From assembly GCA_016186795.1 (NCBI GenBank), contig JACPKY010000002.1, forward strand, positions 90,593 through 154,592: 64,000 nt of DNA, read 5' to 3'. The notes beneath the pieces were generated by a model. That model made no database searches, had not been told where the DNA came from, and saw only the letters and a list, made by a program, of their open reading frames with translations. This stretch comes from Candidatus Gottesmanbacteria bacterium. Its GTDB lineage: Bacteria > Patescibacteriota > Microgenomatia > 2-02-FULL-39-11. This document shows, one piece after another, positions 1-64,000 of this stretch. Every line of letters starts with the position of its first letter. Within the stretch, counting starts at the first letter, position 1. Both the position numbers and the translations under genes were made by a program.

Positions 1-224
1 TTCTCTTTCGACAAACGTTGTTGATCTCCAAGTAGTTTTAGGTGTAGGATTCACTCAATGATACTTCTTATTGCAGTCATCGTTATTTTTGTTGTTTCTT
101 TCTTTCTTGCATACAAAGCTATGAAAAAGGAGCTGGGAACCCCCCCAGAGGTTGAGAATTTAAAGATTTCCAGGAAAAAAAATATCGGCGGAGTTATACT
201 CTTTCTGAAAAAAAAGATTATCCA

Positions 225-932
225 CTATTCTTCTGATACTTCTTGATTTTCTTCTTCAGTTCCACTATTTTCTTGATCCCGAAGTCCCGCATTTACCCGA
301 AGATCGGCAAGGGAAGTGGTAAATGTTGGTTGGGTTGAAAATCGTTTGCCGCGCTTGATCTCGCGAATGAAAATTGAGACGTTTCTCTTCTCGACATTTT
401 TAATACATACCTGATATGTATTTCCTGCCTGAAGGAATCTGAGGAGTCGAAAGGAAATATCATCAGGGAGTGCACCGATATACGTATTGTCTCCATCTCG
501 AACTTCAATCGAATGTTTTTTTGGACAAAGCGAAACAATATCGCCGATATCAAGATGGGAGGTAAAATTTGCTGGTGCGATATTTATAAGGTGCACTGTT
601 TTTGTTTTCCCTGGCTCTTCAATAAATAGTCCCGGCGAGAGTGAATTGTGTTGAGATTTTTTGCGATTACCACGCTTTTTCGTTTTGAAAAGCGTATTAA
701 TTCGCTCAAGATTTTTTTGGGCGATGAGATTGTATTTATCAAGAGCAAGTATTTTTCGGTACAAGCGTCTCGCCTCCTCAAGCTCTCCAAGTTGAGTATA
801 CGCATATCCGAGTCTATTTAATGTACTGATGTCGTTTTTATTGTCTTTGAGAATTTCTTGGTTTAATTCGATTGCCTTTTCCCAATCATGAGTTAAAGCG
901 GCTTGGATTGCGATTGAAGTTGAATCGTGCAT
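225..932 (-). CDS. TPR-repeat protein with uncharacterised C-terminal domain
   Basis: The N-terminal half has TPR-like helical repeats (AIELNQEILKDNKNDISTLNRLGYAYTQLGELEEARRLYRKILALD). The C-terminal half has no motif I recognise. Confidence 0.5.
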   Translation of the reverse strand: MHDSTSIAIQAALTHDWEKAIELNQEILKDNKNDISTLNRLGYAYTQLGELEEARRLYRKILALDKYNLIAQKNLERINTLFKTKKRGNRKKSQHNSLSPGLFIEEPGKTKTVHLINIAPANFTSHLDIGDIVSLCPKKHSIEVRDGDNTYIGALPDDISFRLLRFLQAGNTYQVCIKNVEKRNVSIFIREIKRGKRFSTQPTFTTSLADLRVNAGLRDQENSGTEEENQEVSEE

Positions 933-1023
933 GACTACAATCTTATTTCGGAGAGTAAAAAATATAGAGGTAGTTTACGGATCGAGTTGAGAAAAGTCAA
1001 GGGGGAAGATATAATGTGACCGC

Positions 1024-1767
1024 ATGTCTGGACACTCAAAATGGTCAAAGGTAAAACATCAAAAGGAACAAACTGATAGTGTAAAGGCGAAGATTTTTAC
1101 CAAAATGACCAACGCAATTATTATCGCAGTCCGTCAGGGTGGGGGAGTTACCGACCCAATTGCAAATGTCCGTCTCCGCCTTGCTATCGATCGTGCTCGG
1201 TTGGCAAACATGCCAAAAGACAAGATCGAGAGGGCACTTCAAAGAGGAAAAGGGGAAGGTGCAGAAGGGGAAGTTGAGGAGGCAATCTATGAGGCGTTTG
1301 GTCCGGGAGGTGTTGGGATAATCATTGAGGCAGTCACAAATAATAAACAGCGGACAGTTGCGGGAATTAAAAACGTTTTGGATCATGAAGGAGGAAACTT
1401 AGCGCAAAGCGGGTCTGTTGCACATATGTTTGAACTCGTAGGTCTTATTCGGGTTTTAGAGCAGGGAAAAACGAGTGATGAAATTATGGAGGCGGCAATT
1501 GACGGTGGCGCGATTGACATCGATACCGAAGGAGAAGAGAACGATATCTATACCCAAGCCTCAAAACTTCATGAGGTGAAAGAAACTATTTCCGCACGTG
1601 GTATTTCCATATCCTCAAGCGAATTGTATTACCGACCCAAAATAGTTGTTCCGGTTACTAACAAAGAAACAGCTAGCAAGCTTTTGCGGCTTTTAACGAA
1701 TCTTGAGGAATTAGAAGATGTTCATACGGTATTTGCGAATTTTGATATTCCAAACGAGTTTCTGTAG
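1024..1767 (+). CDS. yebC: YebC/PmpR family probable transcriptional regulatory protein
   Basis: The N-terminus MSGHSKWSKVKHQKEQ...KIFTK is the hallmark YebC (DUF28) start. The length (247 aa) is typical. Confidence 0.9.
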   Translation: MSGHSKWSKVKHQKEQTDSVKAKIFTKMTNAIIIAVRQGGGVTDPIANVRLRLAIDRARLANMPKDKIERALQRGKGEGAEGEVEEAIYEAFGPGGVGIIIEAVTNNKQRTVAGIKNVLDHEGGNLAQSGSVAHMFELVGLIRVLEQGKTSDEIMEAAIDGGAIDIDTEGEENDIYTQASKLHEVKETISARGISISSSELYYRPKIVVPVTNKETASKLLRLLTNLEELEDVHTVFANFDIPNEFL

Positions 1768-1778
1768 AGTTTTGGACA

Positions 1779-2597
1779 ATGACAAAATTACACCTGTTTT
1801 TTCGCAGAAACATTCGGTTTTATCTTCATCTTGATAAAACTCAGCGTTTTGCCATTCAAACGGTATTTCTAACTGCCGGAATTCTTTTAACACAGCTTAT
1901 CTGGGATGATTATCGTTTCCTTATGGTTGGGATACTCGCCGTTTGTGCATACGCGCTAACCATTTGGTCGCTTTCCGAGGATATTAAGGGGATAGAGTGG
2001 CTCATGCTTTTTATTCTCCCGGTTCTTTTTACTTTCTCGGTTTCTCTTTTTTATTTTTTGCTTCCTGCAAGGTGGATTATACGACTTTCAACAACCACCA
2101 TTTTTGCAATCGGGACGTATGCGATACTCAAAGCAGTCAACATTTATAATGTTGCAGTGAATCGATCCATTCCGCTCCTTCGCGTTGCTCAAACAAGTGG
2201 GCTTCTCATTACGTTGGTTGTGGTTTTTTTGGTTAGTAATATTGTTCTTTCCCTCAAGATGCCCTTTTGGGCAAACTCAATCGTCGTCTTTCCTCTCATC
2301 TTTCTTCTTTCGCTCCAGTCATTCTGGTCAATTACGCTTGAAAATCATATTTCGCGAAATCTTTTGATGAACAGTCTTCTTGTTGCAGTGATTGTAGGGG
2401 AGGAGAGTATAGCTCTTTCATTTTGGCCACTCCAATTATCCACGGCCTCACTTTTTTTTGCCGCAACGTATTATGCCGTTACCGGTATTATTCAGCAGCA
2501 TCTTCAAGGACGGTTGTTTCGAAATACCATTCGGGAATACATTTTCGCATTCATCATCGCCTTTGCCCTTCTTCTCTTAACATCGTCATGGGGATAA
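1779..2597 (+). CDS. hypothetical polytopic membrane protein
   Basis: A 272-aa ORF with about 7 hydrophobic helices and no motif I recognise. Confidence 0.45.
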   Translation: MTKLHLFFRRNIRFYLHLDKTQRFAIQTVFLTAGILLTQLIWDDYRFLMVGILAVCAYALTIWSLSEDIKGIEWLMLFILPVLFTFSVSLFYFLLPARWIIRLSTTTIFAIGTYAILKAVNIYNVAVNRSIPLLRVAQTSGLLITLVVVFLVSNIVLSLKMPFWANSIVVFPLIFLLSLQSFWSITLENHISRNLLMNSLLVAVIVGEESIALSFWPLQLSTASLFFAATYYAVTGIIQQHLQGRLFRNTIREYIFAFIIAFALLLLTSSWG

Positions 2598-3778
2598 TTA
2601 ACAATATCAAGTATCAAACCTTTGATGGAGGAGAGGGGAGAGAGTTTACCAGGGGCAGGCAAAGCCTATTAGTATGTGTCCTATAGTAATATAAATCCAT
2701 TGTGGATAGTTTTCACGAAAAATAGATGTCAGTTTTCACGAAATGAAGAGCACAATCTGGCTTCAGTTGATATAGTTTGGATCACTTCTACTCCTTCGTT
2801 CCTTTCTCATATCACCACCTAAATTCGATATGTATAGCAAGAATCGTAAGAAGAATTAGCCTCAAAAACAAGGGTTTATGCTTATACAAAGCTCCATATA
2901 TCAATTATATATCCATGTCGCCCTACCAAACCCGAGCACTTCAGGCAACAGAGTGACAAATATATTTATTTCCTCATTCGAGAATAAGTAGCTTCGAAAA
3001 GTGTTATTGCCCTCTCGAGGAGGGATTGCAGAGCATAATTAGCCTCAAAAATAACATCATAGCTTACTATAACGCTCTATTTATGAATGATCGCGGACAA
3101 CGTGATCTTCAATAATTTAGCCACAAAATTATTAATTTAGAGCTTTATGATGGGCCAAAGTAGGGTGGTGTAAGAAAACCCGAAGCACGCTTATTTTCCC
3201 GTATATTCCTCATCGCTTCTTGGTAAGCGTAAGTGATAATCACCAATACAAAATTATAATCTCTTTACAGTTGATTACGTAATCGTTGCGGAGTGATCCC
3301 GGACGTACTACACTCTTCTGCCAGTTCTTTTCCACGGATCCCTTCCTTGTTTAGAAAAAAATAGAAAAAAAGTAGAAGGAATATAGACGAGGAGTGGTAT
3401 ACATAATGTCGTACAATGATGCTTTTGCGACATTAATACGCACACGTACCGGGGAAGTGGTCATTTGTGTATTTGATTTACTTTGGCAAAATTCATCGTG
3501 GAAATTATTAGAAATTGACAGGAATGTAAATTTCAGTAATTTCGTTTTCCTCTCTTTGGAACTCTACTCATAAAAATGCCGAAAACAGGTCCTGCAAAAC
3601 GGGATTGTTGGTGAAAGTTGATGTGCGTATTGGGAGTAGACATAAAATATTCAGGTGGTACGACAATCACCCTTCCTAGGGCACTATAGAGGCTTGCATT
3701 TAGCCTCGGAAATCTGGACATGGGAATTGATTTATTCGATGTCGCAAAATGTCACATGATGTGATAGAGTGAAAATAT

Positions 3779-4705
3779 ATGGATCTTATCGAGGCAGTCA
3801 ATCAGTTTCTAGAATATATTGAATTGGAGAAAAATTGTTCCCGGTTGACTATCCGCAATTATCGCCATTATTTAGACAGATTTATTCAGTTTGGAGCTTC
3901 ACAATCGCCTTATCTATCACATACAGCCTCGGTAACTCCGGAAGTCATAAGGACGTACCGACTTTTTTTATCTCGATTTGTTGATGAAAAGGGAGTTCCT
4001 CTTCAGCGGATTACCCAAAACTATCATCTTATAGCCCTCAGGTCCATGCTGAGGTTCTTAGTAAGAAGAGGGACGAAAGTACTGAGCCCGGATCAAATTG
4101 AACTTGCAAAGGCAGAGAGTAGATCGCTCAAATTTTTGGACCGCGAACAGATGGATAGACTTCTAAACATGCCGGAAATTTCTACTCCTCAGGGGTTACG
4201 GGATAAAGCAATATTAGAAGTTCTTTTCAGTACCGGTCTTCGGGTGAGCGAACTTGTGCGGTTAAATCGGGACATGATCAATCTTGAGAGCGGTGAGTTT
4301 GGGGTGATTGGTAAAGGCGGTCGTCCGCGAGTAGTATTTTTGTCTGAATCTGCTCTCAGATGGTTAACTGACTATCTTTCCTCAAGAGAAGATGAGTACA
4401 AGCCGGTATTTATTCGTTATTCTGGAAAGACTCCGGAAGTATCAGTTGATGGGTTGGGGCTTCGTCTTTCAGCCCGTTCAATCCAGCGAATTGTCGAGAA
4501 ATATGTCAAAAAGGCACATTTGCCGTTGAAAATTACCCCTCATGGACTTCGTCACACATTTGCCACTGATCTTCTTTCAGGGGGTGCCGATCTTCGAGCA
4601 ATTCAGGAAATGCTCGGGCATAAAAATATATCAACGACTCAGATTTACACCCATGTGACCAATCCGCAACTCCGAGAAATCCATAAAAAATACCATAGGA
4701 AATGA
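3779..4705 (+). CDS. site-specific tyrosine recombinase, XerC/XerD family
   Basis: An N-terminal SAM-like core-binding domain (LEYIELEKNCSRLTIRNYRHYLDRF) is present. The C-terminal catalytic region HGLRHTFATDLLSGGADLRAIQEMLGHKNISTTQIYTHV has the R..H..R..Y tyrosine-recombinase signature. The length (308 aa) fits Xer. Confidence 0.85.
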   Translation: MDLIEAVNQFLEYIELEKNCSRLTIRNYRHYLDRFIQFGASQSPYLSHTASVTPEVIRTYRLFLSRFVDEKGVPLQRITQNYHLIALRSMLRFLVRRGTKVLSPDQIELAKAESRSLKFLDREQMDRLLNMPEISTPQGLRDKAILEVLFSTGLRVSELVRLNRDMINLESGEFGVIGKGGRPRVVFLSESALRWLTDYLSSREDEYKPVFIRYSGKTPEVSVDGLGLRLSARSIQRIVEKYVKKAHLPLKITPHGLRHTFATDLLSGGADLRAIQEMLGHKNISTTQIYTHVTNPQLREIHKKYHRK

Positions 4706-4708
4706 AGT

Positions 4709-5560
4709 TTAGATTTGATAAGAAGTAGCTTTCAGGACGTTTTCAAAAAGACAAGCAACATTTACTGGTCCAACTCCACCTGGTACCGGTGTATAAAACG
4801 CGACGATATCTCTTATTTTCTCCTCGTTATAATCTGGATAGAGTTTCTGATTTTCCGCATGGAGGCCGACACCTATTAATATGGTTTTCAATGAGACCAT
4901 TTCACGTCGTACAATGTTTGGTTTCCCGACACAACTGACAATAATATCTGATTGTTTTGCAGTTTCATCCATATTTTTTGATTGACTATGAGCAATAGTT
5001 ACCACGGCTCCTACGTTTTTCAATTTTTCTGCAATTGGTTCCCCAGCTGTCTCTCCCCTACCGATAACGAGGACATGCTGTTTTCTTATCCATGACTCAA
5101 AAGAGATACTTGATTTTCCTTCTTTCGCGCTCGTCTCAAAGACATGTCGAAGTATTGCAAGCGTTGCGTTAGCGATTGGCGGTGTAAAACGTGATTGTGG
5201 ATGGAAGCCGTCAACGTCTTTTTCTGGTGGTACCATCTCATTGAGTATTTTTTTATCTATCGGAAGCGGCACAGGGCGTTGAATAATAGCACCGTGAATT
5301 TCCTTTTTGTGAACGAAAGAATTGACTTGGTGGAGGAAGCTTTTCGTATCTGTGGAGGCAGAAAAATGATAGATAGTGACTTTTACCCCGAGTTTTTGTC
5401 CATACTTTTCTTTTTGGTTGACATATACCATGGAGGAAGAGTCATTTCCAACAAGGATTACTGCTAAATGCGGGCGAATGTGTTGCTGCAAAAGTTTCGC
5501 GACCGTTTCCTTTTGCATTTCCAGAATATGGTGTGCTATCAGTCTTCCATCGATTTTCAT
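4709..5560 (-). CDS. folD: bifunctional methylenetetrahydrofolate dehydrogenase/cyclohydrolase FolD
   Basis: The N-terminus MKIDGRLIAHHIL..LAVILVGNDSSS..YV..K is FolD-like. A Rossmann segment VLVIGRGETAGEP and the C-terminal YTPVPGGVGPVNVACL match FolD. Confidence 0.9.
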   Translation of the reverse strand: MKIDGRLIAHHILEMQKETVAKLLQQHIRPHLAVILVGNDSSSMVYVNQKEKYGQKLGVKVTIYHFSASTDTKSFLHQVNSFVHKKEIHGAIIQRPVPLPIDKKILNEMVPPEKDVDGFHPQSRFTPPIANATLAILRHVFETSAKEGKSSISFESWIRKQHVLVIGRGETAGEPIAEKLKNVGAVVTIAHSQSKNMDETAKQSDIIVSCVGKPNIVRREMVSLKTILIGVGLHAENQKLYPDYNEEKIRDIVAFYTPVPGGVGPVNVACLFENVLKATSYQI

Positions 5561-5569
5561 GAGTACATC

Positions 5570-8053
5570 CTATCCGAGACATGTAGTAGCTGCAACGGCA
5601 TCCCCTTGATGGGAAAATCGCATCAGGATAACACCTTGAGTAGTTCGAGAAAGCCGTGGGACTGAGGTAATCGGCAGTTTTACCACTTGTCCTTTCACAG
5701 ATGTAAGAACAAGATTTTGACAATCCGTTGGGATAAGTTGGGCACTAATGACTTTTCCAGTTTTCGCAGTTACGTCAGCAACTTTCACTCCCTGTCCGCC
5801 TCTATGTTGCCTGGGGAAATTCGATACAGGAGTTTTTTTACCCAAACCCTTTTCCATGATTGTCAAAAAGTCTGCTTGTTGCTCACCCTTTCCTATAATT
5901 TCCATTGCGACAAGATAATCATCTTTTCCCATAAGGATTCCCCGGACACCCATCGTATCTCTTCCTGTGGGACGTACTTCTTTTTCTGGACATTTAATTG
6001 ATTTCCCTTCGTGGGTTACCACGAGAATATCATCTTCTCCGGTTGAAAGTCGTGCCCATCTAAGTTCATCTCCGGCTTCAAGTTTTATTGCAACCAGTCC
6101 ATTTCTTCGAATGTGTTCATACTCTTTCAGCCGAGATTTTTTGACCGTTCCCCGCTTTGTTCCCATGACAATATAGGAGTATTTGCGGCTTTCCTCTCCC
6201 TTCAGTGCATACGTTAAGACCGACGTTACGAGCTCATTTTGATCGATGTTAATAAGATTAATGATTGCTTGACCTTTACTGATACGTGTTCCCTCAGGAA
6301 GATCCCAGACCCGAAGTTGATAGACTTTCCCTTTATTGGTAAAAATCAGAAGATTATCGTGTGTATAAGCAGAAAGGAAGAGTTCAATCGTGTCTTCTTC
6401 TTTGGTGGTAATACCAATAACTCCTTTTCCTCCGCGTGCTTGTACTTTAAACGATGAAGGAGATTGACGTTTCACATAGCCACTTTTGGTCATCACAATG
6501 ACTGTTTCCTCGTTTTGAATGAGCTCTTCATCGGAAAATTCTCCCACCTTTGATTTGTACACACGCGTTCGGCGTTCATCGCCGTATTTCTCTTTCAGCT
6601 TGACTAGCTCATCTTTTATAACTGCCATGATTTTTGCAGGATTGGCAAGGAGACCTTCAAGGTACTCAATGGTTTCCCGAAGCATGGCGAGCTCATCCTC
6701 GATTTTTTGCCGCTCAAGTGCAGCTAACCTTTTCAACTGCATGTCCAAAATCGCTTGTGACTGAATTTCGGTTAAACCAAATTTTTGTATGAGCTTTCCT
6801 CTTGCATCATCAACGTCCTTGGCTTTTTTGATTATTTCGACAACTTCATCGATATGGTCAACCGCAATTTTTAACCCTTCAAGGATATGGGCGCGGAGTT
6901 TCGCTTCTCGCAGTTCAAACTCACTTCTTCTGCGAATAACGTTGTGGCGATGTTTCAGGTATTCCTCAAGAATCATTTTGAGTGTCATCGTCTGAGGAGT
7001 TTTATCAACGAGAGCGACTATGTTTACTGCAAAAACAGTTTGAATCTCTGTGTGCTTATAAAGATTATTGAGGACTTTTCGTGGGACTGAATCACGTTTC
7101 AGTTCGATTACAACCCGGATTCCGCGCCTGTCAGATTCGTCTCTCAAGTCTGAAATCCCTTCGATCTTTTTGTCTTTTACAAGATCAGCAATCCGCATAA
7201 TAAGTTGTGCCTTGTTCACCTGGTATGGAAGTTCTGTTAGAATGATTGCAGATTTTCCACCTCCCATTTCTTCTATTTCAGCTTTCCCCCGAACGACAAT
7301 TTTTCCTCGACCTGTTGCATACGCATTTTTGATTTCTTCGATATCGTAGATAAGGCCTGCTGTTGGAAAATCCGGTCCTTGGATATACTTCATGATTTCT
7401 TCAAGAGTGGCATCTACATGCATCTTTTTCGCTCCTTGATCATCGGCAACAAAGGTGGTTTTTCCAATTAGAAATATAAGGGCATCGCAAACTTCGGAAA
7501 GATTATGCGGAGGGATTTTGGTGGCCATGCCAACTGCAATGCCATCTCCTCCCATGAGGAGAAGGTTAGGGAGTTTTGCAGGCAACCATACTGGTTCTTT
7601 GAGAGTACCGTCAAAATTTGGAATGAACTCAACCGTTTCTTTCTCAATATCGATAAGAACTTCTTCGGCAATTTTGGAGAGTTTAACTTCCGTGTACCGC
7701 ATGGCCGCCGGTGGATCACCATCGATTGAGCCAAAATTTCCTTGACCCGAAATCAAGGGATACCGCATAGAGAATTCCTGTGCCAGGCGTACAAGCGCAT
7801 CATAGACAGGCATATCTCCATGAGGATGATATTTTCCCAAGACTTCTCCGACAACTTTTGCCGATTTGGTGTGTTTCCCGGTATAGTGGAGTCCTAATTG
7901 ATGCATGGCATAGAGGATTCTCCGATGGACTGGTTTCAGACCATCCCGAACATCAGGAAGTGCCCGAGCAACGATGACACTCATCGCGTAGTCGAGATAG
8001 CTTCGTTGCATCTCATCAGTGATTCCTGTTGGTTGAAGTTTTCCGATAGACAT
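5570..8053 (-). CDS. gyrA: DNA gyrase subunit A
   Basis: The N-terminus contains [21 protein letters not shown] with the catalytic Tyr region. The protein is 827 aa, with C-terminal beta-pinwheel repeats. Confidence 0.95.
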
Positions 8054-8062
8054 TTTGAATTT

Positions 8063-10096
8063 TTATCGTATGCTTCCAGCAATGAGAAGCGCTACAATAT
8101 TTGCTACTTTTATCATAGGATTTATCGCTGGTCCTGCTGTGTCTTTGTACGGATCTCCGACAGTATCTCCCGTGACCGCTGCTTGATGGGCTGGGCTTCC
8201 TTTTCCACCCAAAAATCCTTCCTCAATGTACTTTTTTGCATTGTCCCACGCTGCTCCACCCGTCGTCATTGATATGGCAACAAAGAGTCCTGTGACAATT
8301 GTTCCCACTAAGAGTCCTCCGAGAGCTTGGCTACCCAACACGAATCCTACAAGAATGGGTACCACAACAGGGATAAGTGCAGGGATAATCATTTCTTTCA
8401 AGGCTGATTTTGTGACAATATCGACAGCCCGTCCATACTCAGGTTTTGTTTTCCCTTGCATGATTCCTTTTATTTCCTTAAACTGTCGTCTTACCTCCTG
8501 AACCACAGATTCTGCAGTTCGTCCAACTGCCTCCATTGCCAGTGCACCAAAGATGTATGGAAGGGATGCACCAATAAGAAGTCCTACGATAACGAAGGGG
8601 TCTGAAAGAGAAAAATTCGAAACGGTGTCAACTGAAGCGGTTGTTAAAACTGAGAGTTCCTGTGTGTAGCTTGCAAAAAGAACCAATGCTGCAAGTCCTG
8701 CGGAACCGATTGCGTATGCTTTGGTTATCGCTTTTGTTGTATTCCCAACCGCATCGAGGCTATCAGTGACTTTTCTTACGCTTTCCGGCTGATTCGTCAT
8801 TTCAGCGATTCCACCTGCATTATCAGTTATGGGACCGAAAGCATCAATCGCCACGACAATGCCTGCAATTGACAGCATGGACATGGCAGATAGTGCAATA
8901 CCGTAAAGCCCGGAAAGCACAAAACTAATAAGTGTGGCACTTGCAATAAGAAGGACAGCAGGAAGTGTCGCTTTCATAGAAATAGCAAGACCTGCAATAA
9001 TATTTGTTCCATGTCCAGTGCTGGAGCTAGATGCGATCGTTTTTACTGGGCTATAACTTTTTGAGGTAAAATATTCAGTGATTGCAACCAGCCCAAAAGT
9101 AACAATAATTCCTATTATATTAGCAATGTATAAACTCCCAATCGAATAAAGTCCATTTTCTCCCATAATGAGGTACGTTATGGGATAGAGAGCAATAAGG
9201 CTCAAAACAGAGGCTACGATCAGTCCTTTATAAAGAGCCTGCATGATGTTTTTATTTCTCCCAAGACGCACAAATAACGTTCCAATAATTGATGCAATAT
9301 TGGCAAAAGCTCCAACAGCAAATGGGTAAAGAAGTGCATTGGGGTATGATGGAAATGTGAGATGACCAAGAATCATTACTGCAACGAGCGTAATGACATA
9401 CGTCTCAAAAAGATCTGCTGCCATTCCAGCATCATCGCCAACATTGTCTCCAACGAGATCCGCAATAACTCCAGGATTTCTTGGATCGTCTTCAGGGATG
9501 TTTTTTTCAATTTTCCCAACCATATCAGTGCCGACATCTGCTCCCTTTGTGTAGATTCCTCCTCCGAGTCGGGCAAATACTGAGATGAGTGATCCTCCAA
9601 ATCCCAAAGCAATGAGTGGTTGAATATTAGGAATAGTTTCTGTAGTAAGGGAGGTAAGAAGAAGATACATTCCAGAAACAGAAAAAAGCGCAAGTCCTGA
9701 TACCATAAGACCAGTGACCGATCCACCGTGAAATGCAACAGTGAGCGCATGCTGTAAACCACTTTTTGCAGCCTCTGCAGTTCTGACATTTGCTCGTACC
9801 GATATGCGCATACCCATATATCCTGCAAGAGCAGAACAGAACGCTCCGACCCCAAAGGCGATACTTGCGAGATATCCAAGGGTAAACCAAAGAAGAACAA
9901 CAATAGCAATGGCAATAACACCAACCGTTTTATATTGTCTATTCAAAAATGCGTATGCACCTTCTGAAATTGCATCAGATATCGAAGACATCTCAGGACT
10001 TCCTTTGGGAAGCTTCTCAATTCGAAGTGACAAGTAGATGGCATAGGCAACTGTGCAAATACTAGATAGAATTGCTACATGAGTGAGCGTAAACAT
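8063..10096 (-). CDS. hppA: membrane-bound proton/sodium-translocating pyrophosphatase
   Basis: The motifs GDNVGDDAG...ADLFETY and C-terminal [22 protein letters not shown] are diagnostic of V-type H+-PPase. The 677-aa ORF has about 15 TM helices. Confidence 0.9.
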
Positions 10097-10109
10097 GGAC
10101 TCTCCTTCC

Positions 10110-12101
<1,992 letters not shown>

Positions 12102-12151
12102 TTATTATAGTCAGGTTTTTGCAATTTGGCAAGAGGAATGAAGGTAAAAGT

Positions 12152-12835
12152 CTAAGAAAACGACGATATCGAAATCTTAGGAAGCCCCATCAAAAACACA
12201 TCCATGGTCGCTTTAAAATTGATATTTCGCGCAAGATAGAGTCGGGCAGATTCTGCCCTTTTGATACTTTGCGCTGTTTCACGTTTTCCTAAAGGGAGCA
12301 TTCCCTTGGGAGATGAAAGATGCGTAGAAAGTGCGGAAATGAGCATTTCTATAAATTCAAGCGCCTCGCCACGCGAATTAATTTTTTCTTGAGAGTAGGC
12401 TACCCGTTTTCCTGGTGATGCAGTTAAGAGTGAGGAAAACTCTTTGGCAAACGTGGGGGTTACCTCATTTTCTTTCCGTGTTGGTCCTCGGATGACAATG
12501 CATCGAGAAACGATTGTTTCAAGAAGAAGATGGATATTTGATGTTGTTAAGACAATATGCGTCTTATTTGGTGGTTCTTCAAGAAGCTTCAAAAGAGCAT
12601 TCGCGGCTTCAAGTGTTGCCAATTCTGCTTTTTTTATTACGATGAGTCTCTCCCCTCCTCCGAGAGGCTTGAGTTTTGTTAACGCAATCAGTTTTCGCAC
12701 ATCCGCAATTCCAATAGAGGGATTTGGACTGATGGAATGAATATTAAATGGAAGAATTTCATATGTTTCCACGAGATGATCAAGATGTTTTTGCAAGAAT
12801 TCATCACGTACTGAGACAAGAAGATATGTTTGCAT
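12152..12835 (-). CDS. holB: DNA polymerase III delta-prime subunit-like (clamp loader)
   Basis: ALLKLLEEPPNKTHIVLTTSNIHLLLETIVSRCIV matches the LLKTLEEPP...SRC sensor motifs of the delta-prime and tau clamp-loader subunits. There is no Walker A, consistent with delta-prime. Confidence 0.6.
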   Translation of the reverse strand: MQTYLLVSVRDEFLQKHLDHLVETYEILPFNIHSISPNPSIGIADVRKLIALTKLKPLGGGERLIVIKKAELATLEAANALLKLLEEPPNKTHIVLTTSNIHLLLETIVSRCIVIRGPTRKENEVTPTFAKEFSSLLTASPGKRVAYSQEKINSRGEALEFIEMLISALSTHLSSPKGMLPLGKRETAQSIKRAESARLYLARNINFKATMDVFLMGLPKISISSFS

Positions 12836-12874
12836 TTATGATCATTCCAGACTGTAATTGGTGGCGGGTTTCTA

Positions 12875-12904
12875 TTGACAATTATACAGGTAAAAAAGGA
12901 TAAT
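12875..12904 (+). promoter_or_regulatory. candidate sigma70-type promoter upstream of pilB
   Basis: TTGACA (12875-12880), an 18-nt spacer, then GATAAT (12899-12904). It lies in the divergent gap between holB and pilB. Confidence 0.25.
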
Positions 12905-12956
12905 GGAAATACCGGTGGATGAATGTACCGGAGTTTATTTGTTGTAGTTCCTGCCC

Positions 12957-14657
12957 ATGGACCTTGACCAAAAAATACTGCCAATTCTTATCAGTAAAGG
13001 GATTATTTCCCAAAGTATCGCCGATGAAGTAAAGCAAATCTCAATAAATACCGGTCTTTCCATTGTCGAAATACTCCTCAAGAAAAGCCTCATTGCAGAA
13101 GATGATTTATTAGCGGTGAAAGCCGAAATTTACCACGTTCCATTTTTGTCTCTCGTTGGTCGTGGAATTTCTCCTGAAATATTAACTCTCATTCCCGAAC
13201 CCGTTGCAAGGAAATACAAGATCATTCCATTTGAACTTGATCACCCAACGGATAAATTGAAAGTAGCGATGGTTGACCCTCTCGATCTTCCAACCGTCGA
13301 GTTCTTGGAGCAAAAGTCCGGAAAATCAATTTTCCCTTATCTTGCCAAAGAAGTAGAAATACTAGAAAAGATCGAAGAGGTCTATACTGCAGGGTTATCT
13401 GCAGAAGTCACAGAGGCGTTAAAAGATACCGCCGATTCCGAAACTGCTCGTCAAGATCCGAATCTTATTAATAAAATCATCAAGGAAGCGCCCGTTTCCA
13501 AAATTGTTGCCACAATTTTGGAATACGCCATGCGCAGTCGGGCATCTGATATTCATATAGAGCCGCATGAGACACGAACAAGGGTGCGATACAGAATTGA
13601 TGGAATTCTCCATGAACGATTAGCTCTTCCCAAGTCTGTTCATGAGGCGGTTATATCACGTATCAAAATTCTTTCCGATATGAAAATAGACGAGCGCCGA
13701 ACTCCGCAAGATGGCCGTTTCACATTTAAGTTCGGTGGAGATGAGGTTGACCTTCGTGTTTCGACACTTCCCACAGTTCATGGTGAGAAGGTAGTCATTC
13801 GTCTGTTAAAAAAAACCGGCGGTATTCCAGAACTTCCGGAATTAGGCCTCCGTGGTACCACCCTCAAAGTATTGGAAAACGCCATTACCAGACCTCACGG
13901 TATTATTCTTGTGACCGGTCCGACGGGTTCGGGAAAAACAACAACGCTGTATTCTGTTTTATCCCGTCTTAACACTCCGAAAGTAAATATTGTCACACTA
14001 GAAGATCCAGTCGAGTATGAAATATCGGGATTAAATCAAGTCCAGATAAATCCTGCAGCCGGGCTTACTTTTGCAAACGGCATTCGATCGTTTCTTCGGC
14101 AAGATCCGAATATTATTCTTGTTGGAGAAATCCGTGATGGTGAAACAACCGGACTTGCAGTTCAAGCTGCCTTGACGGGACATTTAGTTTTCTCAACACT
14201 TCATACCAATGATGCCTCAACTGCAATTCCGAGACTGCTTGATTTAGGGGCTGAACCGTTTCTTATCGTGTCAGTTCTCAATGCCGTTTTGGCTCAAAGA
14301 ATTACAAGAAGAATTTGTACGTTTTGTAAAGAGTCATACACTCCCCTTCCTGCAGTGATTACCGATATAAAACAGGTTTTAGGGAAACTTTTCCCAGAGG
14401 GGAAAGAGACGCCACTCTATCGTGGAAAAGGATGTAAGGAATGCAACAACACAGGGTATCTTGGAAGAATTGGCATTTTCGAGGCGATAAATGTCACTGC
14501 CTCCTTATCAAAAATGATCATCGAGCATGCCACGGCCGGACAAATTGAAAAACAAGCTCTTGAAGAAGGACTCATCACCATGAAACAAGATGGGTATCTG
14601 AAAGTGTTGGATGGGACAACGACAATTGAGGAAGTTATAAGAGTCGCACAGGAATAA
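12957..14657 (+). CDS. pilB: type IV pilus assembly ATPase PilB (GspE family)
   Basis: An N-terminal GSPII_E_N-type domain is present. The Walker A motif LVTGPTGSGKTTTLY is followed by Asp/His boxes and a tetracysteine motif CTFCKES...CKEC. Confidence 0.9.
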   Translation: MDLDQKILPILISKGIISQSIADEVKQISINTGLSIVEILLKKSLIAEDDLLAVKAEIYHVPFLSLVGRGISPEILTLIPEPVARKYKIIPFELDHPTDKLKVAMVDPLDLPTVEFLEQKSGKSIFPYLAKEVEILEKIEEVYTAGLSAEVTEALKDTADSETARQDPNLINKIIKEAPVSKIVATILEYAMRSRASDIHIEPHETRTRVRYRIDGILHERLALPKSVHEAVISRIKILSDMKIDERRTPQDGRFTFKFGGDEVDLRVSTLPTVHGEKVVIRLLKKTGGIPELPELGLRGTTLKVLENAITRPHGIILVTGPTGSGKTTTLYSVLSRLNTPKVNIVTLEDPVEYEISGLNQVQINPAAGLTFANGIRSFLRQDPNIILVGEIRDGETTGLAVQAALTGHLVFSTLHTNDASTAIPRLLDLGAEPFLIVSVLNAVLAQRITRRICTFCKESYTPLPAVITDIKQVLGKLFPEGKETPLYRGKGCKECNNTGYLGRIGIFEAINVTASLSKMIIEHATAGQIEKQALEEGLITMKQDGYLKVLDGTTTIEEVIRVAQE

Positions 14658-14658
14658 T

Positions 14659-15726
14659 ATGGACATTCAAGAACTACTTACCGTTGCGGTAACACGAAAT
14701 GCATCAGATCTCCATATTGTCAGTGGACATCTCCCCACGATCCGTGTGCAGGGAGAACTTCATCCCCTGGTCACGTATCCGGAGATTACAGCAGATGAGA
14801 TCGAGAAGATGGTTTTTTCTTTACTTACCGGTACCCAAAAAGATCTTCTTGTCACAAATAGAGAGTTAGATTTTTCCGTCGTCTATGAATTTGAAGGCGG
14901 TAGAACTGTCCGATTCCGCACAAACGCCTACTATCAGAAAGGAACGCTTGCTGCGGCATTTCGGGTCATTCCTGGTATTGTTCCTACACTTTCGGAACTT
15001 CATTTACCGGCCGACCTTATCGAATTTACAAAATTGAAGCAAGGATTAGTTCTTATTACGGGTGCAACTGGACAAGGAAAGTCAACCACACTTGCCTCAC
15101 TTATTAACGAAATCAATAAATCGCGTCGTGTCCACGTTGTGACGATTGAGGATCCTATTGAGTATGTCTATCCCAAAGAAAAGGCAATGATTTCTCAAAG
15201 AGAAATGTATGGAGATACGCACTCTTGGGCTTCTGCGTTGAAAGTAGTACTTCGCGAAGATCCCGACGTTGTCTTTATTGGGGAGATGCGTGATTTGGAG
15301 ACAGTTGCGTCAGTTCTCACGATTGCAGAAACAGGACATCTTGTTTTTTCCACCCTCCATACCAATACTGCGGCTCAGACGATCGATAGAATTATTGATA
15401 TATTTCCACCGGTAAAACAAGATCAGGTAAAGCTGCAACTTTCCATGGTTCTTGCTGGAACAGTGACGCAGCGTTTAGTACCTGGAGTTGACGGGATGAG
15501 ACTTCCGGTTTGCGAAGTGCTTGTAGGAACTGCCAGTATTAAAAATACCCTTCGTGAGGGAAAAACTCACCTTATTGATAATATTATCCAAACATCATCA
15601 GACGTTGGAATGCGACTTTTTGAGGAGGATTTGAAGGATAAAGTGAAAAACAACCTTATTACTCACGAAGTAGCACTCGAATACGCCTTTCGTCCAGATA
15701 CGTATCTTCAACTTATTGAACGCTAA
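14659..15726 (+). CDS. pilT: type IV pilus retraction ATPase PilT
   Basis: The Walker A motif ITGATGQGKSTTLASL and HLVFSTLHTNTAAQTIDRI are present. The protein is about 355 aa with no N-terminal extension, which fits PilT. Confidence 0.85.
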   Translation: MDIQELLTVAVTRNASDLHIVSGHLPTIRVQGELHPLVTYPEITADEIEKMVFSLLTGTQKDLLVTNRELDFSVVYEFEGGRTVRFRTNAYYQKGTLAAAFRVIPGIVPTLSELHLPADLIEFTKLKQGLVLITGATGQGKSTTLASLINEINKSRRVHVVTIEDPIEYVYPKEKAMISQREMYGDTHSWASALKVVLREDPDVVFIGEMRDLETVASVLTIAETGHLVFSTLHTNTAAQTIDRIIDIFPPVKQDQVKLQLSMVLAGTVTQRLVPGVDGMRLPVCEVLVGTASIKNTLREGKTHLIDNIIQTSSDVGMRLFEEDLKDKVKNNLITHEVALEYAFRPDTYLQLIER

Positions 15727-15735
15727 CTTACCTTT

Positions 15736-16935
15736 ATGCCACGTTTTAGCTACCGAGTGAAAGATCAACTAGGGAAGACAGTGAAAGGTCTTGTGGAGGG
15801 GAAATCGGCAAAACACGCTTTAAACCTTCTTCATGAACGGGGATTTTTTGTTATCTCTCTTAAAGAAGCGGGAGAACCATTTGCTATTCGAATTCACTCA
15901 TCGGGTATTTCTTTTAATGACCTTGTTCACTTCACCCGGCAACTTTCAACCATGATCACATCAGGACTTACCCTTGCTGATGCGTTGGGGATTTTGCAGC
16001 AGCAGATCAAGAAACCAAATCTTATTCGCCTCGTGAATCAGGTTGAGGATGATGTTCAAGGTGGGAAATCTTTTGCAGAATCATTAGAAAAGTACCCTGA
16101 TACATTTCCCCCGATTTATCTCGCACTGGTTCGTGCAGGGGAAGCGTCAGGAAAATTGGATGTTATTCTCTCAAGACTTGCGGATAATCTGGATAAATCG
16201 AGAGAGTTTCGAAATAAAATTCGCGGCGCACTCACCTACCCTGCTATCGTTGTTGGTGGCCTTGGGGCAGTATCAATCATTGTTATAACAGTGGTTGTAC
16301 CAAGACTTACCAAACTGTATACGGAATTCGGGGTAGAGCTTCCTCTTCCTACACGGATTCTGATTGCACTTTCAAATCTCATGATAAATTCATGGTACTT
16401 GGTTATTGGCGTCCCGGTTGTTTTCGGAATTCTTTTTCTTCGGTGGAAAAAAACAAAACTTGGACAAAGGATAGTCGCGCAAACTCTCATGCGGCTTCCG
16501 ATTCTTGGACCTCTTATTCGGGAATCAACGCTCGTTGAGATTACTCGAACGCTTGCCCTTTTGGTTGATGGGGGTGTTCCGATACTAACCGCACTTCAAA
16601 TTGCTCAAGATGCGACAGGGAACATTCTTTTTAAAGAAGCGTTTGCGGATGCAGCTAAAAAAGTAGAAAAAGGGTTTGCATTATCTGAGCCGTTTTCCGT
16701 TAATCCGATTTTTCCTCCAATATTGGGACAAATGGTTGCCGTTGGTGAACAGACTGGGAAACTCGGTGATTCTCTCTACAAACTTTCCCACTATTTTGAG
16801 ACGGAAGCAGATGCAGTTGTTAGAACCTTGACAACTATGATTGAACCACTTATCATGGTTATATTAGGCTTGGGAGTTGGGTTTTTAGTCATTGCAGTTC
16901 TTGTTCCAATTTATTCCCTGACAAGCAAATTTTAG
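15736..16935 (+). CDS. pilC: type IV pilus inner-membrane platform protein PilC (GspF family)
   Basis: The 399-aa ORF has two GspF-like repeats, each with a TM segment and conserved G..L.E.L blocks. Confidence 0.85.
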   Translation: MPRFSYRVKDQLGKTVKGLVEGKSAKHALNLLHERGFFVISLKEAGEPFAIRIHSSGISFNDLVHFTRQLSTMITSGLTLADALGILQQQIKKPNLIRLVNQVEDDVQGGKSFAESLEKYPDTFPPIYLALVRAGEASGKLDVILSRLADNLDKSREFRNKIRGALTYPAIVVGGLGAVSIIVITVVVPRLTKLYTEFGVELPLPTRILIALSNLMINSWYLVIGVPVVFGILFLRWKKTKLGQRIVAQTLMRLPILGPLIRESTLVEITRTLALLVDGGVPILTALQIAQDATGNILFKEAFADAAKKVEKGFALSEPFSVNPIFPPILGQMVAVGEQTGKLGDSLYKLSHYFETEADAVVRTLTTMIEPLIMVILGLGVGFLVIAVLVPIYSLTSKF

Positions 16936-16957
16936 ACTACTTTCTCTATGAGAATTC

Positions 16958-17560
16958 ATGAAAGGGGGTGAGAAAATTCAAATGAATAGGATAACATTGC
17001 GTGCCCGAGAAGGTTTTACCATGATCGAGCTCCTTATCGTTATCGCTGTTTTGGGTTTTCTTGCCGTGGCGGTTTTGTCTGCAATTAATCCAATAGAACA
17101 AATAAATCGAAGTAAAGATACAGCCAGTCGGTCTGATGCTGAGCAGCTAATTTCTGGATCGGACAGGTATTACACCCAGAAAGGGTATTATCCCTGGATG
17201 GGAGCTGTTGATGATGTAACAAACCAGTTTGCATTTAACAATGCAAGCTTAGTCAAAGTTGCGACAAATAATACCGATGTAAACCGAGCTTTAACTGCAT
17301 TATCAACCAATACCAGTGAGCTCAAAAGTTCATTTATCACAAGAATTACAGCAGGTGATTACAATCCTCTTTACTTTTTCAATCGAGGATTACAGGGAGA
17401 TAGTGTATACATATGTTTTCTCCCTAAATCGAAAGCATTTGTCGATGATGCATGGACGAGATGTGGTGGTGCGGGAGGAACAGGATTACCGACTGATCTA
17501 ATCCCTGCGAATGCTCAACTTTGTCAGAATGCAAATACAGCGTATGCGTGTCTGCCGTAA
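16958..17560 (+). CDS. pilA: type IV pilin (probable major pilin), class III signal peptide
   Basis: A prepilin cleavage/methylation motif REG|FTMIELLIVIAVLGFLAVAVL is present. It sits directly after pilBTC. The start may instead be the internal Met at 16982. Confidence 0.8.
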   Translation: MKGGEKIQMNRITLRAREGFTMIELLIVIAVLGFLAVAVLSAINPIEQINRSKDTASRSDAEQLISGSDRYYTQKGYYPWMGAVDDVTNQFAFNNASLVKVATNNTDVNRALTALSTNTSELKSSFITRITAGDYNPLYFFNRGLQGDSVYICFLPKSKAFVDDAWTRCGGAGGTGLPTDLIPANAQLCQNANTAYACLP

Positions 17561-17584
17561 ACGTATAACAAGGTATTAATAGTA

Positions 17585-19465
17585 TTAATAGTTTAGTCGA
17601 GCAGCGTCATAAAAGAAATTCGGATTATTCGTTTTTTGAAAGAGTTGGTAATAGATTGTTTGAAGCGGGTTCAAGTAGCCAGATGAGTGGAGAATAGTTT
17701 TGCCCACAAGATTTAATGAGAATGGAAGAGGATAAAGATGGCTTGCCCTTTTGAGAAGGTAGAGGCTTTGGGGCAAGTCATCTTTTTCTACGTAAAGATC
17801 TGAGAGGGTAAGGTAGAATTTTGGGGCAACGTATGGGTTTTTAGTAATTCTTTCCTCAAGAAAACGGATCGATTGGTTCACGTCTCCTTTCCCATAAACG
17901 ATAAGTGCCTTTTGGTAGACAGATTCGGCACTCTCCCCTTCAATAGTTTCCCTTTTTGATAGAGAGAGAAGAACCAAGTCGTATTGCCTTTTTTCCAAAG
18001 CGGTTGCGGCAAGCCAGGTATAGACGGTGGGATTTACAAAAAACGTGCTTTCACGGGTGAGGAGCGTTAAAAGTTTTTCTGTCTTTTCAATTTCACCTCG
18101 GACGAAGAACCGTTGACCTTGTTGCAAGAGAAAAGCGTTGAGGAGAAAGAGCATCGAGATAAAAAGCAGTGGGAGTGTCATAAGAGATAGTTTTTTCCCT
18201 TTGAGAGTGGTCATATCGCTCCTATCAAAGACTTTGGCTGCCAGGAAGTAAAAAAAACAAAGGATAGGAAATAGTTGGAAAGAAAACGAAATAAAAGTCA
18301 GAGGAAGATAGAAGACGATCGGAAGAAGGTATGAAAACTGAAGCGGAGCATTCTCTAAAATCGAAACTTTTAGTTGGAGAATCGCTTTTCGTCCCAGATA
18401 CAAAAATAAGAGCAGTTTCAGTACAAAAGGAAATAGTCCAGTTTCTACAAACGTGAGGAGTAACTCATTATCAAGAGAACTTGAAAATATCCACGGACGA
18501 TTAAGATTTTGCTCGTACAAACCAGCAAATGCTCCGATACCGCTGCCCCAGATGAAATTCTTTTGCAGGAGGTCGAAAGCAAACGCATACGCGTTCCCTC
18601 TATCGAAGTAGTGGTACTGGAAGAGGTGTGGAGCGATTTGATCGGGTATGAGTCGTGTACCAAACGAAGAAGTGATGTTTGGGACGATAAGCGTTAAAAG
18701 AAGGATGAAGAATAATATTTTCCTTACGAGAAATATTGAGGGTAATTTTTTCGGTTGGAAATATGAACGGAGGACAACAATCGTTACGGCAAAAAAGGAG
18801 AGGATTAAAAGTGGAATATACGCTCCAGTTAGAATCCAGGCAACCGTGATGAGAATGAGCATTCCAAATTGGATAAGTTGTAACGCAACTGTTGAGCGGG
18901 ATAAAAGATATCGAGAATATGCGATTGGGAAGGAGAAGAGAAAGAGAGTTGCTGCATTGGTAGGCCAGTTATACGGTAAGAGAAGTGGGATACTATGGGA
19001 GGAAAGGTTTCGACTGGTATACTCCAAAATCCCGATAAGTGCAAGGAGGGAAACGATCACGGTACAAGTTTTTATCGTCAAATCCTCTCCCCCATTTTTT
19101 ATACGAGCAAGGTTGTATGAAAAAATTACGATAAAAAAAAGTCCTGCTTGGGAAAGAAGGTCCAAAATCGGTTGGTACGATTGGCCAGTTGTAAGAGCAG
19201 AAATCAGACGAGATAGAAGAAGTAAGAAGATCACAAAAGAAAAAATTTTGGGTACAAAAAATTGTCTGTCTCGCGCAAGGACAAAAAGCGAGAGGAGCGT
19301 AAAAAGAAGGATTGGGATGCGGATATCATCACGCACCTGATAGAAAAACAGCTCAAAGGAAATTATACCGGCAAAAAGGATAGTTACTATTTTTTCTTTC
19401 TTGAACACGGATGGTATAGTATAGTGTAATTTATTCATTGAGTACAATGTCAATTCGTCCTCCAT
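17585..19465 (-). CDS. O-antigen ligase-like (Wzy_C) polytopic membrane protein with C-terminal TPR-like domain
   Basis: There are about 12 TM helices. The segment GSGIGAFAGLYEQN...SSLDNELLLTFVETGLFPFV resembles the Wzy_C H/DN..L....E.G..G motif. The C-terminal roughly 200 aa are helical and TPR-like. Confidence 0.55.
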   Translation of the reverse strand: MEDELTLYSMNKLHYTIPSVFKKEKIVTILFAGIISFELFFYQVRDDIRIPILLFTLLSLFVLARDRQFFVPKIFSFVIFLLLLSRLISALTTGQSYQPILDLLSQAGLFFIVIFSYNLARIKNGGEDLTIKTCTVIVSLLALIGILEYTSRNLSSHSIPLLLPYNWPTNAATLFLFSFPIAYSRYLLSRSTVALQLIQFGMLILITVAWILTGAYIPLLILSFFAVTIVVLRSYFQPKKLPSIFLVRKILFFILLLTLIVPNITSSFGTRLIPDQIAPHLFQYHYFDRGNAYAFAFDLLQKNFIWGSGIGAFAGLYEQNLNRPWIFSSSLDNELLLTFVETGLFPFVLKLLLFLYLGRKAILQLKVSILENAPLQFSYLLPIVFYLPLTFISFSFQLFPILCFFYFLAAKVFDRSDMTTLKGKKLSLMTLPLLFISMLFLLNAFLLQQGQRFFVRGEIEKTEKLLTLLTRESTFFVNPTVYTWLAATALEKRQYDLVLLSLSKRETIEGESAESVYQKALIVYGKGDVNQSIRFLEERITKNPYVAPKFYLTLSDLYVEKDDLPQSLYLLKRASHLYPLPFSLNLVGKTILHSSGYLNPLQTIYYQLFQKTNNPNFFYDAARLNY

Positions 19466-20532
19466 CTGTTTCAGTAGTTATTCTTAACCACAATGGAGGG
19501 AAAGTGACAGTTCGATGTGTAAAAAGTGTACTCGCATCCAGTTATCCGAATTACGAAATAGTTCTTATCGATAACGCATCGAATAAAAAAGATATTCAAC
19601 TTTTACGCCAGCATTTCCATACATATCCTCACATAACATTTATTCCTCACTCAGAAAATGCAGGGTACGCCGAGGGGAATAATCTTGGGGCTGCGGTTAG
19701 TCAGGGAAAATATCTCGTATTTTTAAATAACGATGCAATCGTACCATCAAATTTTTTAGAAAAACCCATAGACATACTTCGCAAAAACCCACACATTGCT
19801 TTTCTGCAACCAAAAATTAAATGGATGCGAAATCCCCGTTTCCTTGAATATGCAGGAGGGGCGGGAGGGTTCATGGATTTTATTGGCTATCCGTTTGTCC
19901 GAGGGAGAATTTTTGGCTCCCTCGAAGAAGATATTTCCCAGTACGATGATGAGCGAGATGTATTTTGGGCAAGCGGAGTTGCCCTCTATTGCCGAAAAGC
20001 TGTATTTGAACGCCTTGGACGCTTCGATCCATACTTTTTTACCCATGGGGAGGAAGAAGATATTTGTTTCAGAGCACACCGTGTAGGACTCAGAGTTGTC
20101 TATAGTCCATCGGTTGAAATATTACATATCGGGGCATACACCGGCAACCGAAATGTTGCCAGAAAAACATTTTACAACCACCGGAATCACCTTGTTTTGC
20201 TTTTTAAGAATTTAAAAATTCGGGAGTTACTCCTGGTTTTTCCAATTCGAATTGTCTGTGATATTGCTTCCCTTTTATACTATCTTCTCCATTATGGATC
20301 TCGGAAGACTCCTCTTTCAGTTATCGGCGCATATGTCTCTTTTTTTGTTGATTTTCCTCAAATCATCCGCGCTCGCAGACTATATAAAATCGGGAAATTT
20401 GGCTACCCTCAAAAGACAGGACTTATTTACCGTGGGAGTATTATCGTAGATTATTTTCTTTTTGGCAAAAAAAGATGGAGCGAGATTTTCAATCTTGCAT
20501 TTCCAAAAGGCAAAATCGCAAAAATTTTCTGA
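19438..20532 (+). CDS. family 2 glycosyltransferase
   Basis: SVVILNHNGGKVTVRCVKSVLASSYPNYEIVLIDNASN is a GT2 (GT-A) N-terminus. A DxD-like motif (LNNDA) follows. Confidence 0.8.
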   Translation: MSTMSIRPPSVSVVILNHNGGKVTVRCVKSVLASSYPNYEIVLIDNASNKKDIQLLRQHFHTYPHITFIPHSENAGYAEGNNLGAAVSQGKYLVFLNNDAIVPSNFLEKPIDILRKNPHIAFLQPKIKWMRNPRFLEYAGGAGGFMDFIGYPFVRGRIFGSLEEDISQYDDERDVFWASGVALYCRKAVFERLGRFDPYFFTHGEEEDICFRAHRVGLRVVYSPSVEILHIGAYTGNRNVARKTFYNHRNHLVLLFKNLKIRELLLVFPIRIVCDIASLLYYLLHYGSRKTPLSVIGAYVSFFVDFPQIIRARRLYKIGKFGYPQKTGLIYRGSIIVDYFLFGKKRWSEIFNLAFPKGKIAKIF

Positions 20533-22061
20533 TGTCAGGCATTACCCCCAAATCGTTTTCATACCGATCCTTGGCGCACCTATTCCTGCGTATGCTATTC
20601 TACCTTTGGCTTTTTGGAATCTTTTTCTCTTTATCATTTGCACTCGTCTATGATCCAGACTTTGGGTGGCATATCAGGTACGGGAAAGAAATTGTTGAAA
20701 AGAATCGTATTTTAACGGTCGATACATTCACCCATACAATTTCTGGAAATCCGCTTGTCGATAATGAATGGTTAAGTGAAGCTATTTTTTATCTACTATT
20801 CACAAACTTTTCATTTTTCGGTCTCTCATTTTTTGTTGCCGGTATAACCGCACTTGCATTATTTATCCCTATTGCGGGAATTTCGGGTCGCTGGGAAATA
20901 AAAAGTCTCCTTGCCATTCTTTCTCTCATCGGTTCAAATTCGTTTCTCCGGGTTGGTCCTCGTCCTCAAAATTTTACCCTCCTCTTGTTTTCACTGTTAT
21001 ATCTTTGTCTCCTTTATTATTCTGAGTCGAAGAAAGTGCGATTTATAGTTTTCCTTCCATTTTTACTACTCCTCTGGGCAAATATGCACCCGGGATACAT
21101 GTTGGGAATTGGTGTCATTGTACTTTTTATTGTGGCAGAATTGTTCCGTACTATTCTGGAAAGCCGTAAAAGAAAAAATGGTTCTTTACGCTATATTTTC
21201 CCTCTATGTCTTGTACTTATCTTTTCCGTACTCTTTTCAATGGTCCGACCATATAGCGAAAAAGTCACTGGTCCTTCCGGCAGTTTACTTCAAGCAATTT
21301 TTCTCCCTGCAAAACTCGCATCGGAAACATCTATCATTGGGACCGTACGGACATCGATCTCTGAATGGTTACCACCAATTCTTGTTGACATACCAGGGAC
21401 TCTCCTTCTTTTTGGAGTTATTGCTGTTGTTGGCCTGTTTGCACTCAAAAATTTTACTTCCAGAGACGTTGTTCCCCTTATTCTTATTTCATTTTTCGTC
21501 TACTTTGCCACTTTATCTCGAAGAAATACACCATTTTTCTTTTTAGGAATTTCTCCAATAGTTCTTCTCTCATTCAAAAAATACATAAACGAATTCATTG
21601 CTTGGAAAGGTGTAAAAGTTGGCATCATCGTCCTTATGGTTGGCGTTACATGGAATGCAGTTACGCGTTTGAATGAAAATATTTCTTTGGTGAGGGCTGT
21701 CGAAAAAAAAGATACGCTCTATTGTCAGACGCTCAACTATCCTTGCGGCGCAATTGAGTATATCCGGCGAACGAAACCATCCGGAAACCTGTACAATTTT
21801 TATACGTGGGGTGGATACCTTGACTTGGTACTCCCCGAATACCCCGTTTTTATTGACGGTCGTATCCCTGGTTCAATACTGTATGAAGAATTTGAGAGAG
21901 TGTTTACTCTCCACAAGAGTTGGGAAGAAATACTAACAAAGTACCATGTGAATATCATCCTTATACCTCGGCATAGATTATTTGAAGAGCTTGTCACTCA
22001 TGATGGGAAATGGAAGATTGCCTACACGGATGATAGTTCTGTTGTTCTTGTAAGAAATTGA
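20532..22061 (+). CDS. polytopic membrane protein, possibly GT-C-type glycosyltransferase
   Basis: I chose the start at the ATG overlapping the GT2 stop (TGATG). There are about 11 TM helices, an early periplasmic-loop acidic motif (YDPDFGWH) and a C-terminal soluble domain. No firm family assignment. Confidence 0.4.
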   Translation: MSGITPKSFSYRSLAHLFLRMLFYLWLFGIFFSLSFALVYDPDFGWHIRYGKEIVEKNRILTVDTFTHTISGNPLVDNEWLSEAIFYLLFTNFSFFGLSFFVAGITALALFIPIAGISGRWEIKSLLAILSLIGSNSFLRVGPRPQNFTLLLFSLLYLCLLYYSESKKVRFIVFLPFLLLLWANMHPGYMLGIGVIVLFIVAELFRTILESRKRKNGSLRYIFPLCLVLIFSVLFSMVRPYSEKVTGPSGSLLQAIFLPAKLASETSIIGTVRTSISEWLPPILVDIPGTLLLFGVIAVVGLFALKNFTSRDVVPLILISFFVYFATLSRRNTPFFFLGISPIVLLSFKKYINEFIAWKGVKVGIIVLMVGVTWNAVTRLNENISLVRAVEKKDTLYCQTLNYPCGAIEYIRRTKPSGNLYNFYTWGGYLDLVLPEYPVFIDGRIPGSILYEEFERVFTLHKSWEEILTKYHVNIILIPRHRLFEELVTHDGKWKIAYTDDSSVVLVRN

Positions 22062-22062
22062 G

Positions 22063-23058
22063 ATGAAAAAGAAGACCATTTGTTTTGTTGTCTGGAATAC
22101 CAAAAAAAGTGGAGGGCTTGCAGTTATTGCAAAACAGGCAGCGTGGATTGCAAGTCTTGGTCACAACGTTTCTGTTTGTACCATTGTCCCGGGAGATCGG
22201 AATCTTTTCCCCAAAAATATCCCTTTTTTTTCTCCTTTCCAGTTTTGGAACATGAGGAAGTTTTACGATATTGTCATTGCCACTTTCTGGCCGACTGCCT
22301 ATCTTTTACCATTCATAAACTCGGCAAAAAGGGTGTATTTTGTGCAAGGGTGGGAGCCTGGTTTTTCTAAAAATATCATCCTTTCAAGACTTGCCCAAGA
22401 AACATACTCTTTTCCTTATTTTACCATTACTGTTTCTCCGTATCTTTCAGAAAAACTGCAAAAGTACAAATCTTCGCATGTTCCCATCGTATCCCCTGGT
22501 ATTGATCGGACTTTCTTCCGTGTTAGGCCAAAAAGACGCCCAAGGCGTCCCTTTTGCCAAATATTTTCAGTTCTGTCAACCTACGATTATCCCAAAGGAG
22601 TCGATATACTTATTGACCTTGTCCGGAAAATTAAAAAATCATACCCATCATTTCGTTTCGCGTTAGCTTCTTATGAAAAGAATCCTCCAAGTCCTGATTT
22701 TGATGTTTTTTATACGAATCCGTCTCAAATGCTTCTTCGTCAGTTGTATTCTCAAAGTGATCTTTTCCTCCATACTTCAAGGAGCGAAGGTTTTCCTCTC
22801 CCTCCTTTGGAAGCGATGGCAAGTAGTTGTCCGGTCATTGCAACAGATTCCGGGGGGATTCGTGCGTATGCCAAGGATAGATACAACTGTTTCCTTTTTA
22901 ATCGTCCTGAGAAACTCATAACGGACAGACTTATCGAAAAAGTTTGGAACAATACAAAAACGCGTCGCTTTCTTATTCGAAACGCCTATCGTACAGCTCA
23001 ACAATTCAGCTGGGAGCATTCTTTGAAAGCTTGGGAGAAAGAACTTTTTCATTCATAA
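22063..23058 (+). CDS. glycosyltransferase family 1 (GT4-like)
   Basis: SRSEGFPLPPLEAMASSCPVIATDSGGIRAY matches the GT1/GT4 E-x7-E donor-binding motif. Confidence 0.75.
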   Translation: MKKKTICFVVWNTKKSGGLAVIAKQAAWIASLGHNVSVCTIVPGDRNLFPKNIPFFSPFQFWNMRKFYDIVIATFWPTAYLLPFINSAKRVYFVQGWEPGFSKNIILSRLAQETYSFPYFTITVSPYLSEKLQKYKSSHVPIVSPGIDRTFFRVRPKRRPRRPFCQIFSVLSTYDYPKGVDILIDLVRKIKKSYPSFRFALASYEKNPPSPDFDVFYTNPSQMLLRQLYSQSDLFLHTSRSEGFPLPPLEAMASSCPVIATDSGGIRAYAKDRYNCFLFNRPEKLITDRLIEKVWNNTKTRRFLIRNAYRTAQQFSWEHSLKAWEKELFHS

Positions 23059-23065
23059 TAGAGGT

Positions 23066-23851
23066 ATGGTTATCTCGGCAATTGTTTTTTTCATAGGTAC
23101 CCTCATAGGTTCATTTCTCAACGTTGTGATTGATCGAATTCCCGCCAATCGATCGATCATCAGAGGGAGATCTCACTGTGATTTTTGTAAACATGTACTT
23201 GGTCCACGCGATTTAGTCCCTATTATCTCGTTTCTTCTCCTGAGGGGGCGATGCCGTTTCTGTCACAAAAAGATATCCGTCCAGTATCCTCTGGTTGAAC
23301 TATTCACAGGCAGTCTTTTTCTAGGAGTATTTGCAACATACGTTACCTCGCAGTACCTAAGCGTAAAAGGTCTTTTCATCCAACTTCTCCCCTCTTGGGT
23401 TCTTATCTCGTGTTTCATTGTGATTTTTGTTACCGATTTAAAGTATACCCTCATTCCTGATGAGGTAATTATCCTTTCGGGAATTGCCGCTTTCATTCTC
23501 ATAGGAGGAAGTGGAGATGGGAGGGCAATTTGGGAAAATCTGGTTTCCGGCGGGATTTTTTCCTTGATATTTTTTTTTCTCTTTTTCATAACGCGTGGAA
23601 AAGGCATGGGATTTGGCGATGTGAAACTGTCGTTCGTATTAGGACTTATCTTGGGACTACCCAGGATAATAATTGCCTTTTATCTCTCTTTCTTGACAGG
23701 AGCCATTGTTTCTTTGATACTGTTACTACAGGGGAAAAAGAAACTAAAAAGTACAATTCCGTTCGGACCGTTTCTCGTGGTCGGAACTGTAATTGCGTAT
23801 GTTTGGGGGGATACATTATGGGTTTTGTTTAAACGGATTGTTGGGATATGA
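23066..23851 (+). CDS. pilD: prepilin peptidase PilD (A24 family)
   Basis: An N-terminal Zn-binding CxxC...CxxC (CDFC...CRFC) is present. It has about 8 TM helices and the catalytic Asp blocks of A24 peptidases. It is immediately followed by the pilin array. Confidence 0.9.
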   Translation: MVISAIVFFIGTLIGSFLNVVIDRIPANRSIIRGRSHCDFCKHVLGPRDLVPIISFLLLRGRCRFCHKKISVQYPLVELFTGSLFLGVFATYVTSQYLSVKGLFIQLLPSWVLISCFIVIFVTDLKYTLIPDEVIILSGIAAFILIGGSGDGRAIWENLVSGGIFSLIFFFLFFITRGKGMGFGDVKLSFVLGLILGLPRIIIAFYLSFLTGAIVSLILLLQGKKKLKSTIPFGPFLVVGTVIAYVWGDTLWVLFKRIVGI

Positions 23852-24342
23852 ACAAAGAACAAAGAACAAAGAACAAAAAACTGTTCACCGTTCACTGTTC
23901 ACTGTTTACTGATTCCGGTATTACTCTTGTTGAACTTCTTATCGCAATGGCAATTATTACCATACTTGCCGCAGTGTCATTTGGAAACTTTACCAGTACG
24001 CTTATCAAAGGAAGGGACTCGCGAAGAAAACAGGATTTGGAAGCAATTGGGAAGGCGGTTGAGCTTTACTATAATGATATGAAGGCATACCCAACGAGTA
24101 TACCAGCAGGAGGAACTTCGTTCGTCAATCCAAATGACGGGACTGTCATTTATATGCAGAAAATTCCAACTGATCCCCAGAATGCGACAACGCAGTATTG
24201 TCTACTCTCTACCGATGGGACATATTTTCAACTTTACACTCGATTGGAAAATCAGAACGATCCAAGTCTTATTCCGACCATTACGTGCAATTCCATCAAT
24301 GGTTATAACTACGGTCTATCAAGTCCGAATACAACACCATGA
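23848..24342 (+). CDS. pilin/pseudopilin with prepilin-type N-terminus
   Basis: The leader MNKEQRTKNKKLFTVHCSLFTDSG is followed by ITLVELLIAMAIITILAAV (hydrophobic alpha1 with Glu+5). Confidence 0.75.
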   Translation: MNKEQRTKNKKLFTVHCSLFTDSGITLVELLIAMAIITILAAVSFGNFTSTLIKGRDSRRKQDLEAIGKAVELYYNDMKAYPTSIPAGGTSFVNPNDGTVIYMQKIPTDPQNATTQYCLLSTDGTYFQLYTRLENQNDPSLIPTITCNSINGYNYGLSSPNTTP

Positions 24343-24896
24343 AGAAAAAAATCCCAAATCCCAAATTCCAAATCCCAAATACATTACAAATTCCAAATTC
24401 TAGACATTGGAAATTGAAAATTGAAAATTGGAAATTCCTGGCGGAGCCAGGCTTTACTCTCATTGAACTTTTGGTTGTGATTGCGGTCTTGGCTTTCCTT
24501 TCGGCTCTTCTTCTTCCAAATTTCGTAAGTACCAGGCAGCGTGGTCGAGATGTGCAGCGAAAATCAGATCTCAAGCAAATCCAGAGTGCCCTTGAATTAT
24601 ATAAACTTGACCAAAGTCCGCTTATCTATCCTTCGAGCATGCCTGTTAGTCTTTGTGGTAAGTGCTGGACTTCAGGAGGATCGGGTGCAACGTGTCCATC
24701 TGGCAATGTCTACATCCGTAAATTTCCATGTGATCCGAAAGCTTTGACAACGCCAACACCGTATGTATATGCACGAGATAGTGGAGACTCCTTAAAATAT
24801 ACGCTCTCTTCGTGTTTAGAGAATCCTGCCGATAGCGATCGGGATCAAACATCAGTGTGTGGTACAGATGCTAGTTATACTGTTGCCGAACCATAG
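24339..24896 (+). CDS. pilin/pseudopilin with prepilin-type N-terminus and long repeat-encoded leader
   Basis: ...KFLAEPG|FTLIELLVVIAVLAFL carries a prepilin motif. The leader is 38 aa and built of IPN-K-Q heptad repeats. Confidence 0.75.
   Translation: MKKKIPNPKFQIPNTLQIPNSRHWKLKIENWKFLAEPGFTLIELLVVIAVLAFLSALLLPNFVSTRQRGRDVQRKSDLKQIQSALELYKLDQSPLIYPSSMPVSLCGKCWTSGGSGATCPSGNVYIRKFPCDPKALTTPTPYVYARDSGDSLKYTLSSCLENPADSDRDQTSVCGTDASYTVAEP
24347..24437 (+). repeat. degenerate heptanucleotide tandem repeat (AAATYCC-like) encoding a pilin leader
   Basis: The sequence is aaatccc aaatccc aaattcc aaatccc aaataca ..., then attggaaattgaaaattgaaaattggaaattcc. The 30-mer recurs at 25856-25888. Confidence 0.8.
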
Positions 24897-24907
24897 GAGG
24901 AAACTAT

Positions 24908-25354
24908 ATGAAAATTCCAAATCTCAAATATCAAATCCCATGTAAATTTCAAGTATCCAGGAAATTCCAGCCTCTGGCTGGTTTTACTCTCCTTGAGCTT
25001 TTGGTTGTGATATCAATTTTGGCAATTCTTATCACTCTTGCTCTTACGTCATTTTCAACCGCTCAGAAAAAGGGGAGAGATGCCAAAAGAAAAAGTGATG
25101 TCCGAGAAATTCAAAGTGCTCTAGAGCAATACTATAGTGTATGCGGGTATAAATATCCGACTCCCACAAATTTCTATTCTGTGGGCATTTACTGTAATAG
25201 TCCGTCAATTGGGATTCTCCCAACTGTTCCTACTGATCCCAAGGGTACTCCCCCATATTACTGTGGAGGGACATGTGATAATTCAGGGTTCCAGGTATGT
25301 GCAGTACTCGAGGCAGAGTCGCCAACTGGATTTTGCGTATCAAATCAACAATGA
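24908..25354 (+). CDS. pilin/pseudopilin with prepilin-type N-terminus
   Basis: ...KFQPLAG|FTLLELLVVISILAIL carries a prepilin motif. Confidence 0.75.
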   Translation: MKIPNLKYQIPCKFQVSRKFQPLAGFTLLELLVVISILAILITLALTSFSTAQKKGRDAKRKSDVREIQSALEQYYSVCGYKYPTPTNFYSVGIYCNSPSIGILPTVPTDPKGTPPYYCGGTCDNSGFQVCAVLEAESPTGFCVSNQQ

Positions 25355-25794
25355 GAACAAAAAACAAAAATCTGTTTTCTGATTCCGGGTTTACTCTAAT
25401 TGAGCTTCTTGTTGCTTCAACAATTATAGCACTTTTATCAACGATTGGTTTTACCAGTTTTCAGGCCTTAACTCGAAACGGACGAGATGCTCTTCGAAAA
25501 ACTGATCTTGAACAAGTCAGGTCAGCTCTTGAAATTTACAAATCTGAGAACGGAAGTTACCCGACACCGACTGTAACGTGTGTTCCAGCTCTTCCTTCAA
25601 GTTATATATCCTATCCATCAGATCCGAAATCACCAACTTACCGTTACTGTTACGATTGGACAAGTGCTCTTCAGTATAAACTGTGTGCCCATTTGGAAAA
25701 TGGAGATCCTTCTCAGGATTATGAATGTGATGGTAATGGAGGGACGACGGATGATTGTACCGATAACTGTAACTACAAGGTAACAAACCCATAA
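25352..25794 (+). CDS. pilin/pseudopilin with prepilin-type N-terminus
   Basis: The start is trimmed to MRTKNKNLFSDSG|FTLIELLVASTIIALL. The longer ORF upstream overlaps the preceding pilin gene. Confidence 0.7.
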
Positions 25795-26406
25795 ATGGAA
25801 ATCCCAAATTCCAAATCTCAACGTTCAAATAAATCTCAATTATCAAAATCCAGATATTGGAAATTGAAAATTGAAAATTGGAAATTCCAGCCTCTGGCTG
25901 GTTTTACCCTCATAGAACTGATTGTTTCCATCTCTGTTATTTTCATCTTAGTAGGGATGACATTTGCCGGCTTTGCCAGCTTGAATCAGAGACAAACTCT
26001 TCTATCTTCTGGCCAAACAGTGAAAAATATGTTGCGTGATGCACAGAGCCGTGCTATAAACGGGGAGGTTGACTGTTCCGTTTGTAACTGTTCCCAAGGA
26101 TCAACGATACTTTCCGGATGGTATGCAGATTTTGATTCCCGCACTATTTATGGGAAATGTGGAACAAATGTGTTTCCAACAGCCGGTCAGCCATTTGGAG
26201 TATCGGTGGAAATTACGATTGTTCCACACCTTACTCCTCCTACGGTTTTGACGTTCAAATCATATCCACCTGGAACTGACCAAAAAGCAACAATCTGCAT
26301 GTCGCAAACAAATCTTGCCGATCAATACTATGTTATTCGGGTAGGTCAGGGTGGAGAGATAAGTGATGATGGAAGGTTAGTTGCGTCGTGTGAGCCAACA
26401 CCATGA
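25795..26406 (+). CDS. minor pilin-like protein with long repeat-encoded leader
   Basis: ...WKLKIENWKFQPLAG|FTLIELIVSISVIFIL carries a prepilin motif. It shares a near-identical 30-nt leader segment with the gene at 24339. Confidence 0.65.
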   Translation: MEIPNSKSQRSNKSQLSKSRYWKLKIENWKFQPLAGFTLIELIVSISVIFILVGMTFAGFASLNQRQTLLSSGQTVKNMLRDAQSRAINGEVDCSVCNCSQGSTILSGWYADFDSRTIYGKCGTNVFPTAGQPFGVSVEITIVPHLTPPTVLTFKSYPPGTDQKATICMSQTNLADQYYVIRVGQGGEISDDGRLVASCEPTP

Positions 26407-26873
26407 AGAGAAATTTTCAATTTAATGAAAACGGTCAGACTATTCTTGAGGTTCTTATTGCTCTTGCTCTCATAATCCTTTTTTTATCTGGAGTAATTAT
26501 TGTTGAGCTTTTCTCCTTACGAAATGCTCAGTATGCACAGAATAAGAGTATTGCAACACACCTTGCCAGACAGCAGTTGGAGCGGGCGCGGGTTGTTCGA
26601 GATACGGCAGGAATTGATGCCTTAAGTATCTGTACGTCTGCTAATCCCTGCTTTATAAATCCGAGCCTTACGCCGACTCAAGTCCTTCCGACTGGAACGT
26701 ATGAACAGCAATTGGTTGTTACCGATGCCACGGTAACTGAGTGTCCCCTTCCGACGGTAACACCCCCTCCGGTCAATTACAAGGCAAGTGTAACTATTTC
26801 ATGGGCACAAGGAGCACAGCTAACACCCGCACCAGAAGTCTCGTTATCCACATGCATTACTGATTGGAGATGA
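26403..26873 (+). CDS. pseudopilin-like protein
   Basis: NENGQ|TILEVLIALALIILF is a degenerate prepilin N-terminus that keeps Glu+5. Confidence 0.5.
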   Translation: MKRNFQFNENGQTILEVLIALALIILFLSGVIIVELFSLRNAQYAQNKSIATHLARQQLERARVVRDTAGIDALSICTSANPCFINPSLTPTQVLPTGTYEQQLVVTDATVTECPLPTVTPPPVNYKASVTISWAQGAQLTPAPEVSLSTCITDWR

Positions 26874-26874
26874 A

Positions 26875-27417
26875 ATGAAAAGTCAAAAGGCCGGCTTTAC
26901 CCTCATTGAACTAATGATTGTTATCACTCTCGTAGGGATTATTGGAACAATCACCACCCAGGTATTTTTGATTAATGTTCGTTCTCAAAACAAAAGCGAG
27001 ATTGTGAAAGAAGTCAAACAAAACGGTGATTACGCCTCTGCAGCAATGGAGATCATGATCAGAAATGCCATCGATGTGCCTTCTTTACAGTGTAATGCGC
27101 AAGCTGCCGATCAGCTAACCATCACGAACCAGGATGGCAATTCGACAACGTTTGACTGTTCTGATGATATTAAAATTGCATCAATAAGTAGCACGTTTCC
27201 CTCTTTGCCTCAGTCATTGACAAGTTCAAAAGTCAAAGTGACGGGTTGCTTTTTCAAAATTATCTGTCCTACTCCCCCACTCTCCCCAAAATATGTCTAT
27301 ATGGGCTTTCGAGTGTGCCAGACAGGAGACGATCCGTGTCCTGGTGGCACAAATTTTTCCGTCGATACCCGGGCGTCGTTGGAATACGAGACAACGGTGA
27401 CACTACGAAATTATTGA
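26875..27417 (+). CDS. pilin/pseudopilin with prepilin-type N-terminus
   Basis: MKSQKAG|FTLIELMIVITLVGIIG carries a prepilin motif with a short leader. Confidence 0.7.
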   Translation: MKSQKAGFTLIELMIVITLVGIIGTITTQVFLINVRSQNKSEIVKEVKQNGDYASAAMEIMIRNAIDVPSLQCNAQAADQLTITNQDGNSTTFDCSDDIKIASISSTFPSLPQSLTSSKVKVTGCFFKIICPTPPLSPKYVYMGFRVCQTGDDPCPGGTNFSVDTRASLEYETTVTLRNY

Positions 27418-27555
27418 TACGTGCTTCTTGACAAAACTATAGGATAGTGATATAGTTTGATGGACCAATGAATACCCACTTTTTTTATTACGAGAGCATC
27501 TTTGAGAGGATCTTTTTCCAAGATCTTCTTTTTACAAGAAGATATACATCAAACT

Positions 27556-27584
27556 AACCTGCAGTAAGTGCAGGTTTTTATTTA
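27556..27584 (+). terminator. rho-independent terminator ending the pilD-pilin operon
   Basis: ACCTGCAgtaagTGCAGGT is a 7-bp stem, followed by TTTTTATTT. Confidence 0.5.
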
Positions 27585-27603
27585 GTGACCGTAAAACCAC
27601 GAT

Positions 27604-29844
27604 ATGCACGAAGGTGATCCAACACAAGGACCTGGTATACTAGATAGAATGGGAGAAGGCGGAATATCACCAGACATGGTAGGGCCGGAATTTGTCCGTC
27701 TTCAAGCACTCCAGGAATTGGGACTTCCTGAGAAAGCGGATGTTGTTCCCTACTCAGTTGGTAGATGGGGAAAAGATGCATCGACTGGACTTCTGTTAGC
27801 TTTGGGAGCAGGAGTCGCTTCTTCTGGTACTAGATCCGGTGATCCATCTTCTTCAGATGGTGGTGGAAATGACTCTACCCAATCTGTCCGTCGTCCTGAT
27901 GGTATAGTATCAAGAAGAGGATTCTTAGGATTGGTTGCTACCGCTTCGGCTGCAGCAGCATTGGCTGCTTGCACTTCACCCGCTCAACGAACCCAAGCCT
28001 CGGCTCCTGTTCCTGAAGGCGGTAATCCCCCAGTTCCTCCTGGTCCTACCCCAACGATTGAAATTAAGACGGGCGCTGTTGCAAGTTTGGAGAAGGATTT
28101 TGATACATCAGACGAAACTGAACTTCTGAATAGTATTCGTCAACATTTTTCCCAACAACTGGATGCTTTACGAGCGCAATTTCCTCAAGAAAGAATTCCC
28201 TCAATGCGACTTTCCGTCAATACGACTGAACTTTTAGAAAATGGTAAACATGGATTATCAATTGAGCTTACTGAAATTGAAGGGAAAAGAAAATATGCAT
28301 ACTTTGGATATGATACGAATGGGCAGGGAGGAGCTTGGGTTTCACTCCCTCAGGATGTTACCTATTACACTGATCCTGACGGAAATTACTATAGTGACCG
28401 ATTTGATAGTACGAGTACTCGTTGGCAGCCGATTTTCCAGGATAATGATGGAAATATTTTCCGAAACAGACTTGGAATGTTGGTAGGATTAGGTTCAAAT
28501 GAGATAAAACTGGGGATAACCGAAAATTCTGCTGCTACATCTCAATTTCTCACGAGGGTTGGGGCACGTCTGCATGATTTCGTTCGGGATGAAGTCTTTC
28601 TTCAAGGGGGAAATTCTCAGAGAATATATGACGAACGGGCAAATAATGCTACATTTCTTATGAAAGTAAAGTATGATACAAGATTAAAGCAGTTATATGG
28701 CGTTATCGAGCGGACACGCATTTGGAACGGTCAAGAAACAAGGGAAATCTTCATCGTCCGGCAAGACGGTCAGTTTTTCCAAATCAAGCCGTTGGCGAAA
28801 GGTCCAGGAGGCGAAGAGTACGGATACCGACTCAATCGCCAGAGTGGTCTTATCGAAGTAGTACGGAATGGTGAGCAGCAAGGTGAGGTAAAGGACTTTG
28901 ATAATACTGGAGAGGCACGGACAAATATTGCCGGTGTAAGCACTATTCAACAGCAAGAAGAACTGCCTACTCCACCACCTCAACCAAATACTCCAGAGCC
29001 GACAGCAACAATTCAAGTTGTACTACAGGCTACAGCAGTCCCGACAGCAACAGTTGAACCAATAAAAACACCGGAGCCGGAGATCGATCCCCATCCATAC
29101 TCAGTTGTTCGTACTATAGATTATGGTAGTCTTGATAGTTCATTGTTTAATAATGGAATAGAACAACAAGGATATTATGTGTCAAGTCCACCATTCCAAA
29201 ATGAACAATCATTTGCCGAAATTATTGATGATCCTACAGGGCAATTTGGTGGAAAAGTTGTTCATGCAGTTATAAAAGGACCACCTCCTCCTCATGATAC
29301 AAAAAAGTGGGGACCAGCACATCGTGATTATTATGGATTTGATCCTGCTGATTTGGAACAAAACGGCTCGTATGCAGTAGAATTTGACCACCTAGTAGTT
29401 CCTACCAAACAAGTCCTGAAAGCCACTGGGAATGGTCCAGATGCATGGAACAGTGTTATCTCCTTAGGAGTGGTGGATAAGAACCAAGGGGGGTGGCCAT
29501 ATAGAGTTGTTGCTGGAGTTGATTTAGTTACAGTTGGTCCATATCCCCATCTTCGTCCTTATGCAGTATATCCTGATGGTATTTCCCGGATAGTTGATTT
29601 TAAGGACGGTCAACCAGAATTCCATTTTGGTATAAAGACTAAGATTCGAGTTGAACTGGTTGATATGGGAGACAGTCAGCGTGTATATATTTTTCAAGAC
29701 GGAGTTTTTGTAGGAGAAACGAGATTAAGATTACCCCCCGGTGTTAAATTATCACAAGGAAACATAAGGACTCCGGGAGGGTACGCGGGAGCGGCGGTTA
29801 CCGATCTTGAATCTTACTCAGGTGAAGTGAAAATACTTAGTTAA
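27604..29844 (+). CDS. large secreted protein with internal twin-arginine-like signal and Pro-rich linkers
   Basis: SRRGFLGLVATASAAAALAAC (RR motif, hydrophobic core, AxA/C) sits about 100 aa from the ORF start. A PTPPPQPNTPEPTAT linker is present. The gene is visibly GC-richer than its neighbours. No catalytic motif is recognised. Confidence 0.55.
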   Translation: MHEGDPTQGPGILDRMGEGGISPDMVGPEFVRLQALQELGLPEKADVVPYSVGRWGKDASTGLLLALGAGVASSGTRSGDPSSSDGGGNDSTQSVRRPDGIVSRRGFLGLVATASAAAALAACTSPAQRTQASAPVPEGGNPPVPPGPTPTIEIKTGAVASLEKDFDTSDETELLNSIRQHFSQQLDALRAQFPQERIPSMRLSVNTTELLENGKHGLSIELTEIEGKRKYAYFGYDTNGQGGAWVSLPQDVTYYTDPDGNYYSDRFDSTSTRWQPIFQDNDGNIFRNRLGMLVGLGSNEIKLGITENSAATSQFLTRVGARLHDFVRDEVFLQGGNSQRIYDERANNATFLMKVKYDTRLKQLYGVIERTRIWNGQETREIFIVRQDGQFFQIKPLAKGPGGEEYGYRLNRQSGLIEVVRNGEQQGEVKDFDNTGEARTNIAGVSTIQQQEELPTPPPQPNTPEPTATIQVVLQATAVPTATVEPIKTPEPEIDPHPYSVVRTIDYGSLDSSLFNNGIEQQGYYVSSPPFQNEQSFAEIIDDPTGQFGGKVVHAVIKGPPPPHDTKKWGPAHRDYYGFDPADLEQNGSYAVEFDHLVVPTKQVLKATGNGPDAWNSVISLGVVDKNQGGWPYRVVAGVDLVTVGPYPHLRPYAVYPDGISRIVDFKDGQPEFHFGIKTKIRVELVDMGDSQRVYIFQDGVFVGETRLRLPPGVKLSQGNIRTPGGYAGAAVTDLESYSGEVKILS

Positions 29845-29858
29845 CGATTTTTGGGAAG

Positions 29859-30788
29859 CTAGGATAAAAATAGATGAGAAATCGCCTCTGCTAAATACCG
29901 TATCTTTGCTTTCTTATGAAACCAGTGAGTCCGACTCATTAAAATTAATACAGAATAAACTACTAATCTTATACTAAAGCCCCAAAATAATATAATAAAA
30001 CAGATATACACATAGGCAGTCGAATAATATTTCCGTAAGTAATATTTCATACTTCTGATATATATTTTTCCATTCTTCTCCCCATGAAAACTTTGATGTT
30101 CGTAATGGATAGCCTCTGCTGATGGAGTGTATTTAATTTTTAGACCTAAGCTTTGGAATCTTTTACATAAGTCTAAATCTTCAAAATACAAAAAAAAGTT
30201 TTCATCGAATCCTTTCACATCATGAAAGGGTCTCATTCGAATAAGCATACATACTCCACTTACCGCAGAGATGTTTTTCACCCTCATATATAACTTGCGG
30301 TTGGAAAATGAATGTTCAAAGTGAGAAGGGAATAATTTATATACATACGTTTGTTCAAGAAAAATATTTTTAAGATTTACTTCTGGGAGGATCGTATACT
30401 CCAATTTATCTTCATCGGTTAATATTTTGGGAGCAATAATTGCTACATTTTTAATGGACGTATATTCAATTAGATTTTTGAGTAAATTCTTCTTCGCAAT
30501 AGTATCTGGATTAATTATGAAAAACCAGTCACTTTCTACATATCTCGATCCTATATTGATTCCTTTTGCAAAACCTTGATTATCTCTATTTTTAATAAAT
30601 CTAACTTTTAAATTCGGATCTAAATTAATGTTTGCCTCCGAAGTACCATTTAAAACGATAATAAACTTAATTTCTATATTTGCGCATAGCGCTGATTGAT
30701 GGAGGCTTGAGATACAAGAACTAAGATATTTTTTGTCCTCTTCAACTACCAGAATTATTCCGGAAATAAATACATTCTTTTTTTTCAT
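29859..30788 (-). CDS. glycosyltransferase family 2-like
   Basis: It has a GT-A-like N-terminal fold (IIVLNGTSEA...NQGFAKGINIG...IINPD) and a C-terminal TM segment. Confidence 0.5.
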   Translation of the reverse strand: MKKKNVFISGIILVVEEDKKYLSSCISSLHQSALCANIEIKFIIVLNGTSEANINLDPNLKVRFIKNRDNQGFAKGINIGSRYVESDWFFIINPDTIAKKNLLKNLIEYTSIKNVAIIAPKILTDEDKLEYTILPEVNLKNIFLEQTYVYKLFPSHFEHSFSNRKLYMRVKNISAVSGVCMLIRMRPFHDVKGFDENFFLYFEDLDLCKRFQSLGLKIKYTPSAEAIHYEHQSFHGEKNGKIYIRSMKYYLRKYYSTAYVYICFIILFWGFSIRLVVYSVLILMSRTHWFHKKAKIRYLAEAISHLFLS

Positions 30789-31945
30789 GTATTTAGTATA
30801 TTAAGAAACTCAGAGATTCTATTTTGCCAAGAATTTTTTATCGCCTCTTTTTTCCTCATTCTTGCTAGATATTTTGCTTTTTCATTCAATGCTATTTGTG
30901 TATTCCTAATAAATTCTTTGTTATTTTTTGACCAATATAACAATTTTTTTTTGGACAAACTTTTTAGAGCTGGTAATGCAGTAGATACAATTGGTTTTCC
31001 TTTGCATAAATATTCATTTACTTTCACCGGATAAGCATACTTACCATATTTTCCAAGAGAATAGGGTATTATACAGGCTTTAAAGCTCTCGATGTAATTT
31101 GGAATTGTGCTATATTTCTTCTTTCCGAGAAAGTAAAAATTCTTCATCTTATTCAATTTTTTTATTATTTCCTCATTTTGAATATGGAACGTGCCAAGGA
31201 AAACAAATGAAATATTATGAAAATGTTTTAATAGCTTTAGTAATAATTGAAAATTTATCCTCCAATCATATAGTGAACCAATAAAACCGATCCTTGGCTC
31301 CGGAATATAAGAAGTCTTTCTAGAAATCAGTATTGTATTTTTAGAAGAATTCTTTATAAATGGAGAAAGCTCTGCTGGGGTAGTATATAAGATGACTCGA
31401 GTGTGTTTTTTTTTAAAGAGTCTATACAATGGAATGGAAGCCGTAATAACAAGAGATGAGTTTAGAAGAGTTTTCCTTTCTAAAGATTTAAGTTGATTTC
31501 TTTGTAAGTTATTTGACCAATATGGTAATGACATATAATTATCTAAGACATAATAAATTACCCGGTGTGTGCTATTTATTGTATTTAATTGATTAAATAA
31601 ATAAGATATTTCAGGTGTAAAAGAAATAATATTGTATGCTCGATTTGATAAACTAGTTATTGAAGTAAAAATTATATAGTTAAAAACGTGGTTAAGTTTA
31701 TTTATGAGAGGAATATTTCTTCCAAAAGGTAATAGTCCGATGGAATGAAATATTGTAAGATTGGTATTAACTCTCTCTGAGAGTTTTATCTTTCTTAAGA
31801 ATACTAAGACCAAATTTTTGAATCTCGGATATTCAAAACAATGAACTTTCCTGTACCTTGATAAATATTTTGGAAGAGTTTGTTCGATTCTGTCTAAATC
31901 ATTTAAGAAAGGTCCACCCAGTAAAATTACATTATCTTTAATCAT
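30785..31945 (-). CDS. putative glycosyltransferase (GT1-like C-terminal domain)
   Basis: The C-terminal PVKVNEYLCKGKPIVSTALPAL resembles the GT-B donor-binding helix. The rest of the protein is unassigned. Confidence 0.4.
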   Translation of the reverse strand: MIKDNVILLGGPFLNDLDRIEQTLPKYLSRYRKVHCFEYPRFKNLVLVFLRKIKLSERVNTNLTIFHSIGLLPFGRNIPLINKLNHVFNYIIFTSITSLSNRAYNIISFTPEISYLFNQLNTINSTHRVIYYVLDNYMSLPYWSNNLQRNQLKSLERKTLLNSSLVITASIPLYRLFKKKHTRVILYTTPAELSPFIKNSSKNTILISRKTSYIPEPRIGFIGSLYDWRINFQLLLKLLKHFHNISFVFLGTFHIQNEEIIKKLNKMKNFYFLGKKKYSTIPNYIESFKACIIPYSLGKYGKYAYPVKVNEYLCKGKPIVSTALPALKSLSKKKLLYWSKNNKEFIRNTQIALNEKAKYLARMRKKEAIKNSWQNRISEFLNILNT

Positions 31946-33178
31946 ATGAGAGTACTACAAGTCAATAAATTTTATCATATTGTAGGAGGAACTGATCGGA
32001 ATTTTTTAGAATTAAGCAGTCTCCTTACCAAAAAGAAAAATAGAGTTGCATTATTTTCTATGAAAGATAACAGGAATTATTCTTCCCCGTGGGAAAAATA
32101 TTTTGTAAGCAATGTTGACCTGAGTAAAAAAGATTTTTTGAATAGTCTAAAAGTAATTTCTCGAATATTTTACTCATTAGAAGCAAAGAAGAAAATAAAT
32201 TTACTTTTGGATGATTTCAAGCCTGATATCGCTCATGTACACCAGATTTATCACCATATATCCCCTTCAATTCTCCTTGAGCTTAAAAAGCGGAACATTC
32301 CTATTGTTCATACTGTGAGTGATTATCATCTGATTTCTCCTCATCATAATAACCTTTTTCACAATGGGAAAATTTGTGAGGTATCAAAAGTCCGTCGGTT
32401 TTACAACACTGTACTTCATAAATGTGTGAAAGATTCATATCTTGCCAGTTTTGTAGAAGCTGTTGAACAATACTTCCATCGTCTATTTGGATTCTATTCA
32501 AATACAATAGATTACTATATTGCTCCTAGTAGATTTCTAGAGAAAAAACTCATTGAATATAATATCCCTGAAAGAAAGATATGTCATATCCCCTATTTTA
32601 TTCATGCTGATAAATATGAACCGGATTTTACTCCGGGGCGTTATGTCCTTTATTTTGGTAGACTATCATCTGAAAAAGGGTTATTATTTCTGACCCATGT
32701 TATAGAGAAATTGCCCAAAATAAAATTTAAGATAATAGGAGATGGAATAGAAAAGGACAATTTAGTAAAGATCAAAAACCAGAAACAACTCAATAATTTA
32801 GAGATTATTTCTCGGTTTATTCCAGAAAATGAACTTAAGGGATACATACGAAAGAGTCGATTTACAATATTACCTTCTGAGTCTTATGAAATATTTGGCA
32901 TATCACCTCTTGAGGCATTTGCACTGGGGAAATTAGTGGTCACAAGTGATATGGGAGCTTTACCGGAGGTAAATCGTGATGGAGAAACCGGGTTTGTTTT
33001 TCAATCGGGAAAAGTGAACAATTGTATTGAGAAAATTTCTAAACTTTGGTATGACAAACAATTATGCAAGAGGCTTGGGAAGAATGCACGAAATTATGTC
33101 GAAAAATATTTCGGACCAGAGGAACATTACGAAAAACTGATGGCGATTTATAAAGAAGCAATTGCTAAACATAAATAA
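31946..33178 (+). CDS. glycosyltransferase family 1 (GT4)
   Basis: SESYEIFGISPLEAFALGKLVVTSDMGALPEVNRDGETGFVF matches the E-x7-E GT4 motif. Confidence 0.8.
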   Translation: MRVLQVNKFYHIVGGTDRNFLELSSLLTKKKNRVALFSMKDNRNYSSPWEKYFVSNVDLSKKDFLNSLKVISRIFYSLEAKKKINLLLDDFKPDIAHVHQIYHHISPSILLELKKRNIPIVHTVSDYHLISPHHNNLFHNGKICEVSKVRRFYNTVLHKCVKDSYLASFVEAVEQYFHRLFGFYSNTIDYYIAPSRFLEKKLIEYNIPERKICHIPYFIHADKYEPDFTPGRYVLYFGRLSSEKGLLFLTHVIEKLPKIKFKIIGDGIEKDNLVKIKNQKQLNNLEIISRFIPENELKGYIRKSRFTILPSESYEIFGISPLEAFALGKLVVTSDMGALPEVNRDGETGFVFQSGKVNNCIEKISKLWYDKQLCKRLGKNARNYVEKYFGPEEHYEKLMAIYKEAIAKHK

Positions 33179-33191
33179 AATATAATGAGAA

Positions 33192-34193
33192 CTAGTTTCT
33201 CATCGAGCAATAAGAAAAATAGTTGTTTTTTAGATAAGTAAATAAATCTTCTGCAATTTTTTTGTGCCCTTCTCTATTTGGATGTTCATCTAAAAAATGA
33301 TAATTTTCATTTTGCCAGATATTAAAAGCATTCTTGAAAGAAAATTTATCTTTATTAGAATGTACATAAACATCTAACAAGTCTTGATATTTTTTATCTA
33401 AGTTTATTGCGACAAAGATTATTCTTCCATCAAAGTTGTTTTGCATATGTTCCAACATTTTTTTGTCGAGGTCCAATATTTTTTGTTCACCATATAGTGA
33501 TTTAAATTCTTTAGTAATTTTTTCAACGATTGTATATTCCTTTGCCTTGGTATTGTAAATGTCAGCCTGGTTTCCATACTGTTCCATTTGCGGAATCATA
33601 TATTCTTTCAGTTGATAAAAATTCCATGAATTTAACAACCAGATAACTAAATCTGGATTATATTTTTTTCCTCTTCTAATAAATCTTTCGACAGTGTAAT
33701 TTATATCATATCCCGGTACACCTAAATTTATAACTTCGAATTTCTTATTCGGTTTACAAACAAGAGAGACACTAAGAAGGTTTTCAAGTACTTTTGAATA
33801 ATTTTCTTCAGTTTTGACAAACTGTCCATATGTGAACGAATCACCTAAAGTAATTATGCGGAAAGTATTTTGAGGTTTATCAATAGAATACTCTTTTAAC
33901 TCATTGAGTGAATCACTATTAATTTGATTTTGCACCTCATACCCCAACCAATCTGGATTCCATGTTTGTATACTATTTGGCTTCGGCTCATAAAAATATT
34001 TTAAATCTCCTGAAGAATCAAAAAGGAGATTATTTTTATCTATTTTCGTTTCATACTGGACACCTTTTACCCTTCCTTTTATGAGATGAAAGAGCTTGAA
34101 TCCCAGCAAAAAAATTATTCCAATGAGCGTAACTTCCCAAAAAAGAAAAACAATGAATTTCCAACTGATTTTTTGAGTTAAATATATAAACAT
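33192..34193 (-). CDS. membrane-anchored SGNH/GDSL-family hydrolase-like protein
   Basis: An N-terminal TM is present. RIITLGDSFTYGQF matches the GDS(L) block I of SGNH hydrolases. Confidence 0.5.
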   Translation of the reverse strand: MFIYLTQKISWKFIVFLFWEVTLIGIIFLLGFKLFHLIKGRVKGVQYETKIDKNNLLFDSSGDLKYFYEPKPNSIQTWNPDWLGYEVQNQINSDSLNELKEYSIDKPQNTFRIITLGDSFTYGQFVKTEENYSKVLENLLSVSLVCKPNKKFEVINLGVPGYDINYTVERFIRRGKKYNPDLVIWLLNSWNFYQLKEYMIPQMEQYGNQADIYNTKAKEYTIVEKITKEFKSLYGEQKILDLDKKMLEHMQNNFDGRIIFVAINLDKKYQDLLDVYVHSNKDKFSFKNAFNIWQNENYHFLDEHPNREGHKKIAEDLFTYLKNNYFSYCSMRN

Positions 34194-34278
34194 GGTAATT
34201 TAATGTATATTCATTGAATCATCCGAGTCAATATTTGTAAAGAATTACAGTAGTTTCTTACTGTGGTAGGATACGTGT

Positions 34279-36090
34279 ATGTGCGGAATAGCTGGAAAAC
34301 TTTATTTTCATTCCAACACAATACAGAGATCTACAGAACTTCCTCTTATTAACAAAACCTTAGAGAAACTTCATCACCGCGGACCAGATGATCTAGGTTA
34401 TATTTTTGATAGAAACGTTTGGTTAGGAGCAACGAGGCTTAAAATTATCGATCTCTCAGCGGCTGGACACCAGCCGATGCAAAATGAGGATAAACACTTG
34501 ACGTTGGTTTTTAATGGCGAAATTTACAACTATATTGAATTAAAAAAAAGATTACGCAAGAGACATAAATTTATTTCTCACACTGACTCAGAAGTACTTC
34601 TCCACTTGTATGAAGAATATGGAGTGGATTGTCTGCAATTTCTACGTGGAATGTTTGCTTTTGCAATATGGGATAGTCGAAAGAATGAGTTATTTCTTGC
34701 TCGGGATAGGTTAGGAAAAAAACCACTGAAGTATTTTTACAATAACAGGTTCTTTGTTTTTGCTTCAGAGCTGAAAGCATTCGTTGATCATCCAGCAGTA
34801 CCTAAAAAAATAGATGAGGCTGCAATTGACGAATTTCTTACGTTCGGATATATAACATCCCCCAGAACTGGATTTAAAAACATTTGGAAATTACCCTCTG
34901 CCCACTACATGATCATACAATCGACTGGGACAGTGCAGATACAGCGTTATTGGCAGCTCGATTTTACAAAGAAACTCAGTTTACGAGAAGAAGAATGGGA
35001 AGAAAGAATTCTCCAAAAACTGAGTGAGTCTGTTACGCTTCGACTTCGGAGCGACGTTTCTCTCGGATTTCATCTTTCAGGTGGAGTAGATTCTGGAATT
35101 GTAACCGCTCTTGGAGCAATAGCATCGATGAAACCTATTCATACAATTTCTATTGGGTTTCCCGATAATAACTATAATGAATTGCCTTACTCTCGAGAAG
35201 TAGCGCAGAAATACAATACTCTGCACCATGAGATATATGTAAAGTCAGATTTCAAGGTATTTCTTCCTAAATTAACATATCAGTATGAGGAACCATATGC
35301 AGATCCATCAATCATTCCAACATGGTTTCTCATGGAAAAATCAAAAGAGTACTGTACAGTGGTTCTAAATGGTGATGGAGGTGATGAGAATTTTGCTGGA
35401 TACAGACGGTATAAGGTTTTAAAATATTTTACTCTTCTGCAGAAAATCTATTGCAAAAAGCCAATTGCGTATATATTTAAATTTCTCTATCGAACATTCA
35501 AGAGAGAGGATTTTTATCAAATAGGAAGAATTCTCTCTCTCCCCTACTCTGACTTATCACAGTTTTTCTTCGCCGAAAGAACATATGGAAACTTGGGACG
35601 ATATCGTTACCCTTTTAATGTTTCTTCGCTTGAAGATATAATGAGGTTTGATTTTGAGCACTATTTACCGGATGATTTACTTACCAAAGTCGATATCTCC
35701 TCAATGGTTCACTCACTTGAAGTACGGTCGCCTTTTCTCGATCATGAGTTTGTGGAACTTATTGCCAAAATGCCTATCGAGTTGAAACTGAAAGGGATTA
35801 CCACAAAGTATATTTTGAAAAAAATTGCCAATAAATACCTGCCTCCAAAGATTATTGAGAAAAAAAAACAAGGGTTTTTACCACCAATGGCACGATGGAT
35901 ACGGGGAGAACTGCATACGTATTTTAAGAAAGAACTTCTAGAAAAGTCGTTCTTATCCTATGGTTTGGTTCAGAAAGACGATATAATAAAACTTCTACAG
36001 GCGCATGATGAATTCAAAGCAAATCATGCATACGCTCTTTGGACGCTTTTATGTTTCAAGAACTGGCTCAAAATCTGGTATCCTCTTTGA
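34279..36090 (+). CDS. asnB: asparagine synthase (glutamine-hydrolysing), AsnB family
   Basis: MCGIAG has the catalytic Cys2 of class II amidotransferases. The PP-loop motif SGGVDSG lies in the synthetase domain. The protein is 603 aa. Confidence 0.85.
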   Translation: MCGIAGKLYFHSNTIQRSTELPLINKTLEKLHHRGPDDLGYIFDRNVWLGATRLKIIDLSAAGHQPMQNEDKHLTLVFNGEIYNYIELKKRLRKRHKFISHTDSEVLLHLYEEYGVDCLQFLRGMFAFAIWDSRKNELFLARDRLGKKPLKYFYNNRFFVFASELKAFVDHPAVPKKIDEAAIDEFLTFGYITSPRTGFKNIWKLPSAHYMIIQSTGTVQIQRYWQLDFTKKLSLREEEWEERILQKLSESVTLRLRSDVSLGFHLSGGVDSGIVTALGAIASMKPIHTISIGFPDNNYNELPYSREVAQKYNTLHHEIYVKSDFKVFLPKLTYQYEEPYADPSIIPTWFLMEKSKEYCTVVLNGDGGDENFAGYRRYKVLKYFTLLQKIYCKKPIAYIFKFLYRTFKREDFYQIGRILSLPYSDLSQFFFAERTYGNLGRYRYPFNVSSLEDIMRFDFEHYLPDDLLTKVDISSMVHSLEVRSPFLDHEFVELIAKMPIELKLKGITTKYILKKIANKYLPPKIIEKKKQGFLPPMARWIRGELHTYFKKELLEKSFLSYGLVQKDDIIKLLQAHDEFKANHAYALWTLLCFKNWLKIWYPL

Positions 36091-37454
36091 GAAATATTAG
36101 AGGAAAATATATTCTCCTTGGACTAATCTTTTTCTACCTTGTTCAGCTGTTTGCTCCAAACAAACCTGTTTATTTTTTCTCTTATTTTCTTGCAACAGGG
36201 TTTTTCTTTCTAGATAATCGAGATATTCGGAAAAGTCTTTTTTATAGTTTTATTTTGTCACTTTTTTCTGAAGTTGGACTTGCAGGAAGTTTATTTTTAA
36301 TGGAACCAAGTAAATTGCTTTTGGGATCTGGATGGTGGATATCTCCGATGACGCTCTACATTTTCCTTTTCTTTCTTTTTTCATTTGGCAAGCGAATTCA
36401 AAAAATTATCCTTACTGACTACCTAATTTTCCTATTCTTCCTTTGGAATGTTGTTGTATTTCTTGTTCTCCCCGATCGAAATTCTTTCTTTGGATTTATT
36501 TCCTTGATGGAACAAACTATTGCATATTATCTTTTGCGAGTGAATCTTTCCCGGGATACTCTTCCCGTTATCATTACAGTGGTAGTTTCAGTCCTCATTT
36601 TCCAGACTTTGTTATCTTCTGTCCAAGTACTTTTGCGAAGTCCCGTTGGTCTTCGATCAGAGGCTATACTTGTTGAAAATCCATATGGTCTTACTACAGT
36701 TGAGGAAGAAAATCTTTTTCGCGTCTCCGGTACATATGGACATCCAAATCTTTTTGCTACATTCCTTCTTGCAACAATTCCATTTCTTCTTTTTTCGGCA
36801 AAGTTTTCCTGGTGGAAGATAGTTGCAAGCATATTTACATTCTTAGCTCTTTTTTTTACTTACAGTCGCGGAGCATGGTTTTTTTCTATTCCTCTTATGG
36901 TTACATTTGGTGTCATTCTCTTGAGACAATTTGGTCATGCAATCCGATTACGAATACGGTTTCTCCTCCTGTTTCCGGTATTTGTGATCATATGTGTATT
37001 TCTTGTGTTTCCGGCTTTTATTCTTCGTTTTCGGACAATATCTGACGCATTCGTTGAAGGTGGTTCATTTCAGGTTCGAGAATTGTTGATTCAAGAGGCA
37101 ATCCGGATAATAGGTGCTTATCCACTTACTGGTGTGGGATTGAATCGTTCACTCCAATGGTATGCTAATGATCCTGTGACTGATTTATTTACGATCGTTC
37201 CGATATCTGGATTTTATCGGATTCATAATACACCATTGGAAATTGCGACCGAAACAGGTATTGTCGGATTTATTCTTTTTCTTTTTATTCTTGCCGCTAC
37301 AACGTTTAATTTCTTTTCTTTGAAGCAAGATATTGTGAAGATAGCTGCATTTCTAGGACTTTTCGGTTTCTTAGGGATATCTTTTCTTAACCCATTTTTC
37401 CATGCATCTGTTTTCCGTATATTTTTTTTGCTCATTGCAATTCTTGCATTATAA
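36039..37454 (+). CDS. O-antigen ligase-like (Wzy_C) polytopic membrane protein
   Basis: YSRGAWFFSIPL...RIHNTPLEIATETGIVGFILFLFIL matches the Wzy_C H-N-x2-L-E-x3-E-x-G-x2-G motif. There are about 12 TM helices. Confidence 0.6.
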   Translation: MDAFMFQELAQNLVSSLRNIRGKYILLGLIFFYLVQLFAPNKPVYFFSYFLATGFFFLDNRDIRKSLFYSFILSLFSEVGLAGSLFLMEPSKLLLGSGWWISPMTLYIFLFFLFSFGKRIQKIILTDYLIFLFFLWNVVVFLVLPDRNSFFGFISLMEQTIAYYLLRVNLSRDTLPVIITVVVSVLIFQTLLSSVQVLLRSPVGLRSEAILVENPYGLTTVEEENLFRVSGTYGHPNLFATFLLATIPFLLFSAKFSWWKIVASIFTFLALFFTYSRGAWFFSIPLMVTFGVILLRQFGHAIRLRIRFLLLFPVFVIICVFLVFPAFILRFRTISDAFVEGGSFQVRELLIQEAIRIIGAYPLTGVGLNRSLQWYANDPVTDLFTIVPISGFYRIHNTPLEIATETGIVGFILFLFILAATTFNFFSLKQDIVKIAAFLGLFGFLGISFLNPFFHASVFRIFFLLIAILAL

Positions 37455-37477
37455 GAGTGTTATAATAGCCTCGTTTT

Positions 37478-38674
37478 ATGAAAAAGTGTGTTGCATTAGT
37501 AGTCTATTCTCACTATTCTCGCGATGCTCGAGTTCGACGGTACGGGGAATCACTAGAAAGAAGTGGATATAGCGTTGATGTAATTTCATTAGCTGACTCA
37601 TATGAAGAGAAAAAACTTTCTATTTCCTTTATTCAGTTTCCTCTTCCTCGGATGCGTCTAGGAAAGCTTTGGTACATTGCCGAGTATTTTTTGTTTTTTC
37701 TTTTTACCACATGGAAACTGATGGTAGGACAGATTAAAAAGAACTATCAGTTCATTCATGTAAATAATATGCCAGATTTTCTTGTCTTTGCAGCTTTTGT
37801 TCCAAAACTGTTTGGAGCAAAAATTATCCTTGATATTCATGATCCGATGCCGGAATTGTATATGTCCAAGTATCATGTATCAAAAAATAACTTTGTTGTG
37901 AAGATCTTATGCTACTTGGAACGTATATCTATTCAGTTTTCCGATAGTATTCTTACTGCAAATCCAGTTTTTAAAGAAATTCTTCTCAAAAGAAATGCAG
38001 TGAATGAAAAAAAGATTACTGTGATTCTCAATTGTCCGGATACCAGAATTTTCAGTACAAACAATGCCAGAATAAAAAAACATTCTTCTAAATTTACTCT
38101 TCTTTATATGGGTACTGTGGATGAGCGTTTTGGTCTTGATATTGCCATCGAAGCAATACTTACAATCGTCAAAAGAATTCCAAAGGTGCAGTTTATCATT
38201 ATCCCAAAACTAGAAAGAGAAGGAATGTATTTTTCCGAGTTGAGAAATATGGTAATAGGTTATGGATTATCGAAACAAGTATTATTTTATAAACCACTTC
38301 CTCTTGATAAGATTGCAGAAGCATTGAAGAACGTAGATATTGGAGTGGTTCTTGCAAAAGACGGTATTTTCCCAAATATCATTTTTCCGGTTAAACTTCT
38401 TGAATTTATTCAAATGGGAGTTCCCGTTATTGCGACAAAAACGACAATTCTTTCCCGCTATTTTGATCAGACAATGATATTTTTCCTCAAAGAGAATACA
38501 CCAAAAGAGTTTTCTGATGCAGTATGGAGGTTATATTCAAATGAGAAACTCCGAAAATCACTTGTGAAGAATGCAAAGAAGTATTTTACAAAGCATAATT
38601 GGAATAAAGAAGAGAGTAAATATCACGCTGTTGTTACAAAGTTACTTCATCAAAAAAGCAACAAGGAAAAATAG
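37478..38674 (+). CDS. glycosyltransferase family 1 (GT4, WbuB-like)
   Basis: The N-terminus VALVVYSHYSRDARVRRYGESLERSGYSVDVISL is typical of GT4. A C-terminal GT-B domain is present. Confidence 0.65.
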   Translation: MKKCVALVVYSHYSRDARVRRYGESLERSGYSVDVISLADSYEEKKLSISFIQFPLPRMRLGKLWYIAEYFLFFLFTTWKLMVGQIKKNYQFIHVNNMPDFLVFAAFVPKLFGAKIILDIHDPMPELYMSKYHVSKNNFVVKILCYLERISIQFSDSILTANPVFKEILLKRNAVNEKKITVILNCPDTRIFSTNNARIKKHSSKFTLLYMGTVDERFGLDIAIEAILTIVKRIPKVQFIIIPKLEREGMYFSELRNMVIGYGLSKQVLFYKPLPLDKIAEALKNVDIGVVLAKDGIFPNIIFPVKLLEFIQMGVPVIATKTTILSRYFDQTMIFFLKENTPKEFSDAVWRLYSNEKLRKSLVKNAKKYFTKHNWNKEESKYHAVVTKLLHQKSNKEK

Positions 38675-39748
38675 TCGCTTCGGATGAAGGAAAAAAAGAG
38701 TCTTCCACCACAACGGCTTTTGGATTACTAAAGCAGAAAGAAGGAATGTACGGTAGTTACTTTCCCAGTGAGAATATGACTTTCTACCAGAATGAAGTGG
38801 GACATATCCTATAAATTTCAATGTAAAGAGATGATGCGCAATGTTTATTTCCCATGTTTGTTTGAATATCCTCTTAGGAATACTCATTTGTCCAAATACC
38901 TCTTGAAGTCGATCCGTAATAAGAAGAATGAGTTGGTCTATTTGATAGTCTGATAAGATCCTCAGTACCATTCTCCACTCTTTTTGATTTAATTCTTTTC
39001 CGATAATCCATAGCCGATACAGGTTGTTTAATCCGCGGAATCCATCTTCAAGAGCAAAGATGAGGCAATGGTAGAGATACAAGTACGAAAGTTGAAACCG
39101 GAATGTCCCATCTTTGTCTTTTTTGGCATGGCGCCAGAGTTCTTGTGAAATAATCGATATTTGCTGTTTAGAGAGAAGCGTAAGTTTCGATGGCGGAATG
39201 GTAATAGCAGATGTCCGTACTTCCACTTGAGGTGCACGTAGGTTTCTGAAGTGATTCCATTTTGTTTGTGTATAGTACTCTTGTGGTAAATTTGGCCATC
39301 CTGTAGGTTTTTTTTGGGGCACATATCCTATTTCCCGTAAGAGTGTAGACAGTTTCTTTTCATAATTCGTCTTTACGAGAATATCGATATCAAATTTCAT
39401 AAATTTATTTGCTTCAGAAAAATGTGTTTCATACTCGGAAAAATCTTTTAGGAAAACAATGGGAATACGGTTTTTCCGAACCAAATACTTTAGACGACGT
39501 ACCATTTTCTTATAATGAAAACTTCTGGTTTGCTCATACACGTATAAGGTACGCAGTTTCCCTATCATTTTTGACCGGGACATATCACAACGTGAACAGG
39601 TAAGGTAATGAAAAAGGGTATATGCCATTCTGTTTCTGAATGCTTGGTCGATGAGGGTATCCCAATCATTTTTTTTTTGAGGGAGATATTGACGAAGACT
39701 ACAAGGATGTGTAGATTGGAGGAGTTTAATGAGAAGTTTGTCGTACAT
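38642..39748 (-). CDS. uncharacterised nucleotidyltransferase (NTP_transf_5-like)
   Basis: RIPIVFLKDFSEY...KFMKFDIDILV resembles the LKG...R..DIDLLV core of the PF14907-type uncharacterised nucleotidyltransferase. It is co-directional with DegT, with overlapping stop and start. Confidence 0.5.
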   Translation of the reverse strand: MYDKLLIKLLQSTHPCSLRQYLPQKKNDWDTLIDQAFRNRMAYTLFHYLTCSRCDMSRSKMIGKLRTLYVYEQTRSFHYKKMVRRLKYLVRKNRIPIVFLKDFSEYETHFSEANKFMKFDIDILVKTNYEKKLSTLLREIGYVPQKKPTGWPNLPQEYYTQTKWNHFRNLRAPQVEVRTSAITIPPSKLTLLSKQQISIISQELWRHAKKDKDGTFRFQLSYLYLYHCLIFALEDGFRGLNNLYRLWIIGKELNQKEWRMVLRILSDYQIDQLILLITDRLQEVFGQMSIPKRIFKQTWEINIAHHLFTLKFIGYVPLHSGRKSYSHWESNYRTFLLSALVIQKPLWWKTLFFLHPKRLFFLVAFLMK

Positions 39749-41001
39749 TACCGTCGTGAGATTTCAGATATGCAACGTTTGAGTATTTTTGCAACAAAAT
39801 GAACATCAGAACGTGTAATCTGTGAATACAAAGGAAGGCAGATTATTTTTTTACAGATCTGTTCTGTCACGGGTAGGTGATATTTTTTCTCAGAGAAGGT
39901 CGGTTGGAGATGGATTGGGATTGGATAGTGGATTTGATATTCAATATTTTTCTTTCGTAAAAGCCTTGTGATTTCCCCCCGTTCATTTACCTGAACAGTG
40001 TAGAGCTGGAAGATATGGCTACTATTATTTCTTATGAACGGAGGCACAATCGGAGTATTTTCAAGGAGTTTTGTATAGAGTGATGCGAGCTCTGCACGTT
40101 TTTCATTCCATGCGTCAAGATACTTCAACTTCACACGAAGGATTGCTGCCTGAATGGTATCAAGTTTTGAGTTGACTCCTCTTTCTTTATAGTGATAAGA
40201 ATCAGAGTCATAAAGTGTAGGCTCACCGAACTTTCGAAGCATATCGAATTTTCCCATTGCGTTGTGGGATTTCGACCTGACTTTCCGTGAAATTTTCTCT
40301 AAAGGATTTTCATTTTTATACACAAAGTGCCATGGATACGATAGTATGCGTTGGCCATACTGGCGAAGCGAAAGAATACGTTTTACCACGTCGAAATTAT
40401 TTGTAGTAACTGCTCCTCCGTCTCCGAATGCACCAATATTTTTCCTGGGGCTGAAACTAAAAGCAGCTCCATCACCGAGACTTCCTACCCGTTTTCCTTC
40501 GTACCAAGCTCCATGTGCTTGGCAAGCATCCTCAATGACATAAAGATTGTACTTTTTGGCAACTTGTATAATCGGATTCATATCTGCAGGTTGTCCATAC
40601 AGATGAACAGGGAGGATAGCTTTCGTTCGCTTCGTAATTCGCGACTGTATTTTTGTCGGATCCATGGTATATGTTTCTGGATCAATATCGACAAAAATTG
40701 GAGTAGCACCCGTAAGACTTATTGCATTTGCAGTTGCGATAAACGAGTGAGAAACGGTAATGACTTCGTCCCCTTTTCCAATGTTAAAAGCACGAAGGAG
40801 TAAATAGAGTGCATCGGTTCCAGAGCCGACTCCTACGCAATATTTGGCTTGACAGTAGGAAGCAAATTCCTCCTCAAACTGCGCAACCTCTTTCCCTAAA
40901 ATGAAATTGCACTTATGTACGACGGAAAGGATTGCTCTCTCAATCTCTTTTTGGAATTGTCTGTTTTCTTTTTGCAGATCAACAAATTTCACAGCTCTCA
41001 T
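39748..41001 (-). CDS. DegT/DnrJ/EryC1/StrS-family PLP-dependent sugar aminotransferase
   Basis: [13 protein letters not shown], then [11 protein letters not shown] and [21 protein letters not shown] (a Lys-containing PLP motif), match DegT-family aminotransferases. A roughly 60-aa insertion is present. Confidence 0.8.
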
Positions 41002-41088
41002 GACATTTTACGCACCCGCAGTGTAATGGAAATTGCTATCCTTGTAAAGTCTTTCACCCCATTGATATAATGACTCAAAGAAGATTTC

Positions 41089-42075
41089 ATGTTTGCCCCG
41101 AATATTCTCATAACGAACTTTTGTAATCAGAATTGTAGCTTCTGTTTTGCTAGAGCCGAAATGAACGATTCCATTATCGATCGCGAAATGGAATTGTCGA
41201 ATTTCAAGAGAATTCTTACTGAGATGAAGATGAAACACCATGACATTGATACGGTCAAACTTCTTGGTGGTGAACCATCGCTTCATTCTCGATTTCGCGA
41301 TATCATTGAGCTTTCACTTGCAGCCTTTCCATATGTTCAAATTTTTACTAATGGGATTTTTTCACCAGAGATGATCTTCTTTCTCCAAACGAAGGTTCCG
41401 CGAGTAAAGTTTACTTTCAATGTCATGACTCCGGGATTTCAGTTGAACCAGAAAGTCCATAAAAAGGTTACAGAGGCAATACAAATATTTGCGCCTCTCA
41501 CAGAAGTGACACTTTCTTTGACCTTTGATATGCATACCGATATCAGCCGTGCGTTGAATACAGTTGGTGATGAGACGCTTCGAATCGTAAAGAGTTTCCG
41601 ATTAGGTTTTTCCAATCCAATTGCAGGTGAGAGAAATTATTATCAATTTGAGGATTTTCCCAAAGTTGGTGAGCAACTGTACCGTATTATGAAAAAGATA
41701 CGTGGACTTGGGTCAACTGCCACATGCTCTCTCAATTGCGGGTTTACAAGGTGCATGTTTACTGATTCACAGTATGAATTCTTGAAAAAAAGTGGAGTTG
41801 AAATTATGGGATTTGGCTGTTTTGGCAAAGCAAGTAGTGTTGATATAGGGACTGACATGCGTGCGTTCCATTGTTTCCCTTTATCAACAAAAGACAAAAA
41901 GTCCATCAACAATACAGACATCTCAAATGTAGATCAGGATTTTTTGAAAAAGCGCTACGAATACTGGTCGAAAATACGGCTCTCAGTGTGCGTGAAGTGT
42001 CCGTTCTACGGGCATACTCCAGATAAATGTCCTGGTCCATGCATTGCATTTCGTATGAATAGTCCACATGGCTAA
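41089..42075 (+). CDS. radical SAM enzyme with C-terminal SPASM/twitch-like Cys cluster (paralog 1)
   Basis: The N-terminal CNQNCSFC (CxxxCxxC) and the LLGGEPSL SAM motif are present. The C-terminal cysteines are CSLNC...C...C...CVKCPFYG...CPGPC. Confidence 0.8.
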   Translation: MFAPNILITNFCNQNCSFCFARAEMNDSIIDREMELSNFKRILTEMKMKHHDIDTVKLLGGEPSLHSRFRDIIELSLAAFPYVQIFTNGIFSPEMIFFLQTKVPRVKFTFNVMTPGFQLNQKVHKKVTEAIQIFAPLTEVTLSLTFDMHTDISRALNTVGDETLRIVKSFRLGFSNPIAGERNYYQFEDFPKVGEQLYRIMKKIRGLGSTATCSLNCGFTRCMFTDSQYEFLKKSGVEIMGFGCFGKASSVDIGTDMRAFHCFPLSTKDKKSINNTDISNVDQDFLKKRYEYWSKIRLSVCVKCPFYGHTPDKCPGPCIAFRMNSPHG

Positions 42076-43051
42076 GAAAGCACCGTTTGCATTTCCATCA
42101 CTTGCCTACCTGAAAAAGGTTTTTCCTACTTTTCCACTTCTTCGCGGAGATCCGAGCCTGAAGGTTTTACACAAAAAAAACTTTGAGGATAATTTTACAT
42201 TGAAAAAGTTTTCCGATATATTTACAAGATATCGGCAAACACCTTTTACGATGCCTTCCCCAAACAAGGCCGTCATTCTTCTCTGTTCAGGTGGAATCGA
42301 TTCAGTTGTTCTTTGGGAAATTCTTCTAAGAAAGTATAAACTAAAAGTATTTCCGCTGCGCCATACCACACCCAAAAAGCAGGAAGAAAAGGCTTTTCAA
42401 TTTTTCCTTGAGTATTTTCGCAAGAAATATCCCAAACAGTGTCAAGACGTCTTCACCTTTGGCCATGAATTTCTCTTTTCGTTCCAGAAAGAGACATACC
42501 ATCTTTTTGAAAAAGACCAGAAGATGCGGATTCCTAATCTGAGTATCCATGATGGTAAACAGACAGTGGCATTTACTATTCCAATTACACGGCTTGGAGT
42601 ATATGCGTTGAAAGCCTATGAATACGCGCTATATTTGAGGTCGTATGCCAATGTGGATGTTCAAACCGCATTTGTCGCCATCACTCCTGAAGATTCTGCC
42701 TACTATCGGGAGGCAACCCTCACGGTTTTACGGTCGTTCAATCTATCTATTTGTACACTTTTAGGAGATTACCGCTTTCAGTTTACCTCGCCCTACCTGG
42801 AAAAGAGTTTTCCGTTCAAGACGAAACTGGATATTATTTCCTTTGCGAAAAAAACCGGACTTCCACTCGAGATGACGTGGAGTTGTACAGATGATCTACC
42901 ATCTCAATGTGGAGAGTGTTTTTCCTGTTTACTTCGGAAGCGGATTTTTGACATTAGTGGCATTAAAGATAAAACAACGTATGGAAGGAAAGGATTCTGG
43001 ATTTCTCAGGCGGGGAAGAAATTTATCGGAAGGATTCAATCTTCAAAGTGA
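42068..43051 (+). CDS. QueC-like PP-loop ATP pyrophosphatase
   Basis: CSGGIDSVVLWEIL is an SGGxDS PP-loop. The C-terminal C...CGECFSCLLR is a Zn motif like that of QueC (7-cyano-7-deazaguanine synthase). It has about 60 aa of extra N-terminus relative to QueC. Confidence 0.6.
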   Translation: MAKKAPFAFPSLAYLKKVFPTFPLLRGDPSLKVLHKKNFEDNFTLKKFSDIFTRYRQTPFTMPSPNKAVILLCSGGIDSVVLWEILLRKYKLKVFPLRHTTPKKQEEKAFQFFLEYFRKKYPKQCQDVFTFGHEFLFSFQKETYHLFEKDQKMRIPNLSIHDGKQTVAFTIPITRLGVYALKAYEYALYLRSYANVDVQTAFVAITPEDSAYYREATLTVLRSFNLSICTLLGDYRFQFTSPYLEKSFPFKTKLDIISFAKKTGLPLEMTWSCTDDLPSQCGECFSCLLRKRIFDISGIKDKTTYGRKGFWISQAGKKFIGRIQSSK

Positions 43052-43270
43052 ATCTTGACATGTTTCTCATATCTATTACAATGAATTTATTATTCACTAT
43101 TATTTGTGTTACGGAAGTTTTACAACTTCGAAGTCATGAAAAAGGCGCGAAAAACGCACAAACGAGCATACGCAAAGCCAGCTGGTAAGCGCTTGTCAAA
43201 AAGCGTGAAGACCGCATACATGGCGATGGAACATCATTTACCATAAAAAAGGTCGCTTACATTTACTCCA

Positions 43271-44338
43271 GTGTCAGCCATAGATTTACTTCTTACGGAT
43301 TTTTGCAACCAAAGTTGTCCCTTCTGTTTTGCCAGAAAAGAAATGGAATCCCCACTCAAAAAGTATATGACGTGGGAAGATTATCTTTTTATTACGGACG
43401 TATTGAAAAAAAACGAAATTTTTACCCTAAATCTACTTGGTGGTGAGCCGACAATCCATCCCTTTTTTCCCAAAATAATAAAGCATGCCCTGAAAAATTT
43501 TTTTAGTATCATGATTTATACAAACGGTATATTTCCTCCAAAGGTAACAGAAACTTTACGATCTCTCAATACTTCACGAATCAAAATCACATTTAATATA
43601 AGTACCCCAGGATTTATATCAAATCCCAAAATTCGAGATGCAGTCCTTGCAAACATTGAAGAGTTTGCTCCGAAAACTGAAGTCACGCTTGCCATCACTG
43701 ATGTTTTTCAGTCGCAAACGTTTGCTCAGTCGATTTTCTCCCACGTGAATGATTCGCTTCTCAAAAAGGTATATGCTCGGTTGGGATTTGCTTCTCCAAT
43801 TGCGGGTGAGGCAAATTACGTGACGCTTGATGATTTTCCAAACGTCGGAGAAAACTTTTGTGCAATTATAACCGATCTCGACCGGCGAGGTCCTCCAAAA
43901 GGGTATAAAGCTAACACAAGTCTTACTCCCTGTATGTTTAACGAGAAAGAGCGGCAATTTCTTGAAAATCACGAAGTGCGTCTTCACTCAGATTGTCATC
44001 TGGAGATCAATGACCGATGGTTTACTATTACCTCTGATCTTTCAACATTTAAGTGTTACCCACTTTCAATGAGGGAGAGGGGTAAAATTACAAAAAGCAA
44101 CGATTTACCGGCAATTCGAGACGCGTATACTGTGTTGCAGGAAAAATACCGTTCTGAATGGGTGTTACCAAAATGCAAAACGTGTCCATTCTATGGAATA
44201 GGAAAAGGGAAATGTTCAGGTCCTTGTTTGGCATTTCGCTATAATGCTTTAAAGCAGATGAAGAAAATCCCTATTGCAAACGAGGGCGACTTTGTAAAAG
44301 ATAACCCTTCTTTATTCCTTCAGTTACAAAATCAGTAA
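43271..44338 (+). CDS. radical SAM enzyme with C-terminal SPASM/twitch-like Cys cluster (paralog 2)
   Basis: CNQSCPFC and LLGGEPTI are present. Conserved IAGE.NY..DFP.VGE blocks are shared with the 41089 protein. The C-terminal cysteines are CKTCPFYG...CSGPC. Confidence 0.8.
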   Translation: MSAIDLLLTDFCNQSCPFCFARKEMESPLKKYMTWEDYLFITDVLKKNEIFTLNLLGGEPTIHPFFPKIIKHALKNFFSIMIYTNGIFPPKVTETLRSLNTSRIKITFNISTPGFISNPKIRDAVLANIEEFAPKTEVTLAITDVFQSQTFAQSIFSHVNDSLLKKVYARLGFASPIAGEANYVTLDDFPNVGENFCAIITDLDRRGPPKGYKANTSLTPCMFNEKERQFLENHEVRLHSDCHLEINDRWFTITSDLSTFKCYPLSMRERGKITKSNDLPAIRDAYTVLQEKYRSEWVLPKCKTCPFYGIGKGKCSGPCLAFRYNALKQMKKIPIANEGDFVKDNPSLFLQLQNQ

Positions 44339-44585
44339 CATCCTCCCTCGCTTGATGCACAGAGATACCATAAACGTCCTCACATTTGCGGATAAGTGCA
44401 CTAAGAGGTCTTGGTTTCCAAAGATACTTCCATAGCATCTCCGCGCTTTCGTTGAGTGAATACCAGATGTCATTATCAAAATCAACAACAAGGAGGCATT
44501 CTTTTGTTTTTCTTACAAATGTTTTTGAATTTCGACTAATTACAGCGTTATCATGCATTACCATTTTCGTATCAATATAGTACAA
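44271..44585 (-). CDS. PqqD-like (RiPP recognition element-like) small protein
   Basis: LLVVDFDNDIWYSLNESAEMLWKYL...IRKCEDVYGISVHQAREDVTDFVTEGIKKGYL follows the PqqD pattern (beta-strand, x-y-x-LN-eta-a, helix, DV..F). It overlaps the 3' end of the rSAM gene convergently. Its start abuts the HprK-like start, so the true start may be an internal Met. Confidence 0.4.
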   Translation of the reverse strand: MYYIDTKMVMHDNAVISRNSKTFVRKTKECLLVVDFDNDIWYSLNESAEMLWKYLWKPRPLSALIRKCEDVYGISVHQAREDVTDFVTEGIKKGYLLQSRPRLQ

Positions 44586-45361
44586 TGCAGCATATCAAGT
44601 ATGCAAGAAGAAATCTTCCCATGCTAGAGTGTAGTGTGAATTTAGGTATTCGGATACTGAATGTACATTTTGAAACTGAAAAGTTTTATTTTGCTTTTGA
44701 GAAAATATTTCTCTGTACCCCTCCCGTAAAAAATCCGTGGTTTTCCATTTTCATCCGAAAAAGTAAAAAAATACAGAGTAATATCGATATTTCAAAAAAA
44801 CTCGCCGAATTATACTATTGCAACAATAAAGCTTTTCCGTTTACGAAAGCTGTAACTTCTTTCTTCTCATATCTTCTTTACACGCAAGACGTACTCGTTT
44901 TTCATGCTTCATCCGTTGTCAAAAATGACGGAGCAGTTCTTTTCTGTGGAGAACAGGGAGTTGGGAAAACAACTGTATCGGTGATGAGCGGTTTGCCGCG
45001 GTATTCCGATGACGCAGCATTTATAAGGAAATCCGGAAATACATTTCTCCTTTACCCTACACCGTTTGAAACAAGCAAAATATACGCTCGTCTCAGGAAA
45101 CCATTGAAAATCCGCTGTCTGTATTTTCTCCACCAAGGGTCAAGAAATATCGTGAATCGCATGCATCCGTATGAGAGTGTCATTTATGCATCAAGGAATT
45201 TATTTAGTAATTTTCTGAATGTTTCGAATCAAGCGGTACAGAAAGCATGTTATACTTTACTATCTGATTTTGTAGGGAATGTTCCTATGAGACAGCTATA
45301 TTTTAATCGAGATATTGGGTTTCTACAGTCACTTCTTGAGAAGAATGAAGGTAAAATATGA
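44585..45361 (+). CDS. HPr kinase C-terminal domain-like P-loop protein
   Basis: AVLFCGEQGVGKTTVSVMSGLPRYSDDAAFI matches the HprK C-domain G-x-S/G-G-x-GKS/T...DD block. There is no N-terminal HprK domain. Confidence 0.6.
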   Translation: MQHIKYARRNLPMLECSVNLGIRILNVHFETEKFYFAFEKIFLCTPPVKNPWFSIFIRKSKKIQSNIDISKKLAELYYCNNKAFPFTKAVTSFFSYLLYTQDVLVFHASSVVKNDGAVLFCGEQGVGKTTVSVMSGLPRYSDDAAFIRKSGNTFLLYPTPFETSKIYARLRKPLKIRCLYFLHQGSRNIVNRMHPYESVIYASRNLFSNFLNVSNQAVQKACYTLLSDFVGNVPMRQLYFNRDIGFLQSLLEKNEGKI

Positions 45362-45645
45362 GGAAAAAAATGTATAAAAGAAAACCTAACACTCTCTTCC
45401 GTCAAATTGGAAACGAATTCATATTTATTGACTACGGGGAGAGCCGATTTTATTCCCTCAACATAGTTGCATCACGTATCCTACAAATGCTTGGTTCTCC
45501 TAAAGATGTTTACCAAATTTCCGAACGGGTGTCGTTGGAATTTGAAGTTCCATACAAAAAACTTCTTCAAGATATACGAAGCTTTTTGCAGGTGGCTGTT
45601 AAACGGGGTTTGGTGAAAGAAGTTTTTATTACCGAATCCGAGTAA
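45358..45645 (+). CDS. PqqD-like (RiPP recognition element-like) small protein
   Basis: The 95-aa protein reads LFRQIGNEFIFIDYGESRFYSLNIVASRILQML...DIRSFLQVAVKRGLV. A 4-nt overlap (ATGA) with the HprK-like gene suggests translational coupling. Confidence 0.6.
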   Translation: MRKKMYKRKPNTLFRQIGNEFIFIDYGESRFYSLNIVASRILQMLGSPKDVYQISERVSLEFEVPYKKLLQDIRSFLQVAVKRGLVKEVFITESE

Positions 45646-46234
45646 CTGTTTCTTTGCTCATTTTACTTGTTAGAACATTTCCTACCTCTTCTATTTCTAC
45701 ATAATCGCCTACCGCCAGATCTTGAGCGGTTATTTCTGTAATCAATCCAGTCGTACTATCTTTTGAGTAAAAAGAAATAGAAACTTGCGAGGTTTGAACT
45801 ACGTATGGGTACGTACTGGCCTTTGTTTGTGGGTCTTCAATCTGTAAGAGGAAAAAATGTTCTTTTGGTTTTCCCTGCAGTGTCACTGTGGCATCTGTAT
45901 CGATTCTAGTGATTTTACCAGCAAGTGTATATGATATTGTGCCTTCCTTAACAAGCGATGCGTCAGAATTGGTAAGGACATCGGTAAGACTTCGAATAAA
46001 TTCGAGTTTTCCGGCAGGATTTCCAACTGTTACGTCAGCTGGCTTTGACTGAACAACGACACTTGATTGATCAATGGAGTTAATTGGTGGTGGGGTTGGT
46101 ATTGTACTTTCCTGGGGAATTCCCGGAACAAGCTTATTTCCAAAGGTGCTATTGTAATTTACGCCTGCGTATAAACCTATTTCGAAGACGATAACTAAAA
46201 CAAGAAGAATAAAAACCCCGTAGAGCAGTTTCAT
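45629..46234 (-). CDS. hypothetical secreted/membrane-anchored protein
   Basis: It has an N-terminal TM/signal anchor, a Pro-rich linker (PTPPPINS) and then a beta-rich domain. No motif is recognised. Confidence 0.4.
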   Translation of the reverse strand: MKLLYGVFILLVLVIVFEIGLYAGVNYNSTFGNKLVPGIPQESTIPTPPPINSIDQSSVVVQSKPADVTVGNPAGKLEFIRSLTDVLTNSDASLVKEGTISYTLAGKITRIDTDATVTLQGKPKEHFFLLQIEDPQTKASTYPYVVQTSQVSISFYSKDSTTGLITEITAQDLAVGDYVEIEEVGNVLTSKMSKETVTRIR

Positions 46235-46426
46235 GATATTAGTACGAGTTTAAAATCGGTGTGTTTTGAACACTTTTGAGAATTTTTGGTTTTTCGTACT
46301 TCTTTTTTGCTTTAAAGCTTCGCTGCTTTTTCATAGCAATTCATAGGTATAAAAACAGTGTATCGAGGCTTTCAACTGTTGTCAAGATGGAATTCAGAGG
46401 GTAAAATGAGCATAATACATTAGGAT

Positions 46427-47263
46427 TTGAAATCCAGTATATACTATATTTCTATGATCCGTCGCTTCAAAACGATTCATGGACTCCTCGTAGTCACCGT
46501 TCTTCTTGGGATTTTTGCTGCGGGATACTATTTTTACTTTCGAGTAAGAGAAAGCACAACAGTATTTGCTACCGTTACCATCATCAGACCGGAGGATGTT
46601 TCGACTCAGGCGCCATTTAATTGGACTCATGACTGGATAGCCAGGGAAATAAGAGTCGGAGATCGCGAAATTTCACCTTTTGGTGAAGTGAAGGCACAGG
46701 TTTACGATGTAAATTCGTACGAAGGTGGGTTTGATGGGAGATTTGTCTATGTCGTATTGAAAATGAACACCATAAGAGATAGGAGTGGTCAGTACCTATA
46801 TAAGAATAAACCTATAAGTGTAGGATCCCTTATCGATGTCAAGTTAAATTCAACAGCGTTTAAAGCATATGTTATCGCTGTTGGTAAAAATCCCCCTCAA
46901 TCTACATCAAAATTACTTATCGTGAACTTATATGGAAAGCGGATTGATTGGTGGATAGCTGAGAATTTGAAACTAGGATCCGAAATTGTCGATGGAAATG
47001 GGAAAGTAATTGGCAAAATTATTAAGTATTCCTCAGTCCCCTCTTATTCGGGAGGCATACAGACAGATCCAGATCCGCAAAAAAGAGATCTCTATCTCCA
47101 AATGAAGATTCTTGTGAGAGATTTTCATGGGACGTACTATTTTGAAGAGGAACAAAAAGTGAAGGTTCATGAGAGACTTTTTCTCCCGTTTCGCGAACTC
47201 AATATCGAGGAGTTATTTGTTACATCTATCGGTGATGTACTGGAAGCTCAAACAATAGATTAA
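46427..47263 (+). CDS. hypothetical membrane-anchored protein
   Basis: A single N-terminal TM (LLVVTVLLGIFAAGYYFYF) is followed by a soluble domain. Confidence 0.4.
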   Translation: MKSSIYYISMIRRFKTIHGLLVVTVLLGIFAAGYYFYFRVRESTTVFATVTIIRPEDVSTQAPFNWTHDWIAREIRVGDREISPFGEVKAQVYDVNSYEGGFDGRFVYVVLKMNTIRDRSGQYLYKNKPISVGSLIDVKLNSTAFKAYVIAVGKNPPQSTSKLLIVNLYGKRIDWWIAENLKLGSEIVDGNGKVIGKIIKYSSVPSYSGGIQTDPDPQKRDLYLQMKILVRDFHGTYYFEEEQKVKVHERLFLPFRELNIEELFVTSIGDVLEAQTID

Positions 47264-47267
47264 TTTT

Positions 47268-47717
47268 TCAAAAAAGTGCAAGTCGAAGAAGTATTTTTCT
47301 CCCCCGAAGTATTTTTGTCATCACTCTTCTGAACCATGCTGGTCCTACAGAAGTGCAGATTGAATAAAAGAAAAAATACCACTTAATATATTTGAAATAC
47401 AAAGAAGAAAGTTTGAGGGTGCCGTACTTTCCATCAATTCGCTCAAGAATTCCCACGATATGTTCATGGGTGATCGGGGGGTCGCGATACGGAGTATTAT
47501 CTCCTTTTGTTTGAAGGTACTTACCGTAAATCTTTAGTATTCTATGCCCGATAAGGTGACTATCTTGATAGTACACCACAATATCTGCAAGATTAAAATT
47601 CTTCCGTGACGGTTTAACGAAGAGTTTATCCCCCGCATTCATCAATGGTGCCATACTCTCCCCGCTTGCTTTTCCAATATAGAGTGCGTTTGTATGGTGT
47701 TTTATCTTTTCTTCCAT
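47268..47717 (-). CDS. signal peptidase I, SipW/archaeal-type (S26B)
   Basis: GESMAPLM carries the Ser nucleophile in an SM motif. IGHRIL has His as general base, as in SipW/ER-type peptidases. GDNTPYRDP is a GDNN..D box, and ADIVVY is present. Confidence 0.65.
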   Translation of the reverse strand: MEEKIKHHTNALYIGKASGESMAPLMNAGDKLFVKPSRKNFNLADIVVYYQDSHLIGHRILKIYGKYLQTKGDNTPYRDPPITHEHIVGILERIDGKYGTLKLSSLYFKYIKWYFFFYSICTSVGPAWFRRVMTKILRGRKILLRLALF

Positions 47718-47779
47718 AGTCTATCTGCCTTCTAGGTATTTTCCGAAAAGTTGCATCATGTTAGTATAAGAGAAACGGT

Positions 47780-49570
47780 ATGATTTTCCTAGGACTTGCT
47801 GCTCTTTTTTTCCTTCCGATAATCGAGTCATTTTCGCGAGATTTTGGGTTTTTGATTCTCATCTTTGGCACTGTTTGTATAACTCTTGATCATATTTTGA
47901 AGCGGAGAGAACCGCGCGGGTGGATTCCCTTTTTATTTTTTCTTACTCTTGTAAGTTTTATTCCATCGCTTTTTTATTCTATCTCTATTGAGCGGAGTTT
48001 ATGGGAATTTACGCGCTATGTTTCGTACTTTTTACTATTTTTGTCCTTTTATACCTATTCAAACAAAGATGTCTTATGCCGCTATTTTCTTATTCCAATG
48101 GTTTGTGTTAACAGTATCATTTTATCAATACTGTGGGTGATGTTTTCATTTCTTCCTCAAGAATTTAGCACACAAATATCGGGGATGAATCTTTTCTTTC
48201 CCACTTTTGGACACAACAGAATTTCGGAACTGTATATCTTCTCACTTCCCACATTTCTTTTTTTATGGTTTACAAGTGATAGGAAAAGAAAATATGTATA
48301 TCTTTTCTTTTCCATCTCCACTTTTATCCTACTTGTTTTTACCCAATCACGAGGCTCAATGATAGCACTTTCTATTTCCTTTTTTCTCTATATTCTGCTT
48401 TCAACCAAAGCAAGAAATACTCTGCCTCATTTCATCTCCAATGTATTTAGTAGACTTCTTTCCTCTGCGGGGATTTTGATTAGTGTTACGGTAGTTTTTT
48501 TAATTGCAAGTTTTGCTTATTCACATTTCTTTGTCGCACCAGGAAACGATTATAGTGCCATCAAGGGATTTTATAAACCTCTCTGGAACGAGCGAAGAAT
48601 TGAATACATAAATCATGGCTTTGCGGGATTTCAAAAATCACCGATTGTTGGTACTGGACTTGAGACATTCCGATATGTTTCACTGATGTTTCAAACTGAG
48701 AAAGATCATTGGTCGTGGTATCTTCATAATCATATTCTGGAATTGTTTATTGAGACCGGAATTTTGGGAGGAGTACTTTTTTTATCTTTGATACTAATTC
48801 TACTATTTCAAGTGAACCGCTCCGTACAACACTCTCTTGATCAATTTGGTGTTCTACTTCCTCATGCGCTTTTTATATCTCTTATGGCATCTGGCATCCA
48901 CTCCTTTTTAGACTACGACTGGCACTTTCTATCACTATTTCTTCTCTTTTGGGCTTCTGCAGGAATACTAATTGGAAATAAAAATACACTGAAAATTTGG
49001 CATTCAAGACTTTCAGTTATCAGTTTGTGTATTCTTTTTGGGTTAACTGTGGCCCTCTTCATACTACCAAAAAGTAAGAATGTTATCGAAAAGAGTGCTG
49101 ATCTTCTTGAGGAAAAGAAAGAAGATGAAGCTCTTCAACTTCTTCTTTCTGCCTACACATTTGATCGTGCAAATGGAGATATTTCTGTTAAAATCGCTGA
49201 TATATATTCTGAGAAAGGAGATTGGGAAAATGCGCATCTCTGGTACCAGCGGGCAATTATTTTACAGCCATTCTATCAGAAATATTCACTCATGCAAGAT
49301 ATCGTTGTATATCTTGATGAAGCAGAGAGCGCATTGGGCCAATCTTCTTTTCAGGAAGCGCAATATACAATAAGAAAAGCGAAAGTAATTTATCCGTACA
49401 TTTACCGGCTGCAGACTTCTACTATTGATACGCTTTCTACTTCCGAGTTTGAAGAGCTGATTAAGTCGTTGAAGAAAGAGAGTCAACAATGGGACCCATC
49501 GGACATGGAGATACTCGTTTCTGTTGATACTATTTACTCGTTGAACCCCGAAGCGTCTTTATGGCAATAA
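47780..49570 (+). CDS. O-antigen ligase-like (Wzy_C) membrane protein with C-terminal TPR-like domain
   Basis: QSRGSMIALS...HNHILELFIETGILGGVLFL matches the Wzy_C motif. The C-terminal roughly 170 aa are helical repeats. The architecture matches the 17585 paralog. Confidence 0.6.
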   Translation: MIFLGLAALFFLPIIESFSRDFGFLILIFGTVCITLDHILKRREPRGWIPFLFFLTLVSFIPSLFYSISIERSLWEFTRYVSYFLLFLSFYTYSNKDVLCRYFLIPMVCVNSIILSILWVMFSFLPQEFSTQISGMNLFFPTFGHNRISELYIFSLPTFLFLWFTSDRKRKYVYLFFSISTFILLVFTQSRGSMIALSISFFLYILLSTKARNTLPHFISNVFSRLLSSAGILISVTVVFLIASFAYSHFFVAPGNDYSAIKGFYKPLWNERRIEYINHGFAGFQKSPIVGTGLETFRYVSLMFQTEKDHWSWYLHNHILELFIETGILGGVLFLSLILILLFQVNRSVQHSLDQFGVLLPHALFISLMASGIHSFLDYDWHFLSLFLLFWASAGILIGNKNTLKIWHSRLSVISLCILFGLTVALFILPKSKNVIEKSADLLEEKKEDEALQLLLSAYTFDRANGDISVKIADIYSEKGDWENAHLWYQRAIILQPFYQKYSLMQDIVVYLDEAESALGQSSFQEAQYTIRKAKVIYPYIYRLQTSTIDTLSTSEFEELIKSLKKESQQWDPSDMEILVSVDTIYSLNPEASLWQ

Positions 49571-49620
49571 TCTCCTTTTTGATGAATTGACAAAGGAGTT
49601 GGGTTTGTTATTCTTAAAGT

Positions 49621-52600
49621 ATGTCGCTTGCTAAAATTTTTGCGGCTCTTATTTTCGTATGGATTGCTTTTTCGACCCTTGATATTTTCACCCCCGATAA
49701 AAACTGGTTTAGCCAATCTGCTTCTGCTCAATATTGTACATCAACTTCGCTTCAGTCACCTCCCGATATTGGATATTCAACAAGTTATGCCCAGCAAACA
49801 ATTCTGAATGGTATGAATACCGGAGATGATGCTGCCTCTATAGGAAGTAAAAATATGAATGGATATTATCCAACGGCTTGGCAGGTTCCACGAGATATAC
49901 AAGTAATCATGGTTCGGGCAAATATCACACCAGATATCGATGGACTAGATATTTATGACGGTATTCCAACCACATTTTATATAAAAGCCAATAACGCGCT
50001 TGATGCACGTGCGTATGCATATAGAATAAATTCAATACCTCTTGGGGTTCAGCATGCGATTCGAACTCACTGGGACGGTAACGCTTCATACTGTGCTTCT
50101 ACATCGACTCAGTGGTCGTATTTTACCCGGTTTAACCCTGGGTATCACCAGAGTTGCACCGCTTGGAGCGCGTGTAGTAACTCTTGTGGTACTGGTACAC
50201 AGACCAGGACCTGTTCATGCTATCGAGATACCGACAATGGCCAAGTTGACAACTCTTGGTGTGGAGACCCTTCCGAATCCCAATCATGTACGGATTACTC
50301 CGGTTGTGGTCCTTGCACGGTTTCAAACCAATCCCCAACATCTGGTTGTTTTGACTATGACCCTACTTATAGTTTGAGTATGGGTGGAGTTGGTGCAAGT
50401 CGTGCACAATTTCATATAGACACATCCAGTCCTCCTAATTCTCCATATACATGTGATAGCGGAATAACGACATCTTCCACCTATAATTGCTCACTGGCAA
50501 CAGGAAGTTATCGGTGGAATGCAGAAGTATCATCAATTCAAGGATGTACAGATTCTGGATTTTTACCATCAGCAGGATATGCCTATAGTATTGATAAAAC
50601 AGCTCCTCCAGTCCCTTCTGGACTGAATATTGTTTGTAATCCCAATGGTACTGTTACAGCTAGCTGGAATGCTGTGAGTGACACAGGGTGCGGTGGAATG
50701 TCCACCACCCCTTACTGGTCTCAGATCTCTACGAGTGCTACTTTTTCGTCAGTTCCTGATTGGTATAACAGCTGGATAAATGAAACCTCAAGAACAAGCT
50801 CGACAACCTTTGCACCAGGAACCACAGTCTATGCGCATGTAAGAAGCCGGGATTCATTGGATAATCAGTCTTCCTGGAGTGCAAATGATTCGTGTACGTT
50901 TCCATTACCTACCAATACCCCAACGCCAACCCGAACCCCAACTCCAACTCCAACGAGAACGCCGACTCCGACACTACCTCCATGCTCACTATCAAACCAA
51001 CTCCCCCTCTCTGGTTGTTATGGCACAGATCCTACATATTCCGCCACTCTCGGAGGTGGTGCCAATAGAATCCAATTCCATGTAGATACAAGTTCTCCTC
51101 CGAATAGTCCGTATATCTGTGATAGTGGGGTCACTGCATCAACTTCATATTCCTGTACATTAGGAACAGGTACGTACTATTGGAATGCGCAAGCAAGTTC
51201 CTCTACAGGATCGTGTACAACCTCTGCCTATGTTCCTGTAAATGGCTACTCAGTAAGTGTTGATAAAATAGCACCAATTATTCCTCTCCCGAATATTGTA
51301 TGTAACACGAATGGGACAGTAAGTGTTTCCTGGGGGGCAGTAAGCGATGCAGGCTGTGGAGGGATGTCTTCTACTCCCTATTGGTCTCAAATTTCCACCG
51401 ATCCCGCTTTTGGGACAGTTCCAGACTGGTATAATAGTTGGATCAATGAGACGTCACGTACTAGTACAACGACATTTGCAGCTGGAACGATAGTCTATGC
51501 GCATGTAAGAAGCCGAGATATCTTTGATAATCAATCACCATGGAGCCCAAATGATAATTGTACTTTTCCTACACCTACTCCAACTCGAACTCCAACACCG
51601 ACCCCCACCCGGACACCTACTCCTACTGCTACCAGAACTCCAACTCCAACACCACTTGTCGGCTGTTGGGGAGCATGTACCGGTGACGCACAGTGTGCTT
51701 CTGGGAACTGTGATCCCTTCCTCCTCCAATGTACCGGCGGATCATGTCCAACGGCAACACCAACGATTACGCCGACTCGTACTCCTACTCCAACACCTAC
51801 AAGGACACCAACACCTACTGCTACCAGAACTCCAACACCAACTCCCACAAGAACTCCAACTCCGACACCTTTAATCCAATGTTTGGGGTCTTGTACTGCT
51901 GACGAAGAGTGTGCCTCGGGCAATTGCGACCCCTTCTATCTCCAATGTACCTCCGGTCCAGGAGGACCATGTCCGACATTTACGCCTTCCCCTACTAATA
52001 CTCCCACTCCCACCCCAACCCGGACACCAACCCCTACTCCTACCCGAACTCCGACACCAACGCCAACTGCAACTAGAACACCAACGCCAACACCGACAAT
52101 TACTCCAACACCAACTCCAACATCTGTTGCATGTTGGGGTGCCTGTACAGGAGATGCCCAGTGTGCATCCGGAAACTGCGACCCGTTCCTTTTGCAATGT
52201 ACCGGTGGGTCATGTCCAACGGCAACACCGACAATTACTCCAACGAGAACACCAACGCCAACTGCAACCAGAACACCAACGCCAACTGCAACCAGAACCC
52301 CAACGCCAACGAATACACCGACCCCAACGAATACTCCAACTCCAACGCCGGCTGCTTGTAACGACAGCTGTACCGGAAATGAACAATGTTTATCAGAATA
52401 TTGCTATCCATTTACTCTGTCGTGTAGAAATATTAGTTGTCCTGATAATACAAACTGTATTTGTGGACCAACACCCACAGCTACCCCCACGAATACGCCG
52501 ATACCAACAAATACACCAACGCCGACAGTTACTCCAACCCCAGGATTTGGGCAGTGCAGTGGTGCGTGCACTTCCGATGTCGATTGTTCGGGCTCAACCG

Positions 52601-53748
52601 GTTATTGTTACCCTTTTTATCTTCTTTGTAGAAATGTAAGCTGTCCAGAAAATGCTTCGTGCGACTGTTCACAACTTCAGCCAAGTGCAACTCCGACGCC
52701 AACCATTACACCTTCCGTTACACCAGGCGGGCCAACATTAACGCCAACTCCCCCCTTAACGCCAACACCAACGATTCAGGCCGGAATGTGTAACGCAACG
52801 TGTTCATCAGATTTAGAATGTGCTCCTTCAACAAACTATTGTGATCCTTACATTCTTCAGTGCAGAAATGCGTTATGTAGTGCCGATATTGACTGTGACT
52901 GTGCAACAGCAAACCCAACGATTACTCCAACATCTCCTCCTGGTGCAACGGCGACGCCATCTCCTACTCGTACACCGACTCCAACAGCATCGACTACTCC
53001 TGCGCCTGATGCATGGACGCAAGTTCTCGGAGGAGATGTAAGTTTTTCCTCCCTTACAGAAACAATTCCTCATAACGAGTACTTTCTTGATGAGATTCCT
53101 AATGCACCGAACAGCTCTGGAATTATTTTTGGAAACGATGTGACATTTACGTATGATTCCCAAACGGAAAATACGGCTTCTCCAGATCGCTGGATCGTAA
53201 AGACAAGTACAACTTTGACGAATTCGTATTCATATGACTATTATTACGAACTTTTAAAAGGACAAGCGGTAAATAGTTCAGGAACCGTTGTCGGGAGTGG
53301 GTTGGCATTTGATAAAAACATCTATTATTATTCTGATGCTTCTGGAGCGTTTACCCTTGATTCGAATTTGGAAAATGGAATTCTGGGAGGATCAGTCCAA
53401 GCTGTCGTTTTTCTCATTGACGGTTCTCTTACCATAGACCAATCGTTTGCTCCAAATCCTTCAAGCAAAACTCCAGTATTTATTGTTCGGGATACTATTA
53501 CAGTCAGTGGCAACATTGGTACTCTCTCAGGTATCTATATTTCGGGTGGAGCATTTACCGTTGCGGATGGGTCGGCGACACGTTTTATTCTCAATGGTAT
53601 GGTATATGCGAACGATCTTATTCTGCAAAAGACCTATCAGAGTTTGACTCTTCCAGCACACCAGTTTATTTATCAACCGAAATATATTCTTGATCTTCTC
53701 CCCTATCTTGGGCGAGCACAAGTGAACTGGCAGGAGGTAACACCATGA
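49621..53748 (+). CDS. giant secreted Cys-rich tandem-module surface protein
   Basis: An N-terminal signal peptide is present. A TSP1-like motif reads [19 protein letters not shown]. Two roughly 230-aa paralogous domains (..SPPNSPY.CDSG..) are followed by six 6-Cys modules ([23 protein letters not shown]..CP) separated by (PT)n/TPTPTRTP linkers. The C-terminal domain is about 250 aa. Confidence 0.8.
50905..52990 (+). repeat. intragenic low-complexity Pro/Thr-linker repeats (ACN-CCN) interleaved with repeated Cys-module coding units
   Basis: ccaac(N)ccgac(N)cc runs recur directly at least 8 times. These repeats create the many spurious overlapping ORFs seen in other frames. Confidence 0.85.
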
Positions 53749-54608
53749 AAAAAATTCAATCCGCCAGCTGGCGGACAAAATTCAGAATTCAAAAAGGACA
53801 GGTAGTACTTCTCCTTGTCCTTATAACTGTTATTGGACTCACTATTGGATTATCTCTTATTTCTCGAACTGTAACAGACGTTCGAATTTCTTCACAAATT
53901 GAGCAATCAGGACGGGCTTTTTCCGCAGCGGAAGCGGGTATTGAGAGCGCTCTTCGGTCTGGAACATCCAACGTGACCAGCGGTAATGTATCACTTCCAG
54001 GCGCATCGGCATCGTATAGTGTTTCCCCTGTGAGTGTTTCGGCAGCAACTTCTTACCACCTTCCTTTGACAGCTACTGGAAAATCGCAGACGTTATGGTT
54101 GATGGCACACGATGACGCAACAGGAGCGCTTGATGAATCGAATTATTACGATTTTACAAATGGTATTGACGTTTGTTGGGGCAGCGATTCTTCAACCGTT
54201 CCTGCCCTTCTTGTAACACTTTTTTATAAAGATAGCACAGGAGACTATTCAATCGCAAAAGCGGCATTTGATGCAAATGCATCAACGCGAGGTAATGGAT
54301 TTTCTCCATTGAGTCTTAACGAAATCCCTCCAGGTACTTACTGCCAAGGGGGCTATTCATACCGTAAATCATTGACATATTCGGCGTTTGGTTTATCAGG
54401 GAGTCTCAAAGCAATTGCTCTTCGGATGAAACCATGGTACGCCGATACGAAGATAGGAGTTTTACCGGGAGCATCCCTTCCCACTCAAGGGAATGTGATA
54501 ACATCATTAGGACAATCAGAAACAGGTGTAGTGAGAAAGATTCAAGTTATCCAGGGATACTCAGCGTTACCGGAAGTGTTTGATTTTTCCTATTTTTCGG
54601 AAAACTAG
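53745..54608 (+). CDS. PilX_N-like type IV pilus assembly protein
   Basis: [29 protein letters not shown]...[22 protein letters not shown] matches the PilX N-terminal pattern (basic residues, TM, then ..A..AAEAG). Its start overlaps the stop of the giant gene (ATGA). Confidence 0.5.
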
Positions 54609-54624
54609 AGAGAAATTATGCTTA

Positions 54625-54654
54625 TTGACAAAAAAGTTTCCTTTGTTTCATAAT
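54625..54654 (+). promoter_or_regulatory. candidate sigma70-type promoter
   Basis: TTGACA, a 17-nt spacer, then (T)CATAAT. It lies 18 nt upstream of the ORF at 54672. Confidence 0.3.
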
Positions 54655-54671
54655 GGAGAAAGTAGATAGGT

Positions 54672-55079
54672 ATGAATAACAAAGTTCTTCTGGCAGCCGT
54701 TGTTATTTTAAGTATTCTTGGTATCGGGGGAGGATTGGTCTTAAACGCACGGAATAATTCGGTTTCATTGGAAACCTCAGGATCCAACGAGGGAAGAGAT
54801 ATTGACGCAAACCAAGTTATCAGTTCACCGACTATTAAACCCTCACCAACCATTCCAGTATTATCAAAATCTGTCAAAAGTATCGATAGCACAACTATTG
54901 TTATAACCGGAGCGTCAGGCGATTTAAAGTTACCAAGAACTTCCCCAATTCTTAAATACTTTAAGAGGGTCGGTGGTAATCTTGTTGCAACAACTAGTGA
55001 TGAAGTAAAAGTAGGTCAAAACGTGACATATACGCTTGTTGTACCTGGCAAAGAAGCCCATCTGATTATTGAACAGTAA
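54672..55079 (+). CDS. hypothetical small secreted protein
   Basis: It has an N-terminal signal/TM (VLLAAVVILSILGIGGGLVL) and is 135 aa. Confidence 0.4.
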   Translation: MNNKVLLAAVVILSILGIGGGLVLNARNNSVSLETSGSNEGRDIDANQVISSPTIKPSPTIPVLSKSVKSIDSTTIVITGASGDLKLPRTSPILKYFKRVGGNLVATTSDEVKVGQNVTYTLVVPGKEAHLIIEQ

Positions 55080-55255
55080 CTCTCCTCCGAATCTTCCACA
55101 CTCAATTTTATACATCATTGATCTTTCGTCATTTCGTGAAGTGTGGTAATTACCGTATTAAATCGGGATCAGTAAGAAGGGTGTACGCACCGAAAACGAT
55201 TTACTGATATTGACTTTGTTACAGTTTAAATTCATACTAAAAGAAGTGTACATTT

Positions 55256-56296
55256 GTGCAAGTTCTGCCCATGCATAAAGTTCTTCTTGGACTTGATATT
55301 GGAACAAATTCAATTAAAGCAGTTCAGATTGCTAGAGAAAAAAGCGGGAAACACCTTCTTGCAGCTGGATATATAGCCACCTCTGCCAAAGCTCTCGCAT
55401 CTCTCACAACCGGCGATGAGCAGGAATTGGCAAGTACGATTAATCGCCTCGTTCATGACATGAAAATTTCAACGGAGGATGTTTCCGCCTCTCTCCCCTC
55501 TTCAAAAGTCATAACCCGGGTGATTGAAGTGCCCATGATGAAAGACGAAGAACTTACCTCGAGTATTCAATGGGAAGCAGAGCAGTATATTCCCTTGCCA
55601 CTTTCAAGCGTAAAACTTGATTATGCTGTTATCGGTAATAATACAGAAAATACCAAGATGAAAATCCTGCTTGTCGCAGCTCCTATTACCATCATTGAAA
55701 AATACATGCGGGTTATTACACTTGCAGGACTCAATCCGGTTGCGCTTGAAACAGAAATTCTTGCCTCATCAAGATGTATTGTCGAAAGCTATCAAACGCT
55801 TGAAAACGTTTTAATTCTTTCATTCGGTGCGACATCCTCCGAAATTGCTTTGACGTATAATAGAACACTTATTTACGCACGGTCACTCCCTATTGGCGGA
55901 AATACTTTGACGAAAGCCATAACAGAAGAGTTGGGATTTGAAATAGCTCAAGCTGAAGAATATAAAAAAACGTATGGGTTAGAAGAGGATAAGCTGGAAG
56001 GGAAAGTATACAAGACGCTTGAACCATTTTTTAAATCGGTGTTAACTGAGATTGAGAAGACTCTTGCATATTTTAAAGAGCAGTACCCGAAAGACGAGAT
56101 TAAATCAGTTATTGCGTGCGGGGGAGGGGCAAAGCTTCCTGGTCTTGTTCTTGCAATAACGAAAAATTTCGGTATTGATTCGCAATTGTGCAATCCTTTT
56201 TTAAATCTTTCCGTTGATCCGAATATTTTACCAATTCTAACTCCGGATATGTCCATGTACACCGTTGCTGTTGGGTTGGGTTTGAAAGAGGATTGA
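55256..56296 (+). CDS. pilM: type IV pilus assembly protein PilM (actin-like ATPase fold)
   Basis: LLGLDIGTNSIKAVQIA is phosphate-1 of the ASKHA fold. The protein is 346 aa and is followed by PilN/PilO-like genes with 4-nt overlaps. Confidence 0.8.
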   Translation: MQVLPMHKVLLGLDIGTNSIKAVQIAREKSGKHLLAAGYIATSAKALASLTTGDEQELASTINRLVHDMKISTEDVSASLPSSKVITRVIEVPMMKDEELTSSIQWEAEQYIPLPLSSVKLDYAVIGNNTENTKMKILLVAAPITIIEKYMRVITLAGLNPVALETEILASSRCIVESYQTLENVLILSFGATSSEIALTYNRTLIYARSLPIGGNTLTKAITEELGFEIAQAEEYKKTYGLEEDKLEGKVYKTLEPFFKSVLTEIEKTLAYFKEQYPKDEIKSVIACGGGAKLPGLVLAITKNFGIDSQLCNPFLNLSVDPNILPILTPDMSMYTVAVGLGLKED

Positions 56297-56859
56297 TCTT
56301 TATGGCAAAGCGATCTGTCAACCTTATAATCTCGAAAAGGGATTTTTCCGAAACAGCAGAAAAATTGAAGCGAATTACGACAATTACCGCAGGCATAAGT
56401 ATTGTCCTTTTTCTACTTCTTTTTGCTCTCTCAGTATGGTATGTCCGAACAAATACCGATAAATTTACCCAAATGAAACAAGAGTTAGACCAGGTTGAGA
56501 AAAAAGTCGCAGCCAAGAAACAAGCTGAAGGACTGTATGTTTTGACATCGCAACGACTTTCTGTATTGGAGAAATTACTTGCACAAACGAGTCCGTACGA
56601 CGGGCTTATCGGCAATATTGCCGGACTTTCGACAGAAGGAATATCGATAACTTCCGTCACTGCCGATAGTCGAGGGAACTTGTCAATTTCAATTCTCGCA
56701 TCCTCCTCTGCCTCTCTTGATGCTTTTATTACGTCTTTACTATACGCTGAGCAAGAAAAAAGGCTATCAAAGATTTTTGCCCAAGGGATTCTTCGACACG
56801 AAGAAGGTGATTATTCCCTAACACTTTTGTTTCATGGTGAGAAAAATTTATACCAATGA
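56293..56859 (+). CDS. pilN: PilN-like pilus assembly protein
   Basis: It has one TM after a basic N-terminus, then a coiled coil. The call rests on position after pilM and on bitopic topology. Confidence 0.5.
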   Translation: MIFMAKRSVNLIISKRDFSETAEKLKRITTITAGISIVLFLLLFALSVWYVRTNTDKFTQMKQELDQVEKKVAAKKQAEGLYVLTSQRLSVLEKLLAQTSPYDGLIGNIAGLSTEGISITSVTADSRGNLSISILASSSASLDAFITSLLYAEQEKRLSKIFAQGILRHEEGDYSLTLLFHGEKNLYQ

Positions 56860-57590
56860 GTAAACGGAATCAGATTACAAAATACATCAAATTTTACGAA
56901 GTGACGATCGCTTCCACTATTGTCATTCTGATGGTTATACTCTCAGCATATTTTTTCCTTCTTCCCAATCTGTGGCATGCTACGTTTATTTATGATCAGC
57001 AAAAACATGTCACCGAAAAACTTACAGTTGTCCGGCAGAAAGACTCGCAACTTTCAAATCTGGATGTCGACGTATACAAGAATGCTCTGTTACAGTTAGG
57101 AAAGGTACTGCCAGAATCGCGAGATTACGTCTCGTTTTTTACGACATTTGATTCGCTTGAAAAGTCAACCGGTGTACAGATTACAAAAACCGATTTCCAG
57201 TTAGGACTTTTGTCTACTCAATCTGGGAGGCTTTCCAAGCCCCTTAACGCCCCTGCGTATATCATTCCTATCACAATGGAAGTCGCAGGTACCCAACAGT
57301 CACTTCCCCTCTTTTTTTCCCAATTGCAAGGGTTAACTGGGCGACTCATAAATATTTTGGGGGTACGATGGAATATCAAACAAGATGAGGAAGAGATGCA
57401 CGTCGTCATAAACGGAGAAGCATATTTCTATCCGCTTCCAAGCCAACTCGGAGGAGTCGATGTTCCTTTGCCGAAGCTAACAAAGCAGCAGGAAGAGTTT
57501 TTGATTACTGCTTCGGAGTTACGAAGTGAGGATAGGACCCAAGACGACGATTTTTCTACAATAGAGGTTGGAATTAAGAGTCTTTTCTAG
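56856..57590 (+). CDS. pilO: PilO-like pilus assembly protein
   Basis: It has one N-terminal TM followed by a soluble domain. The call rests on position after pilN. Confidence 0.4.
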   Translation: MSKRNQITKYIKFYEVTIASTIVILMVILSAYFFLLPNLWHATFIYDQQKHVTEKLTVVRQKDSQLSNLDVDVYKNALLQLGKVLPESRDYVSFFTTFDSLEKSTGVQITKTDFQLGLLSTQSGRLSKPLNAPAYIIPITMEVAGTQQSLPLFFSQLQGLTGRLINILGVRWNIKQDEEEMHVVINGEAYFYPLPSQLGGVDVPLPKLTKQQEEFLITASELRSEDRTQDDDFSTIEVGIKSLF

Positions 57591-58243
57591 GATGATTTCT
57601 CTCCCCGAAATCCTGCTTTCCATGCAGCGATTTTTTTCGGGTCTCCACTCAAAAGCACACGTGGAACCCTCATCTTTTTATACACCTTTGGTCGAGTATA
57701 CTGGGGAGGTTCGTAAAGATAGTGCCCGCTAAATGATTCATAGACTGTTGCATCTGGTTTTGACAAAACGTTTGGAAGTAAGCGAACGATACAGTCTGTG
57801 ACAACCAACGCAGGTATTTCTCCCCCCGTCAGGATATATCTTCCGATTGAGATCGATTCATCAACAAGAGTGGTAACTCGCCAGTCAACGCCCTCATAAT
57901 GTCCGCATATAAGAATAATATGGTCAAATCGAAGGGTGGAGTATGCTTTCTTTTGCGTAAATATACCTGCCCTCGGATCTAGAAGAATTACCCGTGTCTT
58001 TTGCTTTTTAAAAACGCGTCTTATGCTTTGCAATGCACGGTCTACAATATCTACCCGAATTACCATCCCCGTACCTCCGCCGTACGGCCGATCATCCACC
58101 GATCTATGTTTATCAGTGGCAAAATCTCTCATGTCAACGATATCGATGGAAACATATTTTTCCTTTAAGGCTCTTCCAAGAATTGAGGAGTGGAGAAATG
58201 GGGTGAATACATCGGGGAAAAGTGTCAGTATGGTAATCTTCAC
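57587..58243 (-). CDS. trmD: tRNA (guanine37-N1)-methyltransferase
   Basis: MKITILTLFPD.F...S..GRA........DIVDMRDF......HRSVDDRPYGGGTGMV is the canonical TrmD SPOUT N-terminus. Confidence 0.9.
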   Translation of the reverse strand: MKITILTLFPDVFTPFLHSSILGRALKEKYVSIDIVDMRDFATDKHRSVDDRPYGGGTGMVIRVDIVDRALQSIRRVFKKQKTRVILLDPRAGIFTQKKAYSTLRFDHIILICGHYEGVDWRVTTLVDESISIGRYILTGGEIPALVVTDCIVRLLPNVLSKPDATVYESFSGHYLYEPPQYTRPKVYKKMRVPRVLLSGDPKKIAAWKAGFRGEKSS

Positions 58244-58482
58244 AGGGGATTTTGAGATAGTTCAACTCGGACTTGATGTCCATGTTTTATCGCTAAAATC
58301 TTTGCTAAATTTCTTATCGCCTGGATTATTTTTCCTTCCTTGCCGATAACTTTTCCCATATCTTCCGGATTTGTTGTAATGGTGTAGTTATACATATTTT
58401 CGCTTACCATCCGTTCTTCAACATGAATGTCATCCGGATGATCGACGATAGCTTTTATGACAAATTTGAGAAGTTCATTCAT
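58240..58482 (-). CDS. KH-domain RNA-binding protein (UPF0109/YlqC-like)
   Basis: MNELLKFVIKAIVDHPDDIHV...GKVIGKEGKIIQAIR has a GxxG KH motif. I trimmed the start to an internal Met so the gene follows the rpsP stop. It occupies the conserved position between rpsP and trmD. Confidence 0.7.
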   Translation of the reverse strand: MNELLKFVIKAIVDHPDDIHVEERMVSENMYNYTITTNPEDMGKVIGKEGKIIQAIRNLAKILAIKHGHQVRVELSQNPL

Positions 58483-58484
58483 TT

Positions 58485-58715
58485 TTACCAATTGAGTAAT
58501 TTTCGAATTGAATCGGTTGGAGTTGCACCCTTTTTCTTCCATGAATCTATTTTTTCCTTCATAACTATAAGTTTTGGGGGCTGTACTTGCGGATCATAGG
58601 TTCCAAGTATTTCGAGCGCCTTTCCGTTTCTTCGTACCGATTCATCCGCTGCTACAATTCGGTAAAACGGTCGATTTTTTCTCCCCAATCGTTGAAGTCG
58701 AATCTTTACTGCCAT
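58485..58715 (-). CDS. rpsP: 30S ribosomal protein S16
   Basis: MAVKIRLQRLGRKNRPFYRIVAADESVRRNGKALEILGTYDP matches bS16. Confidence 0.9.
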   Translation of the reverse strand: MAVKIRLQRLGRKNRPFYRIVAADESVRRNGKALEILGTYDPQVQPPKLIVMKEKIDSWKKKGATPTDSIRKLLNW

Positions 58716-58729
58716 AGACTGGTATTATA

Positions 58730-59431
58730 TTATTTTTTCGTCCACTTCTCAAGCGCCGAATGTGCTGCAGACATTTCAGCTTCTTGTTTACTTTTCCCCT
58801 TTCCTTTTCCCCATAGTGTTGTTTCGACATACACGCCGACAGTAAATTCTTTTGCATGATCAGGTCCTTCTTCTTTCACTACCTTATAATTCGGGGAAAC
58901 TCGTGTTTCTTCTTGGACAAGTTCTTGAAACTCACTTTTCGCATCTTTGTAGGTTCGCTCTTCTATGATTTTTGGAAGAAGCCGGAAAAGATGAGTTTCT
59001 AGAATTTTCTTGACTGGCGAAATTCCTTGATCTAAAAAGATAGTCCCTAAGAGTGCTTCGAATGTATCTGCAAGAAGGGATGGATTATTTCTTCCTCCGC
59101 CTTCCTCTTCACCGCGAGAGAGATACAGTAATGTACCCAGATCGAGGTTTTTTGCAAGATCGGCTAAAGTTTTTGTTTTTACAACTGATGATCTGAGGTT
59201 TGTCAATTCTCCCTCGGAAAGATCGGGATATTTCTCATACAAATATGAGGATACGAGAAACGATAGGATACTATCTCCCAAAAACTCAAGTCGCTCATTT
59301 GACTGTTGGGATTTTTTCGATTCGTTAAGAGATGACCTATGGATAAATGCCTGATCGATAAGGTTGATGTTTTTGAACTCGATATCAATTTTTTGAGATA
59401 ACGCTTCATATTTTTTGGTAAGGGTATTCAT
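58730..59431 (-). CDS. rnc: ribonuclease III
   Basis: ERLEFLGDSILSFLVSSYLY is the RNase III signature. A C-terminal dsRBD is present. Confidence 0.9.
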   Translation of the reverse strand: MNTLTKKYEALSQKIDIEFKNINLIDQAFIHRSSLNESKKSQQSNERLEFLGDSILSFLVSSYLYEKYPDLSEGELTNLRSSVVKTKTLADLAKNLDLGTLLYLSRGEEEGGGRNNPSLLADTFEALLGTIFLDQGISPVKKILETHLFRLLPKIIEERTYKDAKSEFQELVQEETRVSPNYKVVKEEGPDHAKEFTVGVYVETTLWGKGKGKSKQEAEMSAAHSALEKWTKK

Positions 59432-59436
59432 ACAGA

Positions 59437-59808
59437 CTAATCCTTCTCCTTTTCACGCCTTTTTAAAAGGGTTCCTAACACTCCATTGATAAATGATGGG
59501 CTTCCATCTCCTCCAAACTCTTTCCCGAGTTCAACTGCCTCGTCAATAATTACTTTTTCTGGCTCTTTTTTCTCAAACAGCAACTCGTAGATTGCTAGCC
59601 GAAGAATGGCAACATCGATTTTTGCGATTTTTTCAAGGGGAAATTGTGGGGCGGATGATTCGATAAGAGTATCAATATTCGGTTGAACGCTGTAAATGGG
59701 TAAAAGAAGTGGATCAGTATGGGTATTTTTTGATTGGAAACTTTCTGCAAACAGTGCTTGAACAATTTGAACTCGTTTAAGATGTCTTGGGTCATTCACC
59801 TTTTTCAT
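59437..59808 (-). CDS. nusB: transcription antitermination factor NusB-like
   Basis: RHLKRVQIVQALFAESF resembles the NusB N-terminus (R..AR..ALQ.LY). The protein is 123 aa and all helical. Confidence 0.7.
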   Translation of the reverse strand: MKKVNDPRHLKRVQIVQALFAESFQSKNTHTDPLLLPIYSVQPNIDTLIESSAPQFPLEKIAKIDVAILRLAIYELLFEKKEPEKVIIDEAVELGKEFGGDGSPSFINGVLGTLLKRREKEKD

Positions 59809-59837
59809 GTTGGATGGAGGAAGAAGAGCAAGTTACA

Positions 59838-59996
59838 TCACTTATAAAATCCGCATTTCGGACAGATACGGTGCGGAAGTTTTTTTGTGCCACACTTTGG
59901 ACATACCTGCAGCTCTCGTAAGGAGCGTTTCAGCGCAACTCTTTCACGCTTTCCTGATCGTCTTGATGAATGTCGTCTCTTTGGGAGTGGTGCCAT
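59838..59996 (-). CDS. rpmF: 50S ribosomal protein L32
   Basis: It is not in the ORF track because it is under 60 aa. The minus-strand translation is MAPLPKRRHSSRRSGKRERVALKRSLRELQVCPKCGTKKLPHRICPKCGFYK, showing the bL32 PKRR..S.R.. start and CxxC...CxxC zinc ribbon. Confidence 0.8.
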   Translation of the reverse strand: MAPLPKRRHSSRRSGKRERVALKRSLRELQVCPKCGTKKLPHRICPKCGFYK

Positions 59997-60004
59997 AGTT
60001 TATC

Positions 60005-62047
60005 CTAATCTGGCGCTATTTCTTCTATTGTATCTTCTAGAGTTTTCTTTCGCAAGAGGGGAAAACGAGAAAGGAGAGGGTCGCGCGTTAGAAGTTCCCC
60101 TACAGATTCGCGAGCTTTTTGGAGAAGGTCAACATCTGCAATCGTTGCGATGGTAAGCCCAAGGTGACCGTGTTGTTTCAAACCAAAAATTTCCCCACTT
60201 CCACGAAGTTGCATATCAAGCTCAGCAAGCTTCGGCCCATATGAATACTGGGTAAGATATGTAAGTCGCTTCATTGCAATAATGGATGATCCGTAAGTAA
60301 AAAGAAGACAATATGATTGGGTACTACCTCTTCCGACTCTCCCACGAAGTTGGTGAAGTTGTGAAAGACCAAATCGTTCCGCTCCCTCAATGAGAATGAT
60401 TGTAGCCGTTGGAATATCAATTCCGACCTCAATGATAGGTGTAGAAACCAGTATATTATACTTTCCCTTTCGAAAAGCCGAAAGAACCTCACTTCTCTTT
60501 TTTTCATTCAGGCCACCATGTAAAAGACCAAGAGAAAATTCAGGAAAAACATGAGTGCGTAACCGTTCAAATTCTGCCTTTGCCGCTTTGACTTCAGTCA
60601 TCGTTTGTGATTCCTCAATGAAGGGACAGACAATAAAAACTCGATTCCCCCCCTTGCTTTCGTGGATATGGTTTCTTATCCATGCATATGCGTTCTCACG
60701 CTTATGGGGAGGAACTACCCATGTTTTGACCGGACTTCTTCCGTGCGGCAATTCCTCAAGAAACGAAACGTCAAGGTCGGCAAAAAGGGTAAGGGCAATT
60801 GTTCGAGGTATAGGAGTTGCCGTCATCGAAAGGAGATGAGGGTAAGTCCCCTTTAACCGCAGTATTGCCCGTTGTCGGACACCGAAGCGCTGCTGTTCAT
60901 CGATAACAGCAAGACCCAGATGTTTTAGTTCAAGAGATTGTGATAAGAGGGCATGCGTACCGACGAAAATGGAAGCGGTCCGAGAGACTGATTTTTTTGT
61001 TTCAGCAGTTACCAACTCGATACGTTTTATAAAAGTACCCAGAACCTGTTGAATTGTTTTGTAATGTTGCTTGGCTAGAATTTCCGTCGGTGCTAGAAGT
61101 ATCGATTGGAATCCGGAAAGGAACGCTACATACATTGCAATTGCTGCAACAACTGTTTTTCCGCTCCCAACATCACCAACCAAGAGCCGGTTCATTGGGC
61201 GCGTTTTTGAAAGATCCGCAAATATTTCCCGCAGAACTCGTCTTTGCGAATTTGTAAGTGTAAAGGGAAGATCTCTCTCAACCTGTTTTATTTTAGCAAG
61301 ATGATCATTTACAAAAAGAGGTTGGGAAACTTGTTCCTTTTCCCATAGTTTTCTTCGAACGGCTGCGCGAAGTTGTACAAAGAATAATTCGTCAAAAGCA
61401 AGGCGCCTTCGGCCGATACGGGCTTCCTCTCCGTTTTTAGGAAAATGAATCATCTCAAGGGCTCTTTTTTGTGGTACGAGGGAATATTTTTGAATAATAT
61501 TTTGAGGGAGTGGATCCTCTACCAACAGTGGAAATTTTGAAAGGAGTGAAAATATTCGCGACCTAAGCCATTTTGAACTAACAGATGCTGTTTCAGGATA
61601 AACTGGAACGAATCGTGCCGTATGGAGTGGTTGAATTTTTTCCTTCTGCATCTCGTAGGATGGTGATTCAAAAATCAATTTTGAAGCAAATGATGATACA
61701 ACTCCCGAGAGGATAATGGTCGTTTCGGGCTTAAGAATGTTGGTTAAGAACGGCTGGTTGTACCAGATGACATCAATACTACCTGTTGAATCCGATACAA
61801 TGGCTTTTTGGATTTTTTTCCTCGATTTCGTATAGACATTTTCAATTTTTTTGACAGTTCCAACTACCGAAACGCGTTCTCCTTCTTGCAGTTTCTCAAT
61901 TGTGGAAATAAGTGAAAAGTCATCGTATCGGAATGGGAGGTGGTAGAGAAGGTCTCCGATTGTTGTAATCCCCAACTTTTTCAATCGGTTTTGATACGCA
62001 GGTCCAATCATCACCAGCTTTTCAACAGGGGTTTCGATAGTAAACAT
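60005..62047 (-). CDS. recG: ATP-dependent DNA helicase RecG
   Basis: It has an N-terminal wedge domain and helicase motifs: I is LVGDVGSGKTVVA, II is DEQQRFGV, VI is QLRGRVGRG. The protein is 680 aa. Confidence 0.9.
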   Translation of the reverse strand: MFTIETPVEKLVMIGPAYQNRLKKLGITTIGDLLYHLPFRYDDFSLISTIEKLQEGERVSVVGTVKKIENVYTKSRKKIQKAIVSDSTGSIDVIWYNQPFLTNILKPETTIILSGVVSSFASKLIFESPSYEMQKEKIQPLHTARFVPVYPETASVSSKWLRSRIFSLLSKFPLLVEDPLPQNIIQKYSLVPQKRALEMIHFPKNGEEARIGRRRLAFDELFFVQLRAAVRRKLWEKEQVSQPLFVNDHLAKIKQVERDLPFTLTNSQRRVLREIFADLSKTRPMNRLLVGDVGSGKTVVAAIAMYVAFLSGFQSILLAPTEILAKQHYKTIQQVLGTFIKRIELVTAETKKSVSRTASIFVGTHALLSQSLELKHLGLAVIDEQQRFGVRQRAILRLKGTYPHLLSMTATPIPRTIALTLFADLDVSFLEELPHGRSPVKTWVVPPHKRENAYAWIRNHIHESKGGNRVFIVCPFIEESQTMTEVKAAKAEFERLRTHVFPEFSLGLLHGGLNEKKRSEVLSAFRKGKYNILVSTPIIEVGIDIPTATIILIEGAERFGLSQLHQLRGRVGRGSTQSYCLLFTYGSSIIAMKRLTYLTQYSYGPKLAELDMQLRGSGEIFGLKQHGHLGLTIATIADVDLLQKARESVGELLTRDPLLSRFPLLRKKTLEDTIEEIAPD

Positions 62048-62174
62048 ACCGTTACAACAGAAAAAGTGGTGCTAGAGAGGTTGCAACAAGCGCCAGAGAG
62101 GAAATAATGACAATAATTTTCCAGATGTTTTTGTGACGACGGAAAATATTCATAAAAATTATTAAGAATGAGCT

Positions 62175-63374
62175 TTATTTCGGTTGTAGTTTTAAAAACG
62201 TGTGTTTTCCAACTCGTAAGTGATACGTGTGTTTCGGATTGAGAGGAGTAAGGATGTCGATACATTTTTCTCCATCTATTTCAACTGCACCTTCTCGAAT
62301 GAGAGTTTTTGCGTGACTTCTACTTTTAACAAGCCCACTTGAAACGAGAACTTCAAAGAGTGGCAGTTCGCCTTTCTGGGGAAATGGAAAGGAAGGTATT
62401 TGAGTTGGTTGCTTTTTTCCCTGAAAGAGAGCCTCGAATTGTTTTTGTGCCTCAATTGCCCTTTTTTCATCGTGTAGCATGGTAATGAGAGTTTTTGCTA
62501 ATAGTTTCTTGTAGGTCATAGGGTTTTCGCCAGTCAGGAGTGCTTTTTTGTACCTTTCAATCGTGGGAAGAGGAGTTGAAGTGATAAACGTAAAACATGG
62601 CAAGATGACATCGTCTGGTAAATTCATAATCATGCCAAATAATTCAGATGGTTTAGAAGTTAGTGCAATAATGTTTCCTTCCGTCTTTCCAATTTTTCTA
62701 CCAGTTGAGTCAGATAGGAGTGGGAGCGTTAATACAAATTTTTCTTTCTTGCGCATCATTCCAACGAGAGTTCTTCCGGTAAGCATATTAAATGTTTGAT
62801 CAGACCCACCAATTTCTAGGTCAACGTTCATAGCAACAGAATCGTATCCTTGGAGAATAGGATAAATGAACTCCCGAAGATTAATCGGTCTTTTTTCTTT
62901 CAATCGACGCTGGAATATATCCCGTTCGATAAGTTGCTGCACAGAAAATTTTCCAAAGAGATCCAAAATATCGATGAGCGTAAGTTTGTTGAGCCAATCT
63001 CCATTAAAAAGTACTTCAGCGGGGTTTTTTCCCTCAAATTGCACAACGCGCTTTGCTTGTAAGACGTAATCGCGGGCATTTACTCGAAGTTCGTCTCTTG
63101 TAAAAAACTTTTCACGACCTTTCGTTTTTCCAGAAGGATCACCTGCCTGACCGGTTCCATCTCCAATGAGGAAAATCACTTTGTGGCCAAGAAGTTGAAA
63201 TTGTCTAAGTTTCATTAGTCCCACAAGGTGGCCGATATGGAGTTGAGTTCCAGTTGGGTCAAAGCCCTGGTAGAGGCGAAGTTTTTTTCCCGACCGGAGA
63301 ACTTTTTCAAAAGCACTTCTTGAAGGATAGATTTTTTCAACGCCACGGCTTAGAACTTCAGCGATTTTATCCAT
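62175..63374 (-). CDS. tyrS: tyrosine--tRNA ligase
   Basis: A class I HIGH motif (GTQLHIGHLVGL) and a KMSKS-like motif (KIGKTEG) are present, along with a C-terminal S4-like domain. Confidence 0.9.
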   Translation of the reverse strand: MDKIAEVLSRGVEKIYPSRSAFEKVLRSGKKLRLYQGFDPTGTQLHIGHLVGLMKLRQFQLLGHKVIFLIGDGTGQAGDPSGKTKGREKFFTRDELRVNARDYVLQAKRVVQFEGKNPAEVLFNGDWLNKLTLIDILDLFGKFSVQQLIERDIFQRRLKEKRPINLREFIYPILQGYDSVAMNVDLEIGGSDQTFNMLTGRTLVGMMRKKEKFVLTLPLLSDSTGRKIGKTEGNIIALTSKPSELFGMIMNLPDDVILPCFTFITSTPLPTIERYKKALLTGENPMTYKKLLAKTLITMLHDEKRAIEAQKQFEALFQGKKQPTQIPSFPFPQKGELPLFEVLVSSGLVKSRSHAKTLIREGAVEIDGEKCIDILTPLNPKHTYHLRVGKHTFLKLQPK

Positions 63375-63514
63375 ATTTGTTATCTTAGCAGGAGGGACAA
63401 AAATTTACAATTAGACGGAAGGGATAGGATTTCTTGCGGGGCGAAACCATACTTGGTACACTTACCTATATGCGGTTTCTTTCCTCCCAGAGGCAATTTT
63501 ACCGTCCACGTCCC

Positions 63515-64000
63515 ATGAGACTTCGTATGCTCCGCCTGAAAATATTGGGCAGCCTTTCATCCGTACTGATAGTTGGTGCCGTTATCAGTATTATTGCCGT
63601 TCTCTTCTTATTTATCTGGTACTCGCGGGATCTTCCGTCTCCTGATCAGGCGCGACGAAAAGAAGGATTTTCAACAGTTATTTTAGACAGGAACAATAAA
63701 CCAATATATGATATTTTCGTCGATAAAAACAGGATTCCGGTGGTTCTTAACGATATTCCTGACTCTTTGAAAAAGGCAACAATTGCAATAGAAGATCAGG
63801 ATTTCTACAAGCATCAGGGATTTGATCCGAAGGGGATTTTTCGGGCGATCTTTCGTATTATAACGTTTCAGGGGATACAGGGAGGTTCAACCCTTACTCA
63901 ACAGTTAGTGAAAAATGTTCTTCTGAGTTCCGAAAGATCTCTTCCTCGTAAAATTAAGGAGTTCATTTTAGCTGTTCAGATTGAGCGCAAATATTCAAAA
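63515..64000 (+). CDS. class A penicillin-binding protein (transglycosylase domain), 5' partial running off window end
   Basis: An N-terminal TM is followed by the GT51 motifs EDQDFYKHQGFD and GGSTLTQQLVKN. There is no stop codon before the window end. Confidence 0.75.
   Translation, partial: MRLRMLRLKILGSLSSVLIVGAVISIIAVLFLFIWYSRDLPSPDQARRKEGFSTVILDRNNKPIYDIFVDKNRIPVVLNDIPDSLKKATIAIEDQDFYKHQGFDPKGIFRAIFRIITFQGIQGGSTLTQQLVKNVLLSSERSLPRKIKEFILAVQIERKYSK

Follow-up and report, generated by a model that had tools for sequence, protein, structure and literature searches.

Four of the seven tandem pilin genes (g1, g2, g3 and g5) that lie 3′ of a prepilin peptidase gene in Candidatus Gottesmanbacteria, a tiny uncultured bacterium, carry long leaders (24-38 aa) encoded by period-7 tandem arrays, and these arrays are paired, with inverted and partly complementary arms that form a quasi-palindromic cassette. 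The reading that we tentatively favour is one of recombining hairpin/tandem-repeat cassettes that are tolerated since the leader is cleaved off, and not of a frameshift phase switch. Paired-array leader cassettes are widespread in the lineage, and we found no earlier description of them in the literature on long or repeat-encoded pilin leaders in CPR/Patescibacteria.

The window, i.e. the whole 64-kb stretch of DNA that was analysed, holds the pilin genes in the following arrangement:

23066..23851, + strand: prepilin peptidase gene, PilD-like (Pfam A24_N_bact 1.6e-33, Peptidase_A24 3.8e-15)
23848..24342, + strand: pilin-like gene g1 (N_methyl PF07963 2.7e-6)
24339..24896, + strand: pilin-like gene g2 (N_methyl 5e-6), its ATG overlapping the g1 stop
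24908..25354, + strand: pilin-like gene g3, with an N-terminal methylation motif and only one in-frame start
25351..25794, + strand: pilin-like gene g4, true start at 25351
25795..26406, + strand: pilin-like gene g5 (N_methyl match of 0.0016), with a TAAATG junction with g4
26403..26873, + strand: pilin-like gene g6, short leader without arrays
26875..27417, + strand: pilin-like gene g7, short leader without arrays
27556..27576, + strand: terminator-like hairpin with a T-run, 3′ of the last pilin gene and the likely end of the operon

The PilD-like gene lies directly upstream of g1, its stop and the g1 start sharing an ATGA overlap, and its product is expected, from its domain matches, to be the cognate enzyme that removes the pilin leaders. 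N_methyl (PF07963) matches are found across g1-g7, those of g5 and g6 being under the Pfam cut-off, and the prepilin motif is present (G at -1, F or a hydrophobic residue at +1, E at +5), as in G↓FTLIEL and G↓ITLVEL. Type IVa leaders span about 5-10 aa, a range exceeded by those of g1 (24 aa, 23848-23919, MNKEQRTKNKKLFTVHCSLFTDSG↓ITLVELL), g2 (38 aa, 24339-24452), g3 (25 aa, 24908-24982) and g5 (36 aa, 25795-25902). The leaders of g4 (13 aa, 25351-25389, MRTKNKNLFSDSG), g6 and g7 are short, and the last two genes served as internal controls. NCBI lists a Candidatus Gottesmanbacteria protein with 100% identity to that of g2, whose protein cluster has one member only. The original prediction listed three pilin genes with 25-38-aa leaders before G↓FTL(I/L)EL, encoded by runs of an AAATYCC-like 7-mer; all three (g2, g3 and g5) are real, with period-7 arrays found in each by TRF, but the fourth, g1 at 23848, had been overlooked.

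Judging from start-codon position, open frames and a Shine-Dalgarno sequence, the long leaders are almost certainly translated, the window cassettes being read through because the start codon lies upstream of them. Only one in-frame start codon is available in g1 (the ATG at 23848) and in g3, and the g3 ATG is preceded 7 nt upstream by the Shine-Dalgarno sequence GGAGGA. The g1 and g2 starts form ATGA overlaps with the preceding stop, that of g5 follows the preceding stop directly (TAAATG), and the window ATGs at this coupled position are orthologous to the starts of the closest relative (L084). In related loci the median gap between start codon and upstream stop is -4 nt for genes with in-ORF arrays vs +2 nt for array-less genes. 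The frame across the arrays is open at 50 of 83 sites and the two alternative frames at 23 and 8, and of the four TGR triplets in g2 arm 2 the in-frame pair reads TGG and the out-of-frame pair TGA. We therefore find it hardly credible that the arrays are non-coding spacer, with translation from a downstream start, short leaders and long ORFs that are gene-calling artefacts. An in-frame TTG does lie 13 codons before the cleavage site in g2 and g5, and arrays are truly upstream of a short-leader start in many related genomes, but this TTG lacks a properly spaced Shine-Dalgarno sequence in both genes. Starts downstream of the repeats, which the original prediction had left as a way out, are thus not supported at this locus. 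By family resemblance, cleavage would follow Gly-1, and the mature pilin would be unchanged because the adjacent prepilin peptidase would cut the extension off there.

Arrays were called by TRF over the 64-kb window, where eight of nine period-7 arrays sit in pilin 5′ ends and strong arrays occur nowhere else. A search with AAATYCCAAATYCCAAAT allowing up to two mismatches gave six matches, every one in these leaders, compared with an expectation of 0.07, and when 175 prepilin sites were ranked for period 7 (168 from 80 loci of diverse phyla plus the 7 of the window itself), the window leaders came out highest. The window arrays are short (4.4-4.6 copies) and degenerate (75-96% matches), and each cassette lies 3′ of a start codon in canonical position and 5′ of the G↓F cleavage codon:

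23850..23911, + strand: g1 cassette, GAACAAA x4.6 (23850-23881) then ACTGTTC x4.6 (23880-23911), by TRF
24349..24400, + strand: g2 arm 1, AAATYCC array (core 24349-24380, 4.6 copies, 92% matches)
24406..24438, + strand: g2 arm 2, ATTGGAA/ATTGAAA array, an exact 33-mer recurring in g5 (TRF: ATTGAAA, 24406-24436, 4.4 copies)
24437..24451, + strand: g2 GC mini-hairpin CCTGGC-GGA-GCCAGG, adjoining the G↓F codons, terminator-like in shape
24911-24952, + strand: g3 degenerate AAATYYC array (TRF: 24918-24937), repeat family D5
24967-24981, + strand: g3 GC mini-hairpin CCAGCC-TCT-GGCTGG
25799..25901, + strand: g5 cassette, with an AAATYCC-like arm 1 (25799-25847), the 33-mer as arm 2 (25856-25888) and a GC mini-hairpin (25887-25901); TRF arrays at 25799-25821 and 25856-25886

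What had been described as a near-identical 30-mer in two genes is therefore an exact 33-mer, and the g5 and g2 cassettes as wholes share 77% identity over 128 nt. The g4 leader holds a short, unexpanded counterpart of the g1 cassette, AACAAAA x2.1 (25356-25370) followed by CTGTTTTCTG, and repeat families D3 and D6 tie g4 to g1.

Arm complementarity is specific. True arm partners have a mean duplex energy of -15.1 kcal/mol vs -5.3 kcal/mol for cross-partners (p = 2e-8), and the best partner of g1 arm 1 among 21 cassettes is its own arm 2, the arms pairing GAACA with TGTTC across 2-nt internal loops. The RNA fold of the g1 cassette (-18.9 kcal/mol, z = -3.8) was equalled in stability by 0 of 200 shuffles and that of g5 (z = -2.6) by 3 of 200, and the g2 and g3 folds were not better than shuffles. 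The 6-bp GC mini-hairpin adjoins the cleavage codon in g2, g3 and g5, and two of these, at 24437 and 24967, have terminator-like scores, the Gly-Phe codons supplying a T-run 3′ of each. The genes are in tandem on one strand, and the imperfect palindromes that separate them fold more stably as bottom than as top strand, which also led us to consider integron attC-like sites; no R′/R″ core sites were visible by inspection.

Across 85 Microgenomates-type pilin loci, arrays occur at 83 of 392 prepilin sites (21%), and an array at only one of 166 sites in other phyla rules out a general property of pilins. Strong arrays fall upstream of pilin cleavage codons in 71 of 84 cases, with 13 elsewhere, and the unit, 7 nt in the window, is 8-9 nt in related genomes. 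Similar cassettes are present in NCBI, ENA and JGI assemblies, and an assembly artefact at the window itself was ruled out by independent Logan assemblies of six runs that are 100% identical to it. The matches listed by a scan of a genome collection with the generic FTLIELL motif were mostly from unrelated phyla, and no strain-level variant of this exact locus was among them. The closest relative has the same pilD and seven pilin genes, tightly packed, with short leaders and without arrays (its g5 retains the mini-palindrome AAATTCGAAATTCGAATTTC), and these comparisons show the arrays to be dispensable and lineage-specific.

The related cassettes divide about evenly between the leader ORF and an enlarged spacer, and in the latter untranslated cassettes of the same kind are found upstream of the start codon at 38 sites. 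Because like cassettes are also untranslated, the feature is one of the nucleic acid and not of the peptide. This bears on the idea that the long leader peptide is itself functional, in delayed processing, targeting or the marking of minor pilins, which we regard as very improbable. The leaders do resemble class III signal peptides in their Lys-rich beginnings, and the A-rich and T-rich arms of the g1 family encode a basic and then a hydrophobic segment. Against a role for the peptide, its sequences are unrelated across cassette families, the DNA periodicity is perfect where synonymous drift would be free, untranslated copies exist, and the closest relative manages without cassettes.

The original prediction went further in calling phase variation plausible, as gain or loss of a single 7-nt unit would shift the frame, and in looking to repeat-number polymorphism between strains as a check. 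In such a contingency locus, slipped-strand mispairing would alter the number of units and turn the pilin ON or OFF, or change leader length in three-unit steps. The unit is not a multiple of three and lies inside the ORF of a surface structure, as in Neisseria opa (CTCTT), and the hmw heptamers offer a further precedent; some relatives (L082) have perfect arrays whose homogeneity suggests ongoing slippage; and two alleles (L168 vs L167) carry five vs three heptamers, a difference confounded by a 35-nt module that replaces 11 nt. Logan contigs of two runs (the contig is also recorded in one further sample) end at 24378 in g2 arm 1, which may mark a read-level branch in the k = 31 graph; contig breaks in the locus are explained by the shared 33-mer, which splits up all its k = 31 assemblies. 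Yet no near-identical locus pair differs by plus or minus one unit, none of the leader alleles examined is frameshifted (OFF), orthologous arrays are equal in length across species, at the consensus level no difference from the window shows in six runs that sample the same population, the window arrays are few in copies and imperfect, and around half of the related cassettes are outside any ORF. Two 135-aa cluster members considered as OFF alleles were rejected: they are cassette-less alleles with an ATG 33 nt inside the upstream gene, and so gene-calling artefacts (one carries an 18-nt duplication). We thus consider a contingency locus improbable, and, in the locus pairs, alleles and consensus sequences compared, neither the switch nor unit-step polymorphism was borne out.

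The role of the repeats as a recombination substrate between paralogs, which the original prediction gave as an alternative, is upheld by cassettes common to paralogs and by a strain pair (L093 vs L094) in which the whole leader cassette has been replaced between flanks that are 99% identical. Two L082 paralogs (g1 and g2) have in common a sharply bordered cassette of about 87 nt, identical in both; by inspection, no direct repeat flanks it that would indicate a target-site duplication, and swapped cassettes showed no homology on their 5′ side. Units within one mismatch of each other make up 28% within a locus vs 6.5% between loci (p = 4e-4). Length variation, also put forward there as plausible, stands in one form and fails in another: at least five in-frame leader alleles, none OFF, occur inside one 90%-identity protein cluster, but no single-unit change in copy number was found.

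Under the explanation that we favour, a cassette consists of a ~4.5-copy array of a 7-nt unit, a short spacer and a roughly reverse-complement array, to which some cassettes add a GC mini-hairpin, and the codons for the N-terminus of the mature pilin follow directly. With the start codon upstream at its normal coupled position, it would be translated as a 24-38-aa extension of a class III signal peptide. Cassettes would most likely have grown in situ from short inverted repeats by slippage and hairpin-templated copying, and then have spread among, or replaced one another in, pilin paralogs and strains by recombination beside the conserved segment that encodes the N-terminal helix. They would be retained because protein-level constraint is slight on the leader, alone among the parts of a pilin gene, and any effect on expression would be secondary, through structure that the mRNA or DNA adopts where each cistron begins. 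Paralog recombination accounts for the confinement to pilin 5′ ends only post hoc.

Passive tolerance does not sit easily with the conservation of the cassettes. Two orthologous cassettes of L082 and L087 show 78% and 89% nucleotide identity vs 59-69% for the mature coding sequence, and a perfect ATTTTCA x4 array is retained in both. Perfect arrays are found at 16 of 43 in-ORF sites vs 2 of 38 spacer sites and never exceed ~4.7 copies. Conservation above that of the coding sequence, perfect in-ORF arrays and the ceiling in copy number together suggest selection, active homogenisation or recent transfer over passive tolerance. One form of selection would act on a hairpin into which the paired arrays fold where each pilin cistron begins, in its mRNA or as single-stranded DNA, setting translation initiation, RNase processing or stability, or read-through, and hence the stoichiometry of the seven pilins. 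The specific complementarity of the arms, the significant folds of g1 and g5, the constant position of the cassette whether translated or not, its conservation above flanking coding sequence with perfect arrays kept across species, and the terminator-like mini-hairpins all point this way, and there are precedents in hmw (PMC12721329) and pil1 (PMC3894217). We nevertheless hold a selected hairpin to be unlikely: the intact operon of the closest relative lacks cassettes, only about a fifth of prepilin sites have them, g2 and g3 fold no better than shuffles, and the antisense strand of in-ORF cassettes folds better than their sense strand. Covariation analysis of the GAACAAA/TGTTAYC family gave 0 covarying pairs, no compensatory changes and a consensus energy of -1.2 kcal/mol. 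A known RNA family was ruled out, as Rfam gave no match above gathering score, its sole match being a spurious one of 26.9 bits on the minus strand to a miRNA hairpin model with a gathering score of 100. The GC mini-hairpin was likewise rejected as a general attenuator, being enriched near pilin starts merely 1.5-fold and abutting the cleavage codon in few genomes.

It is possible, if on balance doubtful, that the cassettes form a dedicated, actively homogenised Microgenomates system at type IV pilin 5′ ends, exchanged between paralogs and strains and giving programmable control over which pilin is made and in what amount. Each module would be an inverted pair of arrays of 7-9-nt units with arms of ~31 nt, acting through hairpin processing, translation control or hairpin-dependent repeat switching, and an upstream start codon would have the module translated and then discarded by the prepilin peptidase.

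Several known systems resemble these cassettes in part. Neisseria opa genes have CTCTT coding repeats in the signal-peptide region, in a single long perfect array with frequent ON/OFF frameshifts. Opa and the window share a repeat unit that is not a multiple of three, in the cleaved signal-peptide part of a surface-protein gene, but here the arrays are short, paired, inverted and in many cases degenerate, and all alleles seen keep the frame. Type IVb prepilins have leaders of ~15-30 aa before the conserved Gly, removed by prepilin peptidase and not repeat-encoded; the mature proteins here are, in contrast, small and T2SS-G/type IVa-like (PF08334 matches). Heptanucleotide tandem repeats of cyanobacteria (STRRs) were reportedly described by Mazel and colleagues in 1990. 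They are lineage-specific, of unknown function, often hairpin-forming and dispersed in intergenic regions, and the L082 unit CAACAGT matches what we take to be STRR3; they belong, however, to another phylum and lack a tie to one gene family or signal peptide.

In Haemophilus influenzae hmw1A/hmw2A, (ATCTTTC)n heptamers lie in a 5′-UTR hairpin that is cut by RNase III (PMC12721329), so that, as here, a gene for an adhesin or fibre is directly preceded by a heptanucleotide array that makes up one arm of a long hairpin. Natural hmw arrays have at least 11 repeats, ten of which make the left arm facing a G-rich arm (PMC12721329), whereas both arms here are arrays of ~4.5 units. The hmw array is untranslated and varies in copy number; the window arrays lie in the ORF of a cleavable leader with no copy-number variation seen, and it is the 38 related spacer sites that share the untranslated arrangement. 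In Streptococcus gallolyticus pil1, a leader peptide with GCAGA repeats precedes a stem-loop terminator, and repeat number switches expression (PMC3894217). The likeness lies in tandem repeats in a translated leader 5′ of pilus genes plus a hairpin, but the pil1 leader is a separate small ORF of a sortase pilus, and the repeats here continue in frame into a type IV prepilin. Among intragenic MITEs, Rickettsia palindromic elements are ~150 bp, are dispersed in unrelated genes and do not consist of tandem short units (PMC10969869). They too are in-frame palindromic repeats at permissive positions in ORFs, recurring within a genome, and the window arms are palindromic by the duplex energies given above; the cassettes, in contrast, measure 60-110 nt, are built of tandem 7-9-mers and are almost confined to pilin 5′ ends, without dispersal over unrelated sites. 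In the Staphylococcus aureus lpl cluster, the unit of evolution reportedly runs from the 3′ part of an ORF through the spacer into the 5′ part of the ORF that follows (PMC2568036). Both are mosaic clusters of tandem paralogs that exchange junction segments and not ORFs, but lpl concerns another protein family and lacks tandem-array hairpins.

Type IV pili are the main organelle of ultrasmall episymbiotic bacteria for host attachment and DNA uptake. The cassettes may have their role in regulation, variation or selfish spread, and a lineage-wide module on about one-fifth of pilin genes would offer a new way into the regulation or diversification of pili in these uncultured organisms. The cassettes explain the odd long, low-complexity N-termini in CPR pilin annotations, as well as mis-called starts such as the 135-aa truncated calls in which the real start overlaps the upstream gene. 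They extend the idea of the in-frame palindromic element of Rickettsia to a signal peptide, and indicate that a cleaved prepilin leader can serve as a dumping ground or carrier for hairpin/tandem-repeat DNA.

The window belongs to a Candidatus Gottesmanbacteria (Microgenomates, candidate phyla radiation) contig of 1.118 Mb; an NCBI entry under the same name matches the window's g2 protein at 100% identity. Directly 3' of a prepilin peptidase gene, and on its strand, is a compact run of seven pilin-like genes (g1 to g7). Each matches the N-terminal methylation motif, with two of the matches falling short of Pfam's cut-off. The features of this cluster, in window positions, are as follows.

Prepilin peptidase and pilin cluster
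23066-23851, same strand as the pilins: prepilin peptidase gene, Peptidase_A24 domains
23848-24342: g1; 24-aa leader; cassette 23850-23911, GAACAAA in 4.6 copies then ACTGTTC in 4.6 copies
24339-24896: g2
24437-24451: g2 GC mini-hairpin, CCTGGC-GGA-GCCAGG, 6-bp stem, abutting the Gly-Phe codons
24908-25354: g3
24967-24981: g3 GC mini-hairpin, CCAGCC-TCT-GGCTGG, abutting the Gly-Phe codons
25351-25794: g4; leader MRTKNKNLFSDSG from start 25351, an unexpanded form of the g1 leader
25795-26406: g5
25887-25901: g5 GC mini-hairpin, CCAGCC-TCT-GGCTGG, abutting the Gly-Phe codons
26403-26873: g6
26875-27417: g7
27556-27576: terminator-like hairpin 3' of the cluster

An eighth prepilin gene (16958-17560; leader MNRITLRAREG/FTMIELL, without arrays) stands apart from the cluster behind three large ORFs (12957-16935), and may be a candidate major pilin adjoining assembly genes. 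Right after the operon comes a 746-aa ORF (27604-29844) with no significant Pfam domain. Another ORF, of 1375 aa (49621-53748), holds extensive 6-, 12-, 24- and 30-nt tandem repeats (ACTCCA, CCAACG and similar) at 50917-52347, which look like the Thr/Pro-rich linker repeats of a surface protein.

Unusually long leaders precede the Gly-Phe cleavage motif in g2 (38 aa), g3 (25 aa) and g5 (36 aa), as the original prediction held, but g1, the fourth such gene, had been overlooked. Within these leaders Tandem Repeats Finder (TRF) called the expected period-7 arrays, at 24349-24400, 24406-24436, 24918-24937, 25799-25821 and 25856-25886, and the repeat said to be common to two genes is an exact 33-mer (24406-24438 and 25856-25888). 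The 64-kb window has nine period-7 arrays, all but one of them in pilin 5' ends, and all six matches to AAATYCC fall within these leaders (0.07 expected). The arrays form inverted pairs, GAACA with TGTTC in g1 and CCAAAT with ATTGG in g2 and g5. Peptides such as FQIPNTLQIPNSR and IENWK would derive from the leaders.

Translation starting downstream of the repeats would have left the leaders short, yet neither g1 nor g3 contains any other in-frame ATG, GTG or TTG. The g3 ATG has GGAGGA 7 nt upstream, g1, g2 and g4 start at an ATGA overlap with the preceding stop, and g5 starts at TAAATG; g2 and g5 also hold a TTG in frame, 13 codons upstream of the cleavage site, but this TTG lacks a properly spaced Shine-Dalgarno. 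The ATTGRAA array has TGG at both of its in-frame TGR triplets and TGA at both out-of-frame ones. From the start codons, Shine-Dalgarno, overlaps and TGG/TGA placement we conclude that the predicted long leaders are real; their removal by the adjacent prepilin peptidase would be expected from its family.

L084, the nearest relative found, with 72% identity in g2, also carries this peptidase and seven-pilin operon, tightly packed, with short leaders (e.g. MNTKTAG) and no arrays except a mini-palindrome of AAATTCG in 2.9 copies in g5. By this comparison the arrays are lineage-specific, added between the cleavage codon and a start position that has been conserved. Another Microgenomates genome (L082/L083) has the same architecture at every pilin gene with other units: ATTGCTCA/AACAATGG, CAGTCAA/ATCTGTT, AACCCAC with an upstream non-coding AGTTATG arm, and ATTTTCA. 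Its arrays are mostly perfect, with 3.8-4.7 copies, and two of its paralogs share an identical, sharply bordered cassette of ~87 nt. In a further genome, a similar cassette, TTTCCAA in 5.1 copies then ATTTATC in 4.6 copies, lies in frame within the prepilin peptidase ORF (L143:3767-3861), adding ~30 residues between predicted membrane segments.

For a census we gathered 80 metagenomic loci with a C-terminal profile of the g2 family, added the relatives' loci, and ran TRF on the total of 553 kb. The commonest period was 7, followed by 9 and 8. Of the strong period-7/8 arrays, 71 lay no more than 160 nt upstream of a prepilin cleavage codon, a zone making up 12% of the sequence. The other 13 included three that are pilin leaders as well and two in frame inside a prepilin peptidase gene. 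Of 392 prepilin sites 83 bore arrays: at 39 the array lay within the leader ORF, at six it overlapped that ORF in part, and at 38 it preceded a start codon giving a short leader. Among 80 pilin loci of other phyla in the matches listed, one of 166 sites bore an array, in a Daviesbacteria locus that is itself Microgenomates. Starts upstream of in-ORF arrays occupy the normal coupled position (median gap to the upstream stop -4 nt, against +2 nt for array-less genes), and spacer-type cassettes sit in enlarged spacers (median gap 50 nt). In-ORF arrays (median 31 nt) had units free of stops in all frames in 35 of 43 cases and were perfect in 16 of 43; spacer arrays were less clean (9/38 and 2/38). 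At 50 of the 83 array-bearing sites in Microgenomates-type loci the pilin frame ran open through the arrays; the other two frames did so at 23 and 8. Perfect arrays reached at most 4.7 copies; in 337 prepilin upstream regions of related loci, perfect period-7 runs reached 4.5 copies (nine cases) and none was longer, while perfect period-8 runs stopped at 4.0, which suggests a ceiling of ~31-33 nt per arm.

Gain or loss of single 7-nt units had been proposed to switch pilins by frameshift, but no one-unit change separates the near-identical loci compared. Such phase variation by repeat number may occur but is not supported by the available comparisons. Observed leader variation is instead modular. 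Loci L093 and L094 have flanks 99% identical over 556 and 396 nt around unrelated g3 leader cassettes (88 and 98 nt), and the L093 cassette, different in its entirety, resembles those of neighbouring paralogs, in keeping with the suggestion that the repeats are a recombination substrate between paralogs. Leaders in one protein cluster at 90% identity measure 25, 17, 16, 12 and 6 aa and are all in frame. Among its alleles, one lacks a cassette and has its ATG within the upstream gene, another carries an 18-nt duplication and a third a GC-rich module.

In g2-ortholog alleles that lack a cassette (L165:1900-2060, L166:430-610, also L085), the start codon overlaps the upstream pilin gene, 33 nt in from its 3' end and in another frame, and the leader is MVHRVRIQRPDG; gene callers give them as a truncated 135-aa protein starting past the N-terminal helix. 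Some leaders also contain a small GC-rich hairpin module with a stem of 5-6 bp and a loop of 3 nt: those in the window, one at L167:1217-1294 (encoding PFDYAQGK) and one in pilin P0130, where a 30-nt insert relative to P0019 encodes FRQRRISLGL. Such modules are polymorphic for presence among proteins sharing at least 90% identity. Pilin clusters of close strains (L146/L150/L155, L107/L133, L125/L126) are mosaics, in which mature N-terminal blocks 96-99% identical alternate with unrelated segments running from the C-terminus of one pilin to the 5' region of the next.

The window's own population was found in six other sequencing runs (SRR12113383, -84, -85, -420, -422 and -430), with contigs 100% identical over 22348-24435, 24409-25887 and 25859-30373; their breaks at the shared 33-mer are expected for k=31 assembly. 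Two Logan k=31 contigs, L177 and L178, stop at 24378, within g2 arm 1 (24349-24400); they come from two listed runs, and one further sample also has the contig on record. Contigs from two other runs cross this point and reach the 33-mer. The ends at 24378 could reflect read-level heterogeneity in that arm.

Arm complementarity is a general property of the cassettes, since in 21 two-array cassettes true arms pair far better than mismatched ones (mean duplex energy -15.1 vs -5.3 kcal/mol, p = 2e-8). In the window, the periodic stem-loops are more stable than shuffled sequence in g1 (z = -3.8) and g5 (z = -2.6), and the g2 and g3 leaders fold no better than shuffled sequence; two of the three GC mini-hairpins score as terminator-like, counting the T-run of the Gly-Phe codons. 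Across 21 cassettes (window and L081-L136) the antisense strand folds more stably than the sense (-24.5 vs -17.8 kcal/mol, p = 0.02); sense-strand A.C mismatches become G.U on the antisense strand. A selected regulatory hairpin is a serious rival explanation because cassettes are conserved in excess of mature coding sequence and arrays are homogeneous. The g1 and g3 cassettes of L082 match those of L087 at 78% and 89%, against 59-69% for mature coding sequence, and the g2 and g4 cassettes have been replaced; repeat units resemble one another more closely within a locus than across loci. The GAACAAA/TGTTAYC family showed no covariation, its pairs being invariant AACA/TGTT, and the sole match in an Rfam search was a sub-threshold miRNA-hairpin on the minus strand of the g5 cassette (25796-25889). 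A heptamer hairpin at Haemophilus influenzae hmw is a precedent for such regulation (PMC12721329).

No account of repeat-encoded prepilin leaders in these bacteria turned up in literature searches. Analogues are the signal-peptide repeats of Neisseria opa genes and the STRR heptamers of cyanobacteria. Further analogues are the leader-peptide repeats of Streptococcus gallolyticus pil1 (PMC3894217) and the in-frame palindromic elements of Rickettsia (PMC10969869). The evidence best supports a reading as quasi-palindromic tandem-repeat cassettes, in which short inverted repeats would expand into arrays that recombine among pilin paralogs and strains, and which would be tolerated because they lie in a discarded leader or spacer.

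Follow-up and report, generated by a model that had tools for sequence, protein, structure and literature searches.

What is made by two radical-SAM enzymes, a QueC-like PP-loop ATPase, an HPr-kinase-like protein, a nucleotidyltransferase and two PqqD-like proteins that are encoded side by side? Such a group lies in the window, the 64,000-nucleotide stretch of Candidatus Gottesmanbacteria DNA analysed here, and the original prediction offered a RiPP-like system, a glycan pathway and a cofactor pathway as readings. The RiPP-like reading is the best supported of these, because leader-bearing precursors were found, and we consider it quite probable that the cassette is a RiPP biosynthetic gene cluster specific to the Patescibacteria/CPR lineage.

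Gene content and conservation

All genes of the predicted list were found where they had been placed, with their types correctly assigned (Table 1). The list had left out the DegT gene, and its boundary at 45645 was too narrow: the functional unit stretches to 47717, taking in a membrane protein (F3), a second precursor, a 278-aa protein (F10) and an S24 peptidase. No transporter gene was found in the window cassette.

Table 1. Features of the cassette and its upstream neighbour, in window coordinates.
Feature	Position	Strand	Evidence or remark
AsnB-like	34279-36090		5 kb from cassette; presence confirmed
NTP_transf_5 nucleotidyltransferase-like (368 aa)	38642..39748	-	PF14907, E 9e-12; FDIDILV core
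DegT/DnrJ/EryC1 PLP sugar aminotransferase (417 aa)	39748..41001	-	PF01041, E 2e-114, two stretches
rSAM-1 (328 aa), SPASM-like C-terminal domain	41089..42075	+	PF04055, E 1e-13
QueC-like PP-loop ATPase (327 aa)	42068..43051	+	PF06508, 44 bits vs cut-off 22
Promoter-like TTGACA-16-TACAAT	43055..43082	+	11/12 matches; consensus match only
Class II precursor (36 aa)	43136..43246	+	MKKARKTHKRAYAKPAGKRLSKSVKTAYMAMEHHLP; motif search; directly 5' of rSAM-2
rSAM-2 (355 aa)	43271..44338	+	PF04055, E 5e-14
PqqD-a	44271..44585	-	PF05402, 36.2 bits vs gathering 23.4
HprK/ScmC-like P-loop kinase-fold protein (258 aa)	44585..45361	+	Fold and weak sequence matches
PqqD-b (95 aa)	45358..45645	+	PF05402, 43.8 bits vs gathering 23.4
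F3 (201 aa), N-terminal membrane anchor	45629..46234	-	Downstream of class I precursor
Class I precursor (31 aa)	46239..46334	-	MKKQRSFKAKKKYEKPKILKSVQNTPILNSY; profile and strict motif; ends in Tyr
Promoter-like TTGACA-17-TACACT	46357..46385	-	10/12 matches; consensus match only; upstream of class I precursor
F10 (278 aa), N-terminal anchor	46427..47263	+	Conserved beside cassette
S24/S26 signal-peptidase-I-like protease (149 aa)	47268..47717	-	PF00717, E 1.8e-7

Co-conservation in other genomes, proposed as a check in the original prediction, is evident. The gene set repeats in about twenty loci from different genomes, all of them Patescibacteria and all from uncultured organisms. Several of these loci have YcaO and nitroreductase-like dehydrogenase genes at their side. 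The co-conserved enzymes are the SPASM-like radical-SAM enzyme, PqqD, the QueC-like ATPase, the HprK/ScmC-like kinase and NTP_transf_5; they are accompanied by the S24 signal-peptidase-like protease and two membrane proteins. Domain fusions join cassette members in orthologues, linking the QueC-like enzyme to PqqD and the protease to NTP_transf_5. The co-conservation makes the cassette more than chance and confirms it as real and conserved across uncultured Patescibacteria. As predicted, its enzyme combination fits no described pathway: the curated NCBIfam cut-offs for mycofactocin, SynChlorMet, HPr-rel-A, the lasso PqqD chaperone, the lasso cyclase, QueC and QatC are all unmet.

Precursor peptides and recognition proteins

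No precursor had been evident at first; two exist, neither of them Cys-rich. In each, a Lys-rich leader contains a Y-x-K-P motif resembling the lasso YxxPxL leader, and alignment of the precursors shows this common leader followed by two classes of tail. Searching 2455 six-frame segments with a profile made from precursors outside the window put the class I peptide first (E 0.047); the class II peptide is non-significant on profile score alone (E 4). A strict motif was taken from the very loci on which it was tested: ATG, at least four K/R, Y.[KR]P and then 8-45 aa before the stop. It occurs 18 times in the 366 kb that window and related loci make up, compared with a mean of 0.57 and a maximum of 2 in shuffles. 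Exactly two of its matches fall in the window, both within the cassette, and a relaxed Y..P motif brings in further precursor members. About 17 related loci in Patescibacteria have homologous peptides adjoining a radical-SAM gene, with several divergent precursors and variable tails per locus.

The short C-terminal tail of the class II precursor, AMEHHLP, is matched by LAAEHHLT (L022) and by LAMQHYL or ..LAMQHYLFGY (L029), each beside an rSAM-2-type gene, and the tails of orthologous peptides generally track the rSAM subfamily. Class I homologues end in ..TWY, ..SGY, ..TDY, ..MGY, ..MDY or ..TSY; class I conserves the C-terminal Tyr, which several class II peptides share. Predicted cores, with 3-9 residues past an LLA motif, are very short, and unusually so for antimicrobial RiPPs. 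Both precursors lack a clear Shine-Dalgarno sequence. The promoter-like site 54 nt 5' of the class II precursor is the best in the 38-48 kb stretch; that upstream of the class I precursor is one among the 10/12 sites in the 10-kb stretch scanned. F3 is predicted to be co-transcribed with the class I precursor, an order repeated in L010, L013 and L020.

AT-rich DNA readily yields short Lys-rich ORFs, and the 31 promoter-like sites of the region are no excess over the 28 in shuffles, as would be expected if unrelated genes had come together by chance and the small ORFs were spurious. This explanation is barely credible: a chance juxtaposition is contradicted by the co-conservation data, with fusions linking members of a set that recurs in different genomes, and it also leaves the excess of strict-motif matches and the pairing of peptide tails with rSAM subfamilies to coincidence. 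The two small ribosomal peptides are most likely the substrates of the cassette enzymes.

Both PqqD-like proteins exceed the PF05402 gathering score, in line with their prediction, and we take them, from sequence, to be putative RiPP-recognition-element (RRE) proteins. PqqD-a is convergent with rSAM-2, the 3' ends overlapping by 68 nt, and probably starts at an ATG giving 97 aa, the length also given by the gene call; there is a 4-nt overlap between PqqD-b and the stop of the kinase-like gene. For both proteins the best NCBIfam matches are lasso PqqD chaperones, and PqqD-b also matches WgkC, all sub-threshold.

Enzymes of the cassette and their relatives

The two radical-SAM enzymes are paralogues (39% identity) that match PF04055 and carry the predicted Cys motifs (CNQNCSFC in rSAM-1 and CNQSCPFC in rSAM-2, GGEP, CxxCPFYG..CxGPC). 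Their assignment to SPASM held in a looser form: neither has a Pfam SPASM match, and we call both SPASM-like because of the fold and of seven invariant Cys in addition to C12/C16/C19 of rSAM-1. rSAM-1 is the signature gene of its family, and a set of 5.8 billion proteins yielded only 131 relatives; rSAM-2 belongs to a divergent subfamily, with an orthologue in L022 (E 2e-101) and similar neighbourhoods in L027, L028 and L029. Best Foldseek matches of the confident rSAM-1 AF2 model (pLDDT 87.8) are the peptide maturases SuiB, SkfB, ChlB and PqqE, together with anSME; structural neighbours also include the sugar-nucleotide enzymes BlsE and AbmM. With SuiB/streptide, PqqE-PqqD, MftC-MftB and ChlB the window enzymes share a CxxxCxxC core, a C-terminal auxiliary-cluster domain, a partner RRE and a similar full-length fold (TM 0.54-0.67). 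They differ in sequence (only 12-16% identity), in Cys spacing (Cx2Cx9Cx3C vs Cx2Cx5Cx3C), in matching no NCBIfam equivalog and in having the RRE as a separate protein. A housekeeping annotation, which would have told against the prediction, was not obtained: no NCBIfam housekeeping or equivalog cut-off is reached, QueE, MoaA and MftC models score far under threshold, and anSME is absent among the best 25 NCBIfam matches listed.

The resemblance of the rSAM and PqqD pair to MftC/MftB and PqqE/PqqD, with PqqE among the fold matches and a weak match to mycofact_rSAM, raises the question of a cofactor pathway like those of mycofactocin or PQQ. The C-terminal Tyr of the class I peptide would then be oxidatively decarboxylated, cross-linked or otherwise modified, and the protease would free a fragment for glycosylation; a GT2 gene lies nearby in many loci, as MftF does. 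We hold this to be improbable, given that TIGR03962 scores 26.5 against a cut-off of 265, that no MftD-/MftE-type genes occur among the scanned cassette genes, and that divergent precursors with variable tails, several per locus, are unlike a cofactor scaffold. Cofactor pathways are not known to include a kinase, a QueC-like enzyme or partners anchored in the membrane, and the redox metabolism of Patescibacteria is minimal.

The QueC-like ATPase, whose gene start overlaps the rSAM-1 stop by 8 nt, has the predicted SGGIDS and CGECFSC motifs, the latter within a C-x7-CGECFSC zinc motif; SGGxDS and C..CGxCxxC are invariant in its family. A C-terminal PqqD is carried by the orthologues of L008, L013 and L030 and by 6 of 22 family members, which suggests an enzyme built for an RRE-bound peptide. 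Its best solved relative is Cap9 of type IV CBASS (E 1.5e-12), a QueC-like enzyme that attaches the base 7-amido-7-deazaguanine to the N-terminus of a protein (bioRxiv 10.1101/2025.04.06.647259), and QatC is also among the nearest. QueC, Cap9 and QatC share with it the SGGxDS PP-loop, the C..CxxCxxC zinc motif and PF06508; it is set apart by its PqqD-fused orthologues and by unmet equivalog cut-offs (QueC, 34.6 vs 150.3 bits; QatC, 25.8 vs 280). No queD/queE/folE, Cap10 or Qat context surrounds the gene, and a 2026 survey of PF06508 makes no mention of peptide, PqqD or radical SAM.

These relatives (cf. QatABCD) could be taken, with viperin-like radical-SAM enzymes, for parts of an anti-phage or conflict system, and near L029 and L030 there are insertions of toxin-antitoxin and Abi genes. 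PADLOC gave partial matches to QueC/QatC and pVip models, which cover nothing beyond the zinc motif and the generic N-terminal part of the rSAMs, and reported no defence system. With QatA/B/D, Cap10 and CD-NTase genes absent, the QatC score far below its cut-off, and leader-bearing peptides and RREs left without explanation, a defence role is very improbable.

Sequence matches of the HprK-like protein are weak (PEPCK_ATP, 3e-5; HprK_rel_A, 2e-3; ScmC and HprK_rel_A/B models sub-threshold), but the AlphaFold model of residues 90-258 fits the HPr kinase/phosphatase catalytic domains (3tqf, 1kkl, 1jb1) and PEPCK, which bears out the predicted HprK-C likeness. H107, S109, G..GK.T and D143 are invariant, and relatives match PF27840 ScmC and PF07475. 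The predicted nucleotidyltransferase is likewise upheld, with a pairwise match around DxDILV (E 0.007). In most orthologous loci it follows an S24 peptidase as the C-terminal half of a fusion protein (family F4; 416-457 aa, 10 loci), for example in L008 (PF14907 at 1.6e-14 plus Peptidase_S24); in L030 it is unfused and placed as in the window. The separate window protease, SipW-like and with 41.5 bits to sigpep_I_arch (both sub-threshold), is a candidate leader peptidase.

Kinase, nucleotidyltransferase and RRE recall lasso-peptide tailoring. Lasso precursors are phosphorylated by HPr-kinase homologues, and a nucleotidyltransferase, which in some cases is joined to the leader protease B2, puts hexoses on the precursor phosphate; in pseudomycoidin this pair yields a phosphoglycosylated peptide (PMC8498205). 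The lasso kinase is boosted by the B1 RRE, and lasso leaders carry YxxPxL (PMC10368454). Lasso clusters (paeninodin, pseudomycoidin, bsf: A, B1, B2, C, K, N, D) share with the window a discrete PqqD-type RRE, an HPr-kinase-like enzyme working with it, an NTP_transf_5-type enzyme at times fused to a leader protease, and leaders rich in Lys that contain YxxPx-hydrophobic (that of BsfA, MEMKKAKNKISRKLIYKKPQLTYHSTLAAIIR, closely resembles class II leaders). A PP-loop ATPase also stands where they have the Asn-synthetase-like cyclase. Unlike them, the window cassette has radical-SAM core enzymes, an S24/S26-type protease, and cores that are too short and without Asp/Glu at position 7-9. As far as homology goes, the prediction that the B2 protease and the C cyclase are missing holds: neither a transglutaminase-type B2 nor an Asn-synthase-like cyclase is present. 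The S24 protease (NTP_transf_5-fused in orthologues) and the QueC-like ATPase (PqqD-fused in orthologues) appear to be functional stand-ins for B2 and C.

SynChlorMet (ScmC, ScmD, ScmE, ScmF; TIGR04248-04251), itself uncharacterised and without a paper that could be found on its cassette, also combines two radical-SAM/SPASM paralogues, a PqqD-like protein and an HprK-related ScmC, to which the PF27840 matches correspond. The window scores far below its cut-offs (ScmE and ScmF, 22-27 bits vs 400; ScmD, 15.9 vs 100; ScmC, scored on a homologue, 31 vs 125) and adds the QueC-like enzyme, NTP_transf_5, the S24 protease, F3 and F10. HPr-rel-A (HprK-related kinase A/B; TIGR04352, TIGR04355) shares an HprK-related P-loop protein, PqqD and NTP_transf_5 and, in the window, a nearby AsnB of XrtA/PEP-CTERM type. 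It differs in that HprK_rel_A and HprK_rel_B reach 17-38 bits against a cut-off of 200, its own PqqD model is missing from the NCBIfam matches and AsnB is not co-conserved.

Glycan surroundings and proposed pathway

The glycan locus of the original prediction applies to the window and to a subset of the related loci only. The window cassette sits in a low-GC glycan island (GT2, GT4, two Wzy_C, AsnB, a GDSL protein), and Wzy_C and glycosyltransferase genes also surround it in L026, L027, L029 and L030. GT2 lies directly beside the kinase-like gene in L004, L007, L009, L011, L017, L020 and L028, and the L017 cassette contains a sugar N-formyltransferase. These neighbours make a glycan-related role possible. 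The peptide would then be a mere primer or acceptor on which the kinase-like protein, NTP_transf_5, DegT, GT2/GT4 and Wzy_C build a phospho-glycan; in one variant the peptide-linked glycan is moved to the surface or a pilus, giving a surface glycoconjugate rather than a free RiPP. The one-base overlap of DegT with the NTP_transf_5 start, the pseudomycoidin precedent (PMC8498205) and the BlsE and AbmM fold matches point the same way.

We nevertheless consider a glycan pathway unlikely. No Wzy_C was detected within 10 kb in L004-L022, and in most related loci the cassette adjoins housekeeping genes (e.g. PBP, ribulose-phosphate epimerase). DegT, which has an insertion of about 45 aa and a sub-cut-off match to a PseC-like model (258 bits), has no orthologue in the other loci and is an accessory specific to the window locus. 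The predicted AsnB is present and a genuine glutamine amidotransferase, with an intact MCGI site and a passed asparagine synthase model; as a partner it fails, since it is not co-conserved. SPASM rSAMs with RREs and a QueC-RRE fusion would be superfluous for priming a glycan. The glycan and RiPP readings overlap, as a glycosylated RiPP fits both.

Under the preferred RiPP reading, the cassette would be a new RRE-guided pathway that borrows lasso-type tailoring parts. From the observed gene identities, folds, domain fusions and co-conservation, and from the existence and conservation of the precursors, we infer the chemical steps, their order and the roles of F3 and F10 as follows. The two precursors would be transcribed from their own promoters, and their Lys-rich leaders (Y-x-K-P-x-hydrophobic) bound by the PqqD proteins, which would act as RREs and present the peptide to the enzymes. 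Both rSAMs would carry out radical chemistry on the C-terminal core, with the [EQ]-H-[HY]-L peptide as the partner of rSAM-2. The QueC-like ATPase may adenylate a carboxylate, most plausibly the free C-terminus, leading to an amide with ammonia or an amine supplied by the locus. The HprK-like kinase would place a phosphate on a Ser/Thr/Tyr hydroxyl, which NTP_transf_5 would then decorate, perhaps with a sugar that DegT helps to make. The leader would be cut off at the membrane by the S24 protease, and the membrane-anchored F3 and F10 may serve export, immunity or display. F10, which has no Pfam or NCBIfam match, was found in 7 loci, and F3 in 10, including a 183-aa homologue in L022 that matches over the full length (E 1e-4).

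Gene content and co-conservation of the cassette

The cassette most likely encodes an RRE-dependent, radical-SAM RiPP pathway (RRE, RiPP recognition element), with unusual QueC-RRE and S24-NTP_transf_5 fusions in orthologues, and there is good support for reading it as a peptide-maturation system. The ORF map and profile searches recovered every gene named in the original prediction, including the AsnB-like gene upstream, and added a DegT aminotransferase gene to the list. Both small proteins described there as PqqD-like score above the PF05402 cut-off.

Features of the cassette and its surroundings (window coordinates)
Feature	Position	Strand	Remarks
Tyrosine recombinase (Phage_integrase, XerC/D-like)	3779-4705	+	~25 kb upstream of island
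Type IV pilus locus, first part	12957-27417		
Wzy_C (O-antigen-ligase-like) membrane protein	17585-19465	-	
AsnB-like protein	34279-36090		
Wzy_C membrane protein	36039-37454	+	
NTP_transf_5 nucleotidyltransferase	38642-39748	-	PF14907, E 9e-12
DegT aminotransferase	39748-41001	-	overlaps start of NTP_transf_5 by one base
rSAM-1	41089-42075	+	PF04055; 39% identical to rSAM-2
QueC-like PP-loop protein	42068-43051	+	PF06508, 44 bits vs cut-off 22
Class II precursor	43136-43246	+	intergenic, 36 aa, MKK start, Lys-rich, Y-x-K-P
rSAM-2	43271-44338	+	PF04055
PqqD-a	44271-44585	-	PF05402, 36.2 bits vs cut-off 23.4
P-loop kinase-like protein	44585-45361	+	
PqqD-b	45358-45645	+	PF05402, 43.8 bits vs cut-off 23.4
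F3 protein	45629-46234		N-terminally anchored, ~190 aa family
Class I precursor	46239-46334	-	intergenic, 31 aa, MKK start, Lys-rich, Y-x-K-P
F10 protein	46427-47263		anchored, ~280 aa family
S24 peptidase	47268-47717	-	signal-peptidase-like
Wzy_C membrane protein	47780-49570	+	
Type IV pilus locus, second part	49621-57590		
1375-aa protein	49621-53748	+	GC 0.46-0.47

Conservation of the gene neighbourhood had been proposed as a check, and the gene set recurs in the loci of other genomes. ORFs were called and clustered in 17 independent loci and six further neighbourhoods were added (related loci and contigs are numbered L001-L030, with L029 and L030 the closest relatives). The recurring set comprises the rSAM, PqqD, the QueC-like protein, the kinase-like protein (14 loci), the membrane-anchored families F3 and F10 and the S24 peptidase; DegT and AsnB showed no conservation across the compared loci. 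Two domain fusions tie the set together. A C-terminal PqqD domain is present on QueC-like orthologues (6 of 22 family members), and the S24 peptidase and NTP_transf_5 are fused in orthologous proteins of 416-457 aa; in the window the partners of both fusions are separate genes. Co-conservation and the fusions exclude a chance juxtaposition. L030, whose rSAM is 58% identical, has a free NTP_transf_5 gene upstream of the rSAM gene, an arrangement like that of the window. L004 and L007 lack the QueC-like gene and have a PAPS-reductase-type PP-loop protein next to the precursor in its stead; in L027 an ATP-grasp protein takes this role. YcaO and a nitroreductase-like dehydrogenase accompany several loci.

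The rSAM family is small: 131 relatives were found among 5.8 billion proteins, all metagenomic and without a specific name. Among species-representative genomes, those that carry it are Patescibacteria, Microgenomates and Roizmanbacteria MAGs. Three sequencing runs contain identical contigs, and L001-L003 match the window at 100% identity. Toxin-antitoxin or abortive-infection genes (NTP_transf_2/HEPN-type pairs, AbiEii) lie in or beside the cassettes of L029 (10363-10847, 15698-16571) and L030 (5035-5924), and one such insertion seems to have split a ScmC-like gene. The DegT protein matches its Pfam model in two stretches, with an insertion of ~45 residues between them (approximately residues 219-270). 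The 3' ends of the rSAM-2 and PqqD-a genes overlap convergently by 68 nt (44271-44338).

Candidate precursor peptides

No Cys-rich precursor had been evident at first reading; within the cassette we found two small Lys-rich ORFs with a Y-x-K-P motif. A motif scan identified similar small ORFs beside rSAM or QueC-like genes in most loci; over all motif definitions, approximately 25 precursors in related loci add to the two in the window. The strict motif, which was derived from the same loci, has 18 matches in 366 kb, compared with a mean of 0.57 and a maximum of 2 in Markov shuffles; exactly two of its matches fall in the window, both inside the cassette. A profile built from the non-window peptides ranked the class I ORF first among 2455 segments (E 0.047) and gave the class II ORF an E-value of 4. 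These E-values are marginal; the case for the precursors rests on motif enrichment, position and orthologous tails. Relaxing the motif to Y..P yielded further precursors, one of them in the distant L026. Over positions 8012-13717 that locus brings together a 490-aa CxxxCxxC protein, a KKKYIRP-type small ORF, PqqD, two tandem QueC-like genes and an ABC exporter; PqqD and QueC-like proteins are thus paired outside the present rSAM family as well.

Alignment of the precursors shows a common leader and two classes of tail, with cores of 2-9 residues. Class I tails are short and end in Tyr (..ILNSY in the window; ..TWY, ..SGY, ..TDY, ..MGY, ..MDY and ..TSY elsewhere), and in the window, L010, L013 and L020 the class I gene directly precedes the F3 gene. 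Class II peptides have an (E)xLLA motif followed by a tail of 3-9 residues. The class II tail of the window, AMEHHLP, resembles LAAEHHLT (L022) and LAMQHYL (L029); since both of these adjoin rSAM-2-type genes, we pair rSAM-2 with the class II peptide. The best promoter-like site in the 38-48 kb region, TTGACA-16-TACAAT (11/12), is located just upstream of the class II gene, and another, TTGACA-17-TACACT, just upstream of the class I gene. All-against-all clustering of small ORFs was abandoned as a route to precursors, as it returned mostly shadow ORFs of conserved genes; a 92-aa ORF (41008-41286, minus strand) was likewise rejected as a shadow of rSAM-1.

The C-terminal Tyr suggests a cofactor pathway of the mycofactocin or PQQ kind. 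Against this reading stand the large number of divergent precursors and the missing Mft genes: MftC (TIGR03962) scores 26.5 bits against a cut-off of 265, and no MftD or MftE homologue was detected among the cassette genes scanned. MftA ends in -VY, of which the cassette peptides share only the Tyr. The short precursor genes with a conserved leader beside modifying enzymes, together with a PqqD/RRE protein, are features of a generic RRE-dependent RiPP cluster.

Enzymes and comparison with known systems

The rSAM family is SPASM-like but divergent. Its CxxxCxxC cysteines (C12, C16, C19) are invariant, as are seven further cysteines (222, 244, 262, 301, 304, 314, 318), whose spacing is altered relative to the seven-cysteine SPASM reference motif (PF13186; CX9-15GX4C...CX2CX5CX3C...C). 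PF13186 itself gave no match at E<=0.1, while the full-length fold matches SuiB, anSME and PqqE; the best structural matches of the AlphaFold model (pLDDT 87.8) were SuiB, SkfB, anSME, ChlB, BlsE, TigE and PqqE. A housekeeping assignment, QueE-like or anSME-like, was considered and rejected: no equivalog cut-off was reached in searches with NCBIfam models, and QueE ranked 31 by fold. rSAM-2 has a C-terminal extension of ~25 aa that is missing in most homologues.

In the QueC-like family, SGGxDS and four zinc cysteines are invariant. An exhaustive search returned 1045 cluster representatives, 82 of them at E<1e-30; of the ten looked up, nine had no name or a generic one, and one was auto-annotated as QueC by JGI. 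The window protein passes PF06508 but misses the preQ0 synthase cut-off (TIGR00364, 34.6 vs 150.3), and no queD, queE or folE gene was found among ~40 of 66 window ORFs of at least 120 aa scanned with Pfam. Among solved relatives Cap9 ranks best, with QatC and QueC next. Cap9 attaches a 7-amido-7-deazaguanine base to the N-terminus of a protein. A defence role was rejected: QatC scores 25.8 vs 280, and PADLOC gave only partial domain matches, with no partner proteins of QatABCD or type IV CBASS (QatA/B/D, Cap10, CD-NTase). A 2026 survey of PF06508 makes no mention of peptides, PqqD or radical SAM.

The P-loop protein had been described as resembling the HPr kinase C-terminal domain. The fold and the signature H...GxSGxGKS...DD bear this out, but the PF07475 sequence model does not match the window protein. 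The signature is invariant in the family, which has the common motif LHAS..G.SG.GK(S/T)T..SDD and whose profile matches PEPCK in the motif region. Residues 90-258 of the structural model match HPr kinase/phosphatase catalytic domains (Foldseek 3tqf, 1kkl, 1jb1; target TM-scores 0.5-0.56). A word-indexed homologue search with this protein alone returned only itself, and relatives were found with a profile of locus-derived homologues. These relatives carry PF27840 (ScmC), recorded on relatives only, and PF07475 (HprK_C). The ScmC and HprK_rel_A/B models gave matches below threshold only, and ScmC in the local Pfam copy matched neither the window protein nor a relative with a precomputed PF27840 mark. 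The S24 protein resembles archaeal/SipW-type signal peptidase I, also below threshold.

A B1-type RRE and a YxxPxL-type leader (motif defined in PMC10368454) are shared with lasso peptide clusters. The absence of lasso B2 protease and C cyclase noted originally holds: Pfam and NCBIfam found no transglutaminase-type B2 protease among the cassette ORFs, which include an S24 peptidase instead. AsnB was rejected as a hidden lasso cyclase, as it passes the asparagine synthase model, scores 260 against the lasso cyclase cut-off of 525, and is not co-conserved. A lasso product was rejected on core length and the missing acidic acceptor (a lasso core needs Asp/Glu at position 7-9). All four SynChlorMet equivalog models (ScmC, ScmD, ScmE, ScmF) were sub-threshold for the cassette. 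Overall, the cassette matches none of the defining models of lasso, SynChlorMet, HPr-rel-A, mycofactocin, QueC or Qat/CBASS systems, and we found no description of this gene combination in the literature.

Proposed maturation scheme and genomic setting

In lasso pathways the leader has its YxxPxL motif between positions -17 and -12, and the B1 RRE assists the protease and boosts an HPr-kinase-like enzyme (PMC10368454). HPr-kinase homologues phosphorylate the precursor, and the nucleotidyltransferase that attaches hexoses to this phosphate is in some cases fused to the B2 protease (PMC8498205). The logic of the cassette appears to parallel such tailored pathways in its trio of RRE, kinase and nucleotidyltransferase. 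The S24 protease, fused to the nucleotidyltransferase in orthologues, would stand in place of B2, and the QueC-like PP-loop ATPase, RRE-fused in orthologues, in place of the Asn-synthetase-like cyclase. The SPASM-like rSAMs would be the core enzymes, performing an RRE-guided radical modification of the C-terminal core; in the other steps the QueC-like enzyme would activate a carboxylate in an ATP-dependent reaction, the peptide would be phosphorylated and decorated further, and the leader would be cleaved off at the membrane. By analogy with lasso kinases (PMC8498205, PMC10368454), the kinase-like protein would act on peptide Ser/Thr.

Several class II tails (ALKS, LSKM, TTKA, ATKV) have no acidic residue, so that the free C-terminus is the sole carboxylate common to all precursors and therefore the most economical target; we infer that the QueC-like enzyme acts there. 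In thiostrepton, the C-terminus is amidated by TsrC, an Asn-synthetase-like enzyme. Genes for amine generation or amino sugars turn up repeatedly within the cassettes: the window has DegT, L017 a sugar N-formyltransferase, L022 and L026 have Orn/Arg decarboxylases, L029 has a group II PLP decarboxylase, and L014 and L027 have spermine-synthase-like proteins. This recurrence hints that the nucleophile or decoration may vary by locus.

There has been almost no exploration of RiPP biosynthesis in the Candidate Phyla Radiation, and in the lineage that carries the cassette RiPPs are barely known (PMC8939145). The cassette offers a precursor family with a recognisable leader and a small, previously unnamed rSAM/SPASM-like family. 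Recent work has shown the QueC scaffold to modify proteins during phage defence; here we see a first indication that RRE-guided peptide maturation has recruited it as well, and a suggestion that lasso-type parts (RRE, kinase, nucleotidyltransferase) may recombine with other chemistries. It is a tentative and rather doubtful proposal that QueC-like/RRE enzymes form a new RiPP-tailoring class, which would amidate or ligate a peptide carboxylate or turn it into a nitrile in an ATP-dependent manner, and that, with the divergent SPASM-type rSAM and the S24 protease-nucleotidyltransferase fusion, they mark out a new class of RiPPs found in Patescibacteria alone. Its short phospho- or glyco-decorated peptides would be exposed on the cell surface or released there, beside type IV pilus and glycan machinery, and would act in episymbiont-host interaction. 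The components of the cassette are all small, and either soluble or equipped with soluble domains, so that the peptide-maturation hypothesis is open to heterologous co-expression and mass spectrometry.

The window is chromosomal, its genes including gyrA/gyrB, H+-pyrophosphatase, RNase III, RecG and TyrRS. An island of lower GC (0.29-0.40), in which the cassette lies together with glycan genes, interrupts its type IV pilus locus. A glycoconjugate pathway keeps some weight in this setting: the window, L026, L027, L029 and L030 have Wzy_C and GT genes on the flanks of the cassette, and GT2 abuts the kinase-like gene in seven loci; on the other hand, no Wzy_C was found near L004-L022 and most loci abut housekeeping genes.

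GC is lowest at 30000-34000 (0.29-0.31; flanks ~0.41-0.43), over GT2, GT4 and GDSL genes, a pattern typical of horizontally acquired DNA or of glycan genes that are exchangeable. Three Wzy_C proteins are encoded in or near the pilus and glycan region. The Wzy_C family includes pilin O-oligosaccharyltransferases, and glycosylation of pilin or surface proteins is therefore possible. L029 keeps the PilM...Wzy_C...S24 neighbourhood of the window. One side of the pilus locus encodes PilB, PilT, PilC, several N_methyl pilins and prepilin peptidase, and the other the 1375-aa protein, a PilX-like protein and PilM. The sole match of the 1375-aa protein is a weak thrombospondin type 1 domain; its gene adjoins those for the PilX-like protein and PilM, and it may be a pilus-associated adhesin.

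Follow-up and report, generated by a model that had tools for sequence, protein, structure and literature searches.

Gene organization of the locus

The window, by which we mean the whole stretch of 64,000 nucleotides analyzed here, belongs to a Candidatus Gottesmanbacteria genome from the candidate phyla radiation (CPR). It contains a gene for a 1375-aa modular surface protein, overlapped at its stop codon by the gene of a pilin-like partner. In the large protein, a signal or anchor segment is followed by a thrombospondin type 1 (TSP1) repeat, two paralogous domains and six cysteine modules on Pro/Thr (PT) linkers, and a C-terminal domain (CTD) of 246 aa completes it. The features of the two genes are as follows:

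49621-53748, + strand: gene of the 1375-aa modular surface protein, made up of a passenger region and a predicted C-terminal solenoid domain (ORF list; the same DNA in each of three independent Logan assemblies)
49621-49731, + strand: hydrophobic N-terminus, aa 1-37 (sequence, with SASAQ)
49732-50154, + strand: N-terminal domain, aa 38-178, no relatives detectable
50155-50313, + strand: TSP1-like repeat, aa 179-231 (PF19030)
50314-50901, + strand: domain A1, aa 232-427, 69% identical to A2 (pS 0.71, dN 0.27)
50983-51567, + strand: domain A2, aa 455-649, paralogue of A1 (comparison with A1)
51664-51795, + strand: module 1 (6 Cys) and 16-aa PT linker, peptide identical to module 3
51880-51972, + strand: module 2 (6 Cys), sharing 75% identity with modules 1 and 3
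52132-52263, + strand: module 3 (6 Cys) and PT linker, peptide identical to module 1
52357-52902, + strand: modules 4, 5 and 6 (8 Cys each; 52357-52464, 52555-52668, 52789-52902) with PT linkers (cysteine map, alignment)
53008-53745, + strand: CTD, aa 1130-1375, predicted ComZ-like/ice-binding-protein-like beta-solenoid with a conserved W-x-E-V-x-P tail at the end
53732-53748, + strand: coupling junction, AGGAGGT within the W-Q-E-V codons, 6-nt spacer, ATGA (sequence)
53745-54608, + strand: partner, PilX_N-like GspK/PilX-class pilin-like protein without Glu5 (..KG|QVVLLLVL.., RAFSAAEAG motif; PF14341)

The hydrophobic N-terminus lacks the G|FTLIE motif, in contrast to the pilins of the window, and it reads as a Sec-type signal peptide or a membrane anchor, not as a prepilin signal. 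The first-pass annotation had proposed a signal peptide here, which agrees with this segment, an anchor being the alternative. The domain after it (aa 38-178) had no match in Pfam or NCBIfam and no homologue in a word-indexed search, and a search of that type with aa 38-427 returned no orthologues of the passenger region. The thrombospondin-like motif noted earlier was borne out: the Pfam model TSP1_ADAMTS (PF19030) scored 25.3 bits on the whole protein, and the isolated segment reached 33.4 bits (E 5.6e-8), both above the model's gathering score of 23.8; the repeat contains WSxCSxxCGxGxxxR. Domains A1 and A2 are indeed paralogous, but each measures about 195 aa, with a period of 223 aa, and not the roughly 230 aa first given. 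Their weak relatives are found in CTD-family members P0016, P0017, P0019 and P0051, and in the explanation favored below the two domains are taken as Ig-like. Six modules on PT linkers were also present, but only modules 1 to 3 carry the six cysteines ascribed to all of them, since modules 4 to 6 have eight. An 8-Cys module similar to the latter occurs in family member P0133; no relatives of the module motif were found in JGI metagenomes, and a sequence search of the modules against the PDB gave nothing significant.

The window also holds a complete set of type IV pilus genes, the only one there, and several further genes flank the pair (L numbers denote related loci):

12957-27417, + strand: type IV pilus genes, namely pilB, pilT, pilC and the major pilin (12957-17560), and pilD with seven prepilin-like genes (23066-27417)
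47268-47717, - strand: SipW/archaeal-type signal peptidase I-like protein with a GESMAP motif (Peptidase_S24, E 1.8e-7), syntenic in L008 and L010
47780-49570, + strand: Wzy_C (O-antigen-ligase-like) plus TPR membrane protein, immediately upstream of the 1375-aa gene (PF04932, E 1.2e-15), syntenic in L008, L010 and L011
54672-55079, + strand: 135-aa small membrane protein between partner and pilM, poorly conserved, with a relative found only in L012
55256-57590, + strand: pilM (55256-56296), pilN-like (56293-56859) and pilO (56856-57590), from Pfam and synteny

The pilus set was recognized from Pfam matches (T2SSE, T2SSF, N_methyl and Peptidase_A24) and G|FT(L/M)IE N-termini. After its minor-pilin cluster lies a gene for a 746-aa protein of no assigned function (27604-29844), which could be an alternative tip protein. 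The SipW-like protein also matched TIGR02228, below the cut-off (E 1.2e-10), and the further match of the Wzy_C protein was a weak one to RfaL. As first described, the 1375-aa gene lies just upstream of pilMNO, these three genes coming after the partner; PilM_2 was matched at E 9e-56, PilO at E 4e-4, below its cut-off, and PilN was assigned by position and synteny only. A search with Rfam found no RNA families in the window.

The C-terminal domain and its coupled partner

The CTD was predicted to fold as an ice-binding-protein-like triangular beta-solenoid, and the best structural match of the model was the pilus-tip pilin ComZ (PDB 6qvi), at a sequence identity of 12%. Another model, based on an 8-sequence alignment, was poor (pLDDT 47.7) and was not used. 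At the sequence level, the window CTD matched nothing in Pfam or NCBIfam and nothing significant in the PDB. It fits neither the Ice_binding model (PF11999, DUF3494/IBP-1), which matched a single one of 30 family members, at E 0.012, nor DUF7305 (PF23981), which matched 8 of 30 family CTDs with a best E of 5e-7; in the one DUF7305-matching CTD examined in detail, the match covered residues 104-173 and reached 21.2 bits against a 27-bit cut-off. The W-x-E-V-A-P terminus and an N-terminal W-x-Q-x-x-G-D-V sub-domain are specific to the CTD family and distinguish it from both. The family comprises more than 8,000 clusters, and its passenger domains are highly variable and of adhesin type (CARDB, LamG, fn3, PA14, PKD, dockerin and SdrD_B). 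Solenoids of this fold are common in surface proteins unrelated to pili, ice-binding proteins and other adhesins among them.

The last 30 residues are the most conserved of the CTD family, and there the model confidence drops to 73 and then to 55; strong conservation together with falling confidence is a pattern typical of a partner-binding tail. In the window, the codons of this tail also contain the putative ribosome-binding site of the partner, placed 6 nt upstream of the ATGA at 53745-53748. In this ATGA stop and start overlap, as the first-pass annotation had stated. The idea that W-x-E-V-x-P is kept merely as a ribosome-binding site was rejected because the motif is conserved in distant members, where genes end in TAA or TAG and are followed by unrelated genes.

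The partner had been called PilX_N-like, which was confirmed, but its PilX_N (PF14341) score of 21.8 bits is under the gathering score of 25.5. Among its 12 homologues, seven matched PilX_N and no other family (best E 1.6e-4). Their alignment (A11) showed an invariant G18-Q19, then a ten-residue stretch, and a hydrophobic N-terminal helix. Position +5 of the partner is Leu, whereas Glu5 is present in the window's other pilins; the G|Q pair is also present in minor pilin 26403 of the window. A search of the partner sequence against the PDB gave nothing significant, and in NCBI the protein is MBI2616853.1, annotated as 'hypothetical protein'.

Linkage of homologues to pilus genes, which had been suggested as a check, was found in the related loci but was infrequent in the distant branch of the family. 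A CTD gene with a stop/start-overlapping PilX_N-like partner was present in 8 of 9 related loci (L004 and L006-L012), the partners being 43-48% identical, and these same loci have the junction type with an embedded ribosome-binding site. In five of the eight, pilM-N-O comes directly after the pair, as in the window, and the order Wzy_C, CTD protein, partner, pilM-N-O, trmD is recurrent in L008-L012. The exception, L005, has a minimal 467-aa member with a convergent gene downstream in place of the partner. One genome has two CTD-partner pairs, equally diverged (41% and 43% identity). Among the 22 distant-branch loci flanked by 3 kb or more, a PilX_N-like gene and PilM lay within a few kb in three and were never coupled, most genes standing alone; the partner profile used for this count is lineage-specific and may miss divergent partners there. 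The order CTD gene, PilX_N-like gene, pilMNO is kept across Candidatus Gottesmanbacteria, but in distant branches only loosely.

Identical peptides with different codons

Modules 1 and 3 share an identical peptide encoded by different codons, as the first-pass annotation had noticed, but its length is 44 aa (aa 682-725 and 838-881; nt 51664-51795 versus 52132-52263) and not 46. In an extended alignment 59 of 61 residues are identical. The identity includes 16 linker residues, and the repeat far exceeds chance. Yet 26 of the 44 codons differ, through 28 nucleotide differences in 132 (21% of bases), every one of them synonymous as had been anticipated. An assembly artefact was rejected and, as far as the data allow, is excluded: the check for assembly collapse found identical DNA in three separate runs, in which the gene and as much as 10 kb upstream of it showed 0 mismatches. 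The divergence between the module copies and the length of the longest exact repeat in the gene, 29 nt, also argue against an artefact.

Both purifying selection on the peptide and selection against recombination between repeats had been offered as causes. Under the latter, a recent duplicate pair would have been actively recoded to escape homologous recombination or slippage. Such recoding could account for a peptide identical even in its linker while most codons differ, and for a longest run common to the two copies of only about 20 nt, which is below typical thresholds for recombination. However, codon identity (18/44) is no lower than the random expectation of 17.5±3, and the whole gene is richer in repeats than its codon-shuffled versions, with 62 repeated k-mers at k=15 versus 9.4±6.5 and the 29-nt repeat versus 18.6±3.2, so DNA repeats appear to be tolerated in the linkers. 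The A1/A2 pair is equally saturated at synonymous sites while its protein divergence is ordinary. Active codon avoidance is thus unsupported by codon identity and k-mer counts, and we consider recoding very unlikely. Codon identity at the random level together with an excess of DNA repeats favors an old internal duplication, and since synonymous sites are saturated with zero amino-acid changes, very strong purifying selection, with omega no higher than about 0.015, would best explain the pattern. In this respect modules 1 and 3 offer a clean natural case of a small disulfide module under extreme purifying selection, and their scrambled codons explain how so repeat-rich a gene could be assembled from short reads.

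Proposed function and its alternatives

In Proteobacteria, PilY1/PilC are large non-pilin proteins encoded beside pilX (fimU-pilVWXY1E operon), with a conserved C-terminal domain believed to dock on the complex of minor pilins and a variable, adhesive N-terminal part. The 1375-aa protein is likewise large, non-pilin and encoded beside a pilX-class gene in a pilus locus. However, the C-terminal domain of PilY1 is a beta-propeller with a calcium site, whereas here a beta-solenoid is predicted, and the 1375-aa protein had no PilY1/PilC match in Pfam. A solenoid like that of the CTD is found in ComZ (PDB 6qvi), the tip pilin of the Thermus thermophilus competence pilus, together with a GspK-like domain (PMC6561018). 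In ComZ the solenoid lies inside the pilin fold of one polypeptide that has no long passenger region; in the window it would be the C-terminal domain of a separate Sec-exported protein with such a region, the pilin-like part being encoded by the gene that follows. The 1375-aa protein did not match N_methyl or PilX_N and lacks the pilin alpha-1 helix. Cyanobacterial PilX also joins a Glu5-less cap pilin to the same kind of solenoid, has been proposed to substitute for PilY1 as tip plug or adhesin, and in some cases bears extra domains without assigned function (bioRxiv 10.64898/2026.02.12.705559). Yet it is a single polypeptide, whose solenoid sits between its penultimate and last strands, and shows neither PT-linked arrays nor two-gene coupling. 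Within the CPR, large PilX proteins of Saccharibacteria mediate host binding, and PilX2 is needed for it (PMC11623550). PilX1 and PilX2 resemble the present case in being large PilX-type proteins without a PilD signal and with accessory binding domains, but these are a jelly-roll and a beta-propeller fused to the pilin, with no solenoid reported and no separate passenger protein.

With moderate confidence, we propose that the 1375-aa protein and its partner are a two-gene analogue of ComZ and cyanobacterial PilX that forms a pilus-tip adhesin. The large protein would be exported through its N-terminal Sec-type signal, and its passenger would be a long string of binding modules, joined by Pro/Thr linkers and probably O-glycosylated, on a constant beta-solenoid. 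The solenoid, notably its conserved tail (..YQPKY..LLPYLGR..W-x-E-V-x-P), may dock onto the product of the coupled gene, a Glu5-less pilin-like protein of the PilX/GspK class, which caps type IV filaments. On the PilMNO platform the pair would prime assembly of the pilus, and it would finally sit at the tip, where the variable passenger region would be the adhesin. As a caution, the 1375-aa protein is not a pilin, and its sole hydrophobic helix is 1,100 residues away from the solenoid.

A tip adhesin had been preferred over a generic surface protein from the start; the coupled related loci and the ComZ-like fold support that preference, but the case is circumstantial, and in the distant branch only 3 of 22 loci have PilX_N-like and PilM genes nearby. 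As a generic cell-surface adhesin, the protein would be anchored through its CTD to the envelope (wall, S-layer or a membrane protein), or the CTD would itself be a binding domain, and proximity to pilus genes in Gottesmanbacteria would reflect co-regulation or shared glycosylation and not physical attachment to the pilus. The mostly stand-alone distant members with unrelated neighbors are in line with this, as are an N-terminus that is possibly an uncleaved membrane anchor and the conserved upstream Wzy_C-like enzyme and signal-peptidase-like gene. We nevertheless hold it rather unlikely: the overlap with its embedded ribosome-binding site is kept in nearly all related loci, the CTD-partner pair is duplicated as a unit in one genome, the top structural match is a pilus-tip protein and the partner, lacking Glu5, is a pilin of the cap class.

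Still less probable, in our estimate, is a DNA receptor of a competence pilus, in which the solenoid and the PilX-like pilin would bind extracellular DNA at the tip and the passenger would be a spacer or secondary adhesin. CPR bacteria rely on taking up nucleotides or DNA from outside, and the window has no type IV pilus gene set besides this one. The best structural match is itself a DNA-binding tip pilin (PMC6561018), and Saccharibacteria are reported to be naturally competent (PMC10187176). However, the identity to ComZ is very low, and the lysines of ComZ that contact DNA are placed between its pilin domain and its solenoid (PMC6561018), a geometry absent from a two-chain version; hypervariable passengers of adhesin type suggest varied cell-surface or glycan targets and not DNA.

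How uncultured ultrasmall CPR bacteria find and attach to their hosts is largely obscure, and type IV pili, the best candidate organelle, have so far been tested only in Saccharibacteria. The locus suggests an attachment design in which a constant solenoid "plug" and a cap pilin carry exchangeable, linker-separated binding modules, and the proposed tip adhesin would extend the theme of ComZ and cyanobacterial PilX to a two-gene form. As a very large family without an adequate curated model, the CTD is a possible marker for candidate adhesins across CPR genomes. A bolder and rather doubtful extension is that CPR bacteria share the CTD as a universal plug-in for the pilus tip, the CTD tail completing the Glu5-less pilin fold by strand addition; a ComZ-type cap would then be split over two genes, and thousands of passengers, exchanged by linker recombination, could be mounted on one tip. 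If this were true, the CTD family would be a main host-recognition repertoire of these episymbionts.

Architecture of the modular surface protein

The domain layout of the 1375-residue protein was drawn from its translation and from cysteine and Pro/Thr maps. The features, together with the pilus genes of the window, are as follows.

49621-53748 (+): modular surface protein gene, 1375 aa, from the ORF list
aa 1-37: hydrophobic N-terminus
aa 38-178: N-terminal domain without relatives
aa 179-231 (nt 50155-50313): thrombospondin type 1-like repeat, PF19030
aa 232-427 and aa 455-649: paralogous domains A1 and A2
between Pro/Thr (PT) linkers: six small Cys modules, M1-M3 with 6 Cys and M4-M6 with 8 Cys
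aa 1130-1375: C-terminal domain (CTD), 246 aa
53745-54608: PilX_N-like partner gene, 287 aa, PilX_N match sub-threshold (21.8 vs 25.5 bits)
after the partner gene: small membrane protein, pilM (E 9e-56), pilN-like gene, pilO
13-27 kb of the window: pilB, pilT, pilC, major pilin, pilD and seven prepilin-like genes

Analysis of the ORF, modules and junction confirmed, with small corrections, the first-pass annotation of this gene as encoding a Cys-module surface protein coupled to a PilX_N-like gene. The described overlap of stop and start was seen as ATGA at 53745-48, with AGGAGGT placed six bases 5' of it. The PF19030 match scored 25.3 bits in the whole protein and 33.4 bits (E 5.6e-8) with the segment alone, against a gathering score of 23.8. 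This is a bona fide TSP1 repeat in a candidate phyla radiation (CPR) bacterium, and the sole TSP1 match in 55 family members scanned.

Codon divergence between modules 1 and 3

M1 and M3 with their linkers (nt 51664-51795 and 52132-52263) encode the same 44 residues, and 28 of their 132 bases differ, all synonymously; a longer alignment matches in 59 of 61 residues. An identical peptide written in different codons had been reported for these modules and is indeed present, its length being 44 residues and not 46. Identical codons were found at 18 of the 44 positions, whereas codons drawn at random according to the usage of the gene gave 17.5±3.0, so the two DNA sequences share no similarity beyond that imposed by the peptide and their divergence is not above chance. 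The A1/A2 pair is as saturated (pS 0.71) with a protein identity of only 69%, and M1 and M2 are 75% identical. An internal repeat in the family member L013 shows the pattern of a recent duplication, with 92% amino-acid identity and 139 of 153 codons identical where 54 were expected.

Assuming a dS of at least 2, the lack of any change at some 98 non-synonymous sites gives an omega of about 0.015 or less, roughly 10 times under the other repeats. Purifying selection, one of the two causes first put forward, fits the saturated synonymous sites and the lack of amino-acid changes, and we infer that M1 and M3 arose by an old duplication and have been kept alike by very strong purifying selection. 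The low complexity of the PT linkers explains only partly the identity of 16 linker residues. The other proposed cause, recoding selected against recombination, does not fit: besides the random level of codon identity, the gene holds more repeated k-mers than its synonymous-codon shuffles (62 vs 9.4±6.5 at k=15) and a longer exact repeat (29 nt vs 18.6±3.2). DNA repeats are therefore not generally purged, and traces of recent slippage or duplication are still present in the linkers. A module-motif search of JGI metagenomes and a word-indexed search with aa 38-427 found no orthologues carrying these modules, so the age of the pair is read from saturation alone.

The module copies had also been considered a possible assembly artefact, which was not borne out: three different sequencing runs showed 0 mismatches across the gene and as much as 10 kb of upstream sequence, making an assembly error unlikely. 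All three independent Logan contigs with the gene (L001-L003) end 34-36 nt past its stop codon, in the first bases of the partner gene and shortly past the 14-nt palindrome CCGCCAGCTGGCGG (window 53749-53784); a graph break, or variation of the partner gene among strains, is a possible origin of this common end.

The C-terminal domain family

Few relatives were found by word-indexed searches. Among them, the L004 protein, at least 979 aa long, has other Cys modules, PT linkers and the same CTD, and the stop of its gene is overlapped by the start of a 46%-identical PilX_N-like gene, and L005 encodes a minimal 467-aa form consisting of signal, PT linker, one Cys module and CTD. Scanning species-representative genomes added eight loci, of which seven belong to Candidatus Gottesmanbacteria. 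An exhaustive profile search returned 8,436 cluster representatives with E-values up to 1e-3, of which 4,122 reached 1e-10 or lower. Nearly all of the best 150 matches carry the domain at the very C-terminal end of proteins 110-1,470 aa long, and most of these show a W-[KRQ]-E-[VI]-x-P terminus. The passenger regions, N-terminal to the CTD, carry CARDB, LamG, fn3, PA14, PKD, dockerin, SdrD_B and Hint domains; a few members have Hint, PT-HINT and Vint domains there, which suggests self-cleaving or intein-like modules in some such surface proteins. The window's CTD matched no curated family in Pfam or NCBIfam. DUF7305, of which the literature searched made no mention, gave weak matches, confined to the core of the solenoid, for 8 of 30 members. 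The CTD family is large and essentially unannotated.

Several loci depart from the usual arrangement. The CTD is split in L009 (131-409 and 1728-4526) and L010 (8698-8973 and 9062-10339), where its first ~95 residues end an upstream ORF and the second half alone stands in a new gene that brings a separate signal peptide and passenger region; in L011 (9242-9520 and 10001-10456) an insert of ~160 aa parts the halves. These look like cassette insertions at a sub-domain boundary. L013 (CAYMIE010000003.1), from a MAG labelled 'uncultured Gammaproteobacteria', encodes a 1373-aa family protein with PA14-like repeats (25% identity), and the gene lacks a PilX_N-like partner downstream. The contig is mis-binned, or else the family extends beyond CPR. 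Small distant members lie directly 3' of larger genes, overlapping or abutting them, in L058 (478-3155) and L059 (1004-3666). These members, P0006 (301 aa) and P0007 (336 aa), consist of an N-terminal hydrophobic helix and a solenoid, and one of the larger genes encodes a Peptidase_S74 (tail-spike chaperone) domain.

Pilus linkage and the putative tip complex

The gene order in the Gottesmanbacteria loci is signal-peptidase-like gene, Wzy_C/TPR gene, CTD protein, PilX_N-like gene, in some cases a small membrane protein, pilM, pilN, pilO and a convergent trmD, with ATGA, GTGA, TAATG or TTGATG at the junction. L007 and L008 are two CTD and partner pairs of one genome (CTDs 41%, partners 43% identical), which suggests that the pair was duplicated as a unit. 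In a distant branch, sampled in 44 metagenome loci, CTD genes had no coupled partner, and of the 22 loci whose flank measured 3 kb or more, only 3 had PilX_N-like and PilM genes within a few kb. Tight operon linkage is thus a feature of the clade, and the W-x-E-V-x-P tail reflects a constraint on the protein, not just a ribosome-binding site.

The partner is deposited as "hypothetical protein" MBI2616853.1 on a 1.12-Mb contig of a Candidatus Gottesmanbacteria genome. In its family an invariant G-Q precedes a hydrophobic helix that lacks Glu at pilin position +5 (Glu5), and a RAFSAAEAG motif is present. An absent Glu5 is the hallmark of the GspK/PilX cap class. Other pilins of the window read G-FT(L/M)IE, and one minor pilin G-QTILE. 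A recent preprint likewise marks the cap class by this absence (bioRxiv 10.64898/2026.02.12.705559).

Other genes were observed in the surroundings. A 149-aa SipW/archaeal-type signal peptidase I-like protein with a GESMAP motif (47268-47717, -; TIGR02228 E 1.2e-10, below cut-off) is encoded near the adhesin gene, as in L008 and L010. Two Wzy_C (O-antigen-ligase-like) membrane proteins, one directly 5' of the PT-rich adhesin (47780-49570, +) and the other immediately after that of the major pilin (17585-19465, -), are candidates for the role of PglL/TfpO-type O-oligosaccharyltransferases acting on pilin and PT linkers. The seven prepilin-like genes are followed immediately by the gene of a 746-aa protein without family assignment (27604-29844, +), which has only a weak twin-arginine-signal-like match at residues 102-125 and could be another pilus-associated protein. 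The two halves of the pilus gene set are separated by a low-GC island (~30000-40000; 0.29-0.36 vs ~0.41 elsewhere), and an upstream cluster of QueC-like, radical SAM and two small PqqD-like genes (~41000-45400; L001 1541-6025) resembles a peptide-modification (RiPP-like) cluster.

The CTD model, built from a 30-sequence alignment, was confident (mean pLDDT 87.6, pTM 0.87) and predicts a beta-solenoid with a flanking helix. The best-conserved positions of the family lie within the final 30 residues, and the monomer model has its lowest confidence there (73, then 55), which fits a segment that would become ordered upon binding. The 1375-aa protein would be exported by Sec, the solenoid or its tail would dock onto the cap pilin, priming would take place on the PilMNO platform, and the passenger array would be displayed at the pilus tip. 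The upstream Wzy_C-type enzyme and the second one by the major pilin may O-glycosylate PT linkers or pilin, and the SipW-like peptidase may process the 1375-aa protein, possibly as a dedicated enzyme.

The first-pass proposal of a pilus-tip adhesin is supported by synteny and fold and remains unproven. The tip pilin ComZ has a GspK-like pilin domain with an inserted solenoid and binds the minor pilin PilA2, at a Kd of 0.69 µM (PMC6561018); that solenoid is exactly of the kind predicted for the CTD. Cyanobacterial PilX proteins all have the same solenoid, proposed as a PilY1-like tip plug (2026 preprint, bioRxiv 10.64898/2026.02.12.705559), and Saccharibacteria bind their hosts through large PilX proteins with accessory domains (PMC11623550). 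The system of this bacterium, built upon the CTD family, is most fittingly seen as a new, two-gene form of the ComZ / solenoid-PilX pilus tip.
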